Positions 1 through 64,000 of a stretch of 64,000 bases of DNA are shown one piece after another; the first letter of the stretch is position 1, and the number at the start of each line of letters is the position of its first letter. The notes beneath the pieces were generated by a model. That model saw nothing but the letters and a program-made list of their open reading frames with translations. It searched no databases and was not told where the DNA came from. The stretch lies in the NCBI GenBank assembly GCA_019347805.1, contig JAHWKR010000012.1:4473-68472 (forward strand), read 5' to 3'. The position numbers were made by a program, and so were the translations under genes. The DNA is from Methanobacteriota archaeon. Lineage in GTDB: Archaea > Thermoplasmatota > E2 > JACPAO01 > JAHWKR01.

Positions 1-21
1 ACGGCACTGAAGACCCTCGGA

Positions 22-735
22 TTGACCGAATGGAGCGCCCGCGCCTATGAGGCGTTGGTCGGCCTGGGGGAGACGTCGGCGACCACTGTCGCAGAGGCGG
101 CGCAGTTGCCGCGCACGAAGGTCTACGCCATCCTCGACGACCTCGTCAAGGACGGTTGGGCCGAAGCGGAGAACACCCGACCGAAGACCTTCCGCGCCGT
201 CGACCCGGGACGCTGCATCGAACGGGGACGTGTCATGCTCCTCGAATCATTGGACCGGGCGCAGCGTGACCTCGAGGCGCTCTATAAACAGGAGGGAGTC
301 CGCTTCGGCGGCCCCATGTGGACCGTCGTCGGCGAAGAGGCGATCCACCGCCGCATGATGACCATGACCAAGGCGGCGCGCGACGACCTCTTCATGGGTC
401 TTCCGTTCGGCATGCCGGATGACGAGGCACTGTTCGCCGAGTTCGAAGAGGCGTCCCGACGCGGCGCCCGGGTGCGCGTCTTGGTGCCGTCGCCCGAAGC
501 CGTTCCCGAAAGGCTACGCGAACGCTCCTTCGCCGAGATCCGCGTCGGGCCGGTACCACTCCGCGCACTCTTCGTCGACGACAAGCAGGCCTTCGTCACG
601 GTCCACAGGACACGGACCGACGGTGCGCCGGATTACCGCGGCATCTGGAACCCGCACCCCGACATGGTCGAACAGCTCAGATGGATCGAGCGGAACATGT
701 GGGAGATGGCGCGGAATGTGGGAAGATCCCCATAG
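22..735 (+). CDS. TrmB-family transcriptional regulator (wHTH + PLD-like effector domain)
   Basis: N-terminal EARAYEALV-like...LPRTKVYAILDDLVKDGW TrmB HTH; C-terminal RVRVLV...LFVDDKQAFV...GIWNPHP effector domain; TTG start. Confidence 0.85.
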   Translation: MTEWSARAYEALVGLGETSATTVAEAAQLPRTKVYAILDDLVKDGWAEAENTRPKTFRAVDPGRCIERGRVMLLESLDRAQRDLEALYKQEGVRFGGPMWTVVGEEAIHRRMMTMTKAARDDLFMGLPFGMPDDEALFAEFEEASRRGARVRVLVPSPEAVPERLRERSFAEIRVGPVPLRALFVDDKQAFVTVHRTRTDGAPDYRGIWNPHPDMVEQLRWIERNMWEMARNVGRSP

Positions 736-775
736 TCGTTCAACTGGACCGCGTTCGAGGTCATTTTTCTGCTAC

Positions 776-1954
776 CTATTCCGATGTACCAGAATCTCGC
801 TTGAAATCCATGATCGGTATGGCCATCAATGCTTCAAACGAGGCAAGATCAAGCAGTTCTTGGAGGCTACTCGGCTGATACACTGTCGGAGGGCAGTCCT
901 CGATGATGTCTAAAAGAACCATCGCTTCTAATTGCGAGACTTCTCCGGAATATACCTGCGGTACAAGTTCTTCAAACAATTTGCGCGACTTATCTGCTAA
1001 TAGTGAAACCAGTAAATGAAAGAAAACCAAGAAGGCAGCTATAGTGAAAAACACGATCAAAGCAAATCCCACGGTGAGATATGGTGTCGTCATGATTACA
1101 TGTGCATAGGTTTGGTACCAAAAAAACGCCAAGGACAACCACGCGAACCACGGTAAAATCTGAGAAATCTTTTGTTGGAGAGTCAAGTAAACTGCAAAAC
1201 CACGTGCTATTTTTGGATGTTTTTTTGTTGCTTCTGTCTCTATTCCACGGTGGTAAAGTACCACATCCCAAACCGAAAAAACATCCTCTTGTTGCTCGGC
1301 TGTAGATTCGGCCGATGGGGCACGTTCAATCTCACCGAACCAATCGGAATACGATTTTAGATCAGGAATCGAGACACCTTGATTGCGCAGAGTAAAAATT
1401 AGCGATTGAATCAAATCCCGGACGAAGATACCAACACGTCGGAGCAGCCGCTTTCCAAACAATAGGAAGCCATACCCGAGAGTTCTTGCCGCGTAATACA
1501 TTGCTGCCAAAATAAGAAGGGCGAACGTGAGACCACTGCTGTGGATAAGGCCGTAGAGTGCAGCGGTAAGACCTACAGCCATTGCCAAGAACGCCGACAA
1601 ACCGTGAAATTTCTGTTCTGCTGAGATTCCCTTATGGCGGAAGATCCGCACCCACCCAGCAAAAGCATGAATTCCGGGACTTTTGCGCGCAATCTTTGGA
1701 CGGGCACTGTCGATTATCTTGCGGGTAATCTTCTCTGCAAATATCCCTATCAGGATGAAGATGACAGCACCAGTCCCAATAAGGAATGGTACGCCATTGC
1801 TCGAGTTCAATGTCGGGATTAACCGAAGAAAGAACAGACCCGCCAACACCATGATGCTTGCTGCGGTGAAGAGAAATCTAGAGCGAGCGTCGTACCGTTC
1901 TAAGTAACGCTCCAAATATGCAGCGAGCTCACTTGGAGAGGTCACCTTCGACAT
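776..1954 (-). CDS. Orphan multi-pass membrane protein, AT-richer than host
   Basis: 392-aa ORF with about 6 hydrophobic segments; visibly lower GC than flanks; starts 3 nt after the egsA stop; no motif recognised. Confidence 0.7.
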   Translation of the reverse strand: MSKVTSPSELAAYLERYLERYDARSRFLFTAASIMVLAGLFFLRLIPTLNSSNGVPFLIGTGAVIFILIGIFAEKITRKIIDSARPKIARKSPGIHAFAGWVRIFRHKGISAEQKFHGLSAFLAMAVGLTAALYGLIHSSGLTFALLILAAMYYAARTLGYGFLLFGKRLLRRVGIFVRDLIQSLIFTLRNQGVSIPDLKSYSDWFGEIERAPSAESTAEQQEDVFSVWDVVLYHRGIETEATKKHPKIARGFAVYLTLQQKISQILPWFAWLSLAFFWYQTYAHVIMTTPYLTVGFALIVFFTIAAFLVFFHLLVSLLADKSRKLFEELVPQVYSGEVSQLEAMVLLDIIEDCPPTVYQPSSLQELLDLASFEALMAIPIMDFKRDSGTSE

Positions 1955-1957
1955 AAA

Positions 1958-3031
1958 TCACAGAATCCCTCCCACGACACCCGTCTCCTTCGCCAACTTC
2001 GCCGCGGCCTGCGGCGTGAGTCCCTTGTCACCCAGGATGGTGTACCGCTCGGGTCGCACTTCGTGCGCGGTGCAGAGGGCCTGGATGATCTTTTTCTTGG
2101 GGATGCCCAGCTCTTTGGCGGTGGTCGGCGCGCCGACCTTCTTGAGGGTGTCGCGGATCTTTTGCCAGTCCCCGCCGTGCAGGTACATGGTGAGGATGGT
2201 GCCGATGCCGCATTGTTCGCCGTGTAGTGCCCGTCCCGGGGCCAGGCGGTCGAGCTGGTGCGAGAACATGTGTTCGGCGCCGGAGGCGGGCCGTGATGTC
2301 CCGGCCACCGACATGGCGACACCTGACGTGATGAGGCTCTTCATGACGAACCAGGACGACTCTTCCAGGCCAGGCTTGATGGCGTCGGCGTTGTTGAGGA
2401 TGAGTTCGGCGGCGGTCTTGGACAACACGGCGGCGAACGAGGAGTATTCCTCTCCGCGCAGGCGCTCGGCCAGTTGCCAGTCAAGGACGGCGGTGGTGTT
2501 GGAGAGGATATCGGCGCAACCGGAGGCGAGGAAGCGATAGGGGGCTTTCTGGATGACCGCGGTGTCGGCGAGGATGCCGAGCGGCGAGGTCGCTTCCATG
2601 CTCTTTTTCTCTTCCGCGTCGGAGACGGAGGCACGGCCCGAGGCCAATCCGTCGTGCGCGGGAGACGTCGGCACCGAGACGAACGGCACCTTCAATCGGT
2701 AGGCGGCGAGTTTGGCGACATCGACCACGGTCCCCCCTCCGACACCGAAGATCGCTTCGCAGCCCTTGGCTTCGGCCGCCGCGACGGTCTTGTCGACCTC
2801 TTTCATGGTCGCTTTTTCGACCGGGGCGTGGTGCACCTTGTAGTCGCCCTTCTCGAGGTGCTTGCCGACCGATTCACCGGCCAGCTTGAACGTCTTGGGG
2901 CCGCTTGCGACCAGGACGGTCTCACCCAGTTCAAGGTCCTGCGACAGGGTGGCGACCTCGCTGATCACGCCGTGTCCGATGAGGACGCTGCGGGGGAACA
3001 CCATCAGCTTGGACTTCTGGAAACTGTCCAT
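1958..3031 (-). CDS. egsA: sn-glycerol-1-phosphate dehydrogenase
   Basis: GVGGGTVVDVAK, SVPTSPAHDGLAS, SRPASGAEHMFSH and LHGEQCG Zn/NAD motifs. Confidence 0.95.
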   Translation of the reverse strand: MDSFQKSKLMVFPRSVLIGHGVISEVATLSQDLELGETVLVASGPKTFKLAGESVGKHLEKGDYKVHHAPVEKATMKEVDKTVAAAEAKGCEAIFGVGGGTVVDVAKLAAYRLKVPFVSVPTSPAHDGLASGRASVSDAEEKKSMEATSPLGILADTAVIQKAPYRFLASGCADILSNTTAVLDWQLAERLRGEEYSSFAAVLSKTAAELILNNADAIKPGLEESSWFVMKSLITSGVAMSVAGTSRPASGAEHMFSHQLDRLAPGRALHGEQCGIGTILTMYLHGGDWQKIRDTLKKVGAPTTAKELGIPKKKIIQALCTAHEVRPERYTILGDKGLTPQAAAKLAKETGVVGGIL

Positions 3032-3061
3032 GTTGGGAGGGCGGGCGAGGGACCGGCCCCG

Positions 3062-3068
3062 TATAAAT
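3062..3068 (-). promoter_or_regulatory. TATA box for egsA
   Basis: ATTTATA on the minus strand about 30 nt upstream of the ATG at 3031. Confidence 0.55.
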
Positions 3069-3089
3069 GCTGGGCGCGGGGAAGACGGT

Positions 3090-5174
3090 TCAGGATACCG
3101 GGTGGTATATGACGCGCCGCCCGTCCCGTTCGCGGCGGATGAGCCCGGCCTCTTCGAGACGCTTCGTATGCCAAAGCGCGCCCGCCGGCGTCATGCCAAG
3201 TCGATCGGCCAGTTCCTGCTGGGCGACGCCGGGCCGCGCGCTGACTTCTTCAAGCGCGCGTCTCGTCGCGGGGTGACGCAGGAGCGCGAGCGTTCGCGTG
3301 TCGTGCTTGCGCACGGTATGGGCAGTGAAGAAATGACGGTTGCGGCCCACCACCTCGCTCTTCAGGAGGCCCGCCTTCTCGAGTGCTGCGGAATGGTGCG
3401 TCAGGGTCCCCCACCCGACGTCCAAGCGCTTCAACAACTCTGACGCGGTGATCCCTTCGTCTTCACGGACGACGGAGAGTAGACGTGCGCGCACAGGGTG
3501 GTCAGGAAGTGCCGAGGGAAGGACACGGGAATAGGCACGAAGGGCGATGACCTTGAGACTTGGCCAAAGATATACGGACCAGATGAGCACGATGAGCGGC
3601 ACGGTGACGGCAGCGAACGGCTGGATCTTCGGTGCGTGGAACGTCACGGTGGAAAGGGGCGTCACGGTGGGGACGGACCGGATCCGGCCGACCGCTCCGT
3701 CTGGGTAGGCGTCAAGGCCGACCCGCTGCTCGACGATGCGCACCAGGCTGCCGTCTTCTGCATCCAGGACGACATAGGATTCGGCGCGGACGATCTTCGG
3801 ATCGGTACACGTGCCGTACGTGGAACGCCCGACCACGAGCCGGTCATAGCGTGACTCGATGGGAAGCAGGGCTGTGTCGGGCGGTACGAATTCACAATCG
3901 TCGGACCAGACGACAGGAAGATCATGGCCCCAGTGGACGAAATCGGACGAAGCTTCCTGGTGTTCCGGCGCCGCGACACGAGCCCACCGTTCGAACGCGC
4001 TCTCCAAGGTGATGAGGTGTTCCGGTTTCGGCCCCGCCCGTTCAAGATCGACGGGCTGTTCCCCTGAATCGGTGACCCACGTCATGCTGCCGTCGCGGGT
4101 CCTTTCACTGCTCACCAGGTAGCCGTCGCCCGAGGGGGAGGCGTATAGGAGGCGCCACTGATCGCTCGGACGTTCTCGCCAGTCGTGTTCCCCACGCATC
4201 AAGCGGGCGGCGGCGAGTTGTGCATCAGGATGTCCTGCCTTCCAGACACGGAAGAGCGTCGTCTCGGTGGAGGAGTGGACGGTCTCGATCGCGGATTCGA
4301 TGGAAAAATGGAGAATATCGGAACCACCGGTGGCAGGGTGACCCAGGCCTTCGGGGCCGTGGCGCACGGAAAAGGTGGTATCGGGGGACCCCACCAGCGG
4401 TTCGTCGACATAGGGGCCCGAACCACGATCGAACCGCACGAGTGTCATCACGAGGTCCCCGGTCCGCTCGGTCGAGCGGTGGACGACGAGCGTGGGGACG
4501 GGCGCGTCCTCGGTGTACCAAGTGGTGCGGAGTCGTTCGCGGCCATCGCAGTCGAGGACTTCGGAGATGCCACGGGCCGGCCTGTCGTCGATGAGGCCCG
4601 CCTCGGTCCGGCTTTCTTGTTCGCTTGGGACACACACATCACGATGGACGGAGAGGGTGCTGTTGTCTGCCGACCACCATGTCCGGCTCGGTGCGGACGG
4701 ACCCCTAGGATCGACCTCGCTCGTGAGGGTGGTACCGGCCATCCGAAGCATGGGCACAAGGGGCTCGCTTGTGGTGTAACGGCCGCGCACCTCTTCGAAG
4801 TCGGACCGACGCTGGCCAAGGTCTTGACGGACCGCGATCCCGCTGGACAGGATCCAATCGGTGGCATGCTGTGCGGTGTCCCCGGCGCTGGAGTTGACGA
4901 CGAGACGGTATCCTTCGTGACGGTCCCCGTCGGCACCGACCACCGCTTCGGCAGCACGGACCTCGAAGTTCAATACCCCGAGCGTCTGAGATTGTTGGAG
5001 GAAAGCATAGGCACCTCTGTCGCCCTCGCGCAAGGGAGGCACTTCGATATCGGTCGACCCGCCGACGTCGACGTGGACGGTCGCCGAGACGGCCACGCCT
5101 GTGATCAGCAGTACCGCGGAGACTGCGAGAAGGGCCCACTTCTTCCGACCGGTCAGCTTGGCAAGACGCCTCAC
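3090..5174 (-). CDS. Membrane-anchored regulator: signal/anchor + large extracellular region + TM + two winged HTH domains
   Basis: RRLAKLTGRKKWALLAVSAVLL signal; TM AAVTVPLIVLIWSVYLW; two C-terminal wHTHs (GWGTLTHHSAALEKAGLL; AGALWHTKRLEEAGLIRRERDGRRVIY). GTG start at 5174 inferred from a TTTATG box 27 nt upstream. Confidence 0.8.
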   Translation of the reverse strand: MRRLAKLTGRKKWALLAVSAVLLITGVAVSATVHVDVGGSTDIEVPPLREGDRGAYAFLQQSQTLGVLNFEVRAAEAVVGADGDRHEGYRLVVNSSAGDTAQHATDWILSSGIAVRQDLGQRRSDFEEVRGRYTTSEPLVPMLRMAGTTLTSEVDPRGPSAPSRTWWSADNSTLSVHRDVCVPSEQESRTEAGLIDDRPARGISEVLDCDGRERLRTTWYTEDAPVPTLVVHRSTERTGDLVMTLVRFDRGSGPYVDEPLVGSPDTTFSVRHGPEGLGHPATGGSDILHFSIESAIETVHSSTETTLFRVWKAGHPDAQLAAARLMRGEHDWRERPSDQWRLLYASPSGDGYLVSSERTRDGSMTWVTDSGEQPVDLERAGPKPEHLITLESAFERWARVAAPEHQEASSDFVHWGHDLPVVWSDDCEFVPPDTALLPIESRYDRLVVGRSTYGTCTDPKIVRAESYVVLDAEDGSLVRIVEQRVGLDAYPDGAVGRIRSVPTVTPLSTVTFHAPKIQPFAAVTVPLIVLIWSVYLWPSLKVIALRAYSRVLPSALPDHPVRARLLSVVREDEGITASELLKRLDVGWGTLTHHSAALEKAGLLKSEVVGRNRHFFTAHTVRKHDTRTLALLRHPATRRALEEVSARPGVAQQELADRLGMTPAGALWHTKRLEEAGLIRRERDGRRVIYHPVS

Positions 5175-5310
5175 TGGGTGCCAGGAGTGACAGCTGGCCA
5201 TAAAGGTCTCTGGAGGGGTCGTTAAATCGGGGGACGGCCGGCGTGAGGGTTTAGCGAAGCCAACAAGGAGCTTAAGGCATGTGACCCCCGTCGCATCATC
5301 GGTGACCTGA

Positions 5311-5976
5311 ATGACCGACTCAAGATCGACGGCCATGATCGTACTGCTCGCGATGACCCTTTCCGGCTTGGCCGGCTGCCTGTCCGGCGAGGAGTCCGGG
5401 AGCGCCCCCGAGGCGGCTTCGTCTGAGCCCGGCGCCCGAAACGTGTCATTCCAGCCACATCCGGTCGAGGAACCGGATCCTGCGGTGACCGGTCCCATGA
5501 TCGTCCAGAAGGATTGGGACGGGCGCATCGATGCGGACCCTTGCATCATGGCCCTGCCGGTGCGCACGTGCGGCTTGACGGTGCCGGACAAGTCCGAGGG
5601 ACACGTGCGCTGGACCGAAGTGACGTTCCCTCATTCACCCCGGGTCGCTGACGTGACCGTGGATTGGTCGCATGACGAGGAGATCAATGGCAGGTCCGCG
5701 ACAGGAGGACGATCAACGACCGAGGCCCAGATGCGGTTCGGACTGTCGTGTGCGACCCGGAGCAACGGGCCTTGCCCCTCGGAGTTGCCGACCGTGAGTG
5801 GTCATCAACCTCCCTATTCGTTCGACGGCGTGGACCTCTCCTGGTTCGAGCCGGCGGATCATCGACTGTGGTTGTCCATCCGAGCCGAGCCGGACCGGGT
5901 CGGCGACGTCGAGGTCTACCCCGAGGTGCACGTCACGTTCGAGGTGGCTGCGGTGTTCGAGGTCGAAGCATCGTGA
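5311..5976 (+). CDS. Lipoprotein, unknown function
   Basis: Signal peptide with lipobox LAGC; beta-rich remainder. Confidence 0.75.
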   Translation: MTDSRSTAMIVLLAMTLSGLAGCLSGEESGSAPEAASSEPGARNVSFQPHPVEEPDPAVTGPMIVQKDWDGRIDADPCIMALPVRTCGLTVPDKSEGHVRWTEVTFPHSPRVADVTVDWSHDEEINGRSATGGRSTTEAQMRFGLSCATRSNGPCPSELPTVSGHQPPYSFDGVDLSWFEPADHRLWLSIRAEPDRVGDVEVYPEVHVTFEVAAVFEVEAS

Positions 5977-6983
5977 ACCGACCGTTCGGGCGTGGTGGGA
6001 CGATCGTCGTGCTGTGGTGCCTCATCACGTTCCTCGTCGCGGGTTGTGCGGATCAGGACGCCGGTGACGAGGAGCGACGCGACGAAGTGGAACGCCCCTC
6101 GCCGGCCGAAGGGCCGGCACGTTGCCTAGATTGTGACACCGACAGCGATCTGGTACCGGTGGAATCGCCGGATTGGTCGGTGGGCGATTGGTGGGAGTGG
6201 CGCATCCAAGGTGGAGGATACGACTTTCGGGTGACTACGGTGGTCGCTGGTTCGGAAGCAGGATCGACCCTCATCGGGATCGCTGACCGGCCGTCCGACC
6301 TCCTCGCACCCTGGTTCCACGTGCCGCCCGTTGGACGGGTGGATCCGAGCACTCTCGGTTACGAGGCACACGACCTTGACATGCGGCTGTTGGCGTTCCC
6401 CCTCTGGGACGGCAAGGAGTGGACAGGGGCGATCGAAGGCGACCCTGTGACCTTCGTCGCGAACAGGACGGATCCGGATGGACCCTTCACGATCGAAGGG
6501 GAGTATGACAGCGGGGGCACAGCGGTCCGTCTCGGATATGATCCCGATGCCCGGATGTTGAATGAGATCGCCTTGTACTATGGCGGTTCTTCCGCGTGGT
6601 CCGAGGCGACATTGGTCGCGTGGGGATCGGATTCCGAGGAGCCGTGGGTCGTGCCGGACCTGGACGACCTGTTTCTTGGTGGCGCCTGGCTTCCGAGGGA
6701 CCCGCTCGAGACGACGACCATCGCCGTTGCGGACGATGTCGAACACATCCTCTTCGGTTGTGAGACGGGGGGTTCGATAGGTGCGCACCACGCTGTGCTC
6801 CAGGGTCCGGACGGCGGAAGGACGATCTGTCCGGGCGAGGACGCTTGGACCGCCGCGGGGCGGACGACTTTCGTGGTCGCCGTTCCGGCGCAGCCAGGTT
6901 CGTGGGCGCTCAGCCTGACGGCGGCCGGAGACGGCTATGTCTCCGTCGAGATGGCCGCCATGGGGTTCATTCCAGTGGTCTGA
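5973..6983 (+). CDS. Lipoprotein with PxWxVGDWW domain and C-terminal beta-sandwich
   Basis: GTG start overlaps the upstream TGA (GTGA); lipobox VAGC; PDWSVGDWWEW...FPLWDGKEW. Confidence 0.75.
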   Translation: MNRPFGRGGTIVVLWCLITFLVAGCADQDAGDEERRDEVERPSPAEGPARCLDCDTDSDLVPVESPDWSVGDWWEWRIQGGGYDFRVTTVVAGSEAGSTLIGIADRPSDLLAPWFHVPPVGRVDPSTLGYEAHDLDMRLLAFPLWDGKEWTGAIEGDPVTFVANRTDPDGPFTIEGEYDSGGTAVRLGYDPDARMLNEIALYYGGSSAWSEATLVAWGSDSEEPWVVPDLDDLFLGGAWLPRDPLETTTIAVADDVEHILFGCETGGSIGAHHAVLQGPDGGRTICPGEDAWTAAGRTTFVVAVPAQPGSWALSLTAAGDGYVSVEMAAMGFIPVV

Positions 6984-7126
6984 CGGTGCTCGTTGCGGTC
7001 CCCTCCCTATCCCGTACCCTTAAAACAGACCCTCTCGTAGGCCGCGGCGTGGCGCCTCCCGAGAAGGACCGTCTGCCTGGCGACGAGGACGACAAGGGCC
7101 TGCCGACCACCGATGGTGAGGAGACG

Positions 7127-8626
7127 ATGGTCTCCACCGACGCCCTGACCGACCACTCGGCCGAGGACGCGCTCGACGAGGAGGTCGCCCACGCCGAAGA
7201 ACGGCGCGAGGCCGAAGACGACGCGGTCCCGGACGTCCCCAAGGAAGCCGAACCGGCCGATGCCCCGGCGGCCGCGCCGGCAGAGCCCGCGGAAGAGGAA
7301 GAGGACCCGTTCAAGGACCTCGACCCGGACGCGGTCGTCCGTTCGCGCGACCCGATGACGGGCGTCCCGGCGCGCATCGCCGACCCCGGCGACGTGTCGC
7401 TCCTTTGGCCGCTTCTCGTGCTGGTCGTGCCGGTGGCGGTCATCACGCTTGGTGCCATCCTGTTCCGCGACGCGGTCTACTGGGACTTCGTCTTCAAGTA
7501 TTACTGGGGCCCCATCAAGGCGGACGGCCTCGGCATGCGCACCATCGTCGAGAACGGTGTCGAGGCGTCGGCCGGGTTCAACCTCGTCAACACGGCGTCG
7601 TGGGCCATCCTGATGGGTGCGCTCATCTTCCTGATGGACCGGATCGTGAAGAAGATCGAGCAACCGGTCGATTTCCCCCTCGTCTTGGCGACGGTCCCCT
7701 ACATGATGGCGGGGAGCATCACGCGCGTCGGGACCGATTCGGGTCTCTTCGACCCGCCGCTCATGTTCTTCCTCATCACGCCGATCATCTATGTCATCGT
7801 GGTCGCCATCGCGACCGTGTGGATCGTTATCGGCTATCTTTTGCGCAAGCACAGCGAGGATGTGGGTCCGACAAGGGCGCTCTTGGCGCTCGGGGCGTTC
7901 CTGCTCGCCGTGTGGGCGGCGTACACCATCTATTCCCTCCAGGGCGACAAGGTCAACGTCTTCGCCAACCCGCTCGTCCTCCTGGTCGCCATGGTGGTCC
8001 CGTACGTCTATTTCTGGAACTACACCAAACAGAGTGGCCACTTCTCGCAGGTCGGTGTCATGGCGGTCTTCGGGGTCACCTATCTCCTCTTCGCGGCGGC
8101 CTATCTCGTCCTCTGGCACACCGGGACGCAGTGGGGCGGCGGCGCTTCGGCGGAGCCACAATACTGGATCTACGTGGCGATGTTCGTGGCGCCGGCCATC
8201 TTCGTGGCCGCCGTCTTCTATGTCGCAAGACACATGACCGTGGGTGGCCGGGCGAGCGCCATCGTCTATCTGCTCCCGCTCAACCTGCTCCTTGTCTTCG
8301 CGCAGATGATGGACGCGACGATGACCTCTGTGGGGGTGGACAACCTGACGCCGACCACCTATTCGGAGAAGCATGTCCTGCCGGCGTTCCTCATCGAGGC
8401 GGTGGACGGCTCCGGGATCCCGATCTTGTCCGAGTATCCGGCGACGACCGTGATGCTGACGGCGAAGCTCATCGTGTCGCTCCTTGTCGTCTGGGCCATC
8501 GACGTCTATGCGCGCAGTGACATGAAGGACTATCCGAACCTGGTGGGGCTCGCCAAGCTCGCCATCATCATGGTCGGACTCGCGCCGGGTACGCGCAATG
8601 CGATCCGGATGGCCCTGCAAGTGTAG
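7127..8626 (+). CDS. DUF63-family integral membrane protein with acidic N-terminal tail
   Basis: KYYWGPI..D...GFNLVNT, AQMMDATMTSVGVD..YSEKHVLP and GLAPGTRNAIR match the DUF63 pattern as I recall it; TATA-like CCCTTAAA at about 7017. Confidence 0.8.
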   Translation: MVSTDALTDHSAEDALDEEVAHAEERREAEDDAVPDVPKEAEPADAPAAAPAEPAEEEEDPFKDLDPDAVVRSRDPMTGVPARIADPGDVSLLWPLLVLVVPVAVITLGAILFRDAVYWDFVFKYYWGPIKADGLGMRTIVENGVEASAGFNLVNTASWAILMGALIFLMDRIVKKIEQPVDFPLVLATVPYMMAGSITRVGTDSGLFDPPLMFFLITPIIYVIVVAIATVWIVIGYLLRKHSEDVGPTRALLALGAFLLAVWAAYTIYSLQGDKVNVFANPLVLLVAMVVPYVYFWNYTKQSGHFSQVGVMAVFGVTYLLFAAAYLVLWHTGTQWGGGASAEPQYWIYVAMFVAPAIFVAAVFYVARHMTVGGRASAIVYLLPLNLLLVFAQMMDATMTSVGVDNLTPTTYSEKHVLPAFLIEAVDGSGIPILSEYPATTVMLTAKLIVSLLVVWAIDVYARSDMKDYPNLVGLAKLAIIMVGLAPGTRNAIRMALQV

Positions 8627-8668
8627 GGAGGGGGTCTGGGGGAGGGAAGCGCCGCTTCCCTCCCCCAG
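8626..8668. repeat. Perfect 15-bp inverted repeat with overlapping G-quadruplex motif
   Basis: CTGGGGGAGGGAAGC-gcc-GCTTCCCTCCCCCAG (8636-8668); G-runs GGG-A-GGGGG-TCT-GGGGG-A-GGG (8626-8646). Confidence 0.8.
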
Positions 8669-8792
8669 GGACCGCTCTCCCCGGACGACCGGGACGTTCG
8701 ACACGGCACGTGCCCGACGCGTGCCGGTCCCTTGACCGTCTCCCTTCCCTCCATCCCCCGTTTTTATCGTTGGACCTTCTCGCTGGCCGTCG

Positions 8793-10085
8793 ATGGCGAC
8801 CTGGGACCGCCGCCGACCGGACGACGCGGGGCGCGTCGAGGCGGTGGTGCCGGGGCCGCGGGAGCGGCCGTGGCTGTGGTTGCTGCTCGCGGTCGTGGTC
8901 TTGGCGGCGTGGACGTTCGTGCGGCCGGAGCCCTTCCGTGACCTGGTCTTGCCGCTTGTCGCGGATGTCTTGGGTCATGATGCCGTCCGGTACAAGGGCG
9001 ACGAGGTGTCGTCGGAGTACACGTGGGCGGTGAAGGCGCTCATCGCGGCGACGGTGGTCCCGCTGCTCCTTGCGGGTCGGTCGGCCTTCGTCTTGTCACG
9101 TTTCAAGAACCTGCGTTGGGCGGCGCGCGTGCGGCTCGATGCGGCGTTCCTCTTGGCGGTGAGTCCCTATCTGGCGCTCTTGCCGCTGTGGGCGGCGTTG
9201 GCGGATTCGCTCTTGTTCAAGGTGCCGTGGGCGTTCTGGTTCGTCGAACCTGTGAGCTACCTGTTCCTTCTTCTCGTCCTCTTCGTGTCGTTGGCGCTGG
9301 CGTTGTGGGTCGAGCATGGCGGCATGGAGCGCTCCTTGCCCCGCTTCGGCTCGGTGCTCTTGTTCCTCTTCGTCGTCGAGGTGGTGTGGGTGCGGTTCCT
9401 GTCGGCGACGACGACGGCGGTGCCGGTCTGGGGTTGGTTGGTGCCGCCGGTCGTGGCGTACGGGGTCTTCTTCGGGGTGACGTTGGGCCATCGGCTCATC
9501 AGTCATCGCCGTGTGCTCTTCGCGTTGGCGGCGCACCATCTCGCCTTCTTCGGGATGTTCCTGCTCTTGTGGCTCGTCCAGGGTCCGTGGCCGCCGATGG
9601 AGTGGTCGTACCGGGGGGTCGAGGCGGTGCGTTCGGTCGGTGACGCGCGCCCCTGGTTCTCGCTCGCCGTGGTGCTCCCGCCGGTCGCGGTGACGGTGGG
9701 ACTGTTCACGGTGGGGACCTATCTCCAGGGCTATGTGCGGGCGTTGCGGCCTTGGCGCGACGGTTCCAACGTGGCGATGGTCTTCTCGCAGGTCTTGCAC
9801 GGGTGGGTGGTGACGATGGCGACGGTGGACCCGTACGGGGCGCTCGAGTCGGCACGACCGCTTCCCAGTAGGGTCGTCGGCTTCCTGGTGCGATCACTCG
9901 ACGGCTGGGGCTATTTCGCCGCCAAGGCATTCGGCGTGGTCTTCGTGGTCTTCCTCTTGGACACGGTGTTCCGGAACGCGTCATGGCTCGCGGGGGAGCG
10001 GCGCAATTTTGTCAAGCTGGTGGTCATTACGGCCGGTCTGGTCCCGGCACTGCGGGTCGCGATCCGGCTCGGCGTCGGACTGTGA
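8793..10085 (+). CDS. Divergent DUF63-like membrane protein
   Basis: Many TMs; C-terminus FSQVLHGWVVTMATVD...KLVVITAGLVPALRVAIR aligns by eye with the upstream DUF63 C-terminus. Confidence 0.65.
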   Translation: MATWDRRRPDDAGRVEAVVPGPRERPWLWLLLAVVVLAAWTFVRPEPFRDLVLPLVADVLGHDAVRYKGDEVSSEYTWAVKALIAATVVPLLLAGRSAFVLSRFKNLRWAARVRLDAAFLLAVSPYLALLPLWAALADSLLFKVPWAFWFVEPVSYLFLLLVLFVSLALALWVEHGGMERSLPRFGSVLLFLFVVEVVWVRFLSATTTAVPVWGWLVPPVVAYGVFFGVTLGHRLISHRRVLFALAAHHLAFFGMFLLLWLVQGPWPPMEWSYRGVEAVRSVGDARPWFSLAVVLPPVAVTVGLFTVGTYLQGYVRALRPWRDGSNVAMVFSQVLHGWVVTMATVDPYGALESARPLPSRVVGFLVRSLDGWGYFAAKAFGVVFVVFLLDTVFRNASWLAGERRNFVKLVVITAGLVPALRVAIRLGVGL

Positions 10086-10096
10086 GCCCGCCAGCC

Positions 10097-10810
10097 TCAT
10101 TCGAGCGGTATGGGCGGAGGCCCGTCGTGCGGTTCGCCCAACCTGGCCTCGGTGATCTCCCACCAGCCGGCGTCGCGGTGCCAGTGGGGTTCGGCGGACA
10201 CGACCTCGAGGGGGCGTCGGAACCCGGGTCCGTCGGTGACGAGGGTCTCGTATTCGCCGCCTTCGCCGGCGATGTTGAAGCGGAACCGTTCCGCCTGCCG
10301 TTCCAGTGTCGTGAGGGCGCGCCGGGTCAACTTCCGGCCGAGCCAGCCGCGGCCGAGTCCGTCGGTGGCGGTGGCGACGATGTGGATGTGGAAGCGGGCG
10401 GCTATGAGGCTGTGCACGTAGGCGTGCGGGTCCTTGTGCCAGAGCGGGGCGAAGGTCTTGAGACCGAGCCGGTGTCCGATGCGTTCGATGCGGGTGCGCT
10501 GGTATTCGGATGCGATGGCCCCTGAGACGACCGCGTCGGCCTGCGTCTCGTCCCGGGCGCGCCGAAGGAGCGATCCGAGGTCTTCCAGTTCCGTCTCCTG
10601 CTCGCCCTCGGTCTTGCCGGTGAAGAGGGGGACCTCGAGGGCTTCGGCGAGGAGTGCGGTCCAGCGTGTGTTGGGCCGGTGGAACATGTGCGAGTCCTCC
10701 CCGACGACCTCCAACGTGCAGGCGCCCACCACGTCCCAGCCATGCAGGCGCGCGATGTGGAGCGCGGCGACGCTGTCTTTGCCACCCGAAAGGAGGGCGA
10801 GGACCTTCAC
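10097..10810 (-). CDS. dph6: Diphthine--ammonia ligase (PP-loop)
   Basis: LSGGKDS PP-loop, SHMFH, GAIASEYQRTRIE, GEGGEYETLVTDGP; GTG start at 10810. Confidence 0.9.
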   Translation of the reverse strand: MKVLALLSGGKDSVAALHIARLHGWDVVGACTLEVVGEDSHMFHRPNTRWTALLAEALEVPLFTGKTEGEQETELEDLGSLLRRARDETQADAVVSGAIASEYQRTRIERIGHRLGLKTFAPLWHKDPHAYVHSLIAARFHIHIVATATDGLGRGWLGRKLTRRALTTLERQAERFRFNIAGEGGEYETLVTDGPGFRRPLEVVSAEPHWHRDAGWWEITEARLGEPHDGPPPIPLE

Positions 10811-10987
10811 AGGCTGGCCGACCTGGTGGCGATTCTTGAGGGTTCCGGACGTCCGGCATGGTCGGTACAGTCTGGTGGTTTCCGTGGGGAAAGTGCGGAA
10901 GATGATGATATCGTAGCCGGATGTCACGGGAAGTCCTCTTCTTTCCTGTCGTTCTCCCTATGACACGCATTCCCGAACGTGATGGTT

Positions 10988-11035
10988 GCAAGCAAACAAT
11001 CCTTTTATGCAAGAAGACAATCGGCAAGAAACAGG
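10988..11035 (+). promoter_or_regulatory. Three direct repeats flanking a TATA box in the dph6/TrmB divergent region
   Basis: GCAAGCAAACAATC (10988), GCAAGAAGACAATC (11009), GCAAGAAACAGG (11024), with TTTTAT at 11003-11008. Confidence 0.55.
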
Positions 11036-11046
11036 TGGAGCCGGGA

Positions 11047-12402
11047 TTGCACTCGAACACGACACCGGAAGAGCGCGTCTCGACGCTCCAATCGTTCGGA
11101 TTGACGGAGAACCAGGCCAAGGCGTACCTGGCCCTCCTGGAACTCGGCCGTGCGACCGCGAGCGCCCTCAACAAGCTCTCCGGTGTGCCACGGAACAAGG
11201 TCTATTCGGTCGTCGAGGAGTTGAACGAGAAAGGGCTCGTCGAGATCGTCCTTGAGGACCCGATCGTCTTCGAGGCGCGTCCGGTCACACGGTACCTCGA
11301 CCTGCTCGCCTCCGAACTGGAATCGAAACGGAGGGACCTGAAGGCGAGCATGCCACGGCTCGCTGATGAGTTCCAGATCAAGGCCACCCTCTCCGAGGAC
11401 GACCTTCAGGGCGGCTCGTTCCGGATCTACAAGGGCCGGCGTGCCGTGCTCCAACAGCACAGCCGCATGAACCGGGACGCGAAAGGGAGCGTCAAGGTGG
11501 TATGCACCCCGAGCACGCCCGCGCGGATGCTCGCCTCTGACATGCTCGGCGACTACCCGGACCTGGAGGCGGTGCGGTTCGAGATCTTCACACCGCTCAC
11601 AAAGAAGAACATCCCGGCCGTAAAAAGCCTCTTCGAGCGTCTCGGTCGCGCGATCCGGGTCACCACCGGTTCTCCGCGCAACGTCATCATCAAATTGGTC
11701 GACGACAAGCAGGTCTTCTTCACGCATGTCATCCCGGACACGGAGTCCACGACCCAGGGCGACGATGTCGGGGTCTGGACCGACAATCCGGTCTTCCTGC
11801 AGCTTGCGACCGAGCTCATCGAGCGCGCCAAGGAGCGCAGCCAGGAGTTCCACACCGCACGGCTCGCGCTCGAGGCGGACCAGCCGTTCCCGGAGATGCG
11901 GGTCCTCCAGGACCCGACGGAACATCGCGAGCTCTTGATGCTCGGGCTCATGCAGGCGAAGGAGATCATGGCGGTGACGGACGGGTCGATGCTCCTGCGG
12001 GGGATGGCCTCCATGGCCGACCCTTCGTTCCGCGCCAACATGGAGCAGCGTGAGGTCCGCATCCGGCTCGTCACCCGCGTGACACAGGAGATCCTCAAGG
12101 CGGTCACAGACCGGCCGAACATCGAGTTGCGTCACCTCGACTCGGTCCCGGGCAACTTCATCGTCTTCGGCGACCGCGTGATCCGCACACACCGGATGGA
12201 CCCGGGAGCGGAGGACCCGTTCGAGGTCGGCAGCCTGACGTTCTATTCCACGCTCCCCGGCGTCGTCGTCGAGGCCAAGGACCACTTCGAGCGCCTATGG
12301 CAGGCCGCCGTCCCGACCGGCGAGCTCGACCCGGCGGAACTGCCGAAGGCGTCGCGTCCGGACCGCGACAAGGGCACGCCGGAAGAGGAAGCCGTCGCCT
12401 GA
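11047..12402 (+). CDS. TrmB-family regulator with apparently duplicated C-terminal effector domain
   Basis: FGLTENQAKAYLALL...GVPRNKVYSVVEEL HTH; two segments ending in IKLVDDKQVFF/GVWTDNP and FIVFGDRVIR/FYSTLPGVV...HFERLWQAA; TTG start after GGAG. Confidence 0.85.
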   Translation: MHSNTTPEERVSTLQSFGLTENQAKAYLALLELGRATASALNKLSGVPRNKVYSVVEELNEKGLVEIVLEDPIVFEARPVTRYLDLLASELESKRRDLKASMPRLADEFQIKATLSEDDLQGGSFRIYKGRRAVLQQHSRMNRDAKGSVKVVCTPSTPARMLASDMLGDYPDLEAVRFEIFTPLTKKNIPAVKSLFERLGRAIRVTTGSPRNVIIKLVDDKQVFFTHVIPDTESTTQGDDVGVWTDNPVFLQLATELIERAKERSQEFHTARLALEADQPFPEMRVLQDPTEHRELLMLGLMQAKEIMAVTDGSMLLRGMASMADPSFRANMEQREVRIRLVTRVTQEILKAVTDRPNIELRHLDSVPGNFIVFGDRVIRTHRMDPGAEDPFEVGSLTFYSTLPGVVVEAKDHFERLWQAAVPTGELDPAELPKASRPDRDKGTPEEEAVA

Positions 12403-13212
12403 TCAACGTTCGCAGGCGTCGAGAAGGTCTTGGACAGAGCGCCGGACGGTATCGCGCAGCACCGGCCGGTGGGGCCTCGCCGCCGCGGTCTCTTCAAGGT
12501 CCACCACGACCTCCAGGACATGCGGTGCGTCATACACCCCACGTTCTTTCAGGACACCACGGGGGGACCAGTATTGGTTGCCGCCCCAGAAGACGAGCGA
12601 TTCCTGGGTGCCGCCGAAGTTGGCGTAGACGAGGGGCAGTGTGCATTCGATGGCGCGCGCGGCGAAGACCGCTTCGAAGAAGCGCCTGGACGTCCCCGGG
12701 CTCGCCGAGATATTGACCAGCACGTCCGCCCCTTTGAGGGCGAGCGCCTTGTGCAGTTCGGGGAAGAAGACGTCGTAGCAGATGGACACGCCGAGCCGGC
12801 CCCAAGGGGTCTCCATCAGGCCGGAACGGACACCCGGTGTGAAGAAGAGACCGTCGAGGAACGGATCGAACGTGGAGAGTTGGCGTTTGTCGTAATGCTG
12901 GACCGACTCGTCGGCACCGACGAGGACGGCCGAGTTGTAGACCAGCCCCGGCCGGGTGGCGTCCGCGCGGGGCATGCCGAAGATCACCCATTTCCCGGTC
13001 TCTTCCGCCCACTTTTTGACACGTGACACCGATGGACCGTCGAGGCCCTCAGCAAGCCGGTGCACGCGGTCGAGGACGAGGTAACCGGTGAGCGCCATCT
13101 CGGGGAAGACGACGAGGTCGCCCGCCGCCTCACGGACGACCGTCCCCATCTGGTCGAGGTTGGCCTCCTTGTCGCCGAGTCGGGGCCGGATGGACGCGAG
13201 CGTGGTGCGCAC
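12403..13212 (-). CDS. Carbon-nitrogen hydrolase (nitrilase family)
   Basis: E-K-C triad: VFPEMALTGY, YDKRQL, SICYDVFFPE. Confidence 0.9.
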   Translation of the reverse strand: MRTTLASIRPRLGDKEANLDQMGTVVREAAGDLVVFPEMALTGYLVLDRVHRLAEGLDGPSVSRVKKWAEETGKWVIFGMPRADATRPGLVYNSAVLVGADESVQHYDKRQLSTFDPFLDGLFFTPGVRSGLMETPWGRLGVSICYDVFFPELHKALALKGADVLVNISASPGTSRRFFEAVFAARAIECTLPLVYANFGGTQESLVFWGGNQYWSPRGVLKERGVYDAPHVLEVVVDLEETAAARPHRPVLRDTVRRSVQDLLDACER

Positions 13213-13321
13213 GGAGGCCGGGAGCGGACGGCGTGTTAAAAGGGCTGTCCGCGACCGTCAGTCTGTCCCTTGGCGCCATCCCCTCCTTTTATGGACCCGG
13301 ACCCGGTCCCGCGCCCTGCAG

Positions 13322-14158
13322 ATGGGCCTGAACGTCAAGCTCGACACGGAGGCGACCGAACGCACCCTGGTCCGCTTCATCCGCGACTATGTCGAGAGCG
13401 CCGGCGCGCGCGGTGTCGTCCTCGGCCTGTCGGGTGGACTCGACTCGGCGGTCGGCGCGACCCTCGCCGTCCGCGCCCTCGGCGCGGAGCGTGTGCATCC
13501 GTTCTTCCTGCCGGCGGCGACGAGCAGTGAGGCCGACCGCAAAGACGCGAAGCGGATGGCGGAGCACCTCGGGCTCACCCTCACGGAGCACCCCATCGAC
13601 CCCATGACCGATGCCACCCATGCCGCCCTCGGCAAAGAGCCTCCACGCCAGGTGGCGCAGAACATCCTCCCGCGTCTTCGCATGGTCCTGCTTTTCGCCG
13701 AGGCGCAAGACCGCGGCGCGATCGTCATGGGCACCGGCAACAAGTCCGAGCTCCTCACCGGGTATTTCACGAAATACGGCGACGGCGGTGTCGACCTGCA
13801 ACCCCTCGGCGACCTCTACAAGACACAGGTGCAGGAACTGGCGGTCCACCTCGGTGTCCCAAGCAAGATCGTCGACAAAACGCCGAGTGCGGGGTTGTGG
13901 GAAGGCCAGACCGACGAGGACGAGCTCGGCATGACCTACGACACCCTGGACCAGGTGCTCCTCGGCATCGAGGTCGACCTGCCGTTCGAACGCATCGCCG
14001 AAGATGCCGGTGTCCCGCTCGACGAGGTGCATCGCATCGAACGCCTGCGCAGGGCGACACAGCACAAACGCCACATGCCCATCGTTCCCAAACTCGGCAT
14101 CCGCACGGTCGGCACCGATTGGCGCGACCCGGTGATGGGCGACGGTCCGGAGGCATGA
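13322..14158 (+). CDS. nadE: NAD+ synthetase (single-domain)
   Basis: LGLSGGLDSAV, GTGNKSELLTGYFTKYGDG, DLYKTQV, PSAGLWEGQTDEDELG. Confidence 0.95.
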   Translation: MGLNVKLDTEATERTLVRFIRDYVESAGARGVVLGLSGGLDSAVGATLAVRALGAERVHPFFLPAATSSEADRKDAKRMAEHLGLTLTEHPIDPMTDATHAALGKEPPRQVAQNILPRLRMVLLFAEAQDRGAIVMGTGNKSELLTGYFTKYGDGGVDLQPLGDLYKTQVQELAVHLGVPSKIVDKTPSAGLWEGQTDEDELGMTYDTLDQVLLGIEVDLPFERIAEDAGVPLDEVHRIERLRRATQHKRHMPIVPKLGIRTVGTDWRDPVMGDGPEA

Positions 14159-14159
14159 G

Positions 14160-14441
14160 ATGACCGAAACGAACACCGCACCGTCCGGACGTGCCGCACG
14201 TCTGCCCCAGTCCCGCGGCGACGCCGCCAAGGTGCTCGTCCTCCTCGTGCTGCTCGAGGCGGCGCTCGCGCTCTTCGTCTGGCTGAGCGTGCACTGGATG
14301 GACGAGGTGGGTCCGCTCGGCTATTGGATCGTCGTCGCCTTCGCCGTCGCCACCTCGGCCGCCCTCGCGCTTTTCGCGGTCTCGCTCTTCTTCGACGCCC
14401 TGTCTGTCCTCCTCGGCGTCCTGTCGCGGGACAAGGAATGA
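14160..14441 (+). CDS. Small two-TM membrane protein
   Basis: Two hydrophobic stretches; 1 nt after the nadE stop; ATGA overlap with the next gene. Confidence 0.7.
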   Translation: MTETNTAPSGRAARLPQSRGDAAKVLVLLVLLEAALALFVWLSVHWMDEVGPLGYWIVVAFAVATSAALALFAVSLFFDALSVLLGVLSRDKE

Positions 14442-15274
14442 CCGCCGCGGAGCGACACCCATATCCCCCATCGCGCGTTCCCCGGCGCCGGATGGCGCGC
14501 ATCTACATCGCCGGGCCCCTTTTTACGAAGCAGGACCGGGAGGTCCTTGAGCGCATCGACGCCGCGCTCCGCGAAGCGGGGCACAACCCGTTCCTGCCCC
14601 ACCGCGACGGGGACGATGTAGGGGCCGCGCGGGGTCCGGACGGCGCCGAGGACGCGGCGGAGCGGCGCACGCGTATCTTCCTCGCCGACATGAAGGGCTT
14701 GGAACGTGCCGATGCCTTGGTCTGCCTGCTCGACGGGCCGGACACCGACGCCGGCACCGCGTTCGAGATCGGTTGGGCCTACGCCGAGCGTCGACCGGTC
14801 TTCGCCCTGCGCACCGATTTCCGCACGCAAGGCCCCGAGGGTGCGGTGTCGCTCATGCTCCTCGGTGCCGCCGACCGTTTCCTGCCCGCCGACGAGATGG
14901 GTTGGGAGGACATCATGAAGGAGATCGTCGATTGGGCGGCCGGCATCAAACCGTTCGGTCAGCGCATGGTGCGCGACGCGGTGCCCCGCATCCTGAAGGA
15001 GAAGGGCCACGACCTGCGCTTCCGGCGTGTCGAGAAGGACGAACGGCCGCTGGTCTTGAAGAACAAGATCGAGGAGGTGGGGCGGCGGTTGCGCATGGCC
15101 GACCGCACCCGCGAAGAGGAATCGGTGGTGGACCTCCTGGAGGCGACCGAGGCGTTCATCCGCGAGCGGGGTTGGGACAAGAGCACGTTGCAGGCGCTCA
15201 AGTCGGGACGATGGAAGACCCGGGGCGGCTACGAGGAAGGCTGGATCGTCGAGGGCGACGGTGCGGAACCCTGA
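14438..15274 (+). CDS. Nucleoside 2-deoxyribosyltransferase-family domain fused to a MazG-like (COG4997-type) NTP pyrophosphohydrolase domain
   Basis: IYIAGPLF...PFLPHRD...DAGTAFEIGWA (NDT); MVRDAVPRI...KIEE...VDLLEA...RGGYEEG (all-alpha NTP-PPase pattern). Alternative start 14492. Confidence 0.8.
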   Translation: MTAAERHPYPPSRVPRRRMARIYIAGPLFTKQDREVLERIDAALREAGHNPFLPHRDGDDVGAARGPDGAEDAAERRTRIFLADMKGLERADALVCLLDGPDTDAGTAFEIGWAYAERRPVFALRTDFRTQGPEGAVSLMLLGAADRFLPADEMGWEDIMKEIVDWAAGIKPFGQRMVRDAVPRILKEKGHDLRFRRVEKDERPLVLKNKIEEVGRRLRMADRTREEESVVDLLEATEAFIRERGWDKSTLQALKSGRWKTRGGYEEGWIVEGDGAEP

Positions 15275-15324
15275 TCGGGACCGACAGGAAGCCCCGCGGT
15301 CGAACCATGGACCGAAGCGCTTAG

Positions 15325-16038
15325 ATGCAGGAAGAGCGACTCAGGCTTGGGATGCACCAGAGAACGAAAGGGCCCGAGCCGCGCCTCATCGGCTTCGACC
15401 TCGACGATGTCCTGTTGGAGTTCTTCCCGGTCTTCGCGTACCGCCTCCTCGAGGCCCATGGCGTCGATGTCCGGCGAGCCAAGCGGACCGATTGGGAGTA
15501 CGTCCGGTTGCCCGAGATCGTCGCCGCGGGGTTGACCGAGAGCGATGTGCGTCGGGTCGTCCACCAGGCGTGCCATGACCATGGAGCGCACGCCGATGTC
15601 GGACCCATCGACCCGGTCATGGTGCAGACGGTGCGCCGGCTTCGCCGCGATGGCCATCGCGTCGTCCTTGCCACCGCGCGCACCCCGTCCTCGGCGGCCG
15701 TCGTCGCCACCTGGCTCGACCGGCACGGCCTCGTCTTCGACGAACTGCGCTTCGGCCGCGGTTCCAAGCTCGGGCTGGACATCCTGGTGGAGGATTCTGC
15801 GCACCAGGTGTTGCGGGCGGTCGCGACCGGGAGCCAGGTCTTCGTACCGGACCGGCCGTGGAACGACCGGCCCGATGTCCGTGGCCATCCGAACGTCACC
15901 GTCTACGATCGGCCCGATGCGCTCTACCCCTTGATGGCGGCGCGCATCCAGGGTGTGAAGGACCTCTATGGCTTCAGTTCGGCGGACCTGCTGATGGAGG
16001 ACGCGCCGCAGGCGGACACACCGGCCGGTTCGCCGTAG
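15325..16038 (+). CDS. HAD-superfamily 5'(3')-deoxyribonucleotidase-like phosphatase (NT5C type)
   Basis: IGFDLDDVL motif I, LATAR motif II, K..LDILVED motifs III/IV, RPWN. Confidence 0.8.
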   Translation: MQEERLRLGMHQRTKGPEPRLIGFDLDDVLLEFFPVFAYRLLEAHGVDVRRAKRTDWEYVRLPEIVAAGLTESDVRRVVHQACHDHGAHADVGPIDPVMVQTVRRLRRDGHRVVLATARTPSSAAVVATWLDRHGLVFDELRFGRGSKLGLDILVEDSAHQVLRAVATGSQVFVPDRPWNDRPDVRGHPNVTVYDRPDALYPLMAARIQGVKDLYGFSSADLLMEDAPQADTPAGSP

Positions 16039-16569
16039 TCAGCGGTAGACGCCGACCGCGTAGCCACCGCGCGCCGTGAGCTCGATATCCAGGGTCCAGC
16101 GGCCCGGGAACGGGTCGTCGACCGCGTACCAGTGGTCTTCCTGTTGTTCCTTGTGGCCGTCGAAGTGGGTGGCGGCGACGCTGCGGCCGAGCGGGTCGCG
16201 CAAGCGCATGTCCACCTCCCCGTGCAGGTCGAAAAGGAGCGACACGCGGAGCGAATCGGTGCGCGCGGCGACATCGAACGTGCGCCGGGTGTCCTCTTCT
16301 CCGTTGAGCAGGTTGTTCCAGCGGGTGTCGGCGTCCCCGTAAGCGGTCTGGACGTCTTCGTCCTCGATGCCCCCCGGGGCGCAGAACCCGTCCCGGTCGT
16401 GGGTGTGGGAATGGTCGTGGTCGGACTCGCTGCCGTGATGACGCTCACGATGATCCTCATGGGAGCGGTCGTCGTCATGGTCGGACCAGTCGGCGTCGGA
16501 GACGTCCATGCAGCCGGAGAAGAGAAGGGAGGACACAAGAAGGGCCAGGAGTACGGGTCTTGTCGTCAT
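16039..16569 (-). CDS. Lipoprotein with His/Asp-rich tract and PPC-like beta-sandwich
   Basis: Lipobox FSGC; DHDDDRSHEDHRERHHGSESDHDHSHTHD; VDMRLRDPLGRSV...PFPGRWTLDI. Confidence 0.75.
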   Translation of the reverse strand: MTTRPVLLALLVSSLLFSGCMDVSDADWSDHDDDRSHEDHRERHHGSESDHDHSHTHDRDGFCAPGGIEDEDVQTAYGDADTRWNNLLNGEEDTRRTFDVAARTDSLRVSLLFDLHGEVDMRLRDPLGRSVAATHFDGHKEQQEDHWYAVDDPFPGRWTLDIELTARGGYAVGVYR

Positions 16570-16794
16570 CACGCTACCACACCAGCCATCGATGCAGCGG
16601 GGATAAGGCGACTGGCGAGAACGTTGGAACGTCAGGTGGCCGAAGGATCCGGTAAGCCGCCGTACCCACGACACCCGACCGAAAGAGGGTGCCCCCTTCT
16701 CACACACGTCAGGCCCCCTCGCCTCCCACCGCAGAGCTTATCCACCCCAGCCGCAGACCCTGGTTCCATCCCCTTCATCGCTCCGCCCGAACCC

Positions 16795-16801
16795 TTATAA
16801 A
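16795..16801 (+). promoter_or_regulatory. TATA box of rps6e
   Basis: ACCCTTATAAAG about 55 nt upstream of the ATG. Confidence 0.6.
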
Positions 16802-16855
16802 GAGGACCCTTTCTCGGCGGGCTACGCCCCTTCCAGGGCGACGGGAGGCCCATCC

Positions 16856-17248
16856 ATGGCAGAATTCAAGGTCAACGTCTCGAACGCGGACGGCAAGTCC
16901 TATCAGGTCAATGTGAGCGGGCACCACGCCAACTCGCTGGTCGGCAAGCGCATCGGTGAAGAGGTCGACGGGCTCTTCGTGTCGCTCCCCGGCTACAAGC
17001 TCAAGATCACCGGCGGTTCCGACAAGGACGGATTCGTCATGCGCCGCGACCTCGACGGCATCCAGCGCAAGCGGATCCTCATCTCGACGTCGACCGGCTT
17101 CCGGCCCAAGAAGGCCGGCATGCGCCGCCGCAAGACGGTGCGCGGCAACACCGTCTCCCTCGACGTCCTGCAGATCAACATGGCCGTCACGAAGGCGGGG
17201 TCGAAGCCCATCGACGCGATCCTTGCCGAGCAAGAGAAGAAGGAATAG
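16856..17248 (+). CDS. rps6e: 30S ribosomal protein S6e
   Basis: [37 protein letters not shown]. Confidence 0.97.
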
Positions 17249-17387
17249 CGCCACAGTAGGTCTCCCGACCCGAATTTCCCGCTCCTCCCCTTTTTCCGGA
17301 CCCGATCGTTCGGCCGCCCGGCCCCTCCACCGGACCCTTCATAAACGGCGGCCCAATCCGGGAACCCCTCAGGTCCCTAGTGATCTC

Positions 17388-18620
17388 ATGGCGAAGCTCC
17401 CGAAGCAACCGGAAGTCAACATCGGCCTTGTCGGCCACGTCGACCACGGGAAGACGACGCTCACGAAGGCGCTCTCCGGCAAGTGGACGGACGAGCACTC
17501 GGAGGAGGTCAAGCGCGGCATCTCCATCAAGCTCGGCTACGCCGACACCGCGTTCTACAAGCGACCGGACACCCCGGAACCGGAGTGCTTCACGACGGAG
17601 CCGAAGACGGGGAAGGCGAAGAACGAGTTCCTGCGCGCGGTGAGCTTCGTCGACTCGCCCGGCCACGAGACCCTCATGGCCATCATGCTCTCCGGGGCCG
17701 CCATCATGGACGGCGCCCTGCTCCTTGTCGCCGCGAACGAGAAGTGTCCACAACCGCAGACCAAGGAGCACCTCATGGCGCTCGACACGGTGGGGGCCAA
17801 GAACATCGTCATCGTCCAGAACAAGGTCGACCTCGTGTCGCCCGAGCGGGCGCGCGAGAACCATGACGAAGTGGTCCGCTTCACGGAGGGGACGGTCGCC
17901 GAAGGCGCGCCCATCATCCCCATCAGCGCCCATCACACGGTCAACATCGACACGCTCATCGCGGCCATCGAGGACACGATCGCGACACCCGAGCGCGACC
18001 CGAAGAAGGACCCGGTCATGTACACGGCGCGCTCCTTCGACATCAACAAGCCGGGTGCCACCCCGAGCGAGATCGAGGGCGGTATCGTGGGCGGTTCGCT
18101 CATCCAGGGCGAGTTCCAGGTCGGCGACGAGATCGAGATCGCCCCCGGCCGGATGATCGAGGAGAAGGGCAAGGCGAAGATCGACCCCATCGTCACCACC
18201 ATCCGCAGCCTCTATTGCGGTTCGCTCCCCGTGAAGAAGGCGGGGCCTGGTGGACTGGTCGCGATCGGTACCGGATTGGACCCGGCGCTCACCAAGACGG
18301 ACAACCTCACGGGCCGGGTCGTCGGCAAGCCCGGCAAGCTTCCCCCCACCTGGGAGGACTTCACGCTCGACCTCAACCTGCTTGACAAGGTGGTCGGGGT
18401 CGGTGGTGATGTCGTCGTCGAACCCGTGAAGACCCGTGAGCCGCTCATGCTCACCGTCGCCACCGCCACCACGGTCGGTATCGTCACCTCGGCGCGCGAA
18501 CAGGTGGCCGAGATGAACCTCAAGCTGCCGGTGGTCGCGAAGCCCGGACAACGGGTCGCGATCTCGCGGCGTGTCGGTGGTCGCTGGCGCCTCATCGGCA
18601 ACGGCACCATCAAGGGGTGA
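17388..18620 (+). CDS. eif2g: Translation initiation factor 2 subunit gamma
   Basis: [41 protein letters not shown]. Confidence 0.97.
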
Positions 18621-19030
18621 TGCGCGTGCCGCCGCCCGATGTCGTCATCCTCGACACGAGCGTCGTCTTGTTGCCGTTCGAAAAAGGGCTCGACGTCCAG
18701 AAGGAGACCGAGCGACTGCTCCCGGGCGCCCGCTTGGTCGTCCCGTCCCCCGTCGTGAACGAGCTCGCGCATCTGGCCGCAGAAGGCAAGGGCGCCTCGC
18801 GCCGCAACGCCAAGGCCGCGCTCGCCTATGTCGTCCGTTTCGACGAATACAAGATCGGGGGCAAAGGCGACGACGCGGTCATCCAGGCGTGCCGGCGCCT
18901 CGAGCAGGAAGGCTTCCGGGTCGCGCTCGCCACCGCCGACCAGGCGATGCGCTTCCGCGCCCGCGGCAAGGGCTGGCCGGTCCTGACCATCCGGGGGCAC
19001 CGCGCGTTCCTGGACGGATACGCGGAATAA
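18617..19030 (+). CDS. PIN-domain protein (Fcf1/Utp24-like)
   Basis: VILDTS...VVNEL...GDDAV...ATADQAMR; usual position after aIF2-gamma. Confidence 0.85.
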
Positions 19031-19039
19031 TCGGGCCGC

Positions 19040-20137
19040 TCAAGGCTCCGGCAGCACCGCGAACACCCGGCCCACGACGTCACCGGTATGGTTCTCGACA
19101 TTGGGGATGCGATGCTTCTCGAGCCGTACCGCTTCATCCACGGAAAGGAGCCCTGCGGACAGGAGCGCTTCGAGCGCGGCAGGGACGACGGCGCGGAAGT
19201 TGCCGTCGGCGGCCTTGAACGCGAACCCGGTGCCGGTGGCGACGTCGGCGCCGCACCAGAGTCCTTCGGCGCCCGCTTTGGCGATGAGCCGGCCACCGGT
19301 CACCTCGGTGAGGTCGGTGTCAGGTCGTTCTTCGCCGCCGATCATGAACGGTCGGGTCATCATGCAGTCGCGGGCACGTCCGAGGGCGGAGACGATGTGG
19401 GCATGTTCGTCCGGATGCACGGAGCCCGCGGCGTCGGTCTCGGTGAACCTTTGCGGGTCGGCAAGCAGCCAGAACAGGCGCGCCATCGCCCAGAGCGGCA
19501 TCCCGATGGTCGGCACGCCGCAGCCGTCGACGCCGATGGCAAGGTTCTCTTCGGGGATGCCGGAGAGCATGGCGGTGAGGACGATGATGCGGCGCTGCAC
19601 AGGGTGGTCGGGCAAGAGGTAGCCGTCGGGGTCGTGTCCGTGGGCGAGGGCCCAGGCGACCATGGCGGCGTGCTTGCCGGAGCAGTTGTTGTGCAGGACG
19701 GTGTGCGCACCAGCGAGCCTTTTCCGGGTCTCTTTGTGGAACGGCGGGTGGCGGCCGCATTGCAGCATCGGCTCGGTGACGCCGGTCTTCGCCATGAGGG
19801 AACGGACCGCTTCGACGTGGGTGTCTTGCCCGGAGTGGGAGCCGATGGCGATGGCCACCTCGTCGTCGGTGAGTCCTTTCTCGGCGGCGACCTTGTCGAT
19901 AAGAAGCGGCAGCACCTGGATGGGTTTGAGCGAGCTGCGCAGATAGGTGACGAACGACGGGTCGCCCCATGAAGCGGAAAGGTGTCCTGCGTCAGGGCCG
20001 TCGTCGCCGACCCAGAGCATGCCGTGCACTTCGTGCCGCGATTCGACGAGGGGGCCACGGGTCACTTCGACCCATATGGTGGCGGTCTCGCGGTCCGACC
20101 CGGGGAGGACCAGTCCTTGGGTGCGCGGGAGGCTCAC
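19040..20137 (-). CDS. Asparaginase II (Rhizobium AnsA type)
   Basis: VTRGPLVESRH, RSSLKPIQ, SHSG, NNCSGKH, GVDGCG, AKAGAEG. Start uncertain. Confidence 0.85.
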   Translation of the reverse strand: MSLPRTQGLVLPGSDRETATIWVEVTRGPLVESRHEVHGMLWVGDDGPDAGHLSASWGDPSFVTYLRSSLKPIQVLPLLIDKVAAEKGLTDDEVAIAIGSHSGQDTHVEAVRSLMAKTGVTEPMLQCGRHPPFHKETRKRLAGAHTVLHNNCSGKHAAMVAWALAHGHDPDGYLLPDHPVQRRIIVLTAMLSGIPEENLAIGVDGCGVPTIGMPLWAMARLFWLLADPQRFTETDAAGSVHPDEHAHIVSALGRARDCMMTRPFMIGGEERPDTDLTEVTGGRLIAKAGAEGLWCGADVATGTGFAFKAADGNFRAVVPAALEALLSAGLLSVDEAVRLEKHRIPNVENHTGDVVGRVFAVLPEP

Positions 20138-20289
20138 GGTGAGGGACACGGGTGGGAGAGAGGGGGAGCGTATCAAGTCTTTTCGGCGGGACAAGGCTGA
20201 CAAGGGATACCGGGGCAGACAGGAGGACCGCGGAAGGCTGCTGCCCTGACCGCTCATTATTTGTCTTCGCGCCTGGACCCCTTCTCCAG

Positions 20290-20547
20290 ATGTCGAAGGT
20301 CCAGATCTACGTCACCCGCTCTTGTTCCTATTGCGTGCGCGCCAAGTCGCTCTTGAAAGACAAGGGCGTCGAATTGGAGGAGATCGATGTCACGCAGGAC
20401 ATGGAGCGCCGGGCGGAGATGGTCGAGCGCGCCGGCGGCCGGATGACGGTGCCCCAGATCTTCATCGGCGACCGCCATGTCGGTGGATATGACGACCTCG
20501 CCGACCTGGAACGGAAGGGCGAGCTGGACCCGCTCCTCGCGGTATAG
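20290..20547 (+). CDS. grxC: Glutaredoxin 3
   Basis: CSYC active site, TVPQIFIG..GGYDD. Confidence 0.92.
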   Translation: MSKVQIYVTRSCSYCVRAKSLLKDKGVELEEIDVTQDMERRAEMVERAGGRMTVPQIFIGDRHVGGYDDLADLERKGELDPLLAV

Positions 20548-20594
20548 TCCCCTCGGGTGCGCAACTTTTTCCCGTCACCACCGTTCCGCCGCCC

Positions 20595-21962
20595 ATGCGC
20601 ACCGTCCTTGCGATCGGTGGCCTGGACCCGACCGGCGGCGCCGGGATCACCGCCGACGCCCTCCATCTGGCCGACCTCGGGATCCATTGTCTCCCGGTCG
20701 CGACCGCCAGTACGGTCCAGACGCTCGATGCGTTCACCGGCATGGAGGCGGTCGGTGCGCCGACCTTCGGCGCGGCCATCGAGGCGGCGTTCACCACAGG
20801 TCCGCCGCGTGTCGTGAAGACGGGCCTCTTCGCCGGCCCGGAGCAGGTCGGCATCGTGGCGCGCGCCTTGGAGCAGTTGCGCGCGGCGGGACATGGATTC
20901 CATCTCGTCGTCGACCCGGTGGGGACACCGAGCGCTGCCGGGCCGAACGCGGAGGACCCCCGCGATGCGGTGGTCGCCGCCATCGCCGAGCACCTGGTGC
21001 CGTACGCGACCTGCATCACGCCGAACCTGGACGAGCTCTCCACGCTCACCGGCGAAGAGGTCGCGACAGTGGAAGAGGCCGAAGCGGCGGCGCGCACGCT
21101 TCTCGAAAGAGGATGCAGGTCGGTCCTCGTGACCGGGGTCCCCGACGGGGACGGGCGCGTCCTGGACCTCTTCCTCAGCGACGGGACCGAGGTGCGTCAT
21201 CCACATCCGCGCGATGCGCTCGAGGTGCACGGAACCGGCTGCGCCCTGACGTCGCGCCTCGCCGCATATCTTGCGCTCGATGTCGACGTGTCCCGCGCCG
21301 TGACCCTCGCCGTGGGCGACCTGGAACGCTTGCGCCGTACCGCCGTCCCGGTCCGTGGCCACCGGTTGTCGGCGTTGCATGCGTTCCCGCTCGCCTCGGA
21401 CGGCGACGCACCGGAGCCGGCGCGTCACCTCGAAGCGATCCTCCCTGACCTGGTCGCCACCCTCCCGTCGGGTTGGGTGGCGGAGTGCGGCGCGAACGTC
21501 GCCTACGCCCCGCGCGGTGCGGAACGCGAATCGGAGGTGGCGGCGCTCGTCGGTCGCATCCGCATCATGGACGGCCGCGTGCACGCGCCCATGGCCGCAC
21601 GTCTAGGTGCGTCGGGTCATGTCGCCCGCGTCGCCCTCGCCGCGGCGACCGCCACGCGTCGCTCGGCGTGCGCGCTCAACCTGCGCCACCTGCCCGAGGT
21701 CTTCCGGGCCGCGGAACAAGCAGGGCTGAAGGTCGGATCGTTCTTGCGCGGTGACGAGCCGGAGGAGGCGCGTTCGAGCGTCGAATGGGGCACGCGCACC
21801 GTCATGGACCATGCGCCGGTCGACCTCGTCGCGGACGACGGCGGCCCTGGCAAGGAGCCGATGGTGCGTCTCATCGCCGAAGACCCGAGGGCGCTCCTGG
21901 ACAGACTCGACCGGCTCGTCCGTGCGGCGGCGCGGACCGAGACGCTCACGATCGATGCGTGA
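20595..21962 (+). CDS. thiDN: Bifunctional HMP/HMP-P kinase + ThiN thiamine-phosphate synthase
   Basis: GLDPTGGAGITAD, VKTG, ITPNLDE, HGTGC; C-terminal ANVAYA..VGRI..GASGHVAR..GKEPMVRL. Confidence 0.9.
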   Translation: MRTVLAIGGLDPTGGAGITADALHLADLGIHCLPVATASTVQTLDAFTGMEAVGAPTFGAAIEAAFTTGPPRVVKTGLFAGPEQVGIVARALEQLRAAGHGFHLVVDPVGTPSAAGPNAEDPRDAVVAAIAEHLVPYATCITPNLDELSTLTGEEVATVEEAEAAARTLLERGCRSVLVTGVPDGDGRVLDLFLSDGTEVRHPHPRDALEVHGTGCALTSRLAAYLALDVDVSRAVTLAVGDLERLRRTAVPVRGHRLSALHAFPLASDGDAPEPARHLEAILPDLVATLPSGWVAECGANVAYAPRGAERESEVAALVGRIRIMDGRVHAPMAARLGASGHVARVALAAATATRRSACALNLRHLPEVFRAAEQAGLKVGSFLRGDEPEEARSSVEWGTRTVMDHAPVDLVADDGGPGKEPMVRLIAEDPRALLDRLDRLVRAAARTETLTIDA

Positions 21963-21964
21963 GA

Positions 21965-22075
21965 TCAAGTGAGGAGGAAGAGGAGCACGACGACCAGGAG
22001 GACCATCGAGAGGACGACGAGTTCGTGCTCAGCGATGCGGACCCACTGGTCTCGGCGGGCGTCACGTGGCGACAT
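21965..22075 (-). CDS. 36-aa single-TM microprotein (absent from the ORF track)
   Basis: MSPRDARRDQWVRIAEHELVVLSMVLLVVVLLFLLT*, with GGAG upstream; fills the thiDN-ilvE gap; host-like codons. Confidence 0.55.
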   Translation of the reverse strand: MSPRDARRDQWVRIAEHELVVLSMVLLVVVLLFLLT

Positions 22076-22137
22076 GCCGCTCTCCACATCCCGTTCCGCG
22101 TTCCTCGGATTTGGCTTTTTTGTCCCCCGGTGACCGC

Positions 22138-23106
22138 TCAGGCGGCCTCTTCCACCGTCTTGGTGCGCGGCGCGACACGGGTCAGCCAGGAGGCGTATTC
22201 GGGGCGGCGTCCGCGCACGGCGTCGAGGTAGACGGTCTGGATCTCTCGGGTGACCGGTCCCGGCTCTCCGCTCCCGATGGTGCGGTATTCCACTTCGCGG
22301 ATCGGGGTGACCTCGGCGGCGGTGCCGGTGAAGAACGCCTCGTCGGCACCGAACACGTCGCCCATCACAAGCGTCTTCTCGCGCACTTCGTAGCCGAGGT
22401 CGCGTGCGATGGTCATGACCGAGTCGCGGGTGATGCCTTCAAGGATGCTGGAGCCGGTGTGCGGTGTCAATATGACGTTGTCCTTGATGATGAAGATGTT
22501 CTCCCCGGAGCCTTCCGACACGTTGCCGTTGTGGTCCAAAAAGAGCGCTTCGTGGAAGCCGTTCTTCTTGACGCTCATCGTGCCGAGGATACTGGAAAGG
22601 TATTGTCCGCACGCCTTGGCGGAGACCGGAAGCGCGTCCGGCGGGATGCGGCGCCACGGCGAGAGCGCGACGCGGACGCCTTTTTCCAGCGCTTCGTCAC
22701 CCAGATAGGAACCCCACTCCCAGGCACCCACGGCGACCTCGATGGGCAGCCCCGACGGGTGCACGCCGAGGCGGCCATAGCCGTAGTAGGCGATGGGACG
22801 GATGTAGGCCGAGGCGAGGCCGTTCTCGCGCACGACCGCCTTGCACGCCTCGCTGAGCTCTTCCCGCGTGTGCGGGTATTCCATACCGTAGACCTTGCCG
22901 GAGAGCAGGAAGCGTTCCATGTGGTCGTCGAGCCGGAAGATGGCGGGGCCGTCCTCTGTGGCGTAGGCGCGGATGCCCTCGAAGACGCCGGAGCCGTAAT
23001 GGAGCGCGTGGGTGAGCACATGCACCTTGGCGTCGGCCCACGGGATGATCTTGCCGTTCATCCACATCTTGGCGTTGGCGAGGTCATCGCCGGTGGGAAA
23101 GCCCAT
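22138..23106 (-). CDS. ilvE: Branched-chain amino acid aminotransferase
   Basis: HALHYGSGVFEGIR, AKACGQY, EGSGENIF, ILEGITR, GTAAEVTP. Confidence 0.95.
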   Translation of the reverse strand: MGFPTGDDLANAKMWMNGKIIPWADAKVHVLTHALHYGSGVFEGIRAYATEDGPAIFRLDDHMERFLLSGKVYGMEYPHTREELSEACKAVVRENGLASAYIRPIAYYGYGRLGVHPSGLPIEVAVGAWEWGSYLGDEALEKGVRVALSPWRRIPPDALPVSAKACGQYLSSILGTMSVKKNGFHEALFLDHNGNVSEGSGENIFIIKDNVILTPHTGSSILEGITRDSVMTIARDLGYEVREKTLVMGDVFGADEAFFTGTAAEVTPIREVEYRTIGSGEPGPVTREIQTVYLDAVRGRRPEYASWLTRVAPRTKTVEEAA

Positions 23107-23355
23107 CAGATACGACTCAGACGGGGTGGGGATTTGAGGATGTCGACCCAGGGGGGACAGGTGGAGGCGGGAAGCCCCGGGAAAACGACAAAAGCCGGGA
23201 AAGGGGCGACCGACCGTTCTCCCCTTCCATGCCACCACGACCCGTTTGGCCCCGCAAGCCTGAAATGGGACGGGCCGGCATCGGCGCCCGTGGCGAACAC
23301 CCCTGCGGCGCGTCCCGACACCCCGCCCATCAAGCCGCGGCGCCCGGGCCTGCAT

Positions 23356-25101
23356 GTGCCCCGCCCCGTCCTCGAGGGGCCGAGACAGGTGCACCTGCCG
23401 CCCGCCGTGGTCGTCGAGGTGCTCGATGCGCTCGATTCGGGTCTCCTCGTCGACAAGGAGTCGTTGCACCGGTTCAAGATCCGGCTCGCCCGTCAGCACC
23501 GCCTTTCCAAGGTGCCGAGCGATGCCGACCTGCTCGCCGCCCTCCCTGAGGACGCGCGCCTGCGCCATCGTGATCTCCTGCGCAAGAAGGCGACCCGGAC
23601 GCTCTCGGGTGTCGCCATCGTCACCATCCAGTCGAGCCCCGAGTCGTGTCCCCACGGCACCTGCGTCTTCTGCCCCGGCGGCCCCGATGTCGGGAGCGCC
23701 CAATCCTATACGGGGGAGGAACCGGCCGCCCTGCGCGCCCGCGCCCACGCGTTCGATCCTTATGCACAGACGGCGTCACGGCTCGATGCGCTCAAGGCGA
23801 CCGGACACGACATCGACAAGGTCGACCTCATCATCCAGGGCGGCACGTTCACGGCGCGCGACCTCGATTACCAGGAATGGTTCGTCAAACGCGCCATGGA
23901 CGCCATGAACGACGCAGCGCTCGGCTGGGACCCGACCATCGGCGCACGCCCCGGACCGCTCACCCTCGACGAGACGAAACAGCGCAACGAGACCGCGCCC
24001 GCACGGTGCATCGGCCTCACCGTCGAGACGAAACCCGATTGGTGGAAAGAGGAGCACATCGACATCGCGCTCAATTATGGCGCGACGCGCGTCGAGCTCG
24101 GCATCCAGACCGTCGACGACGAGATCCTGCGGCGCACCAACCGCGGCCACGACACGCAGGAATCGAAGGACAGCACCCGCCGCGCCAAGGACGCCGGCTT
24201 CAAGGTGTGCCACCACCTCATGCCGGGCCTACCCGGTTCCGACCCGGAGAAGGACGTCGCCTCGGGCCACGCGCTGTTTTCCGACCCCGAATACCGGCCG
24301 GACATGCTCAAGGTCTACCCGACGCTTGTGATGCCGGGGACGCCGCTTGCCGTCATGCACGACGCGGGGCGCTACCAAGCACTCGGGACCGACGAGGCGG
24401 CGCGTGTCATCGCCCGCATCAAGATGGCGCTCCCGCCCTATGTGCGCGTGCAACGGGTCGACCGCGACATCCCCACCACGCTCATCCAGGGTGGTGTGGA
24501 CAAGTCGAACGTGCGTCAACTGGCCCACAAGGTGCTCGAAGAGATGGGGGAGCATTGTCGTTGCGTCCGCTGTCGTGAGGTCGGCCACCTGCGACGTGAC
24601 GCGGGTCCGCACCATGCCATGGTCAAGGACGCCTACCAGGCGGGCCGGCTCGTCCTGCGCGACCTCCGCTATGAGGCCTCGGGCGGCGAGGAGCGGTTCC
24701 TCTCGGTCGAGGACGAGGCCGACGACGCCATCTTCGGCTATCTGCGCCTGCGCCGGTTGCACGCGCCGCACCGCCCCGAGCTGCGACCGGGCGATGCCAT
24801 GGTGCGCGAGGTCAAGGTCCCCGGCCAAGTGGTCCCCGTGGGGACGGAAGCGGGCCGCGCCCAGCACCGCGGCCTCGGTACCCGGCTCTGCATCGAGGCG
24901 GCGCGCATCACCCACGAGGAGTGGGGCACGGAACGGCTTTTCGTCATCGCCGGGATCGGTGTCAAACCCTACTACCGGCGCCTTGGTTTCACCGACGACG
25001 GCGTCTACCTGCGCGCCACCACCGACGGCTCACCGCACCATGGGCTCACCCCGCTCGGCCCCCTCCCCGATGTCCCCTACGAGGGCACGACCGACCTCTG
25101 A
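23356..25101 (+). CDS. elp3: tRNA uridine(34) acetyltransferase Elp3 (radical SAM + GNAT)
   Basis: RTLSGVAIV, CPHGTCVFCPGG, QSYTGEEPA, ETKPD, VELGIQT, QHRGLG, IAGIGVKPYYRRLG. Start 23356 or 23389. Confidence 0.95.
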   Translation: MPRPVLEGPRQVHLPPAVVVEVLDALDSGLLVDKESLHRFKIRLARQHRLSKVPSDADLLAALPEDARLRHRDLLRKKATRTLSGVAIVTIQSSPESCPHGTCVFCPGGPDVGSAQSYTGEEPAALRARAHAFDPYAQTASRLDALKATGHDIDKVDLIIQGGTFTARDLDYQEWFVKRAMDAMNDAALGWDPTIGARPGPLTLDETKQRNETAPARCIGLTVETKPDWWKEEHIDIALNYGATRVELGIQTVDDEILRRTNRGHDTQESKDSTRRAKDAGFKVCHHLMPGLPGSDPEKDVASGHALFSDPEYRPDMLKVYPTLVMPGTPLAVMHDAGRYQALGTDEAARVIARIKMALPPYVRVQRVDRDIPTTLIQGGVDKSNVRQLAHKVLEEMGEHCRCVRCREVGHLRRDAGPHHAMVKDAYQAGRLVLRDLRYEASGGEERFLSVEDEADDAIFGYLRLRRLHAPHRPELRPGDAMVREVKVPGQVVPVGTEAGRAQHRGLGTRLCIEAARITHEEWGTERLFVIAGIGVKPYYRRLGFTDDGVYLRATTDGSPHHGLTPLGPLPDVPYEGTTDL

Positions 25102-25163
25102 GTCCATGTTCTATGGGTTCCCCGTTCGGTCCTCTTATGGACCCCTTGCTCTTGCCGGGCGCT

Positions 25164-26579
25164 GTGCGTCGCACCAAGATCGTCGCCACGCTCGGCCCCG
25201 CGAGCTCCGACCCCGAGACCATCCGCAGGCTCATCGAGGCCGGAACGGACGGTTTCCGGCTCAACTTCAGCCATGGAACGCACGAGGAGCACGAGAAGGC
25301 GTTCCGCATGGTGCGCGCGGCAGAGAAGGAGACCGGTCGTGTCGTCGCGGTGGTGCAGGACCTCCAGGGCACGAAGATCCGCGTCGGACGTCTCCCCGAC
25401 GGCAAGGTGGAACTGAAGGCGGGGCGGGAGTTGCGCCTGGACGCGCATGGCGGGACCGGAAGCGCCGAGCGCCTCCCAGTGGACGACGAACGACTCGTCC
25501 AGCACGCCAAGGTCGACACCCAGGCGACGCTCGGTGACGGCGACGTCCTTCTGCGCATCGTCCGCCGTGAGGAAGACGCCCTTGTCGCGGTGGTCGAATC
25601 CGGCGGCACCGTGCGGCAAGGCGCGGGCATCACCGCCTCACGATTGCCGCTTCCGGGCGGGCTGACCGACAAGGACCGCAACGACCTCGCGTTCGGTGTC
25701 GGGCTCGGCGTCGACGCGGTCGCGTTGTCGTTCGTGCGCTCGGGCGACGAGGTCATCGCGGCAAGAGGCGCGCTGGAAGAACTCGGTTCCTCCGCCTTCG
25801 TCTACGCCAAAGTGGAGCGCGACGAGGCGTTGTCGGACCTCACCGCCATCGTCGAGGCGTCGGACGGCGTGCTGGTCGCGCGCGGCGACCTCGGCATCGC
25901 CCTCCCCCCCGAGAAGGTCCCCATCGCGCAGAAGGAGATCCTGAACACCTGCACCCACATCGGCAAGGTCGGCATGACGGCGACCCAGATGCTCGAATCG
26001 ATGGTGCACAACCCGCGCCCGACACGCGCCGAGGCGTCCGATGTGGCGAACGCCATCCTTGACGGCACGCAGAGTGTGCTGCTCTCCGGCGAGACCGCCA
26101 TCGGGCACGACCCGGTCGCGGTGGTCAAGATGATGGCACGCATCATCACCGAGACCGAAGAGGCGCTCGCCTCCGGCCGACTCGAGGCGCACGAGCACCG
26201 CGCCCGCATGGAAGGGAGCGTGGCGGACGCCATCGCGCTCGCTTGCGCGGTGACCGCGGAAGAGTTGGAGGCGCGCTGCATCATCGCCTTCACCCGCTCG
26301 GGCCTCACCGCCATGCGTGTCGCCAAGCATCGCCCGCACGTGCCGATCATCGGCGCATCACCGCACATCGACGTCCTGCGCCGGCTCGCCCTCGTCTGGG
26401 GCGTCACCCCACTGCTGGTCGCCGAGGCCGAATCACTCGAGGACATGACCCGGGTGGCGAACCGGTCGGCCATCGAGAAAGGACTCATCGCGAGCGGCGA
26501 CCTCGTCGTCCTCACCGGGGGTGACATCGGCGTCTCCGGTTCCACCAACCTGATGCGGGTCGTCGAGGCGCAGGATTGA
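25164..26579 (+). CDS. pyk: Pyruvate kinase
   Basis: RRTKIVATLGP, RLNFSHG, AKVE, VARGDLG, ATQMLESM..PTRAE, LSGETA; leaderless GTG inferred from TATA at about 25134. Confidence 0.95.
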   Translation: MRRTKIVATLGPASSDPETIRRLIEAGTDGFRLNFSHGTHEEHEKAFRMVRAAEKETGRVVAVVQDLQGTKIRVGRLPDGKVELKAGRELRLDAHGGTGSAERLPVDDERLVQHAKVDTQATLGDGDVLLRIVRREEDALVAVVESGGTVRQGAGITASRLPLPGGLTDKDRNDLAFGVGLGVDAVALSFVRSGDEVIAARGALEELGSSAFVYAKVERDEALSDLTAIVEASDGVLVARGDLGIALPPEKVPIAQKEILNTCTHIGKVGMTATQMLESMVHNPRPTRAEASDVANAILDGTQSVLLSGETAIGHDPVAVVKMMARIITETEEALASGRLEAHEHRARMEGSVADAIALACAVTAEELEARCIIAFTRSGLTAMRVAKHRPHVPIIGASPHIDVLRRLALVWGVTPLLVAEAESLEDMTRVANRSAIEKGLIASGDLVVLTGGDIGVSGSTNLMRVVEAQD

Positions 26580-26873
26580 CCCTGCCACAGGACGGCGGAA
26601 CACCGGGGCAAGCCGAAGAAAGGCCTGTCTTGCGACGATTCTAATCCACCACAAGAACCGGTTTATAGCGAAGGGTGCACCCAAGGGTCGTCACGCAAGT
26701 GGCACACCCGGGACCCGCCCCTCTGCGGTCCTTCACACGCGTCCACACCTCACCTCACACGCGCTACACCAGCATACCTCCGCGGCCTCGGGGGATGCGG
26801 GACCCGGGTCTTCTTCTCCACCCACACGGCCTCCGTAGGGTCCAAATAGCAGCCGGCTCTAGTCGCGTCCGGA

Positions 26874-27269
26874 ATGGGTCTCGCCGCGTTCATCGGAACC
26901 ACTTTGGGCAAGGTCGTCCTTGGTGCCGTCCTCCTCGTCGGCACGGTCGGCCTGGTCGGCGGAGGTCTCTTCCTCGGCGATTTCGGCGTCGAGGCGACCG
27001 TCATCGACAAGGAATGCCGAGCCGCCGGCGACTCGACGGTGACGGTCGAGACCAACCTCTTCGGCATCGAGACCCAGCAGCCGATCTCGTTCACGGAGTG
27101 CACCACGGTACAAGAGGGCAACTTCGTCATCTACAACATCCGCAGCGAACGTCTGCGGCTCTTCGAGAGCGAAGGCGGCTGCTTGTTGTATGATTCGGCG
27201 GGACAACCGCCGACCTGCGGGTCGTCCGGAGGCGGGGGCTATGGCGGCGGCCTCTCGCCGTTGTTCTAG
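26874..27269 (+). CDS. Membrane-anchored small beta protein with 4 Cys and Gly-rich tail
   Basis: N-terminal TM followed by beta-rich region; host-like codon usage. Confidence 0.65.
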   Translation: MGLAAFIGTTLGKVVLGAVLLVGTVGLVGGGLFLGDFGVEATVIDKECRAAGDSTVTVETNLFGIETQQPISFTECTTVQEGNFVIYNIRSERLRLFESEGGCLLYDSAGQPPTCGSSGGGGYGGGLSPLF

Positions 27270-27458
27270 ACGTGCACCGACGTCTCCCACCTGCGTCGCC
27301 GACCCGCCGGACCGGCCGCAAGCCCCCGGACGCCCCTCACCAACCGCACTGAACCTTTAAGTACCCCATCCGGGCTGAGCGCGCCTTGCCCTCCATCCCC
27401 GGCGCCCATCGGCGCGTATCGCCCTCCGTTCGGAGCGGGGTGGGAGCAGGTGAACCAA

Positions 27459-27938
27459 ATGGCAGAGACCATCGAAGTACTCGTTGACGGCGGCAAGGCA
27501 TCGGCCGGACCGCCCCTTGGCCCCGCGCTCGGACCGACCGGCATCAACATCATGTCCGTCGTCACCGAGATCAACCAGAAGACGAAGGATTTCGCCGGGA
27601 TGAAGGTCCCGGTGAAGGTCATCATCGATCCGAAGACGAAGAGCTTCGAGATCACGGTCGGCACCCCGCCCGCCTCCGCGCTCCTCAAGGACATCGCGAA
27701 GGTGCAGAAGGGCTCCGGCAGCTCGCTTCTCGAGAAGGTCGCGGACCTCAAGATCGAGGACATCGCCAAAGTCGCCCGAATGAAGGGCGGCGACCTCGCG
27801 GGCAAAGGTGTCCGCCAGCGCGTCAAGGAGGTCGCGGGGACCTGTGTCTCGATGGGCATCACCATCGAGGGAAAGGACCCGCGTGACGTCCAGAAAGAGG
27901 TCGACTCGGGCCTCTACGACGACCGCATCAAGGAATAG
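27459..27938 (+). CDS. rpl11: 50S ribosomal protein L11
   Basis: [45 protein letters not shown]; TATA CTTTAAG at about 27355. Confidence 0.97.
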
Positions 27939-27980
27939 TCCCTTTCAATCGTTCTCCTTCTTCTTCTTCATCCCTTGTCC
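27939..27980 (+). terminator. Pyrimidine-rich tract after rpl11 (archaeal-type terminator candidate)
   Basis: tcctttcaatcgttctccttcttcttcttcatcccttg immediately after the stop. Confidence 0.4.
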
Positions 27981-27990
27981 CAGGTGCAAC

Positions 27991-28449
27991 ATGATCGGAA
28001 CGCCGAAGGGAGAACAGGATGTGCCGCGCGCGGTGACCCTCGGGTCCGCGGAGGACCGGCTCGTCGAGACGGCGTTCAGCCTCAGTTCGCCCCGCCGGGC
28101 GGCGCTCCTCAAGGAGCTCATGGCGGCGACGGGACCGCTCACCGTCGACGAACTGTCCGAGCGTGTCGGGACACCGGAATCGGACCTGGTGAAGCATCTT
28201 GAGGCGCTCTGCGCTGCGGGGCTCGCCGAGGAGGGCCGAAAGGGTCTCAGGCGCAAGCGTGTCTACCACACGACCCTTTCGGAGGTGGAGATCCGGTTCT
28301 TCGGTAGTGACAAACCGGAGGCGAGTCGCGAGCGCACGAACCGCATCGTCGAGCGCGGGGCGCGCGAGCAGACGCGTCGGAAGCGGCGCCTGGAGAAGCG
28401 CGAGGCGCAGATCGAGCGCCGGCGAGCGAAGCTCGATGACGACGGCTAG
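27991..28449 (+). CDS. ArsR-like winged-HTH protein with basic coiled-coil C-terminus
   Basis: LSSPRRAALLKEL..LTVDELSERVG..LVKHLEALCAAGL; R/K/E-rich tail. Confidence 0.75.
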   Translation: MIGTPKGEQDVPRAVTLGSAEDRLVETAFSLSSPRRAALLKELMAATGPLTVDELSERVGTPESDLVKHLEALCAAGLAEEGRKGLRRKRVYHTTLSEVEIRFFGSDKPEASRERTNRIVERGAREQTRRKRRLEKREAQIERRRAKLDDDG

Positions 28450-28527
28450 TTGAAACGTAGTGCTGTATTCATGACAGCGACTCCTTGTTGGCAAATAAGT
28501 AGTTCTTTCTACGATATAGAACTCTGT

Positions 28528-29559
28528 CTAGACGCGTCTTTTCCGACCACCGTCTTTCTGTAATGGCTCATAGTCGAAGCCATTCCATAATGCACCCGGG
28601 CGGAAAATTTGGTATTGGTTCTTGCCTTCCTGGTAAGTTCGTCCATTCTGCGTCCCCCCCTTTCCGGCTGTTGGGAACCTGCCAACGGCACCGCGAACAT
28701 AATCTTCAACCAACTCAGCGCAGAGCCATTTACGGTTGAGTCGGTGACTCACCTCACCGGTCACACAGCTTCCTGCAAACGGATCAAGAACAAAGTCGCC
28801 AACATCTGTGAGCATCCGGATGAACATTTCAGGAAGGTCGGCCGGAAACCGAGCCGGATGTGGTTCAATTCCTTGTTCCTTGCAATACCGTAAATATGAG
28901 CTGTTGCTCTCAGTATTCGCCAGAGCAATCAAGTTAGGTGGAATCGAAGCGCCATTGTCGCGGTCGAATTTGGTACTGATTTCATGACCGGAAGGACGCT
29001 TCATCGACTTGTAACCGTTTTCGAGGAGGTCTTTCATGCTTTGGCTGTAAGGTTGAAGGACCCGTCTGTTGTCTGAACGGGGCCACGGCGATGGAGAAAG
29101 CCACCATACGCAGTTCACCGCATCCTTTACACGCACCCGGCGGATATTGACCCACTCAGCCGGCGTGGGAAGTTTCGACGGGTTCCACCAATAGAACTCC
29201 TGTGCAAGATGGAATCCAAACTCCTCACAGAGCATGATAAGAAGTTTGAAGTGGTACAGACTACGGGTTGGTTGACCTGGAATCCAAGAACCACCGATAT
29301 CGATGACTAGACTCCCTTGGTCATCGAGTACCCGGCGAAACTCTTTCGCGAAGGGGCGGAACCAGTCCAGATATTCCTCAGCCGGCGGATTCCCGTATTC
29401 CTTTTTGCGGACAAGCCCAAACGGTGGACTCGTCATGATCAGGTTAACGCTCTTGTCTTTGACCCGGGTTCGGAGCACATCGAGAGAATCGCCGACGTAG
29501 ATTCGGCCCGATTTTGTTCGATGGTACATTCGGGGCCTCGTCAGGCGAGCTTGAGTCAT
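28528..29559 (-). CDS. Site-specific DNA methyltransferase, beta class (N4-cytosine/N6 type, PvuII-like)
   Basis: TSPPF (motif IV) precedes HPARFP and LDPFAGS (motif I); low GC. Confidence 0.92.
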   Translation of the reverse strand: MTQARLTRPRMYHRTKSGRIYVGDSLDVLRTRVKDKSVNLIMTSPPFGLVRKKEYGNPPAEEYLDWFRPFAKEFRRVLDDQGSLVIDIGGSWIPGQPTRSLYHFKLLIMLCEEFGFHLAQEFYWWNPSKLPTPAEWVNIRRVRVKDAVNCVWWLSPSPWPRSDNRRVLQPYSQSMKDLLENGYKSMKRPSGHEISTKFDRDNGASIPPNLIALANTESNSSYLRYCKEQGIEPHPARFPADLPEMFIRMLTDVGDFVLDPFAGSCVTGEVSHRLNRKWLCAELVEDYVRGAVGRFPTAGKGGTQNGRTYQEGKNQYQIFRPGALWNGFDYEPLQKDGGRKRRV

Positions 29560-30938
29560 CCCTTGTCCTCCTTCATTTGGAGCGCTTTCAGTTTAGATGC
29601 GTGTATTGCTTCCCTATGAAAAGCGTCGACAATCGTGGCAGGAGAATCTTTGATGCGTTCAAGGTCTGCACCATTGAGCATAACGATACAAAGATTGGTG
29701 TCCCCCATGACCTTATTGGCGAACTTCTTGGCCTCCGGACCAATTTCCCCTGTTGTAACCATAACTATCACGTTGCTCTTCAGGGAATGCGTCAGTCCGA
29801 CTTCTTTGGCTACGTCATCGAGACTAACCTTCGCTGTGTTCTTGCACTGGATCTGCCACCGTGAAAAGACGAGTCTTTCTGCTTCGAAAATCAAATCTAC
29901 TTCAGCGCCACCTGTTTCGGCCCCCCGCAGACGGGTTGCCACATAATTCATATCAAGCAGCCGCATCAACTTGAACGCCAACGCCTCAAGCGCCAGACCT
30001 CCTTTGTGGTGATCTTTGGACTTCAACTCACGCAGAATTTCGCTCAGCGGCCTCCTGAGCAAACGGCGTAAACCAGGTGCCACCTGCTTCTCGATCTGGT
30101 CGAGGATAGGTAGAACGACATCCTTCTCCAATTTCCGCGTACGGCTTACAAGGAATGGTTTGGCACCACGTCCGGCCTGTCTCGTACCACGTTCTAGTTC
30201 AATATAACCGATCTTTTCCAAAGGATATAGGATGTCTTTGGGTAGGTTCTTCTCATTGAAGACCACGCCGTATGTTGCAGATGCCAATCTTTCGATTTCG
30301 TTCGACGGGAACGGGCCTTCTTCACCTATGTTGACCAACGTCTTCACGTACGCGATCTGTTCGCTCGTCAATTCCGCCAGCGCTTCCAGTTCCACTTCCG
30401 TAATGCCGGCCAGTTTCTCAAAGCGCTCAATGTCGACTTGCCACTCGGAGGAGAAGACACCAGCTTTTTGAAGCCACAACTTCATGATGCTAGGGTGCTT
30501 CCCCCCTCTGGGGAAATGTATTCCACGTTCGTCGAGCCAAATCCGGAGCTTTTGGAGCGTGACAGTCTCACCCGCTACCTGCATATCGAGCACACACTGG
30601 ACAAGATTCACACCATGTAGGTGATGCAAGATGTGCTGTGCCAATCGCTCATGCAGACGATTCTTCTCCTCGCGGAGTTCGTAAAGCTCTCTGCCGAGCT
30701 TGGTCAGGTGTCCTTCCTTGTCGATCAAGCCATAGGCTTGCATCCCAAGTTTGGTGTTGTTGGCGAGTTTGCGTTGATTTCTAACGCTGGTTTTGTGGCT
30801 CTCAAAATACTCGGTTCGCACGGCGTCCTCGAATGCCCGCCAGTCGCCGTCGTGTTGGGCGGCCAGCTCAAGGACTTTTTGAAGATCCACTTGAGAGGGT
30901 GAGAATTCGCTTCCGAATGGCAGAGTGCTCTTTGGCAT
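29556..30938 (-). CDS. Restriction endonuclease with C-terminal Mrr-like PD-(D/E)XK domain
   Basis: GLALEALA...GGAEVDLI...IQCKN; ATGA-coupled to the MTase; low GC. Confidence 0.85.
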   Translation of the reverse strand: MPKSTLPFGSEFSPSQVDLQKVLELAAQHDGDWRAFEDAVRTEYFESHKTSVRNQRKLANNTKLGMQAYGLIDKEGHLTKLGRELYELREEKNRLHERLAQHILHHLHGVNLVQCVLDMQVAGETVTLQKLRIWLDERGIHFPRGGKHPSIMKLWLQKAGVFSSEWQVDIERFEKLAGITEVELEALAELTSEQIAYVKTLVNIGEEGPFPSNEIERLASATYGVVFNEKNLPKDILYPLEKIGYIELERGTRQAGRGAKPFLVSRTRKLEKDVVLPILDQIEKQVAPGLRRLLRRPLSEILRELKSKDHHKGGLALEALAFKLMRLLDMNYVATRLRGAETGGAEVDLIFEAERLVFSRWQIQCKNTAKVSLDDVAKEVGLTHSLKSNVIVMVTTGEIGPEAKKFANKVMGDTNLCIVMLNGADLERIKDSPATIVDAFHREAIHASKLKALQMKEDKG

Positions 30939-31191
30939 GATTTACCTGGGCAAGTTTCGATCTGGCGTTGCTACATGCAGCCGATTTTAGCGAGTCCCCC
31001 ATTGTCAGGCACTCGTAGACCGGGCAGCGTCGCTTGGCATCTCCATCCTCAAAACGCGGCACAGCAGATACAGTATTTAAGCAGCCCGGGGGGATGGGCG
31101 AAAGTACTCGCGAGCTTCTATCCCCGAGGAGAGCCCGACCAAAAATCATGGGTCCCACAACGACTTAGACGCCCCCCTCTTTCGCCCCGCC

Positions 31192-32331
31192 GTGGCCCTT
31201 CCCGAGCCGTTCGACCGCGTCCGCCGCACGATCCCCGCGGCGCATCGCCACACCTATCTGAACACGGCGGCGACGAGCCCGCTTCCGGACGCGGTGCGGG
31301 AAGCGGTCGCGGCGAGCATGCAGCGCCGGGCGTGGGACGGGGACCTGGTCTTCGATGACGCCTGCGCCGACGTGGACGCGACACGTGCCCTCGTCGGACA
31401 GCATCTCGGTGTCGAAGCGGACGGCATCGCCTTCATGAAGAACACGGGCGAGGGCATCAATCATGTCGCGAGGAGCCTGGACTATCTCGAAGGCGCGAAC
31501 GTCGTCACCACATCCCTCGAGTTCCCTTCCAACCTCCTGCCGTGGACCGCGCTCAGGAAACAAGGTGTCGAGGTGCGCGTCGTCGAACCCGACGACGACG
31601 GACTCGGCGTGACACCGGAGCGGATGGCGGAGCATGTCGACCGCGACACGACGCTGGTGGCGGTCTCCTGGGTCACTTTCCAGACCGGCTATCGGCATGA
31701 TGTCGACGCCTTTGGCCGCATCGCGCACGACCATGGCGCGCTGATGCTGGTGGACGGCATCCAAGGCCTGGGTGCTCTCTGTCCTCCGCGCATGGACCAC
31801 ATCGATTTCTTCGCGAACGGGGGCCACAAATGGTTGATGGCCCCGTTCGGGGTCGGCTTCCTCTATGTCCGGCCGGAGCTCGCCCGCACACTGGTCCCGG
31901 ACCATGTGGGTTGGTGGAGCCTGGCGGACACCGACACCTACGACCCTGACAACGTCACCCTCGCAGGCTCTGCGCGCCGCTTCGAGATCGGCAACCTGAA
32001 CTTCCCGGTCATCGCGGGCCTCGACGCGGCGTTCCGCATCATGCCGGACATCGAGGACGTCGAGCGGCGCATCCTCTACCTCACGACGCGCCTCATGCGG
32101 GGGCTCGTCCGCCACGGCCGGCTCGCGTCGCCGGTGGCGCTCGAAAAACGTTCCGGGATCGTCAACCTCGCCACACCGGACGCAAAGGCGCTCCACGCAC
32201 GGCTCGCCAAAGACGGCATCATCGCAAGCCTGCGCGGCGGGGGCGTGCGCTTCTCACCGCACTATTGGAACACGGAAGAAGAGCTCGAGAAGGTCCTCGC
32301 GCTCTTCGAGGGCACCCTCCAGGCGTCGTAG
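31192..32331 (+). CDS. Class V PLP aminotransferase / C-S lyase-like
   Basis: YLNTAATSP, NTGEGI, EFPSN, DGIQGLG, GGHKWLMAP; lacks the C-terminal catalytic Cys of IscS/SufS. Confidence 0.88.
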   Translation: MALPEPFDRVRRTIPAAHRHTYLNTAATSPLPDAVREAVAASMQRRAWDGDLVFDDACADVDATRALVGQHLGVEADGIAFMKNTGEGINHVARSLDYLEGANVVTTSLEFPSNLLPWTALRKQGVEVRVVEPDDDGLGVTPERMAEHVDRDTTLVAVSWVTFQTGYRHDVDAFGRIAHDHGALMLVDGIQGLGALCPPRMDHIDFFANGGHKWLMAPFGVGFLYVRPELARTLVPDHVGWWSLADTDTYDPDNVTLAGSARRFEIGNLNFPVIAGLDAAFRIMPDIEDVERRILYLTTRLMRGLVRHGRLASPVALEKRSGIVNLATPDAKALHARLAKDGIIASLRGGGVRFSPHYWNTEEELEKVLALFEGTLQAS

Positions 32332-32376
32332 GGACGGAGCGACAAGGCTTTGGGCGGCCTCCGGGAGTGACGCCTC

Positions 32377-33042
32377 ATGCAGATCGGGGTACCGCTCGTC
32401 TCGGGGACCGACCCGGTCCCGCTCGCGTTCCTGGACCGTCTCGCCGCCCAGGCGTCGGCCGAGTTCGCATTGCGGGGCGACCCGCGCCAGGTGCGCATCG
32501 TGCGGCTTGCCGCCGAGCCCGACGCCGTACGGCTCTGGGGCGGCGCCCGTGTACGACCCGATGCGCTCTACCGCGAGCGCCCCGGGCTCGATGTCCTGGT
32601 GGCGATCGGGCCGCCGGAACCTGGAGCCACCGACCCGCGGGACGAGGAAGCGGTCCTCGCCTACATCAAGGCGTCCCGCAACGACCTGCAACATCTGGTC
32701 GCGACCGGTGCCGGCGTCGCGTGGCTGCTTGAGGCGGGCCTCGCGGTCGGTCGTCGTGTCGTGGTCAACCATCTGCCACCCGCCGTACGCGCCCGCTATG
32801 ACGCGGCACTCTCGGCGCACACGGACCCGGCCCGCGACGGAGATCTGTGGACGGCGAGCGACCCACCGCGTTTTCTCTTGCTCCTTCTCGAGGTGCTGCG
32901 CATGCTGGGGGGCCTGGAACTTCAGGAGCATGTCGAGATGCGCGTGCCGTGGGTCGGGACGCTGCGCCGTGCCCTGGAACCGGAGGCGCGTGGCGATGCG
33001 GACGACGAGGAGGAGGGGCTCGCGGTCGAGGAGGACGCGTGA
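32377..33042 (+). CDS. DJ-1/PfpI-like protein lacking the nucleophile Cys
   Basis: DVLVAIG, VATGAGVAWLLEAGLAVGRRV, DGDLWTA pattern; no Cys in the protein. Confidence 0.6.
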   Translation: MQIGVPLVSGTDPVPLAFLDRLAAQASAEFALRGDPRQVRIVRLAAEPDAVRLWGGARVRPDALYRERPGLDVLVAIGPPEPGATDPRDEEAVLAYIKASRNDLQHLVATGAGVAWLLEAGLAVGRRVVVNHLPPAVRARYDAALSAHTDPARDGDLWTASDPPRFLLLLLEVLRMLGGLELQEHVEMRVPWVGTLRRALEPEARGDADDEEEGLAVEEDA

Positions 33043-33842
33043 GCCGCGCGTCCTGGGTGCCGGGCGTCTGGGTCTTCGAATGGTCGGATGCGGTGACGTC
33101 GACGAACGACGTCGCCAAGGAGCGGGCGCGCAGCGACGCCCCGTCGGGGCTGGTCGTCGGTGCACGTCGTCAGACCGGCGGTCGCGGCCGCGGTGGTCAC
33201 ACCTGGACCAGCCCGGAGGGGGGCCTCTATTGTTCCATCGTCCTGCGCGACATACCCCCTGAGGTCGCTCCGCTCTTGCCGCTCGCCACCACCGTGGCGC
33301 TCGCCGAGGCCATCGACCGGTTCGCCCTCCTGCTCCGTGTCTGGGTCAAGTGGCCGAACGACCTCCTCGTCGGCGCGGTGGACGCCGAACGGCCGGAAGG
33401 GAAGGCGGCCGGGGTGCTCGTCGAGTCGGCCTCGGAAGGTGCCCGGGTGACCTGGGCGGTGGTCGGTCTCGGGCTCGACCTGGCGGTCCCGGAAGTGGCG
33501 CTCCCGGCCACAGAACCCCCGGCACGGAGCCTTGTGCAGTATGACCCGGACGTCCCGCATACGGAACAGTTCATGGCGACGTTCCTGGACCGCTTCGGTG
33601 CGATGCTCGATGTCGCGGCGCTGGACCCGCAGGCCATCATACGCTTGGCCGAGAGGCGGCTCGCCTACCGTGGCGAACCGGTCGTCGTGGTCGTGGAGGC
33701 GTCCGAGAACAAGCCCGCGCGGTTTGTCGAAGGGACACTGGATGGGCTCGAGCCGGACGGCCGTCTCCGCCTCGACACCCCTGCCGGTCCCGTCCGTTTT
33801 GCGGCCTGGGAGGCCTCGGCCCTTCGCCCTTCGGCGCCGTGA
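33039..33842 (+). CDS. birA: Biotin--protein ligase
   Basis: STND, QTGGRGRGG..WTSPEGGLY, VKWPND, KAAGVLVE; GTGA overlap. Confidence 0.9.
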   Translation: MSRASWVPGVWVFEWSDAVTSTNDVAKERARSDAPSGLVVGARRQTGGRGRGGHTWTSPEGGLYCSIVLRDIPPEVAPLLPLATTVALAEAIDRFALLLRVWVKWPNDLLVGAVDAERPEGKAAGVLVESASEGARVTWAVVGLGLDLAVPEVALPATEPPARSLVQYDPDVPHTEQFMATFLDRFGAMLDVAALDPQAIIRLAERRLAYRGEPVVVVVEASENKPARFVEGTLDGLEPDGRLRLDTPAGPVRFAAWEASALRPSAP

Positions 33843-33972
33843 GCCGCCGGTCCTGTCTGTCCGTCTGTCTTACCAATAACGTTAAGCATGTGCTGGGTTC
33901 AGTCCAGTCGGTCCCGAGTCCACCCCCTGGTCACCTTCCAGGACGGTCTGCGGGTGTCGCCTGGTGGATCCA

Positions 33973-35571
33973 ATGAAGTCGCTCCGCGTCCTTGTCATCC
34001 TGCTCGCCCTTCTGGCCGTTCCGCTCTCGGGTTGCCTGACACAACTCTTCGACGACGGGCCGGTGACCCAGAGCGTCCTTGCGCGCAAGGTCTCCATCGT
34101 CCTCGACGAGAACACCTTCGACGACATGGACACGAGGTTCGAGGATGTCGTCCGCACCCGCTTCGAGTACACCCATCCTGGCGGCGACACGTCGGTCGTG
34201 GGCCTGCAGGTGCGTTACACCGATGACACAGGGACGGACCGCGTGCGACCGCTTTCCGAGTTCACCGCCAAGTCCACGCTCACGGAGGGCGATGTGGTCA
34301 CCATCGACCGGGTCAACATCACGAGCGACCTCGTCATCGAACAGGACGGCGCGGTGCTCGCGGAACGGCTCGGTCTGCGCCGGGCCTGGCTCGAGATCGA
34401 TGGTACCCCGATCCCGCTCCACACTTCAGAGACCGGCACGGCGGTCTGGTCGCTCACCGGCACGTCGGGCTTCAAGTTCGATGTCAAGGATGTCGACTTG
34501 GGCGAGTCCGGCCGCGTCGAGTACGCCAAGGGCGATTTCTCGGGCACGTCCGACGGCACGTTCAGCGCCGCGACGACCAGAAGCGGCAGCAGCACGGACA
34601 TCAACTACGAGACCAAGATCAAGGGTCTGTTCGATGCGTTCGCCGACAGCCGCATCCATTCCGATGGCGAGACGATCGAGACCGGTTTCGACATCGACGC
34701 CGAGAGCCGCCTCGACGGCACCTGGCTGATGGGCTTCCGCGATCGGGCGCTCTCCCGCACGGGTGGCGGCGGCTCCGTCTTCGCCGACGGCACGGTCCAC
34801 GTCTGGGACCCGGAACATCCGAAGAGCATGGGCTGGGAACCAGAGGACGTCGAGCACCCGTTCATCGACGAGAAGGAGCCGTTCCGGGAGGAATCGTATG
34901 AGACCGATCCCTACATGGAGGCCGACCAGGAGTACCTCGCCTTCATGGAGCGCCTCTGGGGCATGACCCTCGATGTCGGTGACGACTTCCGCTTCACCGC
35001 GTCCTACGACGACGCCGGCACGGGCTTCCTCTTCGAGGTCGTCATCCAGGTGACGGAACGCGTCGCCCGCAACGTCGGCTTCGGCAATGTCGACACGTTC
35101 CGCGTCCACGAGACGATGCGGTTCGAGGCGAGCGGGTCGTCCTACGGCTCCGGCTCCTATGACCTCGCCAGTTTCACCACCTGGCTCGACACCCGTACCT
35201 ATCTGCCGGTCCACGCGCAGGTCGCCTACACGACGACCTACGACGAGGAACAGATCCGTGCCTTCTACGGCGCGTTCGAGGATGACCTTCCCTACGACCT
35301 GCCGGAGGACCTCCTCTTGGCCATCAACAGCGAGGCGGTGCTACGGCTCGAGGAATATTCGGGTGACCTCGCCGTCTCACCGCTCTTGGGCATCACCGGT
35401 CTCTCCGGCCCGCTGATGATGATGGGCGCCGGGATGGGCATGGGGATGATGGGCGGCCCGTACGGGGACGAGACCTATTACGAAGACGAGGCGTACGTCC
35501 ACGACGACGAGTGGGAAGAGGGACCGTCCGATTGCTATTGGGACGAGAACGGCGACTACGTCTGTCCCTAG
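33973..35571 (+). CDS. Large lipoprotein, beta-rich, with Met/Gly stretch and acidic Cys-containing tail
   Basis: MKSLRVLVILLALLAVPLSGC lipobox; C-terminal MMMGAGMGMGMMGG and CYWDENGDYVCP. Confidence 0.8.
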   Translation: MKSLRVLVILLALLAVPLSGCLTQLFDDGPVTQSVLARKVSIVLDENTFDDMDTRFEDVVRTRFEYTHPGGDTSVVGLQVRYTDDTGTDRVRPLSEFTAKSTLTEGDVVTIDRVNITSDLVIEQDGAVLAERLGLRRAWLEIDGTPIPLHTSETGTAVWSLTGTSGFKFDVKDVDLGESGRVEYAKGDFSGTSDGTFSAATTRSGSSTDINYETKIKGLFDAFADSRIHSDGETIETGFDIDAESRLDGTWLMGFRDRALSRTGGGGSVFADGTVHVWDPEHPKSMGWEPEDVEHPFIDEKEPFREESYETDPYMEADQEYLAFMERLWGMTLDVGDDFRFTASYDDAGTGFLFEVVIQVTERVARNVGFGNVDTFRVHETMRFEASGSSYGSGSYDLASFTTWLDTRTYLPVHAQVAYTTTYDEEQIRAFYGAFEDDLPYDLPEDLLLAINSEAVLRLEEYSGDLAVSPLLGITGLSGPLMMMGAGMGMGMMGGPYGDETYYEDEAYVHDDEWEEGPSDCYWDENGDYVCP

Positions 35572-35574
35572 GTC

Positions 35575-36828
35575 CTATGCGCCCCGCATCCCGTCGAGGA
35601 TGTTGAGCCGCGACAGGCGCCGTCCGGTCGCCCACACGGAGGCGACCGACGCCAACGCCACCGCCACACCGACGAGGAGGAAGGCGAGCGGGCGCACCGC
35701 CCAGGGGATGGTGAGCCGTGCTTCGGTAGTCATCACCGGGATGGGTGGTGCAAGGAGCCCCAGAAGCCCGGTGACGAGCCCGGCGGCGAGCGCGCCTGCG
35801 AGGACGCAGCCGACAAGGAGGAGTGTGTATGCGGCGACCACGGTACGGACCGGGATGCCGATCGCGCGCAGCGACGAGACGATGGGTCCGTCACCGCGCA
35901 CAAGGACGCCGGTCTCGTGGACGAGCCAGACCAGGAGCACCGCAAGGAAGACGGCGAGCGTCAGGGCGCCGGCGGCATAGGCCAAGACGAGCACGCCGCC
36001 GATGTAGTCGAAGGCGAACGCTTCCGAGGTGCGGGTCTCGGTCTCGGGGTCCAATCGGTGGGCGACGGCGGCCGCGCGTTCGATGTCGCCGCCGGAGACG
36101 ACGAAGGTGTTCGCGACCGCGTCCTTCTCGTTGTGGCCAAGGAGCAGGCGAGCGGCCTCGATGGGGACGAAGGCGGTGAACTTGTCCAGAGGCTCAAGAC
36201 CTGTGTCGAAGACGCCGACGACGACCACCTGCAACGTGATGGGCAACGAGCCGGGGCCGCTCTGGAGGTGTCCGCTTGTGAGGGTGAGCGGGTCACTGAA
36301 GACCGGCGATTCGTCCTGGGGGAGGGTGAGGTTGAGCCGCCCGACGGTCGGCTTGCCGATGAGGATCGGGGTGTAGGCCCGCCCCGTGTCGGGGGCGAAG
36401 ACCTCCCGACCCGAGAGCCGCTCGCCCCATTCCATGTATCGCTCGATGCGACCCGCCTCTTCCGGGTCCTGGGGATCGATCCCGACCAGGAGGCCCGCGG
36501 AGTTGTCGGCGAAGCTCTCGCCGCGCACGGTGATGAAGGTCGATTCGAGGCGCACGGAGACGGTCCCGCCGGCACCGCGAAGTTCTTGCGCCACCGCTTT
36601 CGGATCGTCCCAGCTTTTTCCGGCGCCGAGATCCGCCGTGCCGCGGGTGACACGCAGGTCGCCCGAGACGGTCGCCGCAAGGGGCGCGGTGATGGCCTCC
36701 CGTGTGCCTTCGACGACGGAGACGAGACCGAAGAAGCCGAACAGGCCGATGGCGAAGACCGTGGCAAGGAGCAGGTAGCGCCTGCTGCGGGCCCGGAACT
36801 GGCCGCGCGCAAGGAGCCGGACGACCAC
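35575..36828 (-). CDS. FtsX/MacB-family (LolC/E-like) ABC permease
   Basis: N-terminal TM, large extracellular loop with GLLVGIDP and VVGVFDTGLEPLDKFTAFVPIEAARLLLG, then 3 TMs with SLRAIG; GTG start inferred. Confidence 0.85.
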   Translation of the reverse strand: MVVRLLARGQFRARSRRYLLLATVFAIGLFGFFGLVSVVEGTREAITAPLAATVSGDLRVTRGTADLGAGKSWDDPKAVAQELRGAGGTVSVRLESTFITVRGESFADNSAGLLVGIDPQDPEEAGRIERYMEWGERLSGREVFAPDTGRAYTPILIGKPTVGRLNLTLPQDESPVFSDPLTLTSGHLQSGPGSLPITLQVVVVGVFDTGLEPLDKFTAFVPIEAARLLLGHNEKDAVANTFVVSGGDIERAAAVAHRLDPETETRTSEAFAFDYIGGVLVLAYAAGALTLAVFLAVLLVWLVHETGVLVRGDGPIVSSLRAIGIPVRTVVAAYTLLLVGCVLAGALAAGLVTGLLGLLAPPIPVMTTEARLTIPWAVRPLAFLLVGVAVALASVASVWATGRRLSRLNILDGMRGA

Positions 36829-36850
36829 GGGGGCGGGACCGGGCGGTGCC

Positions 36851-36866
36851 ATAAAGTATCTCTTGA
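36851..36866. promoter_or_regulatory. Shared AT-rich core of a bidirectional promoter (permease / ATPase)
   Basis: ATAAAGTATCTCTTGA is the only AT-rich patch between the two divergent genes; reads TTTATG on the minus strand. Confidence 0.5.
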
Positions 36867-36887
36867 AGGCCCCCGCTCGGGGCGGCC

Positions 36888-37592
36888 ATGGGACCGGTCT
36901 GTGTGCTCCAAGGCGTCCGCCGTCCGTTCCGCATCGGCGACCGGCGCGTCGCCGCGCTGGACGGGGTCGACCTCGTGGTGCAGGAGGGGGCCCAGGTGGT
37001 GGTGACCGGCCCATCCGGTGCCGGAAAGAGCACGCTCCTGCATGTCCTCGGACTCGTGGACGCCGATTTCGAGGGCACCTACCGGTTCATGGGGCAGGAC
37101 GTCCGTCAGACGACCGAAGCGGAGCGCGGCCGTTGGCGCCTCGGCCGCATCGGCTTCGCCTTCCAGGACCTGCATCTCGTGCCGACCCTGACCGCGATGG
37201 AGAACCTGCTCATCCCGCTCCTTGCCGCCGGGACGTCGCGTGCCGCGGCCGACGACCGCGCACGGGACCTCCTGCTCCAGGCGGGCCTCGGGGACCGCAT
37301 GGACCACCTGCCGACCGAGCTTTCGGGCGGGGAACGGCGCCGGGTGGCGTTCGCGCGTGCCCTCGTCAACAAGCCCCGACTTCTTCTCCTGGACGAGCCG
37401 ACGGCCGAGCTCGACGAGGTGTCGGTGCAAGGGGTCCGGGCATTGTTGGAACGGGCGTCGGCGGAGGGCGCGGCGGTCGTGGCGGTGACCCATGATGCCC
37501 GCCTGGTGGTCGATTTCGCCGAACGCTACCAGATGACCTCAGGCCGCTTGGAGCGCCTTGATATGGCGACCCCTCCGTCCCCTTACGGCTAG
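36888..37592 (+). CDS. ABC transporter ATP-binding protein (LolD/MacB-like)
   Basis: GPSGAGKST, IGFAFQDLHL, ELSGGERRRVAFARAL, LLLDEPT, VTHD. Confidence 0.93.
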   Translation: MGPVCVLQGVRRPFRIGDRRVAALDGVDLVVQEGAQVVVTGPSGAGKSTLLHVLGLVDADFEGTYRFMGQDVRQTTEAERGRWRLGRIGFAFQDLHLVPTLTAMENLLIPLLAAGTSRAAADDRARDLLLQAGLGDRMDHLPTELSGGERRRVAFARALVNKPRLLLLDEPTAELDEVSVQGVRALLERASAEGAAVVAVTHDARLVVDFAERYQMTSGRLERLDMATPPSPYG

Positions 37593-37703
37593 CCCGCCGT
37601 CCCCGTCTCGCTTCACTTGGGTGCTTTCTGGAAGGCCGACGTCGCCGCCCCCGCCCGACATACGAGCCGAACGTTTTTACTCCATCCCGGTGTGGCCGCC
37701 GCC

Positions 37704-39668
37704 GTGCCACCTTCGTGGACACTCGATGACGCAGAGGATCTCTACGGGACCGGACGCTGGGGCGAGGGTTACTTCCGCGTCGGGAACGACGGCCGCCTGC
37801 ATGTCACTCCGACCCGGGACGCCAAGCTTTCGACCTCCATCACCTCCATCATCGAGAGCCTTGTGGCACGGGGGTACGACACCCCCATCTCGCTGCGTTT
37901 CCCCCAGATCCTCGAGGACCGCATCCGCAACATGCACGAGACGTTCCGCGCCTCGATGCAGGAATACGGCTACCAGGGCGACCTGCGACTCGTCTATCCG
38001 ATGAAGGTCAACCAGCGCCGCGAGCTGGTCCTCGAGCTTCTCGATGTCGGGGCCAAGTACCATTATGGTCTCGAGGCGGGCAGCAAGCCAGAGATCCTCG
38101 CTGCCATGGCGTGCGACACCGACCCGAAGTCGCTCCTTGTCATCAACGGCTTCAAGGACGAGGAGTTCATCGAACTGGCGGTCGCCGCCGTAGAACTGGG
38201 CAAGACGGTCATCGTCGTCATGGACAAGGTCGACGAGGCGGAGCTTCTCGTCCGCGTCCTGAAGGACGTCGAGCACAAGCCGTTCATCGGGGTCCGTGTC
38301 AAGCTCCTTGCCAAGGGCGGCGGCAAATGGATCGAGTCGAGCGGCGAGCGCGCCAAGTTCGGCCTCACGGTCCCAGAGGTCGTCCACGCCATGGAAGTGC
38401 TCAAAGCGGGCGGGCTCGCCGACCGCATGAAGATGGTCCACTTCCACATCGGCTCGCAGATCACCGACATCAAGCGCGTCCATGCCGGCGTCGTGGAGGC
38501 GGGTCGCATCTACGCCAGTCTCCGGAAGATGGGCTTCCCGGTCGACACCATCGACACGGGTGGCGGCCTGGGCGTCGACTACGACGGCTCCGGCACCGCG
38601 TCGCAGGCGTCGCGCAACTACGACCTGCGCGAATACACCAACACGATCGTCTATTCGCTGCGCGAGGTCGCCGACGAGGCCGGCGTCCCCCATCCCACGA
38701 TCGTCACCGAATCGGGCCGCGCCGTCGCCGCCTACCAGGGCCTCCTCGCCATGGAGCTCCTCAAGCGCATGCCCGAGGAGCGGCCGCTCAGTGAAGCGGA
38801 ACCCGCCCCTGGCGACCACAAGATCGTCCACGACATGCGCGCCACGTTGGACAACATCACCATCAAGAACTATCCGGAGGCGTACCACGATGCCATCGCG
38901 CTCAAGGACGAGCTCACGCAGCGGTTCAATTTCGGCATGGTGACCCTCGGCGACCGCGGCAAGGCGGAGATCATGTTCCGCCACATCGCCCGCAAGGTGC
39001 TGCACTTCGCCGAGCGCGACGACAACCTCCTGGACGAGTTCCTCGAGCTCAAGAAACTCCTGCAACAGAAATACATCGGCAATTTTTCGCTCTTCCAGAG
39101 CACCCCGGACATCTGGGGCGTCAAGCAGCTTTTCCCCATCATGCCGCTCGACCGGCTGAAGGAACGGCCCACCGAGTTCGGCACCATCGTCGACATCACC
39201 TGCGACAGTGACGGCGAGATCCGCAAGTTCATCGATGTCATGGACGTCAAGGACACGCTCGAGCTGCACGAACTGGACGAGCGGCCCTACTACGTCGGGG
39301 TCTTCCTGACCGGTGCCTACCAGGACACGTTGGGCGATTTCCACAACCTCTTCGGCCGCGTCCACGAGGCCTACGTGCGGGTCACCGAGGACGGTGGCCA
39401 CACGCTCGACAAGTTCGTCGAGGGCGACTCCGTCGAGGAGGTCCTCTGGCTCGTCAACTGGCAGGAAGGGGAGCTCTACGAGCGCATGTGCGACGTCATC
39501 GAGAAGAAGGTCGTCGACGGCCGCATCGCGGCGGACCGGGCCTCCGAGGTCAAGGAGACGTTCAAGGCGGCGCTCGAAGGCTACACCTACCTCGAGAAGG
39601 AGGCGGTCGGGGCGCAGGCCCGGTTGCACGAGCGCATGTTGCCGCCGCGTGGGGCGGAGAGCCGATAG
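37704..39668 (+). CDS. speA: Biosynthetic PLP-dependent arginine decarboxylase (bacterial SpeA type)
   Basis: YPMKVNQ, GLEAGSKPE, HFHIGSQI, ESGRA, NFSLFQSTPDIWG..QLFP, DITCDSDG, GAYQDTLGDFHNLFG. Confidence 0.95.
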   Translation: MPPSWTLDDAEDLYGTGRWGEGYFRVGNDGRLHVTPTRDAKLSTSITSIIESLVARGYDTPISLRFPQILEDRIRNMHETFRASMQEYGYQGDLRLVYPMKVNQRRELVLELLDVGAKYHYGLEAGSKPEILAAMACDTDPKSLLVINGFKDEEFIELAVAAVELGKTVIVVMDKVDEAELLVRVLKDVEHKPFIGVRVKLLAKGGGKWIESSGERAKFGLTVPEVVHAMEVLKAGGLADRMKMVHFHIGSQITDIKRVHAGVVEAGRIYASLRKMGFPVDTIDTGGGLGVDYDGSGTASQASRNYDLREYTNTIVYSLREVADEAGVPHPTIVTESGRAVAAYQGLLAMELLKRMPEERPLSEAEPAPGDHKIVHDMRATLDNITIKNYPEAYHDAIALKDELTQRFNFGMVTLGDRGKAEIMFRHIARKVLHFAERDDNLLDEFLELKKLLQQKYIGNFSLFQSTPDIWGVKQLFPIMPLDRLKERPTEFGTIVDITCDSDGEIRKFIDVMDVKDTLELHELDERPYYVGVFLTGAYQDTLGDFHNLFGRVHEAYVRVTEDGGHTLDKFVEGDSVEEVLWLVNWQEGELYERMCDVIEKKVVDGRIAADRASEVKETFKAALEGYTYLEKEAVGAQARLHERMLPPRGAESR

Positions 39669-39785
39669 GAGCCCCGGCCCGGCAGCATCGTCCACCGGCA
39701 TCCGCCCAACCCTTATACCGCACGAGCGGTTCGGCCTCGCTTGTCCCGTCCCCCTTGGGGTGGCGGTCCCTTCGAGGGAACCTTG

Positions 39786-41237
39786 ATGGCGGAACTGGAG
39801 AGCGAGCAGTCGAAGTCGGTGCCTGTGAAGAAGTCCGAGGACTTCATGGGTTGGTACAACGAGATCGTCGAGCGTGCGGACCTCGCCGACAAACGCTATC
39901 CCATCAAGGGCATGAACATCTGGCGGCCCTACGGCTGGTCGATCATGATGCGCGTCGACGGCCTGACCCGCGCCGAGATGGAACGGACGGGGCATGACGA
40001 GGTGCAGTTCCCGCTGCTCATCCCGGAGCATCTTTTCAACAAGGAGGCGGACCACATCAAGGGGTTCGGCGGCGAGGTGTTCTGGGTCACCCATGCCGGC
40101 CACAACAAGCTCGACGAGCGCTGGTTGCTGCGGCCGACCTCGGAGACGGCGATGTACGAGATCTTCGGGCTCTGGGTGCGCAGCCATGCCGACCTGCCGC
40201 TTCGGGTCTTCCAGATCTGCAACACGTTCCGCTACGAGACGAAGCAGACGCGGGCCTTCATGCGGGTGCGCGAGATCCATTTCTTCGAGGACCATTCCTG
40301 TTTCGCGACCTATGAGGAGGCGGAGGCGCACGTCGAGGAGGACCTCGCCATCGCGACCAACATCTTCAAGCGCCTCGGCCTGCCGGTGCTGATGTCCAAG
40401 CGCCCCGAGTGGGACAAGTTCGCGGGCGCCCACTATTCGGTCGGCCTCGATGTCATCATGCCGTCCGGCCGGACGCTGCAACTCGGCTCGGTGCACCAGT
40501 ACCGCACCAATTTCAGCATCCCCTATGAAATCACCTACGAGAAGGAGGACGGCACGCACGAGCATGTCCACCAGACCACCTACGGCATGAGCGAACGGGT
40601 GGTCGGTGCGGTCATCGGTGCCCATGGCGACGACCGCGGCATCGTCCTGCCTCCCGCCGTCGCACCGGTCCAGGTGGTCGTCGTGCCCATCCCGTTCAAG
40701 GGCAAGGAGGAGCTCGTGCTCGAGGCGGCCCAGGCGGTCACCGAGCGCCTGCGAGAAGCGGGCGTGCGGGTCAAGCTCGACGACGCCGAGGAGACGCCGG
40801 GCTCGAAATACTTCAAATGGGAACTGAAGGGCGTGCCACTGCGCGTCGAGATCGGCCCGCGCGACATCGACGGCGGGCACGTCATGGTCGCCCTGCGCCA
40901 CCTCGAGAAGGTCAAGGAGAAGGTGCCGCTCGGGGAACTCGAAGGCGGCGTCATCGGCCTCTTGGACCGCGTCGAGACGGAACTGATGGAACGCCAGCAG
41001 GCGTTCGCCGAGGAGCGGACGATCGAGATCGGCGACATCGCCGAAGGCAAGGACAAGGCGGGCGTGCTGGTCGGCGCCTGGTGTGGGCAAGACGCCTGCG
41101 CCACCGAGGTCGAGACGACACTGAACGTGAAGACGCTCGGCGTGCCGGTCGATTCGGAGCCGGACGCGTCCGAGGATTCCTGTGTCACCTGCGGCGGGCC
41201 GGCCAAGCATTGGGTGCGCTGGGCAGCCACCTACTGA
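39786..41237 (+). CDS. proS: Prolyl-tRNA synthetase (archaeal/eukaryotic type)
   Basis: LRPTSETAMY, FRYETK, REIHFFEDH, HQTTYGMSER, WELKGVPLRVEIGPRD; C-terminal Zn Cys. Confidence 0.97.
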   Translation: MAELESEQSKSVPVKKSEDFMGWYNEIVERADLADKRYPIKGMNIWRPYGWSIMMRVDGLTRAEMERTGHDEVQFPLLIPEHLFNKEADHIKGFGGEVFWVTHAGHNKLDERWLLRPTSETAMYEIFGLWVRSHADLPLRVFQICNTFRYETKQTRAFMRVREIHFFEDHSCFATYEEAEAHVEEDLAIATNIFKRLGLPVLMSKRPEWDKFAGAHYSVGLDVIMPSGRTLQLGSVHQYRTNFSIPYEITYEKEDGTHEHVHQTTYGMSERVVGAVIGAHGDDRGIVLPPAVAPVQVVVVPIPFKGKEELVLEAAQAVTERLREAGVRVKLDDAEETPGSKYFKWELKGVPLRVEIGPRDIDGGHVMVALRHLEKVKEKVPLGELEGGVIGLLDRVETELMERQQAFAEERTIEIGDIAEGKDKAGVLVGAWCGQDACATEVETTLNVKTLGVPVDSEPDASEDSCVTCGGPAKHWVRWAATY

Positions 41238-41252
41238 TGGCGTCGCTCGATC

Positions 41253-41453
41253 CTAAGACTTGATCGCGCAACCGTTGCAGGCGTAGGCGTAGCTCCCGTC
41301 GTAGAGCCGGACGACGCGCGCCACGTCAGTGGTGTGTCCGCAATAGGTGCAGGACCGCTCGGGGTCGAGGTGCACTTCGTCGCCTTCGAGCAGGGCGGGG
41401 GGTACGGGATCACTGAGGACGACGCGTCCTTCTGTATCGGTCGTCGCTTCCAT
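41253..41453 (-). CDS. Small zinc-ribbon protein
   Basis: 66 aa, CTYC...CNGC. Confidence 0.65.
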   Translation of the reverse strand: MEATTDTEGRVVLSDPVPPALLEGDEVHLDPERSCTYCGHTTDVARVVRLYDGSYAYACNGCAIKS

Positions 41454-41574
41454 ATGCCGACGATACGCGTTCCGGGTTATTGGACCCTTCTCTGGACCGG
41501 GCTTGACAGACCGACCCGCCTTATATCGGACCAGACCCCAATGCTCTTGTGCCGCCTTCTTCTCGCCGCCGTCC

Positions 41575-42390
41575 GTGGCAGCACCACGGGTCGTCCTCGT
41601 CGACCCTCTCTATGAAGGAAACGTCGGGCAGGTCGCCCGGTCGATGATGAACTTCGGCTGCAGCGAACTCGCCATCGTGAAGGGCACGCACATCACGGAC
41701 GTCGCCCGCGACCGGGCGGTGCACGCCCAGGTCATACTGGACAACGCGATGCGGGTGCAGACGTTCGACGAGGCGACCCAGGGTTGCGACCTGGTGGTCG
41801 GCTTCACCGCGCGATTGACCGGCCTGGAGCGCAAGTATCGGCGCAACCCGGTCGACCTGCGCGACTGGGCGCCGGAAGCGGTCACCCATCCAGGCCATAT
41901 CGCCCTCGTCTTCGGCCGCGAGGACCGGGGCCTCACGAACGAACAGGCGGACCGCTGCCACGTGCTCGCTTCGATCCCGACCGACGAGGCGTACCGCTCG
42001 ATGAACCTGGCGCACGCCGTCACGGTGGCGCTTTGGACGCTCTATGCCGAGCGGCGCGAGGAACGGGTCAAGGAGTACACCCCCGCCACCTTGGAGCAGA
42101 TCGAGCGTGCCAACGAGATGTTCGGCGAGATGCTCGCGCACGGTGCCTATCCGGCGCACAAGATCGAGGCGACGCGGACGATGTTCCGCCGGCTCTTGGG
42201 CCGTGCCCGGCCGACGACCTGGGAGGCGTCGACCTTGATGGGGGTCTTCAAGCGGGTGCTCTGGTCGCTCGGCGTGCGCCGGACACGGGGGCCCATGGAG
42301 TTGCCGCCGGAGGAACGTGGGGACCTGGAGCCGTTCCCGAGGAAAGTCGAGGACGAGCCGGACCGAAGTCCGCTCGACCCGGAGGCGTGA
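41575..42390 (+). CDS. trmJ: SPOUT RNA methyltransferase (TrmJ/TrmH family)
   Basis: VVLVDPLYEGNVGQVARSMMNFG, VFGREDRGLTN, SMNLAHAV. Confidence 0.9.
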   Translation: MAAPRVVLVDPLYEGNVGQVARSMMNFGCSELAIVKGTHITDVARDRAVHAQVILDNAMRVQTFDEATQGCDLVVGFTARLTGLERKYRRNPVDLRDWAPEAVTHPGHIALVFGREDRGLTNEQADRCHVLASIPTDEAYRSMNLAHAVTVALWTLYAERREERVKEYTPATLEQIERANEMFGEMLAHGAYPAHKIEATRTMFRRLLGRARPTTWEASTLMGVFKRVLWSLGVRRTRGPMELPPEERGDLEPFPRKVEDEPDRSPLDPEA

Positions 42391-42392
42391 AC

Positions 42393-43046
42393 ATGTCGTC
42401 GGCGGTCATCCATCTCACCATTCCCGCCTTGCTCATCATGGCGACGGGGATGTTCCCGCGCAAGGATGTCTTGAAATGGTTGCCGTTCGCCGTCCTCTCG
42501 GATCTCGATTTCATCTTCAATTTCTTTGGCTATTATGTCTTGGGGAGCGACCTGTTGCTGCATCGTGCCGTTGGGCACACCGCGTTCATCGGCCTCCCGA
42601 CGGCGATCCTCTGGTTCGTCCTCTGGCGCCGGATGATGAAGCGCGACCCGGAGTTGCATTGGGCGAGCTTCCGTGACAAGTGGTCGGCGTTCGGCCATGT
42701 CCGCTGGGGCTACCCCGCGGTCCTGATGACGCTCTATCTTGAGAGCCACGTCGTCCTCGACATGTTCCAGGGCGGCGTGACGTTGCTGTGGCCGCTTCTC
42801 AACGTCTATGTCTATCCGCGCATCATCGTCTGGTTCAACACCGAGACCGGCGCGTTCCTTCTGGAGCCCGAGGTGCAGACCGGCTCGGGGGCCCCCGCGC
42901 TCTCGCCGCTTTACCCGGCCATCACGCCGGAAGAGGTGGGCATCGTCCTCTTGTCGCTCATCGCCGCCCTCGCCGCGCTCTATTTCGAGTACCGCGCCGG
43001 GCGGGAACCGGAACCGCTCGTGATGCGGCTCGAAGACGAAGAGTGA
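42393..43046 (+). CDS. Membrane-bound metal-dependent hydrolase (YdjM-like)
   Basis: IH, SDLD, HRAVGHT, SHVVLD, WP motifs. Confidence 0.8.
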   Translation: MSSAVIHLTIPALLIMATGMFPRKDVLKWLPFAVLSDLDFIFNFFGYYVLGSDLLLHRAVGHTAFIGLPTAILWFVLWRRMMKRDPELHWASFRDKWSAFGHVRWGYPAVLMTLYLESHVVLDMFQGGVTLLWPLLNVYVYPRIIVWFNTETGAFLLEPEVQTGSGAPALSPLYPAITPEEVGIVLLSLIAALAALYFEYRAGREPEPLVMRLEDEE

Positions 43047-43129
43047 GACCAAGGCCCCACACCCGCTGAGCGCCGCTCATCCGACGGAACCCGCCCCCGT
43101 CGTGGACGGTGTCGCCACCCCGTCACCGA

Positions 43130-44449
43130 ATGGTTTTTCATCGGCCCTGGGGTCCGGCCCGCGTGGCCGACCGACCGCCGAAGAAGGGCATCCGCAGATT
43201 GAGCCCCGTCGGCAAGCCCCCGCGGCCCGGCCGCAAGGAAGCGCCTCCACCGCGCGGCCGTCCCGCTGAGGAACGCCCGAAGGCCGAGCAGACGGCTCCG
43301 AAGCGCTCCGAAGCACCACGCAAAAGTGGCGGCGGAGCCCCCTATGGCAAAGGCCCCGGCGGCAAGCGCGGCAAGGGCGGAAAAGGGGGCGGCCGTGGCC
43401 CTCCGCGCGATTTCGACGCGGTCGCGGAGACGATGCCACCGGAGCCGCTCCCGATCCTCGCGCCCAAGGAGCGGCGCATGCGTGTCTTCCGCAGTGCGCG
43501 CACCGACGACGCCTACGGCAAGGCGCCGGAGGACCGCACCGTCGAGGAGCTCATGCGTTTCGGCGTCATCATCCTCGACAAGACGCAGGGCCCGACGAGC
43601 CACCAGGTGGTCGCCTGGGTCCGTGACGCGCTTGGCATCGAGAAGATCGGCCACGGCGGGACCTTGGACCCGAAGGTCTCCGGTGTCCTCCCGACCCTTT
43701 TGGGGGAGGCCACGAAAGTGGTGAAACCGCTCCAAGGTGTGGGGAAGGAATACATCGCCGTCATGCGGCTGCATGGCGATGCGCCCGAGGAGAAGATCCG
43801 TGCCGAGGCGCGGCGCTTCATCGGCAAGGTGCGCCAGGTGCCCCCGGTGCGAAGCGCGGTCGCCAGACGACAACGTGTCCGCCGCATCTACGACCTCGAG
43901 GTGCTGCAGATCGACGGCCGCGACGTCCTCTTGCGGGTCACCTGCGAAGGCGGGACCTACATCCGCAACCTCTGTGTCGACCTCGGAAAGGCCATCGGGG
44001 TCCGGGGCCACATGGCCGAACTGCGCCGCACCCGGACCGGTCTTTTCAATGAGGACGAGGCGATCTCCCTGCATGACCTCATCGACGCATTGCAGTTCTG
44101 GCGTGAGGACAACGACCAGACACCCATCCGCTCCTGCATCCTCCCCTACGAACGTGCCATCGCCCATCTGCCCCGCGTCATCGTGCGCGACTCGGCGGTC
44201 GACGCGGTCTGCCATGGCGCCGAACTGGCCGCACCCGGGATCGTCGCCATGGAGGAGGGCATTCAGAAAGGCGACGGGGTCGCCCTCTACACGCTGAAAG
44301 GCGAGGCGCTGGCCCTCGGGGACGCCGTCATGGCCACCGGGGACGCGGAACGCGCCGAATCGGGGATCGTCATCAAGCCGAGCCGGGTCCTTCTGCCCGC
44401 CGGCACCTATCCATCGGTGTGGAAGGGACGCATGGCCGTGGGTGGGTAA
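43130..44449 (+). CDS. cbf5: RNA-guided pseudouridine synthase Cbf5 with basic N-terminal extension
   Basis: DKTQGPTSHQV, GHGGTLDPKVSG, CEGGTYIR, MAELRRTR, PUA domain. Start uncertain. Confidence 0.95.
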   Translation: MVFHRPWGPARVADRPPKKGIRRLSPVGKPPRPGRKEAPPPRGRPAEERPKAEQTAPKRSEAPRKSGGGAPYGKGPGGKRGKGGKGGGRGPPRDFDAVAETMPPEPLPILAPKERRMRVFRSARTDDAYGKAPEDRTVEELMRFGVIILDKTQGPTSHQVVAWVRDALGIEKIGHGGTLDPKVSGVLPTLLGEATKVVKPLQGVGKEYIAVMRLHGDAPEEKIRAEARRFIGKVRQVPPVRSAVARRQRVRRIYDLEVLQIDGRDVLLRVTCEGGTYIRNLCVDLGKAIGVRGHMAELRRTRTGLFNEDEAISLHDLIDALQFWREDNDQTPIRSCILPYERAIAHLPRVIVRDSAVDAVCHGAELAAPGIVAMEEGIQKGDGVALYTLKGEALALGDAVMATGDAERAESGIVIKPSRVLLPAGTYPSVWKGRMAVGG

Positions 44450-44766
44450 TCGATCCACGGGATGTCGAGGTCGGGATGGCTCGGCTCCTCGTCCTCGTCC
44501 GCTTCCGCGTCAGGGCTGCAGCGCAGGCAGAGTCCGTACATGACGCGCTGGTGCCGGCTGCACATCGGGTCGCCACAGCGCAGACAGGTCGCTTCCGATG
44601 GCCGGGCGCACGACTTGCAGGGGTCGCGCCCGGCGACGCCGAGCTGGCCGTCCTCATGGCCCTCACCCGTGGCCGTCTGTTCACTGGCCCATTCTTCGAG
44701 GTCGCGGTTCATCGGACGCGGGTCGGGCAGGTCGAGGAGCTCGAGGACATCGACGCCCATGGTCAC
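44407..44766 (-). CDS. Small Cys-rich (B-box-like) zinc-finger protein
   Basis: CKSC-x7-CLRC-x4-CSRH-x7-CLRC; GTGA-coupled to carS; 3' end overlaps cbf5. Confidence 0.7.
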   Translation of the reverse strand: MTMGVDVLELLDLPDPRPMNRDLEEWASEQTATGEGHEDGQLGVAGRDPCKSCARPSEATCLRCGDPMCSRHQRVMYGLCLRCSPDAEADEDEEPSHPDLDIPWIDYPPTAMRPFHTDG

Positions 44767-45368
44767 CACGGGACCTCTTTCAGGCCGAGCCAGTAGCCGA
44801 TGACGTTCACGAGCCAATGGAGGAGGGGAGTGACCACGATCAGGGTCGGTGGGATCCACCACATGTGGACGAACCAGGTCTCGGCCCACTGGAACGACGG
44901 GTCGATGGCGCCAAGGAGGAGACCTGTGAGGAAAGCGAAGAGAAGGCCTCCCACGACGAAGTCGAGCTGGTCGGGACCGATCCACGGGGCACCACGTGGC
45001 CGTCCGCTCTTTCGCTTGAAGTATGATTTCACCGCGTCGCCGACGAGCGCTCCGAGGCCGAACATGAAGCCGATCGCGAGCGGGGCGAGGATCGAGCCCC
45101 AGGAGGCGCGACCGAAATCGGTGACCAGGTCCCACGGCCGGAAGGATTGCAGGAGCGCGACCAACGCGGCCACCACCGCGCCACCGATGAGGCCCCGCCA
45201 GGTCTTGCCGTCACCGAGGAGACGGGTGCCGTCGCCCCGTGCACGTCCGCCGTCGATCGGGGCGTCCCACTTCGGGAAGATCTTCGCCAGGAAGACCGGG
45301 GCCATGTTGGCGACATAGGCAGGCAGGAAGAGCCACAACGCCTGGACCACGAAGTAGGGAGAGAACAC
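44763..45368 (-). CDS. carS: CDP-archaeol synthase
   Basis: LPAYVANMAPV, PIDGG, LGDGKTWRG, GDAVKSYFKR, DQLDF. Confidence 0.93.
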   Translation of the reverse strand: MFSPYFVVQALWLFLPAYVANMAPVFLAKIFPKWDAPIDGGRARGDGTRLLGDGKTWRGLIGGAVVAALVALLQSFRPWDLVTDFGRASWGSILAPLAIGFMFGLGALVGDAVKSYFKRKSGRPRGAPWIGPDQLDFVVGGLLFAFLTGLLLGAIDPSFQWAETWFVHMWWIPPTLIVVTPLLHWLVNVIGYWLGLKEVPW

Positions 45369-45405
45369 GCTGGGCCTCGGGAGGTGGGGGGGTGTGAAAA
45401 ACCTA

Positions 45406-45450
45406 GGGGGAGGGGAGTGCGAGGGGAGGGGCCAAGCCCCCTCCCCTCGC
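45406..45450. repeat. Perfect 13-bp inverted repeat with overlapping G-quadruplex motif
   Basis: GCGAGGGGAGGGG-ccaagc-CCCCTCCCCTCGC (45419-45450); G5-A-G4-AGTGCGA-G4-A-G4 (45406-45431). Confidence 0.8.
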
Positions 45451-45845
45451 GTATGATGGTGCGTCGACGTCGACGATGAAAATACCCATTCTAACTTTTC
45501 GCGAGTCCCTTCTCACCCTCCTCGACTGACCATTCCGTCCGACCACTGGTGACTGGCCGGTCCGGTCGGCCTTTGTATCCCTGCTACAAGCGTTCTAATA
45601 CTGGGCCCAAAGACAGTCGGTGTTCGCTTGCCTTGGGCTCGGCCACGCCGGGTCCGGGGGAGGCGATGCACCATGCGACCAATATTGGGGACCGCCCTGA
45701 ACGTCTTCCTTCCACCCGCCCTCGACCGCTCGGGAAGCCCGAGCGGACTTGGGGCACGGGTCCATGGAGGGAACAAGGCCCTCGGGCCAGCAGCGGCAGG
45801 CCCTAATAAACCGTCACGCGACATGGTCAAAATGGGGTAACCGTA

Positions 45846-46466
45846 ATGAAAGCCAACCAAAAATTCGTCATGGATGAAGAAGCCGTTTCGCCGGTCATCG
45901 CCGTGATCCTCATGGTCGCGATCACCGTCGTTCTGGCCGCGACCGTCTTCGTACTCGTCTCCGACCTCGGAGGCGACGTCGGTCAGAGCTCGCCCAAGCT
46001 GCAGCTCGTGCAGGACTCGACGAGCTCGGCCACGAACGTCATCATCAAGGTCAGTGACGCGACGCGGTCTGCCGCGCTCGTTGATTACCAAATCATTCAC
46101 ACGACGCCCGACGATGGTATCGTCGTCTACAGTATCACGACGGACGATAATTTCAAGCTCGACGGAACACACAAGGAGACGCTCTACTCGGCAGATTTGA
46201 CGGGTAAAGCCGATGGTGACCGAACGGGGAGCCAAGCGGCGGACCCCGGCGCTGGTCCGACCCTCCCACCGGTCGCCTACAAGCTCACGTTCATGGACGT
46301 CAACGACGATGACCAGTGGAACGTTCTCGACACGTTGACCCTCAAGTGGGACGGCGCCACCGACAGTGCGGCCTACGACGACGCTCTCCCGAAGGGCAAC
46401 CACAAGCTCGAGTTCCGCCACGTGCCGACCGGCTCCATCTCCGGGACCCTGTCGATCAACGCCTAG
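45846..46466 (+). CDS. Archaeal type IV pilin
   Basis: Class III signal EEA/VSPVIAVILMVAITVVLAATVFV. Confidence 0.9.
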   Translation: MKANQKFVMDEEAVSPVIAVILMVAITVVLAATVFVLVSDLGGDVGQSSPKLQLVQDSTSSATNVIIKVSDATRSAALVDYQIIHTTPDDGIVVYSITTDDNFKLDGTHKETLYSADLTGKADGDRTGSQAADPGAGPTLPPVAYKLTFMDVNDDDQWNVLDTLTLKWDGATDSAAYDDALPKGNHKLEFRHVPTGSISGTLSINA

Positions 46467-46514
46467 GTCGACGATCGGGCTGAACCCCGCGACGACACAG
46501 GTGTCCGTTACGGG

Positions 46515-46590
46515 CCCCTCTCTTTCCTTCTTCTCCACTTTCTTCTCTCTTCGCTCTTGTTCTCGTTTTTGTGTCCCTGTCTTTCTGCCA
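46515..46590 (+). terminator. Long pyrimidine tract between the pilin genes
   Basis: ctctctttccttcttctccactttcttctctcttcgctcttgttctcgtttttg. Confidence 0.45.
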
Positions 46591-46662
46591 CTGGGCCTTC
46601 GGCCACCGCCCTTCTGGGCATCGGTATAAGAAGGGGGGCGACCAAAGTCGTCTCGTTCAGCC

Positions 46663-47295
46663 ATGCCGTCACCGAGAGCGACATGCAGGGGGCGTTTCGC
46701 AAAGGCTGACGATGCTGTCTCGCCGGTCATCGCCACTGTTCTCATGGTGGCGATCACGGTGGTCATCGCGGGAACCGTTTTCTTCCTTGTCTCCGATATC
46801 GGCGAGGACGTCGACGCGAACCCTCCGAAGATGCAATTGATCAGTGATTCTTCAACGCGGTCCAACAAATGGGTGCTGAAGGTGTCGGCAGCGGTGCCCG
46901 CCGCTCCCATCATCGATTTCCAGATCATCCATTCCACGCCCGACAGAGGAATCGTGGTCTATGATATCCCGTCTGATGCTGCTTTCAAGGGGAACACGCA
47001 CAAAGAGACCCTCTACTCTGTCGATCTCGCAGGGGTGACGCTGGATACAAGGTCGGGGAGCCAGACCACAGACCCCGGCGCAGGACCGACGGTCGCGGCC
47101 ATCGCGTATCGCGTCGGCTTCATGGACGTCAACGATGACGATGTCTTCAACAGTATCGACACCTTCACCATCGAGGTGGATACCGACGCGACCGCGGCCG
47201 CGTACGATGACAGGTTCCCGAAGGGCAACCACAAGATCGAGCTGCGCCACATCCCGACGGCTGCCAGTGCAGGGTCGATCACCGGGACTTTCTGA
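46663..47295 (+). CDS. Archaeal type IV pilin, paralog of upstream gene
   Basis: DDA/VSPVIATVLMVAITVVIAG; shares QIIH.TPD.GIVVY, HKETLYS, DPGAGPT, FMDVNDDD, PKGNHK; own TATA (GGTATAAG about 46623). Confidence 0.9.
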   Translation: MPSPRATCRGRFAKADDAVSPVIATVLMVAITVVIAGTVFFLVSDIGEDVDANPPKMQLISDSSTRSNKWVLKVSAAVPAAPIIDFQIIHSTPDRGIVVYDIPSDAAFKGNTHKETLYSVDLAGVTLDTRSGSQTTDPGAGPTVAAIAYRVGFMDVNDDDVFNSIDTFTIEVDTDATAAAYDDRFPKGNHKIELRHIPTAASAGSITGTF

Positions 47296-47420
47296 AGCAT
47301 CAGGAAGGGATCGCCACTTCGGACGGCCTTTCCGACCTCCGTTCCCGCGTCCCATCGTCCTTCTACCCCGCTCCCATCCACGACACCCTTAAAGCGCCCT
47401 TCGGGACAGACCCAGGGAAG

Positions 47421-49220
47421 ATGAGCGTGTCGACCGACCGTGCCCTCCCAGGGCGCTGGACCGCGCGACTTCTGACCTTCGCTGTGATCGCGGCCCTCGT
47501 GAGCGTGCCGACCGTCCAGGCCGGTACGAACGATTGGATGTCGTTCCAGAAGGACACGCTCCATCTCGCCAAGGCGGACGGGGCTGATCTCGAGACGCCG
47601 CTCAAACTCGGGTGGCGCAAAGCCCTGGAAGGCGAGATCCGGGCGAGCCCGGTCATCTCGGGCGACACGCTCTACATCGGGACCATGGACGGCATGTTCT
47701 ATGCCCTCGACAAGGATTCGTCCCGCACCCGCTGGTCCTTCGACGCCGGCGCTCCCATCCGTGGGACGGCGACCATCGAGAGCGACCGCATCTATTTCGC
47801 GACCTTCGACATCTCGTCTACGCCTTCGAAGGGCCAGCTTTATGTCCTGCAGCGCAAGGACGGCAGCATCATCGCCCAGAAGGAGCTCGATGGCGCTTCT
47901 TGGGGCGGTCCGGTCGTGCAGGCGGGCAAGGTGTTCGTCGGTACGGAATCAGGATCGCTCATCGCTTACGAGACGGAGGGTTTCTCGCAACTTTGGACCT
48001 TCTCGACGTCACAGTTCGGCATCGCCAAGGGCGAGGTGCGGACGGTGCCGATGCTCTATGAGAACAAGGTCTATTTCGGTTCCTTCAACCATTTCTTCTT
48101 CGCCGTGGACGCGGGCGGCAAGGCCGGTACCACGACCACGACGGTGAGTTGGATGGACAAGGTCGGCGACATCGTCTATTCGAGCGGCGTCATCGACCCG
48201 AACACGATGGGCGGGACCGCGTTCCTCGGGAGCTATGACGGTCAACTCTACGCCTTCGCGAGCGGTGCCAAGTCGAACACGACCGGTTGTCCGCACCAGG
48301 ACGGCCGCAAGGACCATCCGGCGAACGCTCCGTGCTCGGCGGCGATCCGCTATCGCTATGACGCCGGGGCGAGCATCGCGGTCGCGCCGACGGTGGCGAA
48401 CGACCGCGTCTTCTTTGGTGACCTCGACGGCAAGTTCCATTCCATCCAGGCACGCTACGGCAGGACCAATTGGATCCACGACGTCGGCGCGCCGATCCGT
48501 TCCTCCCCCGCGGTGGTGAACCACACCATCGTCTTCGGTGCCGATGACGGCAAGCTCCATGTCCTCAAGGAGGCCCCGAACGGGCTGACCCTCGTGTCGA
48601 CCTCCACGTTCGACCTCGGCGGCAAGGTCCATTCCAGTCCCGCCATCTCGGCCGGCACGGTCTATATCGCCACCCAGGACGGCGTGCTCTACGCGGTCCT
48701 GGACGCCAAAAAGGCGCCTCCGGAGGTCAAGCCGGACCCGAAACCGGACCTCATGGTGGACAAGGTGGTCTCCGAGCCGGACCCGCCGGTCGCCGGCGAT
48801 CCGCTCAAGCTCAATGTCACCTACAAGAACCTCGGAGAGGCACGCGCCGGCACCGTGACGCTTCGCCTCTACGCGGACGATGTCCTCGTGGACGAGACCA
48901 ACGTCACCATGACCGCGCTCTCGACCATGACCCATGTCTTCGAGGTGGCCTCCTTCCCGGGCGAGGCGACCTATCGCATCGTCATCGACGAAGGCGGCTT
49001 CCTGGACGACGCCGACAGCTCGAACCACGACCTCGAAGTGACGCTCGCGGACCCGTTCGGCGCGACCGTGGGTGGAGGCTCCGGTCAGGACGACCAGGCG
49101 CCGACGGTGAACGACGCGTCGTCCGAGAAGAAGGAGGACGAGGACATCCCGGCGCCCGGCGTCGTGACGATCCTCGGCGTCCTCGCCGCCGCGCTCGTCG
49201 CCCTGCGCCGCCGCCGCTGA
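47421..49220 (+). CDS. Secreted PQQ-like beta-propeller + CARDB/Ig domain with C-terminal sorting signal
   Basis: Signal peptide; repeated SP.V..G.VY.GS.DG..YA..W units; PDLMV CARDB; PAPG-TM-RRRR C-terminus. Confidence 0.88.
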   Translation: MSVSTDRALPGRWTARLLTFAVIAALVSVPTVQAGTNDWMSFQKDTLHLAKADGADLETPLKLGWRKALEGEIRASPVISGDTLYIGTMDGMFYALDKDSSRTRWSFDAGAPIRGTATIESDRIYFATFDISSTPSKGQLYVLQRKDGSIIAQKELDGASWGGPVVQAGKVFVGTESGSLIAYETEGFSQLWTFSTSQFGIAKGEVRTVPMLYENKVYFGSFNHFFFAVDAGGKAGTTTTTVSWMDKVGDIVYSSGVIDPNTMGGTAFLGSYDGQLYAFASGAKSNTTGCPHQDGRKDHPANAPCSAAIRYRYDAGASIAVAPTVANDRVFFGDLDGKFHSIQARYGRTNWIHDVGAPIRSSPAVVNHTIVFGADDGKLHVLKEAPNGLTLVSTSTFDLGGKVHSSPAISAGTVYIATQDGVLYAVLDAKKAPPEVKPDPKPDLMVDKVVSEPDPPVAGDPLKLNVTYKNLGEARAGTVTLRLYADDVLVDETNVTMTALSTMTHVFEVASFPGEATYRIVIDEGGFLDDADSSNHDLEVTLADPFGATVGGGSGQDDQAPTVNDASSEKKEDEDIPAPGVVTILGVLAAALVALRRRR

Positions 49221-49298
49221 ACGGCCATCCACGCCCTTGCGGCAAGTGCGGCCGGGCGCGACCAAAAGACCAAAGGCGAGGATGCAGAATCGCCACCC

Positions 49299-51461
49299 GT
49301 GTCCAGCCCAGCCTCCGGTCGGAAAGGGATCCACCGGATCGCCCTGATGCTCGTCGCTCTCCTGTTCCTGGTGACGGCAGCGAGTCCTGCCCTGGCAGCG
49401 GAACGACAGGTCGAGACCGACACGAGCACGATCACGACGCGCACGGTGGTCGTCCCCGCACCGGCCGTGGCGGAACTTCCGGATGGCACGCTGCGTGGCG
49501 TGACGTCCGTGCTCGAGGTGACGGTCCGCAACGGCACGGGGGACGTCTTCATGGACACGCGTCCTCTCGCCCAGCTCGATATGCAGGGTTCGGCGCGCCT
49601 TGCAGCGGCCACAGCCGCCTCCATCGCGGGTGTCCCGTTCGACCAGCACGACCATTTCGTCACGATGCGCGCGGCCGCCCCCATCGTCGGCGGGCCGAGC
49701 GCGGGCGGCACGATGGCGGTGGCCTTCACTGCGCTCCTTGCAGGGTGGCCCCTACGGGACGACGTCCTCATGACCGGGATGATCAACCCGGACGGTACCA
49801 TCGGACCGGTCGGCGGCATCCTGGAGAAGGCCGAGGCGGCGCACGAGGCAGGCGCCTCCCTCTTCCTCGTCCCCGAAGGGCAGGCGATCGTCGTCCGGCA
49901 AGTGCATGAGGTCCACGAGGAGGGGGGGTTCCAGGAGGTGCGGACACGCCAGGAGGAGGTCGACGTCAGGCAGTACGCCGCCGACAAGTGGGACCTCGAG
50001 GTGCGGGAGGTGGCGGACGTGCAGGCTGCCGTGGAGAACTTCACCGGTGTGCGCATCGTGCGCGAGACGCCGAAGGGGGACCTCGACCATCCGCTTTTCG
50101 AGGAAGTGATGGGGGAAGCGAGCCGCGACCAATTGAGGGACGCCCGCGCGGAACTGGCGCGTGTCGAGACGGAACTCGATGCGGCAGGTCTTGCCGAGGC
50201 GGGACGCCCCCAGACGGAGGAGTCGCTGAGGGGACTCCTGGACCGGGTGCGCACACGTCTCGATCGCGCCGACGCCGCCGTGGGGGAGAAGGGCTTCTAC
50301 ACCGCGTCGAGCCTGGTCTTCCAGTCGCGCATCGACCTGCGCAAGGCGGACATCGTCCTGCGGGCGTTCGCGGCCGACGACCAGTCGACGTTCCTCATCG
50401 GGTTCAGGGACACCCTTGAGGCGGAGTTGGAAGAGGCAAGGAAGGAAGCGGCGGACACCACACCGCAAACGGTGACCGGCCTTGAGGCGGTGGGCGCCGC
50501 CCAGGTGCGGGTCATGGAGGCGAAAGACCTCCTGGCGGCGGCCGACGGCGCGCTCGAAGCAGGCGACGTCCCGGACGCCATCGACCGTTTGGCGTTCGCC
50601 GAGGAGCGGCGGCGTTCCGTCGTCTGGTGGTTGGGCCTCGCTGAGGAACTGGACGAGATCGGCGCGGGCGCCACCCTTGAAGCGCCACCGGATCGGCTTG
50701 CGCGCGACACGCTCACGGCGGCGCTCCAGGCGGTCGGATACGCGGAGGTGCTGATCGGCCAGACCGGCGCGGGGACGCTTTCCTCGGCGCTCCTTGCCGA
50801 GGCGGGGCAGGATCTCGAGAGCGCGCTCGAGGCGGGTCGTCTTGGCCTCCAGGTGGGTTCGATGTATCTCTCCTTGGAGGCCCAGGTGGGGGCCCACGCG
50901 GCGCTCTCGCTGGTCGGCAGTGACGCGCTTCTTGCGGACCGCGTCGAACGCTCACGGGACCGGGCGCTCCTCGAGATCGAGCGCAGCCGCGGTGCCGGGG
51001 TCGAACCGGTGCTCGCCGTCTCCTATGTCGATTTCGCGTCGAGCCTTGTCGACTCCTCCCCCGTCGACGCTCTTGTCCTCTACGGCTTCGCGGCGACAGT
51101 GGCGCGCACGAGCACCCTCCTCACCGGTGTCGGGCCGTGCGGCCTGAGCGGCGATTGCGGTGCACAGGTGGTCTTGCCGGAGAATGAGCCGGAGCCGCTC
51201 TGGTCAGGCCCTGAGGCCGCGGTCGTGGCGGTGGGGATGATCGCTTTCGTCGGTGGCGCGACGGCCGGCGTGCTGGCGGTGCGCGGTCGCGACGCGGATC
51301 GCACCACGCAACACGACAGCCACAGCGCCACCGGCCCGGTCGTCCGCCCGCTCCGGCCCCGCCGCATGGTGGCCCTCCCGGAGGGTCGCCACCACAACGG
51401 AGCGGCCACCCAGCGGACACATCAAGGCGCCATACTCGCGGGCCGTCGGGCGCGACCATAA
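49299..51461 (+). CDS. Secreted/membrane-anchored Lon-like (S16) Ser-Lys protease
   Basis: Signal peptide, GDVFMDTRPL, VGGPSAG, TGMINPDGTIGPVGGILEK, long helical region, C-terminal TM. Confidence 0.88.
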   Translation: MSSPASGRKGIHRIALMLVALLFLVTAASPALAAERQVETDTSTITTRTVVVPAPAVAELPDGTLRGVTSVLEVTVRNGTGDVFMDTRPLAQLDMQGSARLAAATAASIAGVPFDQHDHFVTMRAAAPIVGGPSAGGTMAVAFTALLAGWPLRDDVLMTGMINPDGTIGPVGGILEKAEAAHEAGASLFLVPEGQAIVVRQVHEVHEEGGFQEVRTRQEEVDVRQYAADKWDLEVREVADVQAAVENFTGVRIVRETPKGDLDHPLFEEVMGEASRDQLRDARAELARVETELDAAGLAEAGRPQTEESLRGLLDRVRTRLDRADAAVGEKGFYTASSLVFQSRIDLRKADIVLRAFAADDQSTFLIGFRDTLEAELEEARKEAADTTPQTVTGLEAVGAAQVRVMEAKDLLAAADGALEAGDVPDAIDRLAFAEERRRSVVWWLGLAEELDEIGAGATLEAPPDRLARDTLTAALQAVGYAEVLIGQTGAGTLSSALLAEAGQDLESALEAGRLGLQVGSMYLSLEAQVGAHAALSLVGSDALLADRVERSRDRALLEIERSRGAGVEPVLAVSYVDFASSLVDSSPVDALVLYGFAATVARTSTLLTGVGPCGLSGDCGAQVVLPENEPEPLWSGPEAAVVAVGMIAFVGGATAGVLAVRGRDADRTTQHDSHSATGPVVRPLRPRRMVALPEGRHHNGAATQRTHQGAILAGRRARP

Positions 51462-51493
51462 CCGTCTTGTCCGGAGCCCTCCTGGTGGGGGTG

Positions 51494-52168
51494 ATGGCGC
51501 GACGGGTCGCTCCCGATGAGGACAAGAGCGACCTGGAGGACCGGCCTCATGACCCGTTCGACCGGGTCGAGGAGCGCACCGAGGTGGTGTGGGACAAGGC
51601 GGTCGACCGCTTCGCCCATGTCGCCCGGCTGGAAGGCCACGAGGCGTGGGCCCGTTTCCTTCTGCCGCTCGTCGCCATCGCGCTCGGGGCGCTCTTTTTG
51701 ATCCTGTTCCATCCGCAGGACCCGCTCCGGATGTGGACCTTCATAACGGTCTATTTCGCGCCGGGGGGCATCGAGTTCGGCATCCCGGCGGGCCTGGCGT
51801 TGGGCCTTGACCCGCTCTGGATGGTGGCCGTCGTCCTCTATGTCGACCTGTTCGGGCCGCTCTGGTTGGTGTGGAACCTCGACCTCGTCTATCGGGTGCC
51901 CAAGGTGGGCAAGTGGTTCCTGAAACTCGAGACGAAAGCCGAGCGGAGTTGGTCGAAGCGGCGGCGCTTGCGCGACCTTGGCGTCGTCGGGTTGGGCATC
52001 TATGTCATGTTGCCGATCAGCGCGAGCGGTGTGATCCCGAGCGTCATCCTGGGCCGCATCCTCGGCTTCCCGAAGGGCTTGGTGTGGCTCGCGGTCTTCG
52101 TCGGGAGCGCGGTGCGCGTCATCCTCTACGCATTCCTGGCGGAGCAGATCTTCGACCGGTTCTTCTGA
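51494..52168 (+). CDS. Small multi-drug export family membrane protein
   Basis: EFGIPAGLALG, GLGIYVMLPISASG pattern; about 5 TMs. Confidence 0.7.
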   Translation: MARRVAPDEDKSDLEDRPHDPFDRVEERTEVVWDKAVDRFAHVARLEGHEAWARFLLPLVAIALGALFLILFHPQDPLRMWTFITVYFAPGGIEFGIPAGLALGLDPLWMVAVVLYVDLFGPLWLVWNLDLVYRVPKVGKWFLKLETKAERSWSKRRRLRDLGVVGLGIYVMLPISASGVIPSVILGRILGFPKGLVWLAVFVGSAVRVILYAFLAEQIFDRFF

Positions 52169-53545
52169 CTACCAGCCGAAGAGGTCGATGCTGGCGAAGT
52201 ACTGGTCGACGATCTCCACCTTGATGGCGAGCACCAGGAGCACGATGAGGATGATGGGTACCACGGTGCGCGTCATGGCGATCGTGATCCGCCCGACGCC
52301 GCGGATGCCGCCGCGGTCCAGTTCGTCGATGGCGTCCTTCATCACGTAGCCCACGAAGATCGAGATGAGGAGCGCCCCCAGGATGAGGATGGCGTCGGTC
52401 CAGCTGCCGGACATGAAGCCCATGATCTCGCCGTCGACGGCGGCGATGATGCCGCCCGAGTAGGCGATGAGGCCCATGAGGAGGGCGGCCTTCTTGCGCG
52501 GGACGTTCCACTGGTCGACGACGAACGACACCGAGACCTCGAGGAGGCTGATGGCGCTCGTGAAGGCGGCGAAAAAGAGCGAGACGAAGAAGGCGGTGCC
52601 GACGAAGTAGCCGGCGATGCCCATGTTGCTGAAGGCGTTGGCGAGCCCGATGAAGAGGGCCCCGGCGCCGCCCTGTGCGTTCTCGCCGGTGAGCAGACCG
52701 AAGGCGGCGAGGGCAGGGAGCACCATGAGGCCACCAAGGATGGCGACCCCCGTGTCGGCGATGCTGATGATGGTGCCGTTCGTGGTCAGGCTCTCCTTCT
52801 TGTCCAGGTAGGACGCGTAGGTGAGGATGGCGCCTTGTCCAAGGCTGAGCGAGAAAAGCGCTTGTCCGGCGGCGGAGCGTACCGTGCTGCCGTCGACCTC
52901 GCTGAAGTCGGGGGCGAACATGAACGAATAGCCTTCACCGGAACCGGAGAGGAAACCGACATAGACCGCGATGAAGACCGCGAGGGTGAAGAGGATCGGC
53001 ATCATGATCGTGGCGACGCGTTCGATGCCTTTCGAGACGCCGATGGCGAGCGCAGAGGCGGTCAACACCATGACGACGATGTGGTAGCCGAGCGCGTCCA
53101 TCCCCGTCTGCACGTCGGTGAAATAGCCCGCGGGGTCGTCGAAATAGCTGCCCACGACGGATCCGAAGGCGTAGCGCATCACCCAGCCGGCGATGACGCT
53201 GTACCAGGAGATGATGAAGAGCGAGACGCCGACGAAGAGGACGCCGGCACCGACCCAGAGGCGGTTGCCTTCGGTCAGCTTGCGGAACGAGCCGATCGGG
53301 TTGAGCCGCGCCTTGCGGCCGATGGCGAGCTCCGCGAACATGATGGGCAGGCCGATGAGGAGCAGGAGGACGAGGTAGATGAAGATGAAAGCCGCACCGC
53401 CGCCTTCGGCCGCGCTGAACGGGAAGCGCCAGATGTTTCCGAGGCCGACGGCGGAACCGACCGCCGCGAGGATGAAACCGGTCCGGCTGGACCAGGCACC
53501 GCGCTCGCCTTCAGGTGTCCCCATCGCCGCTTGTGTCTTCACCAT
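52169..53545 (-). CDS. Sodium-dependent transporter (NSS/SNF family)
   Basis: WSSRTGFILAAVGSAVGLGNIWRFP, GIER, QALFSLSLG, AAFTSAISLLE. Confidence 0.95.
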   Translation of the reverse strand: MVKTQAAMGTPEGERGAWSSRTGFILAAVGSAVGLGNIWRFPFSAAEGGGAAFIFIYLVLLLLIGLPIMFAELAIGRKARLNPIGSFRKLTEGNRLWVGAGVLFVGVSLFIISWYSVIAGWVMRYAFGSVVGSYFDDPAGYFTDVQTGMDALGYHIVVMVLTASALAIGVSKGIERVATIMMPILFTLAVFIAVYVGFLSGSGEGYSFMFAPDFSEVDGSTVRSAAGQALFSLSLGQGAILTYASYLDKKESLTTNGTIISIADTGVAILGGLMVLPALAAFGLLTGENAQGGAGALFIGLANAFSNMGIAGYFVGTAFFVSLFFAAFTSAISLLEVSVSFVVDQWNVPRKKAALLMGLIAYSGGIIAAVDGEIMGFMSGSWTDAILILGALLISIFVGYVMKDAIDELDRGGIRGVGRITIAMTRTVVPIILIVLLVLAIKVEIVDQYFASIDLFGW

Positions 53546-53556
53546 TCAGATCACTC

Positions 53557-54195
53557 CTATGCCGCACCTGAGATGGGACCGGTCTCGAGCCGGGCCTGGC
53601 CGTGATAGTGGGTCGCGGTGCCGCTCACGCTGATGGCGAAGGTCTCTTCGTTGGGGACCGTTCCCGGGTTGGAGATCTGGACGGTGACGCGCCAGATGCC
53701 GGTCGCGGTCCGGTTCGTGAACTCGCCAGCGGCCCACGTCTCGGCCTCTTCGGCGGTCAGATTGCGTGTGTCGACGGAGTCCGGGAGTCCGGCGAGGTAT
53801 TGCTGCGCGATGTCGAAGTCCACGCTTTTTGCGCCCGATTCGGTCGAGGCCCATGTGATCGTCTTGCGGCCCACTTCCGACCCGGCGGGGTCCTTGACGA
53901 TGATAACGGCATTGGCGGGATTGGCGCGGACAGGCGGGCTGTTGCTCGGGCTCATCGTGACGGTGAGCTCCAGTGCGGTCACGTTGGGCATGGGCACCGG
54001 GACGTCGACCGTATCGGAGATGGTGCTCCCCGAGACGCTCCCGCTTTCTTCGGACGCGACATCGTGCTCCTCTTCTGTGAAGGTGACGACGAAGTCCTTG
54101 GGACTCGCGGGGGGATCGTACAGGAAGGCACCCGCGGCGCTCCCGACGACGGCGATGACGGCGAAAACGATGATGAGCGTGTCGACGGTCTCCAT
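53557..54195 (-). CDS. N-terminally anchored extracellular beta-sandwich protein
   Basis: Single N-terminal TM; 11 nt upstream of the NSS gene; TATA CCTTAT about 25 nt upstream. Confidence 0.7.
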   Translation of the reverse strand: METVDTLIIVFAVIAVVGSAAGAFLYDPPASPKDFVVTFTEEEHDVASEESGSVSGSTISDTVDVPVPMPNVTALELTVTMSPSNSPPVRANPANAVIIVKDPAGSEVGRKTITWASTESGAKSVDFDIAQQYLAGLPDSVDTRNLTAEEAETWAAGEFTNRTATGIWRVTVQISNPGTVPNEETFAISVSGTATHYHGQARLETGPISGAA

Positions 54196-54365
54196 GAGCA
54201 GGCCACCTATCAGGGATAAGGCGAGGCCGTCGAGCGGGTGCTCTTTTTTATGGTTTGTGAATCCCGGGCGGGCATGTCAGGGTCCCGAAAAACGGGTCGA
54301 ACGACAAAACCGGGCACCTTGGGGGACGACCGCTCGCGTAAGCCACATCCGGACCTTCGTCGGGC

Positions 54366-55028
54366 TCAGGAGGCGACCATCGGCGTCTCGAGCTCGTCGT
54401 CGTCCTCGTCGCTGTCGTCCCCGGCGCGCACGGCGAGCCAGATGCCGGCCAGGAGGAGGGTCGCCACCACCGGGGCGGTGCCGACGGGACGCGCCAGGAG
54501 GGCGACGGCGACGGTGGCGAGGAGGATGACGCTGACGATGGCCCAGCGTCGGGCGCGCACCTTCGGCATCCGCATCTCTCCGGTCTCGGCGGCATGCTTG
54601 AGGGCTTGGCGGAAGGCGAGGAGGGCGACGAACCATTGCGCAAGGAGAAGGGGGAGTCCGAAAGCGGCGGCGAGGGCGGTGGCGACATAAGGCCCTGGTG
54701 TGTTGCCGCTGAAATAGAGGAGGACCACGGCGCCGGCGAACCAGAGCGCCTGGACGCCGAACAGGAGCAGGTCGGTGTCGCGTTGGCTGCGCGAGCGGGA
54801 CAACACCTCCATGGCGAGCAGCCAGAAGGCGAGCGGCAGGAGGAAGGCGGCCATCCAGGCCACCGCTTCGCTGTCGGCCCAGCCGAAGCTGTCGACGACA
54901 CCCCGCATCATGGCATAGACCGACAGGAGGAGGAGGGCGCCCGCTCCGAACGGGTGCGTCCGCGACAGGTCGATGCCGGCGATGCCGGCGAAGAGCGCCA
55001 CGAGCATGAGCCCCTCCGCCGCGAACAT
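54366..55028 (-). CDS. Stand-alone ~7-TM membrane protein with acidic tail
   Basis: Seven hydrophobic segments by eye; C-terminal DDSDEDDDE. Confidence 0.7.
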   Translation of the reverse strand: MFAAEGLMLVALFAGIAGIDLSRTHPFGAGALLLLSVYAMMRGVVDSFGWADSEAVAWMAAFLLPLAFWLLAMEVLSRSRSQRDTDLLLFGVQALWFAGAVVLLYFSGNTPGPYVATALAAAFGLPLLLAQWFVALLAFRQALKHAAETGEMRMPKVRARRWAIVSVILLATVAVALLARPVGTAPVVATLLLAGIWLAVRAGDDSDEDDDELETPMVAS

Positions 55029-55138
55029 ATGTCAACAGCTCTCTCTCAAGGCCAGAAAAGGTTTGCTGGGCCGGGCGGAGGGAAAACAGGCCCCGGCCCC
55101 CCCGGTTTTTATCAACCTGCCAGTCTTGCGGCCACTCT

Positions 55139-55504
55139 ATGGTCGAGCCGTCGGAATCCGCGCGCCGCATCGAATCGACGTTCAGCCGCTTCGGCGTGAG
55201 CATGGACGGGAAGCTCGAACAGGCGGATATCCTCATCCAGAAGAAGGCCCTTGGCATGGCCATCCCTCCGTTCGTCGAGAAGGTCCGCGCCGAACTGGAC
55301 CAGGCGGATCTCCCCGCTTCCACGGGTCGGATGCTGAAACTGCGCCTCAAACACCTGGAGGACGCGGCCTCGGGTCTCGCCGCCTTGCCACCGGCGGACC
55401 GTTTCGAGGACGACGAGTTGGCGATCTTCGCTTCCCTGATCGACATCGTGGTCACCCTGCTCGGATTGTCCTTGGAAAAAGAGTACCGCGCCCAGTTGCC
55501 GTAG
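55139..55504 (+). CDS. Hypothetical helical protein
   Basis: 121 aa, host-like codons, TATA GGTTTTTATC about 30 nt upstream. Confidence 0.7.
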   Translation: MVEPSESARRIESTFSRFGVSMDGKLEQADILIQKKALGMAIPPFVEKVRAELDQADLPASTGRMLKLRLKHLEDAASGLAALPPADRFEDDELAIFASLIDIVVTLLGLSLEKEYRAQLP

Positions 55505-55551
55505 ACACGGGGCCCGCTCCCCTTATGGACAAGGGGCGCGTCCCGAGGGCG

Positions 55552-56664
55552 ATGGCGGCGCTCCTTGCGGGACACGCGACCCCGGATGGCACCCGACGTC
55601 TTGCCGAGCGCCATGCCGCGATCCGCGACCATGGCGGCTACCGGGACCACGCCGGCCACCACCTCAGTACGGTCGGCATCGGGACCTATCTTGGTGAGAC
55701 CGACCGGGAGACCCAGGAGCGCTACGCCCGCGCCATCGCCACCGGGCTCGCAAGCGGCATCAATGTCGTCGACACGGCCATCAACTATCGCCACACGCTG
55801 AGCGAGCGCGCCGTTCGGGACGCGGTCACCGCGGGCGTGGAGGAAGGCGCCATCGCCCGCGACGAGGTCTTCGTCTCCACCAAGGGCGGCTATCTCGCCT
55901 ATGATGCCACCGTCGCCGACCCGCGCGAAGCGCTCCAGGAGATGTACTTCCGCAGTGGGATCCTCACGCCGCAGAACTTCGTCGCCAATTGCCACAGCCT
56001 CGACCCTGCCTATCTCGCCTCGGAACTCGACCGCAGCCGGCGCCACCTCGGCCTCGAGACGGTCGACCTCTACTACCTGCACAACCCGGGCACACAGGCC
56101 GCCGCGGTCGACCGTGAGGTGCTCCTCGGTCGCATCCAGGCCGCCTTCCGTATGCTCGAGGACGCCGCCGCCGACGGCAAGATCGTCTCCTACGGCCTGG
56201 CCACCTGGAACGAGTTGCGCGTTCCACCGGACGCCGACGACCACATCCCGCTCCAGACCGTCGTCGCCCTCGCCGAGGCGGCCGCCGAGGACGCCGGCCA
56301 CGACGCCCATCGCTTCCGCGCCGTGCAGGCGCCCCTCAACCTCGCCATGGCGGAGGCGATGCGGACACCCACGCAAGCGGTCGATGGAGGACCGGTGACG
56401 CTCCTTGAGGCGTGCCGACGCCTCGGGCTCGGCTTCTTCTCGTCGGCGAGCATCCTGCAGGGCCGCCTCGCCAAGGGTCTGCCCGGCGAGGTGCGGACGA
56501 AGGTGCCGGGCATCGAGGACCCGGCCATGGTCGCGCTGCAGGCGACACGCTCCGCGCCCGGACTCACCACTGCCCTTGTTGGGATGTCGCGAATCGGACA
56601 TGTCGAGTCGGCCATCGGCCTCCTCCGGGAGCATCGACCTGACGCCGACGCGGTCTGGTCGTGA
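55552..56664 (+). CDS. Aldo/keto reductase
   Basis: VGIGTYLG, DTAINY, STKGGY, DLYYLHNP, QAPLNL, ALVGMS. Confidence 0.9.
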   Translation: MAALLAGHATPDGTRRLAERHAAIRDHGGYRDHAGHHLSTVGIGTYLGETDRETQERYARAIATGLASGINVVDTAINYRHTLSERAVRDAVTAGVEEGAIARDEVFVSTKGGYLAYDATVADPREALQEMYFRSGILTPQNFVANCHSLDPAYLASELDRSRRHLGLETVDLYYLHNPGTQAAAVDREVLLGRIQAAFRMLEDAAADGKIVSYGLATWNELRVPPDADDHIPLQTVVALAEAAAEDAGHDAHRFRAVQAPLNLAMAEAMRTPTQAVDGGPVTLLEACRRLGLGFFSSASILQGRLAKGLPGEVRTKVPGIEDPAMVALQATRSAPGLTTALVGMSRIGHVESAIGLLREHRPDADAVWS

Positions 56665-56749
56665 GCCGCGGCCGTTCGCTATATGGCAATGGGTGCTGTC
56701 CCCGGGCGTGTCCTTCGCGGTGAGGTCGTAAGGGAACGGATGGAACAAG

Positions 56750-57631
56750 ATGCGCTGGCTTGTCTATGCCGCACTCGCCACCGGCATGATCCTCTTCGGC
56801 AGTGCCACACCCATCGCCCGCTTCGTCACACAGGACCTCCCACCGCTCGTCGCATCGGCCCTGCGGGTGCTCCTTGCCGCGGTACTCCTCTATCCGCTCG
56901 CCGTGCGACACGGCTTCCGCTGGAGACAGATGGACCGCGGCGACATGGTGCGCGCCGGGATCCTCGCCGCGGTCGGGATCTACGGTTTCACGGTGATGCT
57001 CGCCTACGGCATGCAACGGGTGCCGGGGGTGAGCGGCAGCATCGTCATGGGCACCACGCCGGCCGTCACCGCCATCGCGGCGGTCTGGTTCCTCGGGGAG
57101 CGGTCGACGTGGCGACGTTGGGCCGCCATCGTCTTCGCCGTCGCCGGGGTGGTCCTCATGCGCATCACAGGGACACGAGCCCATTTCGATCTCTTGGGGG
57201 TCTCTCTCGTCTTCGGTGCTGTGATGGCGGAAGCGACCTACACGTTGGTCGGCAAGCGTCTGATGGAGAGGTTCGACCCGCTCATGACGACGGCCGTCGC
57301 GACGGTCCTCTCCGTTCCGCTCTTCCTCGCGACCGCCGCCTTCCCCGCCATCGGTGTGGACTGGTCCGGCGTATCGTCCTCGGTGTGGCTCGCCGTCGCG
57401 GCGTGGGGCGCGGGGACCCTCGCACTCGGCTCCTACATCTGGTATCGGGGTGTCGACCAGGTGCCGGGCCACGTCGCCGCGCCCTTCATGGGCCTCATGC
57501 CGGTGAGCGCCCTCGTCATCTCCTACTGGCTCCTCGGCGAGGACCCGGCGTGGTGGCATGCCGTCGGGATGGGGCTCATCCTCATCGGCATCGCCCTCGT
57601 CGTCTGGGACCACCGCAAGCAGCACGGGTAA
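56750..57631 (+). CDS. DMT/EamA-family transporter
   Basis: 10 TMs in two EamA repeats; TTPAVTA..LGER, LMPVSALVISYWLLGE. Confidence 0.9.
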   Translation: MRWLVYAALATGMILFGSATPIARFVTQDLPPLVASALRVLLAAVLLYPLAVRHGFRWRQMDRGDMVRAGILAAVGIYGFTVMLAYGMQRVPGVSGSIVMGTTPAVTAIAAVWFLGERSTWRRWAAIVFAVAGVVLMRITGTRAHFDLLGVSLVFGAVMAEATYTLVGKRLMERFDPLMTTAVATVLSVPLFLATAAFPAIGVDWSGVSSSVWLAVAAWGAGTLALGSYIWYRGVDQVPGHVAAPFMGLMPVSALVISYWLLGEDPAWWHAVGMGLILIGIALVVWDHRKQHG

Positions 57632-57689
57632 GACTCCGTTCCCCCCGTTCCCCGTACGCTATATCTGGGAGGCCCCGCTTGACCCCCTC

Positions 57690-59840
57690 GTGCGACCTGT
57701 CCGCCCGGTCCCACCCCCACCCGGCACGCGGCGCGTCTGGGGCGCCTGTCCCCACGACTGTCCGGACACGTGCGCCATCGTCACCGATGTCAAGGACACC
57801 CCGAACGGTCCGGTGGCGGTGCGCATCGGCGGCGACCCGGCGCACCCGGTGACCCGCGGTGCGCTCTGCGTCAAGGTCAACAAGTATCTCGACCGCACCT
57901 ATTCCGACGAGCGCGTGCTGCATCCGATGCGCCGCGTGGGGAAGAAGGGTGAAGGCCGCTTCGAGCCGATCACGTGGGACGAAGCGTTGGGGACGGTCGC
58001 GAAGCGACTCAAGGAGACCATCGAGACGCATGGCGCCCAAAGCGTCCTGCCTTATTCCTACGCCGGCACGATGGGACTCTTGCAATACGGCTCGATGGAC
58101 CGCCGCTTCTTCCACAGGCTCGGAGCGAGCCGTCTCGACCGGACGATCTGCGCGACCGCGGGCGGCGACGCCTGGAAGATGGTGCTCGGTGCGACCGTCG
58201 GCACCGACCCGGAGGCGTTCCAGGACGCCGAGGTCATCCTGCTCTGGGGCACGAACACGATCACCTCGAACGTGCACCTCTGGCCGTTCGTCAAGGAGGC
58301 GCAAAAGAAAGGGGCCACGGTGGTCGCCATCGACCCGCGGCGGACGCACACCGCGGAACATTGTGACGAGCATGTCGCGCCGCACCCGGGCACCGACGCC
58401 GCCTTGGCCATCGGGATGATGCACGTGCTCTTCCGCGACGGGCTCGCCGACCTCGCCTACCTGGAGCGCGCGACGGTCGGATGGGAGACGCTGCGTGACC
58501 GCTGTCAAGCGTATCCACCGGAGCGGGTCGATACCATCTGTGGTCTCCCCACGGGAACCACAGAACGGCTCGCCCGGCTCTGGGGATCCACAAAGAGGGC
58601 GGTCGTCCGACTCAACTACGGCCTGCAACGTCACCATGGCGGCGGCAATGCGGTGCGCGCCATCACCTGCCTCCCCGCGGTGTCGGGGGCCTACCAGGAG
58701 CATAGTGGCGGAGCGCTCTTGTCGACGAGCGGCGCGTTCCACAATGGTCTGCGCGAGGACCTGTTGGAGCGCGAGGCGTTGGTCGACCCGAAAACGCGCA
58801 TCGTCAACATGAGCCGCTTGGGCGAGGCGCTCCTCGACCTCGTTGACCCGCCCGTCAAGGCCATCGTCGTCTACAACTCCAATCCCGCCGCCGTCGCCCC
58901 CGACCAGGAACGCGTCACAGAGGGACTCCTGCGCGAAGACCTCTTCACAGTCGTGTTGGAGCAGTTCCCCACCGACACCACCGACTACGCCGACATCGTC
59001 CTTCCTGCGACCACGCAACTGGAACACGCCGACCTGCACACCGCTTATGGCCACTACTACCTCACATGGAACGAACCCGCCATCCCGCGACGGGGAGAGG
59101 CGAAGCCGAACACCGAGATCTTCCGGCTGCTCGCAGCAAGCATGGGCCTCGACGACCCGGCCCACAAGATGAGCGACGAGGAGATGGTCGAAGAGGTGCT
59201 CGGGACCGACCATCCGTTCTTCCGAGGCATCACGCTCCAGCGGTTGAAGGAAGAGCATTGGGTGCGCCTCGCCGTCCCGGAAAAATGGGTCCCCTACAAG
59301 GATGGAAGCCCATGGAACCCGGACGGGAAGATCCACATCGCGTCCGAGAAGGCACGCGCACTCGGCCTCGACCCGGTCCCCGACTACACCCCGCCGGTGG
59401 AGATCCCCGACGGTGAAGGCCGGACGAGCCCTGAGCCGAGAAGCGGCATGTCCGATACACGCAGACCAGAAAATGGCCACTGGCCCCTCCGCTTCATCTC
59501 ACCGCCCGCCCACCACTTCCTCAACACGACCTTCATGAACGTGCTCGCCCGGCACGAACCGACCGAACCGTGGCTCGAGATCCACCCGTACGACGCCGAT
59601 GCGCGTGACATCACCGACGGCGACCGCGTGCGCGTCCACAACCATCGCGGCAATCTCCTCCTCGTCGCCCGCGTCACCGACATCGCACGACCCGGTACCG
59701 TCGTCGCCCCCTCGGTCTGGTGGCGGAAAAAGAGCCTCGACGGAAAGAACGCCAACATCCTCACCAGCGAACGGTTGACCGACATCGGACGCGGGGCGAC
59801 CTTCTATGATTGTGGGGTGGAAGTCGAGCTGGCGCGCTAG
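57690..59840 (+). CDS. Molybdopterin-dependent oxidoreductase (DMSOR family, cytoplasmic, with 4Fe-4S)
   Basis: CPHDCPDTC..RGALCVK, TICATAG, LWGTN, IDPR, PHPGTDAALA, DTTDYADIVLPATT, C-terminal binding domain; no Tat signal. Confidence 0.92.
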   Translation: MRPVRPVPPPPGTRRVWGACPHDCPDTCAIVTDVKDTPNGPVAVRIGGDPAHPVTRGALCVKVNKYLDRTYSDERVLHPMRRVGKKGEGRFEPITWDEALGTVAKRLKETIETHGAQSVLPYSYAGTMGLLQYGSMDRRFFHRLGASRLDRTICATAGGDAWKMVLGATVGTDPEAFQDAEVILLWGTNTITSNVHLWPFVKEAQKKGATVVAIDPRRTHTAEHCDEHVAPHPGTDAALAIGMMHVLFRDGLADLAYLERATVGWETLRDRCQAYPPERVDTICGLPTGTTERLARLWGSTKRAVVRLNYGLQRHHGGGNAVRAITCLPAVSGAYQEHSGGALLSTSGAFHNGLREDLLEREALVDPKTRIVNMSRLGEALLDLVDPPVKAIVVYNSNPAAVAPDQERVTEGLLREDLFTVVLEQFPTDTTDYADIVLPATTQLEHADLHTAYGHYYLTWNEPAIPRRGEAKPNTEIFRLLAASMGLDDPAHKMSDEEMVEEVLGTDHPFFRGITLQRLKEEHWVRLAVPEKWVPYKDGSPWNPDGKIHIASEKARALGLDPVPDYTPPVEIPDGEGRTSPEPRSGMSDTRRPENGHWPLRFISPPAHHFLNTTFMNVLARHEPTEPWLEIHPYDADARDITDGDRVRVHNHRGNLLLVARVTDIARPGTVVAPSVWWRKKSLDGKNANILTSERLTDIGRGATFYDCGVEVELAR

Positions 59841-60208
59841 ACCCTTTGGATCTGTTCTGCCGGCACGCCGATCCGGACGAAGTCCTTGACGTTCGCGGTC
59901 CAAAGAGAATCACCTGGACGCACGTGGCCTGCGATGAACGCATCTCGAGAGTGGGCGTTCCATACATCCTGCTCAATAAGGGCCCCGGTGTAACGGAGGG
60001 CTTCTTCCCTACCTAACGGTTCGACTTTCCAACCCAGCATCCTCACGCGGTCCAGGAACAAATCCACATCCTGGTCTCTGGCTCGGATTTGACGGACCCG
60101 TTCTGCCAGAACGATCGAGGGGAGAACGACTTCGAGCGGTCGAGCGAGGAGCGCGCTCATCGCCTCCGGGTTCCAAAGGACGTTCGTGTCCAGGACGATC
60201 CGGTTCAT
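59837..60208 (-). CDS. vapC: PIN-domain toxin (VapC-like)
   Basis: IVLDTNVL..IVLAE..DAFIAG..TANVKDF. Confidence 0.88.
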   Translation of the reverse strand: MNRIVLDTNVLWNPEAMSALLARPLEVVLPSIVLAERVRQIRARDQDVDLFLDRVRMLGWKVEPLGREEALRYTGALIEQDVWNAHSRDAFIAGHVRPGDSLWTANVKDFVRIGVPAEQIQRV

Positions 60209-60504
60209 TTGAACCGCGTCTTGGCCCCATCACCGGGGATGTAGGCCATGTCGATCAGCACTTGGCCGTAGCGCTGGTTCTTCACGAGTCGGTCGACCAT
60301 CCGAATGCCGGCCCGAATGATCTCTGATTCCGACAGGCCGAGCCATTCAGCGGCCTCGGTGACCATGGCGTCCAGTTCCGCATTGGAGCGGAACCGTTTG
60401 GTCGTGTCGTATGGCCCATCAGCCTCAGGTTCGCTGAGCCAACGGACCGGGATCCGTTTGCGCCGTTCGCTCGCCGCGCGGGCTGCCGGTTTACTTGTGG
60501 CCAC
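60205..60504 (-). CDS. Ribbon-helix-helix antitoxin (VapB-like)
   Basis: KRFRSNAELDAMVTEAAEWLGLSESEIIRAGI; ATGA-coupled upstream of the PIN gene. Confidence 0.75.
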   Translation of the reverse strand: MATSKPAARAASERRKRIPVRWLSEPEADGPYDTTKRFRSNAELDAMVTEAAEWLGLSESEIIRAGIRMVDRLVKNQRYGQVLIDMAYIPGDGAKTRFK

Positions 60505-60528
60505 AAATCTTGATTCTTGTAGCTACAA
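60495..60528. promoter_or_regulatory. Tandem palindromic operators TTGTRGCYACAA
   Basis: TTGTGGCCACAA (60495-60506) and TTGTAGCTACAA (60517-60528), both perfect 12-bp palindromes, 22 bp apart, over the antitoxin start. Confidence 0.75.
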
Positions 60529-60566
60529 TTTGAAGCTTTCGGTCTAGCGCACTCCACCTCTTCGGC

Positions 60567-61361
60567 CTACTTCGTCACGACCGCCACATGCGCCGGTGTC
60601 GCGAACGCGACCCCGTCGTCACGGACGTGCCGCGAGAGCCATGTCTGTGCCGCTTCCTGCAAGCGCGCGTATTGGGCGTCGTCGATCAGCTCGGCCAGTG
60701 TCCAGCCCTTGATGTCCGTCTCGACCCACCGTTCGAGGGACGGGAAGCGTGCGACACCGGGTACGGTCTGGATCTCGATGTTCTGTGCGCCGCCGCTGCG
60801 CAGGACCTGTCCGAAGCGATGGCGGTCGCCAAGCACGAAGGGCGCTCGCAGGGCGTCCGCGATCTCCTTGCCGAAGAGCTCGTCGAGCAGGCGGACCATG
60901 TCGTCGTATCCCGGTGACGAGGCAAGCCCGTCCCAGACGGAGACGACGAGCCGCCCGCCAGGTTTCAGTACGCGCACCATCTCCGCGATCGCCTTCGCTT
61001 GGTCTGGGAAGAACATCAGTCCGAACTGGCACGTCACCGCATCGAACTCACCCGCCCGGTAGGGCAACCTTTCGACGTCACCTTCTCGCCAGACGATGTT
61101 GTCGCTCTTCGTGCGGGCGATGTTTAACATGCCAGGATTGATGTCCAGCCCGACGACGCGACCGGACGGTCCGACCCGCCGCAGCAACTCGAGCGCCACG
61201 ACACCGGTCCCGCAGGCGGCATCGAGGACCTGGTTTCCGGGACGCACCCGGGCGACGTCCGCGACGGGCACCGCGAACTGTTGGAACAAGGCGGGGAGGA
61301 AGAACTCGTCGTAGACCTGGGCAGCACTGGCGACGACCTGCCCCTTAGTCGCTTCGTCCAT
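60567..61361 (-). CDS. Class I SAM-dependent methyltransferase (UbiE-like)
   Basis: VLDAACGTG, GLDINPGML, GDVERLP, FDAVTCQFGLMFF, LKPGG. Confidence 0.9.
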   Translation of the reverse strand: MDEATKGQVVASAAQVYDEFFLPALFQQFAVPVADVARVRPGNQVLDAACGTGVVALELLRRVGPSGRVVGLDINPGMLNIARTKSDNIVWREGDVERLPYRAGEFDAVTCQFGLMFFPDQAKAIAEMVRVLKPGGRLVVSVWDGLASSPGYDDMVRLLDELFGKEIADALRAPFVLGDRHRFGQVLRSGGAQNIEIQTVPGVARFPSLERWVETDIKGWTLAELIDDAQYARLQEAAQTWLSRHVRDDGVAFATPAHVAVVTK

Positions 61362-61483
61362 GCCGCACGTCATGCCTAGGTCTGTATTTAGCCCGTTCGT
61401 GCGCGACGAATGGCCGACGGACGAGCTCGGGTTGCCATGTGTCGTAAGGGACGGGGCGCGCCGTCGACCTTGGAGCCGAAGGT

Positions 61484-61840
61484 TCATTCGGTGGCGGGAT
61501 CGCCCGCCTCCAGCGCCGTGTGCAGTTCCGATACAGCATCATGGACCGCCGGGAGCTCTTGTTCCACCACGTTCCAGACGATGTTCAGGTCGACGCCGGC
61601 GTAGTCATGGATCAGCTTGTCCCGCATCCCGGCCATGTCGGACCATGGAAGAGCGGGATGTTGGGCGCGGGCTGCGTGGGATAGTCCTTTCGTCGCCTCC
61701 CCAATGATCTCCAAGTTGCGGATCACGGCGTCCTGAGTCTTGCGGTCATTCTTGAACGAATCCTCGCCTTCTGAAGTGAATTCGGAGATCCGTTCGATCG
61801 CGTCGAGGACATCACGCAGGAGAAGACGGTCGTCACTCAA
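61484..61840 (-). CDS. hepT: HEPN (DUF86/HepT) ribonuclease toxin
   Basis: DAVIRNLEIIGEA..GMRDKLIHDY (RX4H). Confidence 0.9.
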   Translation of the reverse strand: MSDDRLLLRDVLDAIERISEFTSEGEDSFKNDRKTQDAVIRNLEIIGEATKGLSHAARAQHPALPWSDMAGMRDKLIHDYAGVDLNIVWNVVEQELPAVHDAVSELHTALEAGDPATE

Positions 61841-62124
61841 AACGACACGGCCTCATCGAGGATGCGATCTCTTGCCCACGATTTGAGACCCGCCTCGGAA
61901 ATGACCTGGACCTTCTGGCCGAGCATCTCCTGCAAGTCCCGTTCGAGAGCGATGAGGTCGAACAATGTGGCATCCGGTTCCATCCGGACGACGAGGTCGA
62001 TGTCGCTTCGAGGGCCTGCCTCTCCGCGGGCGACCGATCCGAAGACGCGGACGTTGCGGGCCTTATGGCGGGCGGCCACCTTCAGGATGTCGTCCCTCCG
62101 TTCACGCAAGATGTCGGCGTTCAT
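61837..62124 (-). CDS. mntA: Minimal nucleotidyltransferase (MntA) antitoxin
   Basis: FGSVARGEAGPRSDIDLVV; overlaps the HEPN start; TTTTTATAAA TATA at about 62153-62163. Confidence 0.9.
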   Translation of the reverse strand: MNADILRERRDDILKVAARHKARNVRVFGSVARGEAGPRSDIDLVVRMEPDATLFDLIALERDLQEMLGQKVQVISEAGLKSWARDRILDEAVSF

Positions 62125-62191
62125 CCTAGGCAGGCATGACTGGCCATGCAGCTTTATAAAAACTGCTGGACCAGGACAGCCACGACCGTTC

Positions 62192-64000
<1,809 letters not shown>

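Follow-up and report, generated by a model that had tools for sequence, protein, structure and literature searches.

Does the gene cluster that begins with nadE in this genome of an uncultured archaeon encode a complete route for stripping nucleotides? Within the 64,000 nt of DNA analyzed here (in the following called the window), nadE is followed on the same strand by genes for a small membrane protein, for a fusion of a nucleoside (deoxy)ribosyltransferase (NDT) with a MazG-like domain, and for a HAD phosphatase. The first-pass annotation had read these as a cascade in which the MazG-like domain converts NTP to NMP, the HAD enzyme yields the nucleoside and the NDT domain cleaves off the base, and had named NAD-related salvage and antiviral defense as further options.

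Arrangement of the nadE unit

All four open reading frames (ORFs) were found where the first-pass annotation had placed them. The first, nadE (13322..14158, plus strand), encodes a single-domain NH3-type NAD+ synthetase (PF02540, 6.5e-81; NF010587, 2.4e-92, above the cut-off of the latter). Divergent from it on the minus strand lies a gene for a nitrilase-type amidase of the CN_hydrolase family (12403..13212; PF00795, 6e-34). Its best NCBIfam match is NF010588, the N-terminal part of a glutamine-dependent NAD+ synthase, and the protein is a likely glutaminase partner. By synteny it belongs to a Dph6-CN_hydrolase-nadE block found throughout the order. Direct reading and a scan for AT-rich stretches and T-runs located the AT-rich, TATA-like boxes of the cluster exclusively in the intergenic region between these two genes (13213..13321). 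The box TTTTAT at 13287 was assigned to nadE and the box GTTAAAAG at 13234 to the minus-strand CN_hydrolase gene. By the same two approaches, no promoter-like or terminator-like element was detected between nadE and the end of the HAD gene.

Only 1 nt separates the nadE stop codon (14156-14158) from the ATG of the second ORF (14160..14441, plus strand), which encodes a membrane protein of 93 amino acids with two hydrophobic segments (2-TM). It has no match in Pfam or NCBIfam. Small membrane ORFs of the same topology and position behind nadE occur in five genomes from two families (equivalents at loci L002, L034, L020 and L021; tblastn to L002, 9.6e-7), and we therefore regard it as a real gene.

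An ATG at 14438, within an ATGA overlap with the end of the 2-TM ORF (14438-14441), would yield a fusion protein of 278 amino acids, and residue numbering follows this frame throughout. All eight full-length homologues begin at the motif MAR[FIL]Y, which corresponds to Met19 at position 14492, as does the public gene call for the window's own protein (P0003, 260 amino acids). Judged by these homologous starts, the fusion gene (14492..15274, plus strand) most likely begins at 14492, and the overlapping ATG is an unlikely start. The true gap to the 2-TM ORF would then be about 50 nt. Of the tight coupling claimed earlier, the 1-nt gap between nadE and the 2-TM ORF thus stands, while the ATGA overlap is present but probably not used.

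The HAD gene (15325..16038, plus strand) starts 50 nt behind the fusion stop codon (15274), as previously noted. Its product matches PF06941, the NT5C or 5'(3')-deoxyribonucleotidase type, at 9.2e-7 (29.3 bits, cut-off 24.8), and its motif I, FDLDDV, conforms to DxDxV/T; a sequence search of the PDB returned no relative. It is the final gene of the unit, and the next gene is convergent. Because the gaps of 1, about 50 and 50 nt are short and no internal promoter-like or terminator-like signal was seen, nadE, the 2-TM ORF, the fusion and the HAD gene would form one transcription unit.

The two domains of the fusion protein

The N-terminal domain (14498..14941) matched PF05014 at 7.2e-24 (84.6 bits, cut-off 28.8); a search of NCBIfam with the fusion protein gave no match. 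A profile search of the PDB found 7o62 (1.4e-18) and 7m5h (3e-15). Foldseek ranked 7m5h best (1.4e-8), with 6evs, 7o62, CtNDT and DNPH1 down to 1e-4, and thereby placed the domain in the flavodoxin-like NDT fold. Key residues are Tyr23, Pro54, Asp84, Asp104, Glu110 (codon 14765-14767, within GTAFEIG) and a TDFR motif (126-129). Tyr23, Asp84 and Glu110 align with the catalytic residues of 7o62 and 7m5h and are invariant within the window's family, as is the full catalytic set in all ten members. In the archaeal enzyme AvNRT, the roles of Tyr/Phe7, Asp79 and the nucleophile Glu85 have been described, TDYR is the tetramer motif, and the Asn of an NLM motif binds O5' (PMC7308715). Where NLM is usual, the window's protein has Ser138-Leu-Met; this Ser recurs in 10/10 members of its family, and the Asn is kept in family f2, in the fusion protein P0035 and in standalone relatives. 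The Pro is conserved in transferases, and Asp/Asn serve NDTs as 5'-OH ligands (PMC12884076). With Asp104, six residues before Glu110, a 5'-OH ligand of the nucleoside type is present.

By its sequence, then, the N-terminal domain is a genuine member of the PF05014 nucleoside (deoxy)ribosyltransferases, and its catalytic set is complete. Pfam, the PDB sequence matches and Foldseek all agree with the earlier identification of an NDT domain that uses the Glu in GTAFEIG. With the Asp at -6 from the Glu and the transferase Pro, the domain has nucleoside-type features and is probably not of the DNPH1 kind.

The C-terminal domain (14942..15259) alone had no match in Pfam (E ≤ 10), and a profile of the fusion-clade domains yielded only noise against PDB sequences. 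By hhalign, a profile of the domain (A2) aligned with a 66-member profile of standalone COG4997-type proteins (A3) at a probability of 99.9% (E 1.7e-33). The PDB search was informative only with A3, which found 7bgm at 4.1e-4, then 1yxb, 1vmg and 7ody, with HisE/MazG structures making up 13 of the 15 matches. Three relatives (P0047, P0127 and P0162) reach the Pfam cut-offs for MazG/PRA-PH. An AF2 model of the domain is all-helical with four helices (pLDDT 91); its Foldseek matches were enriched in HisE/MazG structures, but every match had E > 1 and a TM score of 0.4-0.5, and the whole fusion model gave matches to the NDT half only. Through transitive homology via the standalone family and the members that pass the Pfam thresholds, the domain is assigned to the COG4997-type group of all-alpha NTP pyrophosphatases (MazG/HisE), in line with the initial MazG-like call.

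The metal site of this domain is altered. In the window's protein, the EExxE motif reads E213-V214-x-x-R217 (15074-15088) and the EExxD motif E228-S229-x-x-D232 (15119-15133). Across 94 standalone proteins, six acidic columns show 98-100% conservation; here they hold E, V, R, E, S and D, so that V214, R217 and S229 replace Glu and the Mg2+-binding pattern EExxE...ExxD is broken. Mg2+ ligands are replaced in 10/10 members of the window's family, and none of the ten keeps the second Glu of EExxE. Known metal ligands are E119/E122/E138/D141 in the Mycobacterium tuberculosis (Mtb) MazG and E171, E172, E175, E192, E193 and D196 in EcMazG (PMC10014863). Judged by analogy with MazG, HisE and dUTPase, the canonical Mg2+ site is gone, and the NTP to NMP step that had been ascribed to this domain is unlikely. 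Since E213, E228, D232, E235, VRDxVP, KxK and RGG[FY] are retained, a non-canonical catalysis, for instance one-metal or Arg-assisted, may still occur. VRDxVP, KxK and RGG[FY] are invariant in 40/40 fusion proteins. The literature searched contained only incidental matches and no experimentally characterized COG4997-type protein.

Distribution of the fusion and its linkage to nadE

Among 1.84 billion sequence clusters at 50% identity, the NDT-MazG-like fusion accounts for 31, almost all confined to one archaeal order. The literature searched held incidental matches and no description of this architecture. The fusion is thus rare rather than common with a known function, and the earlier impression that it had not been described holds. 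COG4997-type domains are fused elsewhere to a Cof-type HAD (P0129) and to Nudix domains (P0055, P0060, P0075, P0080 and P0162).

Phylogenetic analysis placed all fusion proteins in a single clade (support 100/93), with P0035, which keeps both active sites, in a basal position and a long stem leading to the clade of families f1 and f2. The window's family kept the NDT site and lost the MazG site, whereas the large sister family f3 kept the MazG site and lost the NDT site, which is dead in 27/27 representatives. Both sites are degenerate in P0026, P0089, G006 and G008, in which the C-terminal domain is highly conserved. Identity within the window's family is 67% in the N-terminal and 55% in the C-terminal domain, compared with 39% and 65% within f3. 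The f3 proteins carry long tails, and the conserved peptide at their C-terminal end looks, by its sequence, like a docking motif. Inheritance of the fusion looks vertical.

In 22 of the 30 genomes that bear it, the fusion follows nadE within 4 kb on the same strand. This linkage spans three families despite differing downstream flanks and a differing intervening gene (2-TM or HxlR). The fusion is unlinked to nadE in the basal G040 and in genus g6 (G005). The neighborhood of the fusion includes nadE, Dph6, S6e, aIF2-gamma, Dus and TiaS. Around the standalone NDT homologues (Methanosarcinaceae locus L005 and contig L035), neither a MazG-like gene nor nadE was found nearby. A co-dependence of nadE and the fusion was rejected, since nadE is universal (61/61 genomes) and the fusion occurs in 30/61.

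The HAD gene behaves differently. It adjoins the fusion only in the window and at locus L002 (52% identity) and is missing from 15 other fusion loci, and of 40 relatives, 8 carry an unlinked HAD homologue (9 of 41 searched genomes when the window's own is included). Of the linkage expected from neighborhood analysis, the part concerning nadE was therefore recovered across the order, and the part concerning the HAD gene in two genomes. With the HAD gene absent or unlinked outside these two, the cascade of three enzymes has not been conserved as a system.

Function of the fusion and relation to known systems

Our preferred reading, to which we give a probability of about 0.5, combines one transcription unit, a working NDT, a non-catalytic MazG-like module, a locally acquired HAD partner and a housekeeping placement behind nadE. 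The fusion would have arisen once within the archaeal class, from an archaeal NRT/NDT-type transferase and a COG4997-type MazG-like NTP pyrophosphatase, as a bifunctional ancestor. In the window's family, the N-terminal domain is predicted to be catalytically competent, as it has all catalytic and oligomerization residues and is better conserved than the C-terminal domain. The latter has lost three of four canonical Mg2+ ligands, and its residue pattern and conservation suggest persisting purifying selection. The protein may then act as a nucleoside N-glycosyl transferase or hydrolase that salvages nucleosides and bases or cleans up their pool, with the MazG-like module as a nucleotide-binding and/or oligomerization (regulatory) domain instead of an NTP to NMP step. 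In the window's genus, the NT5C-type HAD enzyme could supply nucleosides from (d)NMPs, so that HAD and NDT would form a two-step route from NMP via nucleoside to base; the HAD linkage would be a recent, local addition. The placement behind nadE appears ancient within the order and most probably stems from the joint expression of housekeeping genes for nucleotides and cofactors rather than from a pathway in common.

Besides the residues retained in the C-terminal domain, two observations run against this reading. The nadE linkage persists in 22 genomes despite rearranged flanks, which hints at a functional tie, and the doubly degenerate members remain conserved, which suggests that the conserved role may be non-catalytic.

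A role in NAD metabolism would turn such a tie into function: the fusion would cleave NR/NaR, exchange nicotinamide or nicotinate, or bind NAD/NaAD, together with NadE and with the HAD enzyme as an NMN/NaMN 5'-nucleotidase. The breadth of the linkage and the translational coupling of the intervening small ORF to nadE speak for it. The HAD nucleotidases Sdt1 and Isn1 of yeast dephosphorylate NMN and NaMN, and the NDT fold is also that of ADP-ribosyl cyclases. However, the linkage is equally retained in f3 with its dead NDT site and is hence independent of glycosidase chemistry, it is lacking in the basal G040 and in genus g6, nadE occurs in about twice as many genomes as the fusion, and order-level synteny can be historical, as Dph6 and CN_hydrolase are equally conserved. 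We consider this role rather unlikely. The full cascade, from (d)NTP via (d)NMP and nucleoside to the removal of a damaged or modified base, we judge unlikely for the window. Three enzyme types in one unit, the repeated fusion of COG4997-type domains with nucleotide hydrolases (NDT, Cof-type HAD, Nudix) and the intact active sites of P0035 fit it, and a precedent exists in the phage enzyme DutZ (dATP/dGTP to dNMP), which is encoded beside the dAMP hydrolase DmtZ of the NDT family or fused to it (PMC12884076). Against it stand the replaced Mg2+ ligands in the whole of the window's family, the HAD linkage in two genomes only, the nucleoside-type features of the NDT domain and the dead NDT site of f3; the cascade may describe the ancestor instead of the window's locus.

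That both domains serve only as ligand sensors or scaffolds of a nucleotide-sensing regulator, with catalytic residues in some lineages only, is very doubtful. The doubly degenerate proteins, the invariant motifs of the C-terminal domain and the docking-like peptide of f3 would suit such a regulator, but the invariant NDT catalytic set of the window's family favors retained enzymology, and no partner or DNA-binding feature was found. Quite unlikely, too, is a chimera of enzyme and pseudoenzyme that has been conserved for sensing nucleotides and regulates NAD or nucleotide homeostasis in a ligand-gated manner. The fusion stays behind nadE throughout the order whether only the NDT site, only the MazG site or neither survives, so that the invariant core, made up of VRDxVP, KxK, RGG[FY] and the oligomer scaffold of the NDT domain, could be such a regulator. 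It might work via the coupled 2-TM protein or the f3 docking peptide, with catalytic sites as lineage-specific extras. Antiviral nucleotide depletion, finally, is highly improbable. NDT-like and MazG-like domains are known from some conflict systems, and phage NDT families in PHROG match the N-terminal domain (phrog_7995, 8.4e-19). Yet PADLOC had no match for the fusion, the HAD enzyme or the 2-TM protein, a result on which we rejected defense; the neighbors are housekeeping genes in conserved synteny, the distribution is vertical and order-wide, and no sensor or toxin partner accompanies the fusion. Of the initial interpretation, the domain identities, the rarity of the fusion and its nadE linkage thus remain, and the NTP to NMP entry step, the HAD-containing system and defense are not supported.

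Both domains belong to house-cleaning families of the nucleotide pool, whose counterparts in animals, DCTPP1 and DNPH1, are drug targets. The natural fusion of the two folds speaks for a serial action of NTP pyrophosphatases and N-glycosidases/transferases, on the same principle as in phage DutZ-DmtZ, and the range from both sites intact through one or the other to neither offers a model for the decay of a bifunctional enzyme into enzyme/pseudoenzyme pairs. It also provides a handle on the uncharacterized COG4997 family, which comprises over 7,000 clusters at 50% identity. For annotation, the locus should not be taken for a working three-step cascade, as by analogy its MazG-like module is probably not a hydrolase.

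Among known systems, the archaeal and tetrameric NDT-NRT enzymes (AvNRT of Archaeoglobus veneficus, CtNDT, 7M5H of E. faecalis and 7O62 of D. psychrophila) have the fold of PF05014 in common with the N-terminal domain, as well as its YxAGPxF strand, transferase Pro, catalytic loop DG..D.G..E and tetramer motif TD[FY]R. The closest standalone relatives are 140-aa proteins of Methanosarcinaceae and Archaeoglobaceae (44-50% identity). The window's protein differs in its C-terminal MazG-like domain and in the Ser that, in its family only, replaces the sugar-O5'-binding Asn. Standalone COG4997-type proteins have the same domain of ~100 residues, with VRDxIP, KxK, ExxDxxE and RGGF in common, but keep EExxE...EExxD at 98-100% where the window's protein has E-V-x-x-R...E-S-x-x-D. 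Mammalian DCTPP1 (MazG-like) and DNPH1 (NDT fold) use the same two folds to remove modified pyrimidine nucleotides, as separate proteins. The Tyr/Asp/Glu triad of DNPH1 is equivalent to that of the window's domain (PMC10603095); of the two 5'-phosphate ligands of DNPH1, S98 and S128', the window's protein has Asp at the position of the first and, putatively, Ser at that of the second. DutZ-DmtZ of Z-genome phages combines a dNTP pyrophosphatase with an N-glycosidase/transferase of the NDT family, in a single protein or within an operon (PMC12884076). Its pyrophosphatase has a trimeric dUTPase-like instead of a MazG-like fold, DmtZ is dNMP-specific and lacks the Asp/Asn 5'-OH ligands, and the system is viral, whereas the window's fusion is a chromosomal housekeeping gene. 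By analogy, DutZ-DmtZ would be the best functional counterpart of the ancestral, doubly active form.

Gene arrangement around nadE

The two-domain gene, encoding an N-terminal NDT and a C-terminal COG4997-type MazG-like domain (in the following called the fusion), lies on an archaeal contig of high GC content (G000:C4, about 67%) downstream of nadE (13322–14158, +; PF02540, 6.5e-81; NF010587, 2.4e-92). A 93-aa membrane ORF (14160–14441, +) starts 1 nt past the nadE stop codon, the fusion gene ends at 15274 (+), and a HAD phosphatase gene follows (15325–16038, +; Pfam NT5C, 29.3 bits against a threshold of 24.8, E 9.2e-7). The first-pass annotation had described the first three genes as tightly coupled. 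The 1-nt gap stands and an ATGA overlap is present at 14438, but eight of eight full-length homologs and the public gene call for the window protein (260 aa) start with MAR[FIL]Y. The likely start is therefore Met19 (14492; numbering of the 278-aa frame), leaving a real spacer of about 50 nt. AT-rich promoter-like boxes occur only in the divergent CN_hydrolase/nadE intergenic region. Because neither T-runs nor AT-rich boxes were found from nadE to the HAD end, and a convergent gene lies downstream of HAD, nadE to HAD are predicted as a likely single transcription unit.

All 61 genomes possess nadE. The proposed linkage was borne out in relatives: in 22 of the 30 fusion-carrying genomes the fusion follows nadE within 4 kb and in the same orientation, despite differing intervening and downstream genes; it is unlinked in G040, a genome of another family, and in genus g6. 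Between nadE and the fusion, the window's family (f1) and family f2 carry a small 2-TM ORF and the sister family f3 an HxlR regulator; larger insertions occur elsewhere. The small membrane ORF (~2 TM; window 14160–14441, and in related loci L002 7483–7959, L034 8209–8613, L020 1888–2166 and L021 1081–1332) follows nadE with a gap of 1–13 nt and has no family match. The G040 nadE is divergent (36% identity, 555-aa open frame, G040:C114:15300–16037), unlinked to the fusion and possibly of the fused glutamine-dependent type.

Downstream of the fusion, HAD and S6e are found in f1. The supposed linkage of HAD to the fusion did not extend across relatives: HAD directly follows it only in the window and L002, whereas G001 (f1) and all f2 and f3 loci lack it at this place; 8 of 40 relatives have weak homologs at other positions (9 of 41 genomes searched, including the window's own). 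Antiviral nucleotide depletion had been raised as an alternative, and PADLOC models gave no match to the proteins of the unit. In f3, with the order nadE-HxlR-fusion-Dus, the fusion gene overlaps the tRNA-dihydrouridine synthase gene dus by 4 nt (L028:6638–8493 (−)), with TiaS and an ABC transporter close by.

Upstream, a Dph6 (diphthine-ammonia ligase, PF01902)-CN_hydrolase-nadE block (window 10097–14158) is conserved across the order. Many relatives have the nitrilase-type amidase directly between the two NH3-dependent ATP-pyrophosphatase ligases, and the amidase might supply ammonia to both, not to NadE alone. The window is an exception, as a TrmB-family regulator gene with a long C-terminal region (10921–12402) adjoins dph6 and separates it from CN_hydrolase; L002 carries this regulator as two tandem paralogs (2725–5669).

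Active sites of the two domains

The N-terminal domain matches PF05014 (7.2e-24), and its family profile matches the solved NDTs 7o62 (1.4e-18), 7m5h (3e-15) and 6evs (7e-11), with DNPH1 at about 1e-4. Foldseek recovered the same NDT structures with the AF2 model of the window protein (pLDDT 74.6; 1.4e-8 and weaker). Tyr23, Pro54, Asp84, the D99-G...D104-x-G-T-x-x-E110 loop and T126-D-F-R129 are present and invariant in f1, which thus keeps the full set of catalytic and structural residues reported for AvNRT, an archaeal homolog, and for CtNDT. Tyr replaces Phe at the first position, which, by the Tyr/Phe rule of PMC7308715, points to a 2′-deoxy preference. Asp104, at −6 from Glu110, is a nucleoside-type residue, whereas DNPH1 has the phosphate-binding Ser98 there (PMC10603095). 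In AvNRT, the NLM motif binds O5′ of the sugar through its Asn; 10 of 10 f1 members have Ser138 at this position, and every other active relative has Asn.

The C-terminal domain was unmatched in Pfam and NCBIfam. An exhaustive profile search yielded 7,301 representatives (50% identity) at E≤1e-3, of which the 31 at E≤1e-30 constitute the fusion clade; below it, scores fall sharply to a large family of standalone proteins, each about 100 aa long, whose signature is KLVRDxIP...KLxEExxEL...EExADxLEV...RGGF. When a profile of the fusion C-domains was aligned to one built from 66 of the standalone proteins, the match had 99.9% probability (E 1.7e-33, 102 columns). The standalone profile matched all-alpha NTP pyrophosphatases in 13 of 15 PDB hits, including the HISN2 PRA-PH domain 7bgm (4.1e-4), HisE (1yxb, 2a7w, 1yvw, 1y6x), Sulfolobus MazG 1vmg, phage MazZ 7ody and Bacillus MazG 5ie9, with alignments spanning the EExxE...ExxD helices. 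The relatives P0047, P0127 and P0162 exceed the Pfam MazG/PRA-PH gathering scores, and Foldseek with the C-domain model (pLDDT 91) listed HisE/MazG entries, none of them significant. From these four lines, the initial MazG-like/COG4997 call is right at the superfamily level.

MazG enzymes hold Mg2+ by ExxE and ExxD pairs, with E119, E122, E138 and D141 as ligands in M. tuberculosis and six acidic residues in E. coli (E171, E172, E175, E192, E193, D196)(PMC10014863). The six columns are 98–100% acidic across 94 standalone relatives and read E213, V214, R217, E228, S229 and D232 in the window protein. In the EExxE of f1, the second Glu is kept in none of ten members and the third in two. With V214, R217 and S229 replacing acidic residues, canonical NTP to NMP+PPi chemistry is unlikely in the window protein. 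VRDxVP, KxK, D232, E235 and RGG[FY] are still invariant, so the domain remains under selection.

Distribution and reciprocal decay

The fusion was found in 30 of 61 related genomes, comprising f1, f2 and f3 of one order plus G040, and the other families of the class lack it. With standalone proteins as the root, a tree of the C-domains places all fusions in one monophyletic clade (support 100/93), in which P0035 from G040, with both sites intact, is the earliest branch; a long stem leads to a supported f1+f2 clade (95/92). In f1, most f2-type proteins and P0123, the NDT site is retained and ExxE is not. Conversely, f3 lost every NDT catalytic residue in 27 of 27 representatives and mostly kept the acidic residues of the MazG site; neither site survives in P0026, P0089 and the proteins of G006 and G008. 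Domain conservation parallels these states (N- and C-domain identity 67% and 55% in f1, 39% and 65% in f3). Most genomes have a single match, so no separate paralog compensates. The pattern is therefore one in which an ancestral bifunctional enzyme decayed reciprocally, rather than one of partitioning between gene copies.

The f3 fusions also carry low-complexity acidic/Pro-rich C-terminal tails of 26–220 aa (L015:1207–2337 (−); proteins P0016–P0045). In about 20 of 27 representatives these end in a conserved peptide, [RK]x2-4[FLI][FYRWH][ED][VILA]-COOH (for example SEFYEV, GQFFEI, PNLREI), which looks like a putative docking motif.

Possible functions

We give a probability of about 0.5 to the favored, joint reading in which the window protein would be catalytically active as a nucleoside (deoxy)ribosyl transferase/hydrolase, the MazG-like module would have turned into a nucleotide-binding and/or oligomerization domain, and HAD and fusion would provide an NMP to nucleoside to base salvage route in the window's genus. 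This salvage reading leaves the persistent nadE linkage unexplained, which keeps two other readings alive: an NAD-related role of the fusion, which we consider unlikely overall, and a non-catalytic sensor role, which appears more doubtful still.

The NDT plus COG4997-type architecture appears undescribed in the literature searched, in agreement with the first-pass annotation. It is assembled from known families; its main value lies in the evolutionary series and in a way into the uncharacterized COG4997 family.

The originally proposed cascade of MazG (NTP to NMP), NT5C (NMP to nucleoside) and NDT (base cleavage) is a reasonable picture of the role that the ancestral bifunctional protein might have had. 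At the window locus, with its metal site lost, the first step has probably ceased to work, and HAD, adjacent to the fusion at two loci only, is a local add-on. Two observations speak for the cascade at the family level. COG4997-type domains with intact EExxE are fused repeatedly to Nudix hydrolases (P0055, P0060, P0075, P0080, P0162) and in P0129 to a Cof-type HAD phosphatase, which suggests that the family generally acts in series with other nucleotide hydrolases. The second is a described phage analog, in which DutZ is encoded next to DmtZ, a member of the NDT family, or forms one protein with it (PMC12884076).

Follow-up and report, generated by a model that had tools for sequence, protein, structure and literature searches.

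A lipobox protein, a permease and an ABC ATPase encoded side by side in an archaeal genome raise the question of whether the three form one machine acting on the membrane, and of what kind. The sequence-only reading of this locus had proposed a lipoprotein or lipid extraction system resembling Lol. We analyzed the three genes in their window, that is, the whole stretch of 64,000 nucleotides, and in related loci.

A three-gene module with a Type VII ABC transporter

The three ORFs and the gap of 3 bp between the first two stop codons are as first described. The lipobox protein gene (33973..35571, plus strand; 532 aa) runs from an ATG at 33973 to a TAG stop at 35569-35571. The permease gene (35575..36852, minus strand; 425 aa) has its stop codon at 35575-35577 and starts at an ATG at 36852, which homologues support, or possibly at a GTG at 36828. 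Head-to-head with it lies the ATPase gene (36888..37592, plus strand; 234 aa); the spacer, first given as under 60 bp, is 35 bp (36853..36887).

The permease is a Type VII ABC permease with four transmembrane helices (residues 29-47, ~285-311, 338-356 and 389-407) and, between the first two, an extracytoplasmic ectodomain of ~220 aa of the Sabre/Porter type. The motif originally quoted for this ectodomain was found as VVGVFDTGLEPLDKFTAFVPIEAARLLLG (residues 211-239; 36136..36222, minus strand), at the end of the Porter subdomain just before the second helix. V210, V212, G213, F215, T217, G218, P221, D223, F225, T226, P230 and I231 are invariant in 12 permease homologues, and identity to 11 homologues ranges from 44 to 94%. 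In Pfam, the window permease falls just under the MacB_PCD threshold (25 vs 27 bits), the only domain it touches, and gives no FtsX match. The only NCBIfam family matched by several homologues is lolCE (TIGR02212; 3 of 12, best E 5.9e-7).

With Foldseek, the AF2 model of the permease (pLDDT 80.7) matches LolE (9rlc_E) with an E-value of 1.6e-20 and TM-scores of 0.70/0.72, and the isolated LolE ectodomain (5udf) with a target-normalised TM-score of 0.70. TM-scores are 0.66-0.72 for LolE/LolC, 0.54 for HrtB, 0.45-0.51 for MacB, 0.50 for YtrF, 0.47 for YbbP, 0.39 for FtsX (E 1.5e-4) and 0.3 for BceB. The permease is thus LolC/E-like in structure, as first described. As the sole permease gene of the locus, it presumably encodes a homodimer.

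The ATPase belongs to the MacB/LolD/FtsE clade (ABC_tran, 107 bits), with Walker A, Q-loop, LSGGE signature, Walker B with catalytic Glu, and H-loop all intact. Its description as LolD-like is right insofar as TIGR02211 LolD is its best NCBIfam model; however, the score of 190 bits is far under the equivalog cut-off of 307.75, and MacB, FtsE, YbbA and DevA score similarly. A PDB search likewise returned the MacB nucleotide-binding domain (157.7 bits), LolD (156), YbbA (149.5), MJ0796 (138) and FtsE (123).

The divergent spacer holds a conserved AT-rich element (AAAGTATCTC in the window, CATAAGGTTTTATCG in relatives), which abuts the permease start in L001, L007, L009, L011, L012 and L015; L006 has a looser AT-rich stretch. 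Its distance to the ATPase start is ~22-41 bp in the five relatives with a mapped start, and 22-26 bp in the window, L001, L007 and L012. Judging from its sequence, it may be a TATA-like bidirectional promoter shared by permease and ATPase. Because in most loci the three genes are on alternating strands and do not form an operon, the case for their co-expression rests on this putative promoter and on linkage.

Conserved linkage and gene neighbourhood

Adjacency of the three genes, named in the sequence-only reading as a test of the module, is kept in all 13 distinct loci that are informative, even where lipoprotein identity falls to 27-28%, and holds across two rearrangements. Lipoprotein and permease genes are tail-to-tail in 10 loci (-4 to +16 bp), head-to-head in L013/L014 and L018, and co-directional in L019. 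Since the two genes adjoin in every one of these loci, in three gene orders, a functional partnership is strongly indicated. The window and L001 have no genes in common but these three.

An ATPase that scores as high on MacB as on LolD would also suit a resistance or immunity pump, a MacB/BceAB/NisFEG-like exporter clearing membrane-active peptides or xenobiotics with the lipoprotein as a NisI-type accessory binder. The DNA comes from soil, several relatives carry extracytoplasmic thiol-redox genes, typical of envelope-stress loci, near the module, and the mechanism would overlap the one we favor below, cargo alone differing. However, no membrane-fusion adaptor, sensor kinase, regulator or biosynthetic cluster lies beside the module in any locus, the genes on either side of it in the window have housekeeping roles (BirA-like ligase, arginine decarboxylase, ProRS), and, of the structures compared, BceB matches the permease worst. 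We consider such a pump distinctly unlikely.

An unannotated lipoprotein family with a predicted beta-barrel or spiral

The lipoprotein starts with MKSLRVLVILLALLAVPLSGC, a Sec-type signal peptide (33973..34035, plus strand) ending in the lipobox L-S-G-C (residues 18-21), with lipidation predicted at Cys21. Across 56 family members, conservation of G20 and of C21 is at least 90%, so that this lipobox is not a chance occurrence. A pattern scan found four lipobox ORFs in the window, the number first counted (5311-5976, 5973-6983 and 33973-35571 on the plus strand, 16039-16572 on the minus strand). The family is unannotated: the window protein has no Pfam or NCBIfam match, and the members, which form 73 representative clusters at E<=1e-3 among 1.84 billion representative proteins, are named only 'hypothetical protein' in source records. 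The residues invariant across the 56 members (G, R, W, G and D) do not look catalytic. Divergence is fast, with 35% identity where the permease keeps 51%.

In the AF2 model (pLDDT 88.9, pTM 0.83), DSSP delineates a small N-terminal beta-sandwich (residues 36-132; 34078..34368, plus strand; pLDDT >90), where the family-invariant G106 and R132 are located, and a large antiparallel beta-meander, barrel- or spiral-like (residues 155-463; 34435..35361, plus strand). The meander comprises 11 long strands (10-24 residues, mostly ~20), one strand that is shorter, and short helices at residues 319-329 and 425-433. Its strands are amphipathic family-wide, one face being ~55-70% hydrophobic and the other ~15-30%. 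Neither a coiled coil nor a recognizable enzyme or enzyme-activating domain was detected in family searches or in the model.

The motifs TLDVGDDFRF (332-341), NVGFGNVDTFRV (367-378) and TTWLDTRTYLPV (402-413), from which a DUF3108/LolA-like half-barrel had been proposed, all fall in the barrel's C-terminal half (residues 296-470; 34858..35382, plus strand), together with the invariant G336-D337. Of this proposal, only the DUF3108 part drew recurrent, if weak, support. When Pfam was searched member by member, DUF3108 recurred in 12 of 52 (best E 3.6e-4) and DUF3108_like in 4 of 52, the DUF3108 matches being sub-threshold throughout and limited to family members other than the window protein; LolA_like appeared in one of 52 (E 0.054). 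A LolA fold is not supported: the best Foldseek match, EipB/DUF1849 (6ntr_A; E 1.2e-4, prob 0.97), superposes poorly (TM-scores 0.14/0.24), the other matches are beta-barrels and BPI/LBP, and LolA, LolB and LppX are absent from the top 50, as are LolA and LolB from every PDB profile search. The EipB fold is described by its authors as resembling LolA/LolB yet distinct from both (bioRxiv 10.1101/551135). Because the best superposition on any solved structure has a TM-score of at most 0.24, a ligand cavity in the barrel is putative.

These results bear on a true Lol pathway, in which the ABC would extract lipobox lipoproteins and the barrel would act as a LolA/LolB-like carrier to an outer membrane or sheath. 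The permease is structurally nearest LolE/LolC, 3 of 12 homologues have lolCE as their nearest NCBIfam family, the window has its four lipobox ORFs, the lipoprotein-permease linkage is conserved, and the partner falls in a loose class of open barrels likened to LolA/LolB. Yet both ATPase and permease miss the Lol equivalog cut-offs by a wide margin, so that Lol orthology is not supported; the partner finds no LolA or LolB in the searches above, is membrane-anchored and three times the size of LolA, and evolves faster than the permease. A recent survey of archaeal lipoprotein biogenesis mentions no Lol-like step (PMC12462473). The appeal to double membranes reported in some Thermoplasmatota found no support here, nor did a link to an outer membrane or an origin in Thermoplasmatota: the two relatives found in the GTDB species set carry the label 'uncultured Halobacteriales archaeon', and the source is soil. 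A true Lol pathway is, in our view, very improbable. What stands of the proposed lipoprotein or lipid extraction system is a Type VII ABC with a Lol-like motor and conserved linkage, besides the weak DUF3108 matches; Lol orthology and the LolA fold are unsupported. Lipoprotein trafficking is one of several candidate roles.

Beyond the barrel lies a Gly/Met/Ala-rich hydrophobic segment, AVSPLLGITGLSGPLMMMGAGMGMGMMGG (residues 467-495; 35371..35457, plus strand), whose mean hydropathy (1.0-1.5) is under the usual transmembrane threshold and in which AF2 places helices (470-493) at low pLDDT. The segment may be a membrane anchor, if a marginal one, or serve for docking. Longer homologues have an archaeal-pilin-like C-terminal module, to the start of which this segment corresponds. 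The top three matches of a profile of homologue tails are archaeal type IV pilins (9myg_A, E 0.0042; 8fj5_A, 0.019; 8gi2_A, 0.021), aligned over the (A/V)SPxxG-helix-LG region. In the window protein, an acidic disordered tail with two Cys (CYWDENGDYVC; 35458..35568, plus strand; sequence and AF2) takes the place of the ~100-aa Cys-containing beta domain present in most homologues.

We may also hypothesize that the lipoprotein is the transporter's own cargo, and that the ABC extracts or releases it or its pilin-like hydrophobic segment. Such a role would fit the strict one-to-one linkage, the conserved lipobox and a further hydrophobic stretch similar to the helix that archaeal pilins embed in the membrane. 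However, the pilin similarity is marginal (E 0.004-0.02), linkage persists in the window although the pilin-like module is truncated there, and we know of no dedicated single-cargo Type VII system. This reading is improbable.

A proposed extraction machine

The analysis thus establishes the structure of the genes, the fold class to which each protein belongs and the conserved linkage: the module is real, and its motor is a Lol-like Type VII (mechanotransmission) ABC of the MacB/LolCDE/FtsEX class. From here we infer a contact between permease and partner, a direction of hand-off and a type of cargo. Our leading explanation, which we hold tentatively and at somewhat under an even chance, is a single machine in which this ABC works with a new tethered barrel partner to extract a hydrophobic component of the membrane. 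The motor would be a permease homodimer with LolC/E-like ectodomains and two ATPase copies. Its dedicated partner would be a large and acidic beta-barrel or spiral protein without enzymatic function, tethered to the outside of the cytoplasmic membrane through its N-terminal lipid anchor and possibly through the C-terminal hydrophobic segment as well. On ATP binding, the ATPase dimer would close, and the motion would be relayed through long stalk helices (the first two transmembrane helices) to the ectodomains. These would squeeze a hydrophobic or amphiphilic molecule, perhaps a lipid, a molecule with a lipid anchor or a toxin that acts on membranes, out of the outer leaflet and into the hydrophobic interior of the barrel. 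Comparable hand-offs occur from LolCDE to LolA and from YbbAP to TesA. Lipid-anchored and with a second hydrophobic segment near its C-terminus, the partner is not a soluble shuttle; a tethered acceptor would have to pass on, degrade or sequester its cargo. Every Type VII ABC characterized in E. coli works with a periplasmic partner of its own, namely EnvC, LolA, MacA or TesA (PMC12646458).

A purely mechanical role of the partner would fit the same data. Some Type VII ABCs, FtsEX-EnvC among them, are pure mechanotransducers, and here the ABC might move no substrate, its ATP cycle instead changing the conformation of the tethered barrel, which would in turn act at the cell surface, for example in S-layer or envelope remodeling, or in display or release of the pilin-like module. 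This view is favored by the partner's tether, its several domains and its constant place beside the permease gene, and by the extra pilin-like surface module of many homologues. Nevertheless, the permease superposes far better on the extractors LolC/E (0.70) than on FtsX (0.39), the partner has no coiled coil, enzyme or enzyme-activating domain, and comparison of L001 with the window shows no hydrolase conserved in the neighbourhood. We regard a mechanotransducer as unlikely, though a credible alternative to extraction.

Comparison with known systems

FtsEX-EnvC/PcsB shares with the module a Type VII ABC, and the only known FtsEX output is movement of a bound extracytoplasmic partner; it differs in the weak permease match (TM-score 0.39, E 1.5e-4), and the archaeal partner is not coiled-coil and has no linked hydrolase. 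MacAB-TolC and Gram-positive MacB-like exporters have an ATPase as similar as LolD (157.7 bits) and a homodimeric permease, as presumed here, and MacB_PCD is the sole Pfam domain touched. Unlike these exporters, however, the module has no membrane-fusion adaptor gene in any locus and no nucleotide-binding domain fused to the permease, whose TM-scores with MacB (0.45-0.51) are under those with LolE/LolC.

For the partner, the EipB/DUF1849 beta-spiral is the top Foldseek match (6ntr_A, prob 0.97) despite TM-scores of 0.14/0.24, and DUF3108 (YmcC-fold) barrels give sub-threshold matches to the C-terminal half in 12 of 52 members, the window protein having no Pfam match. Members of both groups are barrels of the meander type, either secreted or lipid-anchored, whose function is unknown or linked to the envelope. 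The archaeal protein has twice their size and adds a sandwich at its N-terminus and a hydrophobic/pilin-like module at its C-terminus. Neither of these bacterial families is known to pair with ABC transporters. In mycobacteria, the membrane-tethered, lipid-binding lipoprotein LprG, which has a hydrophobic cavity, is encoded beside the transporter Rv1410, and the two jointly move lipid outward; there, however, the transporter is of the MFS type, not an ABC, and LprG is a small protein of LolA/LppX fold.

In E. coli YbbAP-TesA, a Type VII ABC also has a dedicated extracytoplasmic partner, transcribed apart from the transporter, and extraction of hydrophobic compounds is proposed (PMC12646458). 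In L001, a lipobox GDSL lipase lies two genes from the module, whereas the window has no GDSL gene. YbbP is a 10-TM double-FtsX protein (TM-score 0.47), and TesA is an SGNH hydrolase where the partner here is a non-enzymatic beta-barrel.

The bacterial LolCDE-LolA system of lipoprotein extraction differs from the archaeal module in sequence (~15% identity, both subunits under equivalog cut-offs), in having LolC and LolE rather than one permease gene, and in a LolA that the lipid-anchored, multi-domain partner of ~530-700 aa does not detectably resemble, nor LolB. Lol proteins give the best structural match of the permease (0.70/0.72) and the best NCBIfam model of the ATPase. Like LolCDE, and its homodimeric LolDF variant, the module has an ATPase encoded apart from a four-helix permease whose ectodomain is of the Sabre/Porter type, a dedicated all-beta partner with a hydrophobic face, and lipobox proteins in the genome.

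Module layout and the divergent spacer

The module consists of three real ORFs on alternating strands: a lipobox protein of 532 aa (33973-35571, plus strand), a permease of 425 aa (35575-36852, minus strand) and an ABC ATPase of 234 aa (36888-37592, plus strand). A sequence-only reading had proposed a Lol-like lipoprotein-handling system here, and the peptide motifs that it quoted were all found at their expected positions. The lipobox protein opens with MKSLRVLVILLALLAVPLSG-C, a Sec-type signal peptide followed by an archaeal lipobox ([LVI][ASTVI][GAS]C), and is predicted from this pattern to be lipidated. Its gene converges with that of the permease at 35569-35577; the two stop codons lie 3 bp apart, and in relatives the spacing ranges from a 4-bp overlap to 16 bp. 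Since such spacing leaves no room for a terminator, the 3' ends of both transcripts must overlap.

The permease and ATPase starts are 35 bp apart, and the spacer between these divergent genes holds a conserved AT-rich element, CATAAAGTATCTC in the window (36853-36887) and CATAAGGTTTTATCG in relatives (loci L001, 5940-6000; L007, 4740-4773; L009, 792-844; L012, 9121-9176; L011, ~4960-4980; L015, ~6290-6310). The element adjoins the annotated start of the permease gene directly and is separated from that of the ATPase by ~22-41 bp; we infer a TATA-like bidirectional promoter shared by the two genes. If so, the permease may truly begin at GTG 36828, on a leaderless mRNA.

Four lipobox proteins had been counted in the window, and a simple pattern scan recovered four lipobox ORFs. 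The other three are putative and lack a Pfam match: 5311-5976 (plus), 5973-6983 (plus) and 16039-16572 (minus). The first two are in tandem with a 4-bp overlap, directly upstream of DUF63 membrane proteins (6845-8626 and 8793-10085), and the 5.3-7 kb region also has a competing GC3-based gene call.

Conserved linkage of the three genes

Gene tables and local HMM searches place the lipoprotein next to the permease in all 13 distinct loci that could be judged, the window included; a contig scan of the GTDB species set gave two loci and a metagenome scan with the lipoprotein profile gave one. The three-gene adjacency, set beforehand as one of the points on which the proposal might fail, is thus conserved, and it is so in three gene orders. 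Ten loci share the arrangement of the window, with lipoprotein and permease tail-to-tail (-4 to +16 bp) and, in contigs that reach the ATPase, permease and ATPase head-to-head. In L013/L014 and L018, permease and lipoprotein are head-to-head and lipoprotein identity is 28-29%; the ATPase of L013 is tail-to-tail with the permease. In L019 the two genes are co-directional, permease first and lipoprotein second. The window and L001 share 59% identity in the ATPase, 51% in the permease and 35% in the lipoprotein. Linkage that outlasts rearrangement at such divergence is strong evidence that the three genes form a functional unit.

Chance adjacency can be ruled out, as the linkage persists through three gene orders at lipoprotein identities of 27-35%. 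So can a larger conserved operon: the window has counterparts of the three module genes of L001 and of none of the seven others among the ten. A MacAB-type tripartite or adaptor-dependent exporter was also rejected, since no locus has an adjacent membrane-fusion (HlyD/MacA) adaptor in its gene table. A resistance pump for which the lipoprotein serves as an accessory binder is, in our judgment, distinctly unlikely. That the lipoprotein is instead the pump's own cargo strikes us as very improbable.

A Type VII motor with LolC/E-like architecture

The ATPase belongs to the MacB/LolD/FtsE clade, as expected of a Type VII cognate ATPase, with intact Walker A, Q-loop, LSGGE signature, Walker B with catalytic Glu, and H-loop. 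Its top NCBIfam model is LolD (TIGR02211), at 190 bits against an equivalog cut-off of 307.75; with PRK11629 it scores 169 against a cut-off of 360. A LolD equivalog was therefore rejected. LolD leads the MacB, FtsE, YbbA and DevA models by no more than ~25 bits and, among solved structures, the MacB nucleotide-binding domain (157.7 bits) and LolD (156) are indistinguishable, with FtsE lower at 123.

Hydropathy and an AlphaFold2 model place the transmembrane helices of the permease at 29-47, ~285-311, 338-356 and 389-407, with an ectodomain of ~220 residues (about 64-275) between TM1 and TM2: the four helices and large TM1-TM2 extracytoplasmic domain of a Type VII ABC. The window permease reaches 25 bits with Pfam MacB_PCD (gathering threshold 27), has no Pfam FtsX match and no NCBIfam match at E<=0.1, and a PDB profile search gave LolE at E ~0.5. 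Eleven homologues were found at 44-94% identity, several with PF12704 and/or PF02687; among the 12 permease sequences, three touch the lolCE model TIGR02212 (best E 5.9e-7) and two Gram-positive FtsX. As the cut-offs of TIGR02212/TIGR02213 are not reached, we rejected an orthologue of LolC, LolE or LolF.

The AlphaFold model, built from a 12-sequence alignment (pLDDT 80.7), was compared with solved structures using query-normalised TM-scores. LolE and LolC within LolCDE score 0.59-0.70 in most states, the best match having E 1.6e-20 and TM 0.70/0.72. HrtB follows at 0.54, then the S. pneumoniae MacB-like protein (0.51-0.53), YtrF (0.50), MacB (0.45-0.51), YbbP (0.47), FtsX (0.39) and BceB (0.3). 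The isolated LolE ectodomain (5udf) gives a target-normalised TM of 0.70, and the match to it and to whole LolE/LolC chains indicates a Sabre/Porter-type ectodomain joined to an FtsX-type C-terminal TM bundle. Given this fit at ~15% sequence identity to LolC/E, the transporter is a Type VII ABC with LolC/E-like architecture that is orthologous to no characterised system. With a single permease gene, the permease should be a homodimer. In the model, strands 97-108 and 119-125 form a conserved hairpin (motif NSAGLLVG), a candidate counterpart of the 'hook' by which LolC recruits its carrier.

The same comparison bears on whether the module is a pure mechanotransducer of the FtsEX kind. Such a system would pair an X-lobe ectodomain of FtsX type with a partner that is a coiled coil or a hydrolase, whereas the permease resembles FtsX at TM 0.39 against 0.70 for LolE, and its partner is all-beta. 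We regard this explanation as unlikely.

A family of barrel lipoproteins

The window lipoprotein has no Pfam or NCBIfam match. A word-indexed search, whether started from the single sequence or from a profile of six members, returned one relative (84% identity); it took exhaustive HMMER scanning of 1.84 billion representatives to uncover the family, with 73 clusters, 37 of them at E<=1e-30. Clusters hold 1-5 sequences each, and every source name is 'hypothetical protein'. Full-length members span about 470-760 aa. Across 56 aligned members, conservation of the lipobox Gly-Cys is at least 90% and the sole invariant residues are G106, R132, W139, G336 and D337, a set that, judged by sequence, does not look catalytic.

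The AlphaFold model of the window protein is confident (pLDDT 88.9, pTM 0.83). An N-terminal signal-peptide helix leads into a sandwich of seven strands (residues 36-132) and then an unbroken antiparallel meander (155-463) that has a dozen strands, most of ~20 residues, and two short helices. After it come two hydrophobic helices of low confidence (470-493) and an acidic disordered tail. Amphipathic long strands are a family-wide trait, with a hydrophobic fraction of ~55-70% on one face and ~15-30% on the other.

The C-terminal half had been read as DUF3108/LolA-like, and the two parts of this claim fared differently. Searched member by member, DUF3108 (PF11306) appears at E<=1 in 8 of 56 full-length lipoproteins and in 12 of 52 C-terminal halves (296-470; best E 3.6e-4); these matches are sub-threshold but recurrent, and lend the DUF3108 impression weak, non-random support. 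DUF3108_like appears in four of the 52 halves, and LolA_like in one (E 0.054). The LolA part did not hold: there is no Pfam LolA or LolB match in the lipoprotein, and LolA, LolB and LppX are absent from the best 50 Foldseek matches of the model. PDB profile searches with the whole family and with the C-terminal half gave nothing significant, and no LolA, LolB, LppX, EipB or YmcC. The top Foldseek match in the PDB is EipB (DUF1849, 6ntr_A; E 1.2e-4, probability 0.97, TM 0.14/0.24, rmsd 17.6), followed by outer membrane protein (OMP) barrels, BPI/LBP and LptD, all at TM <0.25. EipB is a 14-stranded beta-spiral that resembles LolA/LolB with a distinct overall fold (bioRxiv 10.1101/551135), its spiral overlapping itself around a helix, and DUF3108 proteins have been described as beta-barrels of the YmcC fold (PMC4364669). 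On the model, any likeness to LolA would be limited to what open meander barrels have in common as a class. A membrane-embedded barrel of OMP type, suggested by the porin matches, was ruled out by a pI of 4.18, 19% Asp+Glu and TM <=0.15 to OMPs.

All members carry, after the barrel, a Gly/Ala/Met-rich hydrophobic stretch that opens with (A/V)-S/A-P-x-x-G. Some stop there; most add a domain of ~100 aa with two conserved Cys, which in the window protein is replaced by an acidic tail of 37 aa that contains two Cys. The top three PDB hits of a profile of 22 long tails are archaeal type IV pilins (9myg_A, E 0.0042; 8fj5_A, 0.019; 8gi2_A, 0.021), aligned over a VSPVIGV motif and the following helix into the first strand; Pfam Pilin_N matched one of the 22 tails (E 0.0082). 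This pilin-like module of motif, hydrophobic helix and two-Cys beta domain occupies an unusual place, the C-terminus of an exported lipoprotein (family members P0014-P0066), and its position after an exported domain makes it topologically unlike a true type IV pilin. The window protein retains only the hydrophobic segment (35371-35457), whose mean hydropathy of 1.0-1.5 is marginal for a TM helix and which has acidic residues on both flanks; it may span the membrane, lie in the outer leaflet or dock into the permease.

Genomic context

The window is archaeal chromosome of ~65% GC, encoding Cbf5 (DKCLD/TruB/PUA), an archaeal-type ProRS, aIF2-gamma, ELP3, ThiD-ThiN and DUF63 proteins, and no rRNA, tRNA or Rfam feature was found within it. 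Its sequence occurs almost only in one soil metagenome run, and the lineage carrying the module is represented by metagenomes only; the GTDB species set gave just two matches, both MAGs labelled 'uncultured Halobacteriales archaeon'. The L019 proteome is acidic and haloarchaeal in type (D+E 16.5%, K+R 6.1%); that of the window and of most relatives lacks this shift (D+E 12.8%, K+R 11.5%). None of these features points to the Thermoplasmatota, for some of which double membranes have been reported, or to a double membrane. GC dips to 0.54-0.59 at ~28000-31200 and 1-2000, from a background of ~0.65. The first of these islands encodes a protein with an Mrr-type restriction endonuclease domain (29556-30938, minus) and may have been acquired horizontally; no tRNA gene lies near it or elsewhere in the window. 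At 47421-49220 (plus) the window encodes a PQQ/BamB-type beta-propeller protein that looks secreted and carries a CARDB domain; after it, at 49299-51461 (plus), comes a protein of 720 aa that includes a Lon C-terminal protease domain.

The genes on either side of the module in the window have housekeeping roles unrelated to it (class V aminotransferase, BirA-like ligase, arginine decarboxylase, ProRS, SpoU methylase). In relatives, unlike the window, the neighbours are often extracytoplasmic thiol-redox proteins. Immediately upstream of the lipoprotein, L001 (region 9145-12024) and L009 (4102-5876) have a gene for a membrane-anchored AhpC/TSA-thioredoxin, L011 has an ORF matching it in size and position (8172-11152), and the module is accompanied by DsbA in L013 (5494-6429) and a thioredoxin in L019 (5122-5496). 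Such neighbours fit a tail whose cysteines are joined in a disulfide and which would therefore be extracellular. Alongside the AhpC/TSA gene, L001 encodes a protein of 180 aa and a lipobox protein of 361 aa. L001 also has, two genes from the ATPase, a lipobox GDSL/SGNH lipase (3364-4209, minus), which recalls the Type VII ABC and SGNH hydrolase of E. coli YbbAP-TesA; tblastn found no counterpart in the window.

Function and comparison with known systems

The simplest reading is that the barrel lipoprotein would be the partner of an archaeal Type VII ABC. For its function we favour the extraction and hand-off of membrane cargo, as in LolCDE-LolA or YbbAP-TesA, at somewhat short of an even chance: the permease is most like the extractors LolC/E, and the barrel partner, non-enzymatic and tethered at the surface of the membrane, presents a hydrophobic face. 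An archaeal Lol pathway is another matter: the LolD and LolC/E/F cut-offs are missed and no carrier of LolA/LolB fold was found by Pfam or among the best 50 Foldseek matches. The module is not evidence for such a pathway, and a genuine Lol-type sorting route to an outer layer is extremely doubtful. An analogue in the style of Lol or Lpt, where the ABC would extract lipid-anchored proteins or ether lipids and pass them by a tethered giant beta-barrel carrier to an outer envelope layer, seems a long shot; the carrier would then be of a new class, with a pilin-like module in most members.

Literature searches returned no description of an archaeal Lol-like system or Type VII ABC partner system. 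For each characterised Type VII ABC, knowing the partner has unlocked the function of the system. AliA and AliB (2025) are reportedly the first enzymes in archaeal lipoprotein biology, and we know of no account of what becomes of archaeal lipid-anchored molecules after attachment. The module, in which an archaeal Type VII ABC is clearly linked to a partner that is from a previously undescribed family and has a confident structural model, is a concrete, testable way into archaeal envelope lipid and lipoprotein handling. Its rarity (tiny clusters, metagenomes only) and the lack as yet of an experimental handle limit the immediate impact. Should the partner bind lipids or lipoproteins, it would give a first handle on how such molecules are moved off an archaeal ether-lipid membrane; should it bind neither, it would still define a new partner class for mechanotransmission ABCs.

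Each characterised Type VII ABC of E. coli acts through a dedicated extracytoplasmic partner: EnvC, LolA, MacA or TesA (PMC12646458). The LolA/LolB fold is an unclosed 11-stranded barrel with a helical lid, of ~180-200 aa and soluble in the case of LolA, whereas the archaeal partner has 532 aa and is predicted to be lipid-anchored. The motor is of a known kind; the novelty appears to lie in the lipoprotein family and in its being paired obligatorily, in archaea, with a Type VII ABC.
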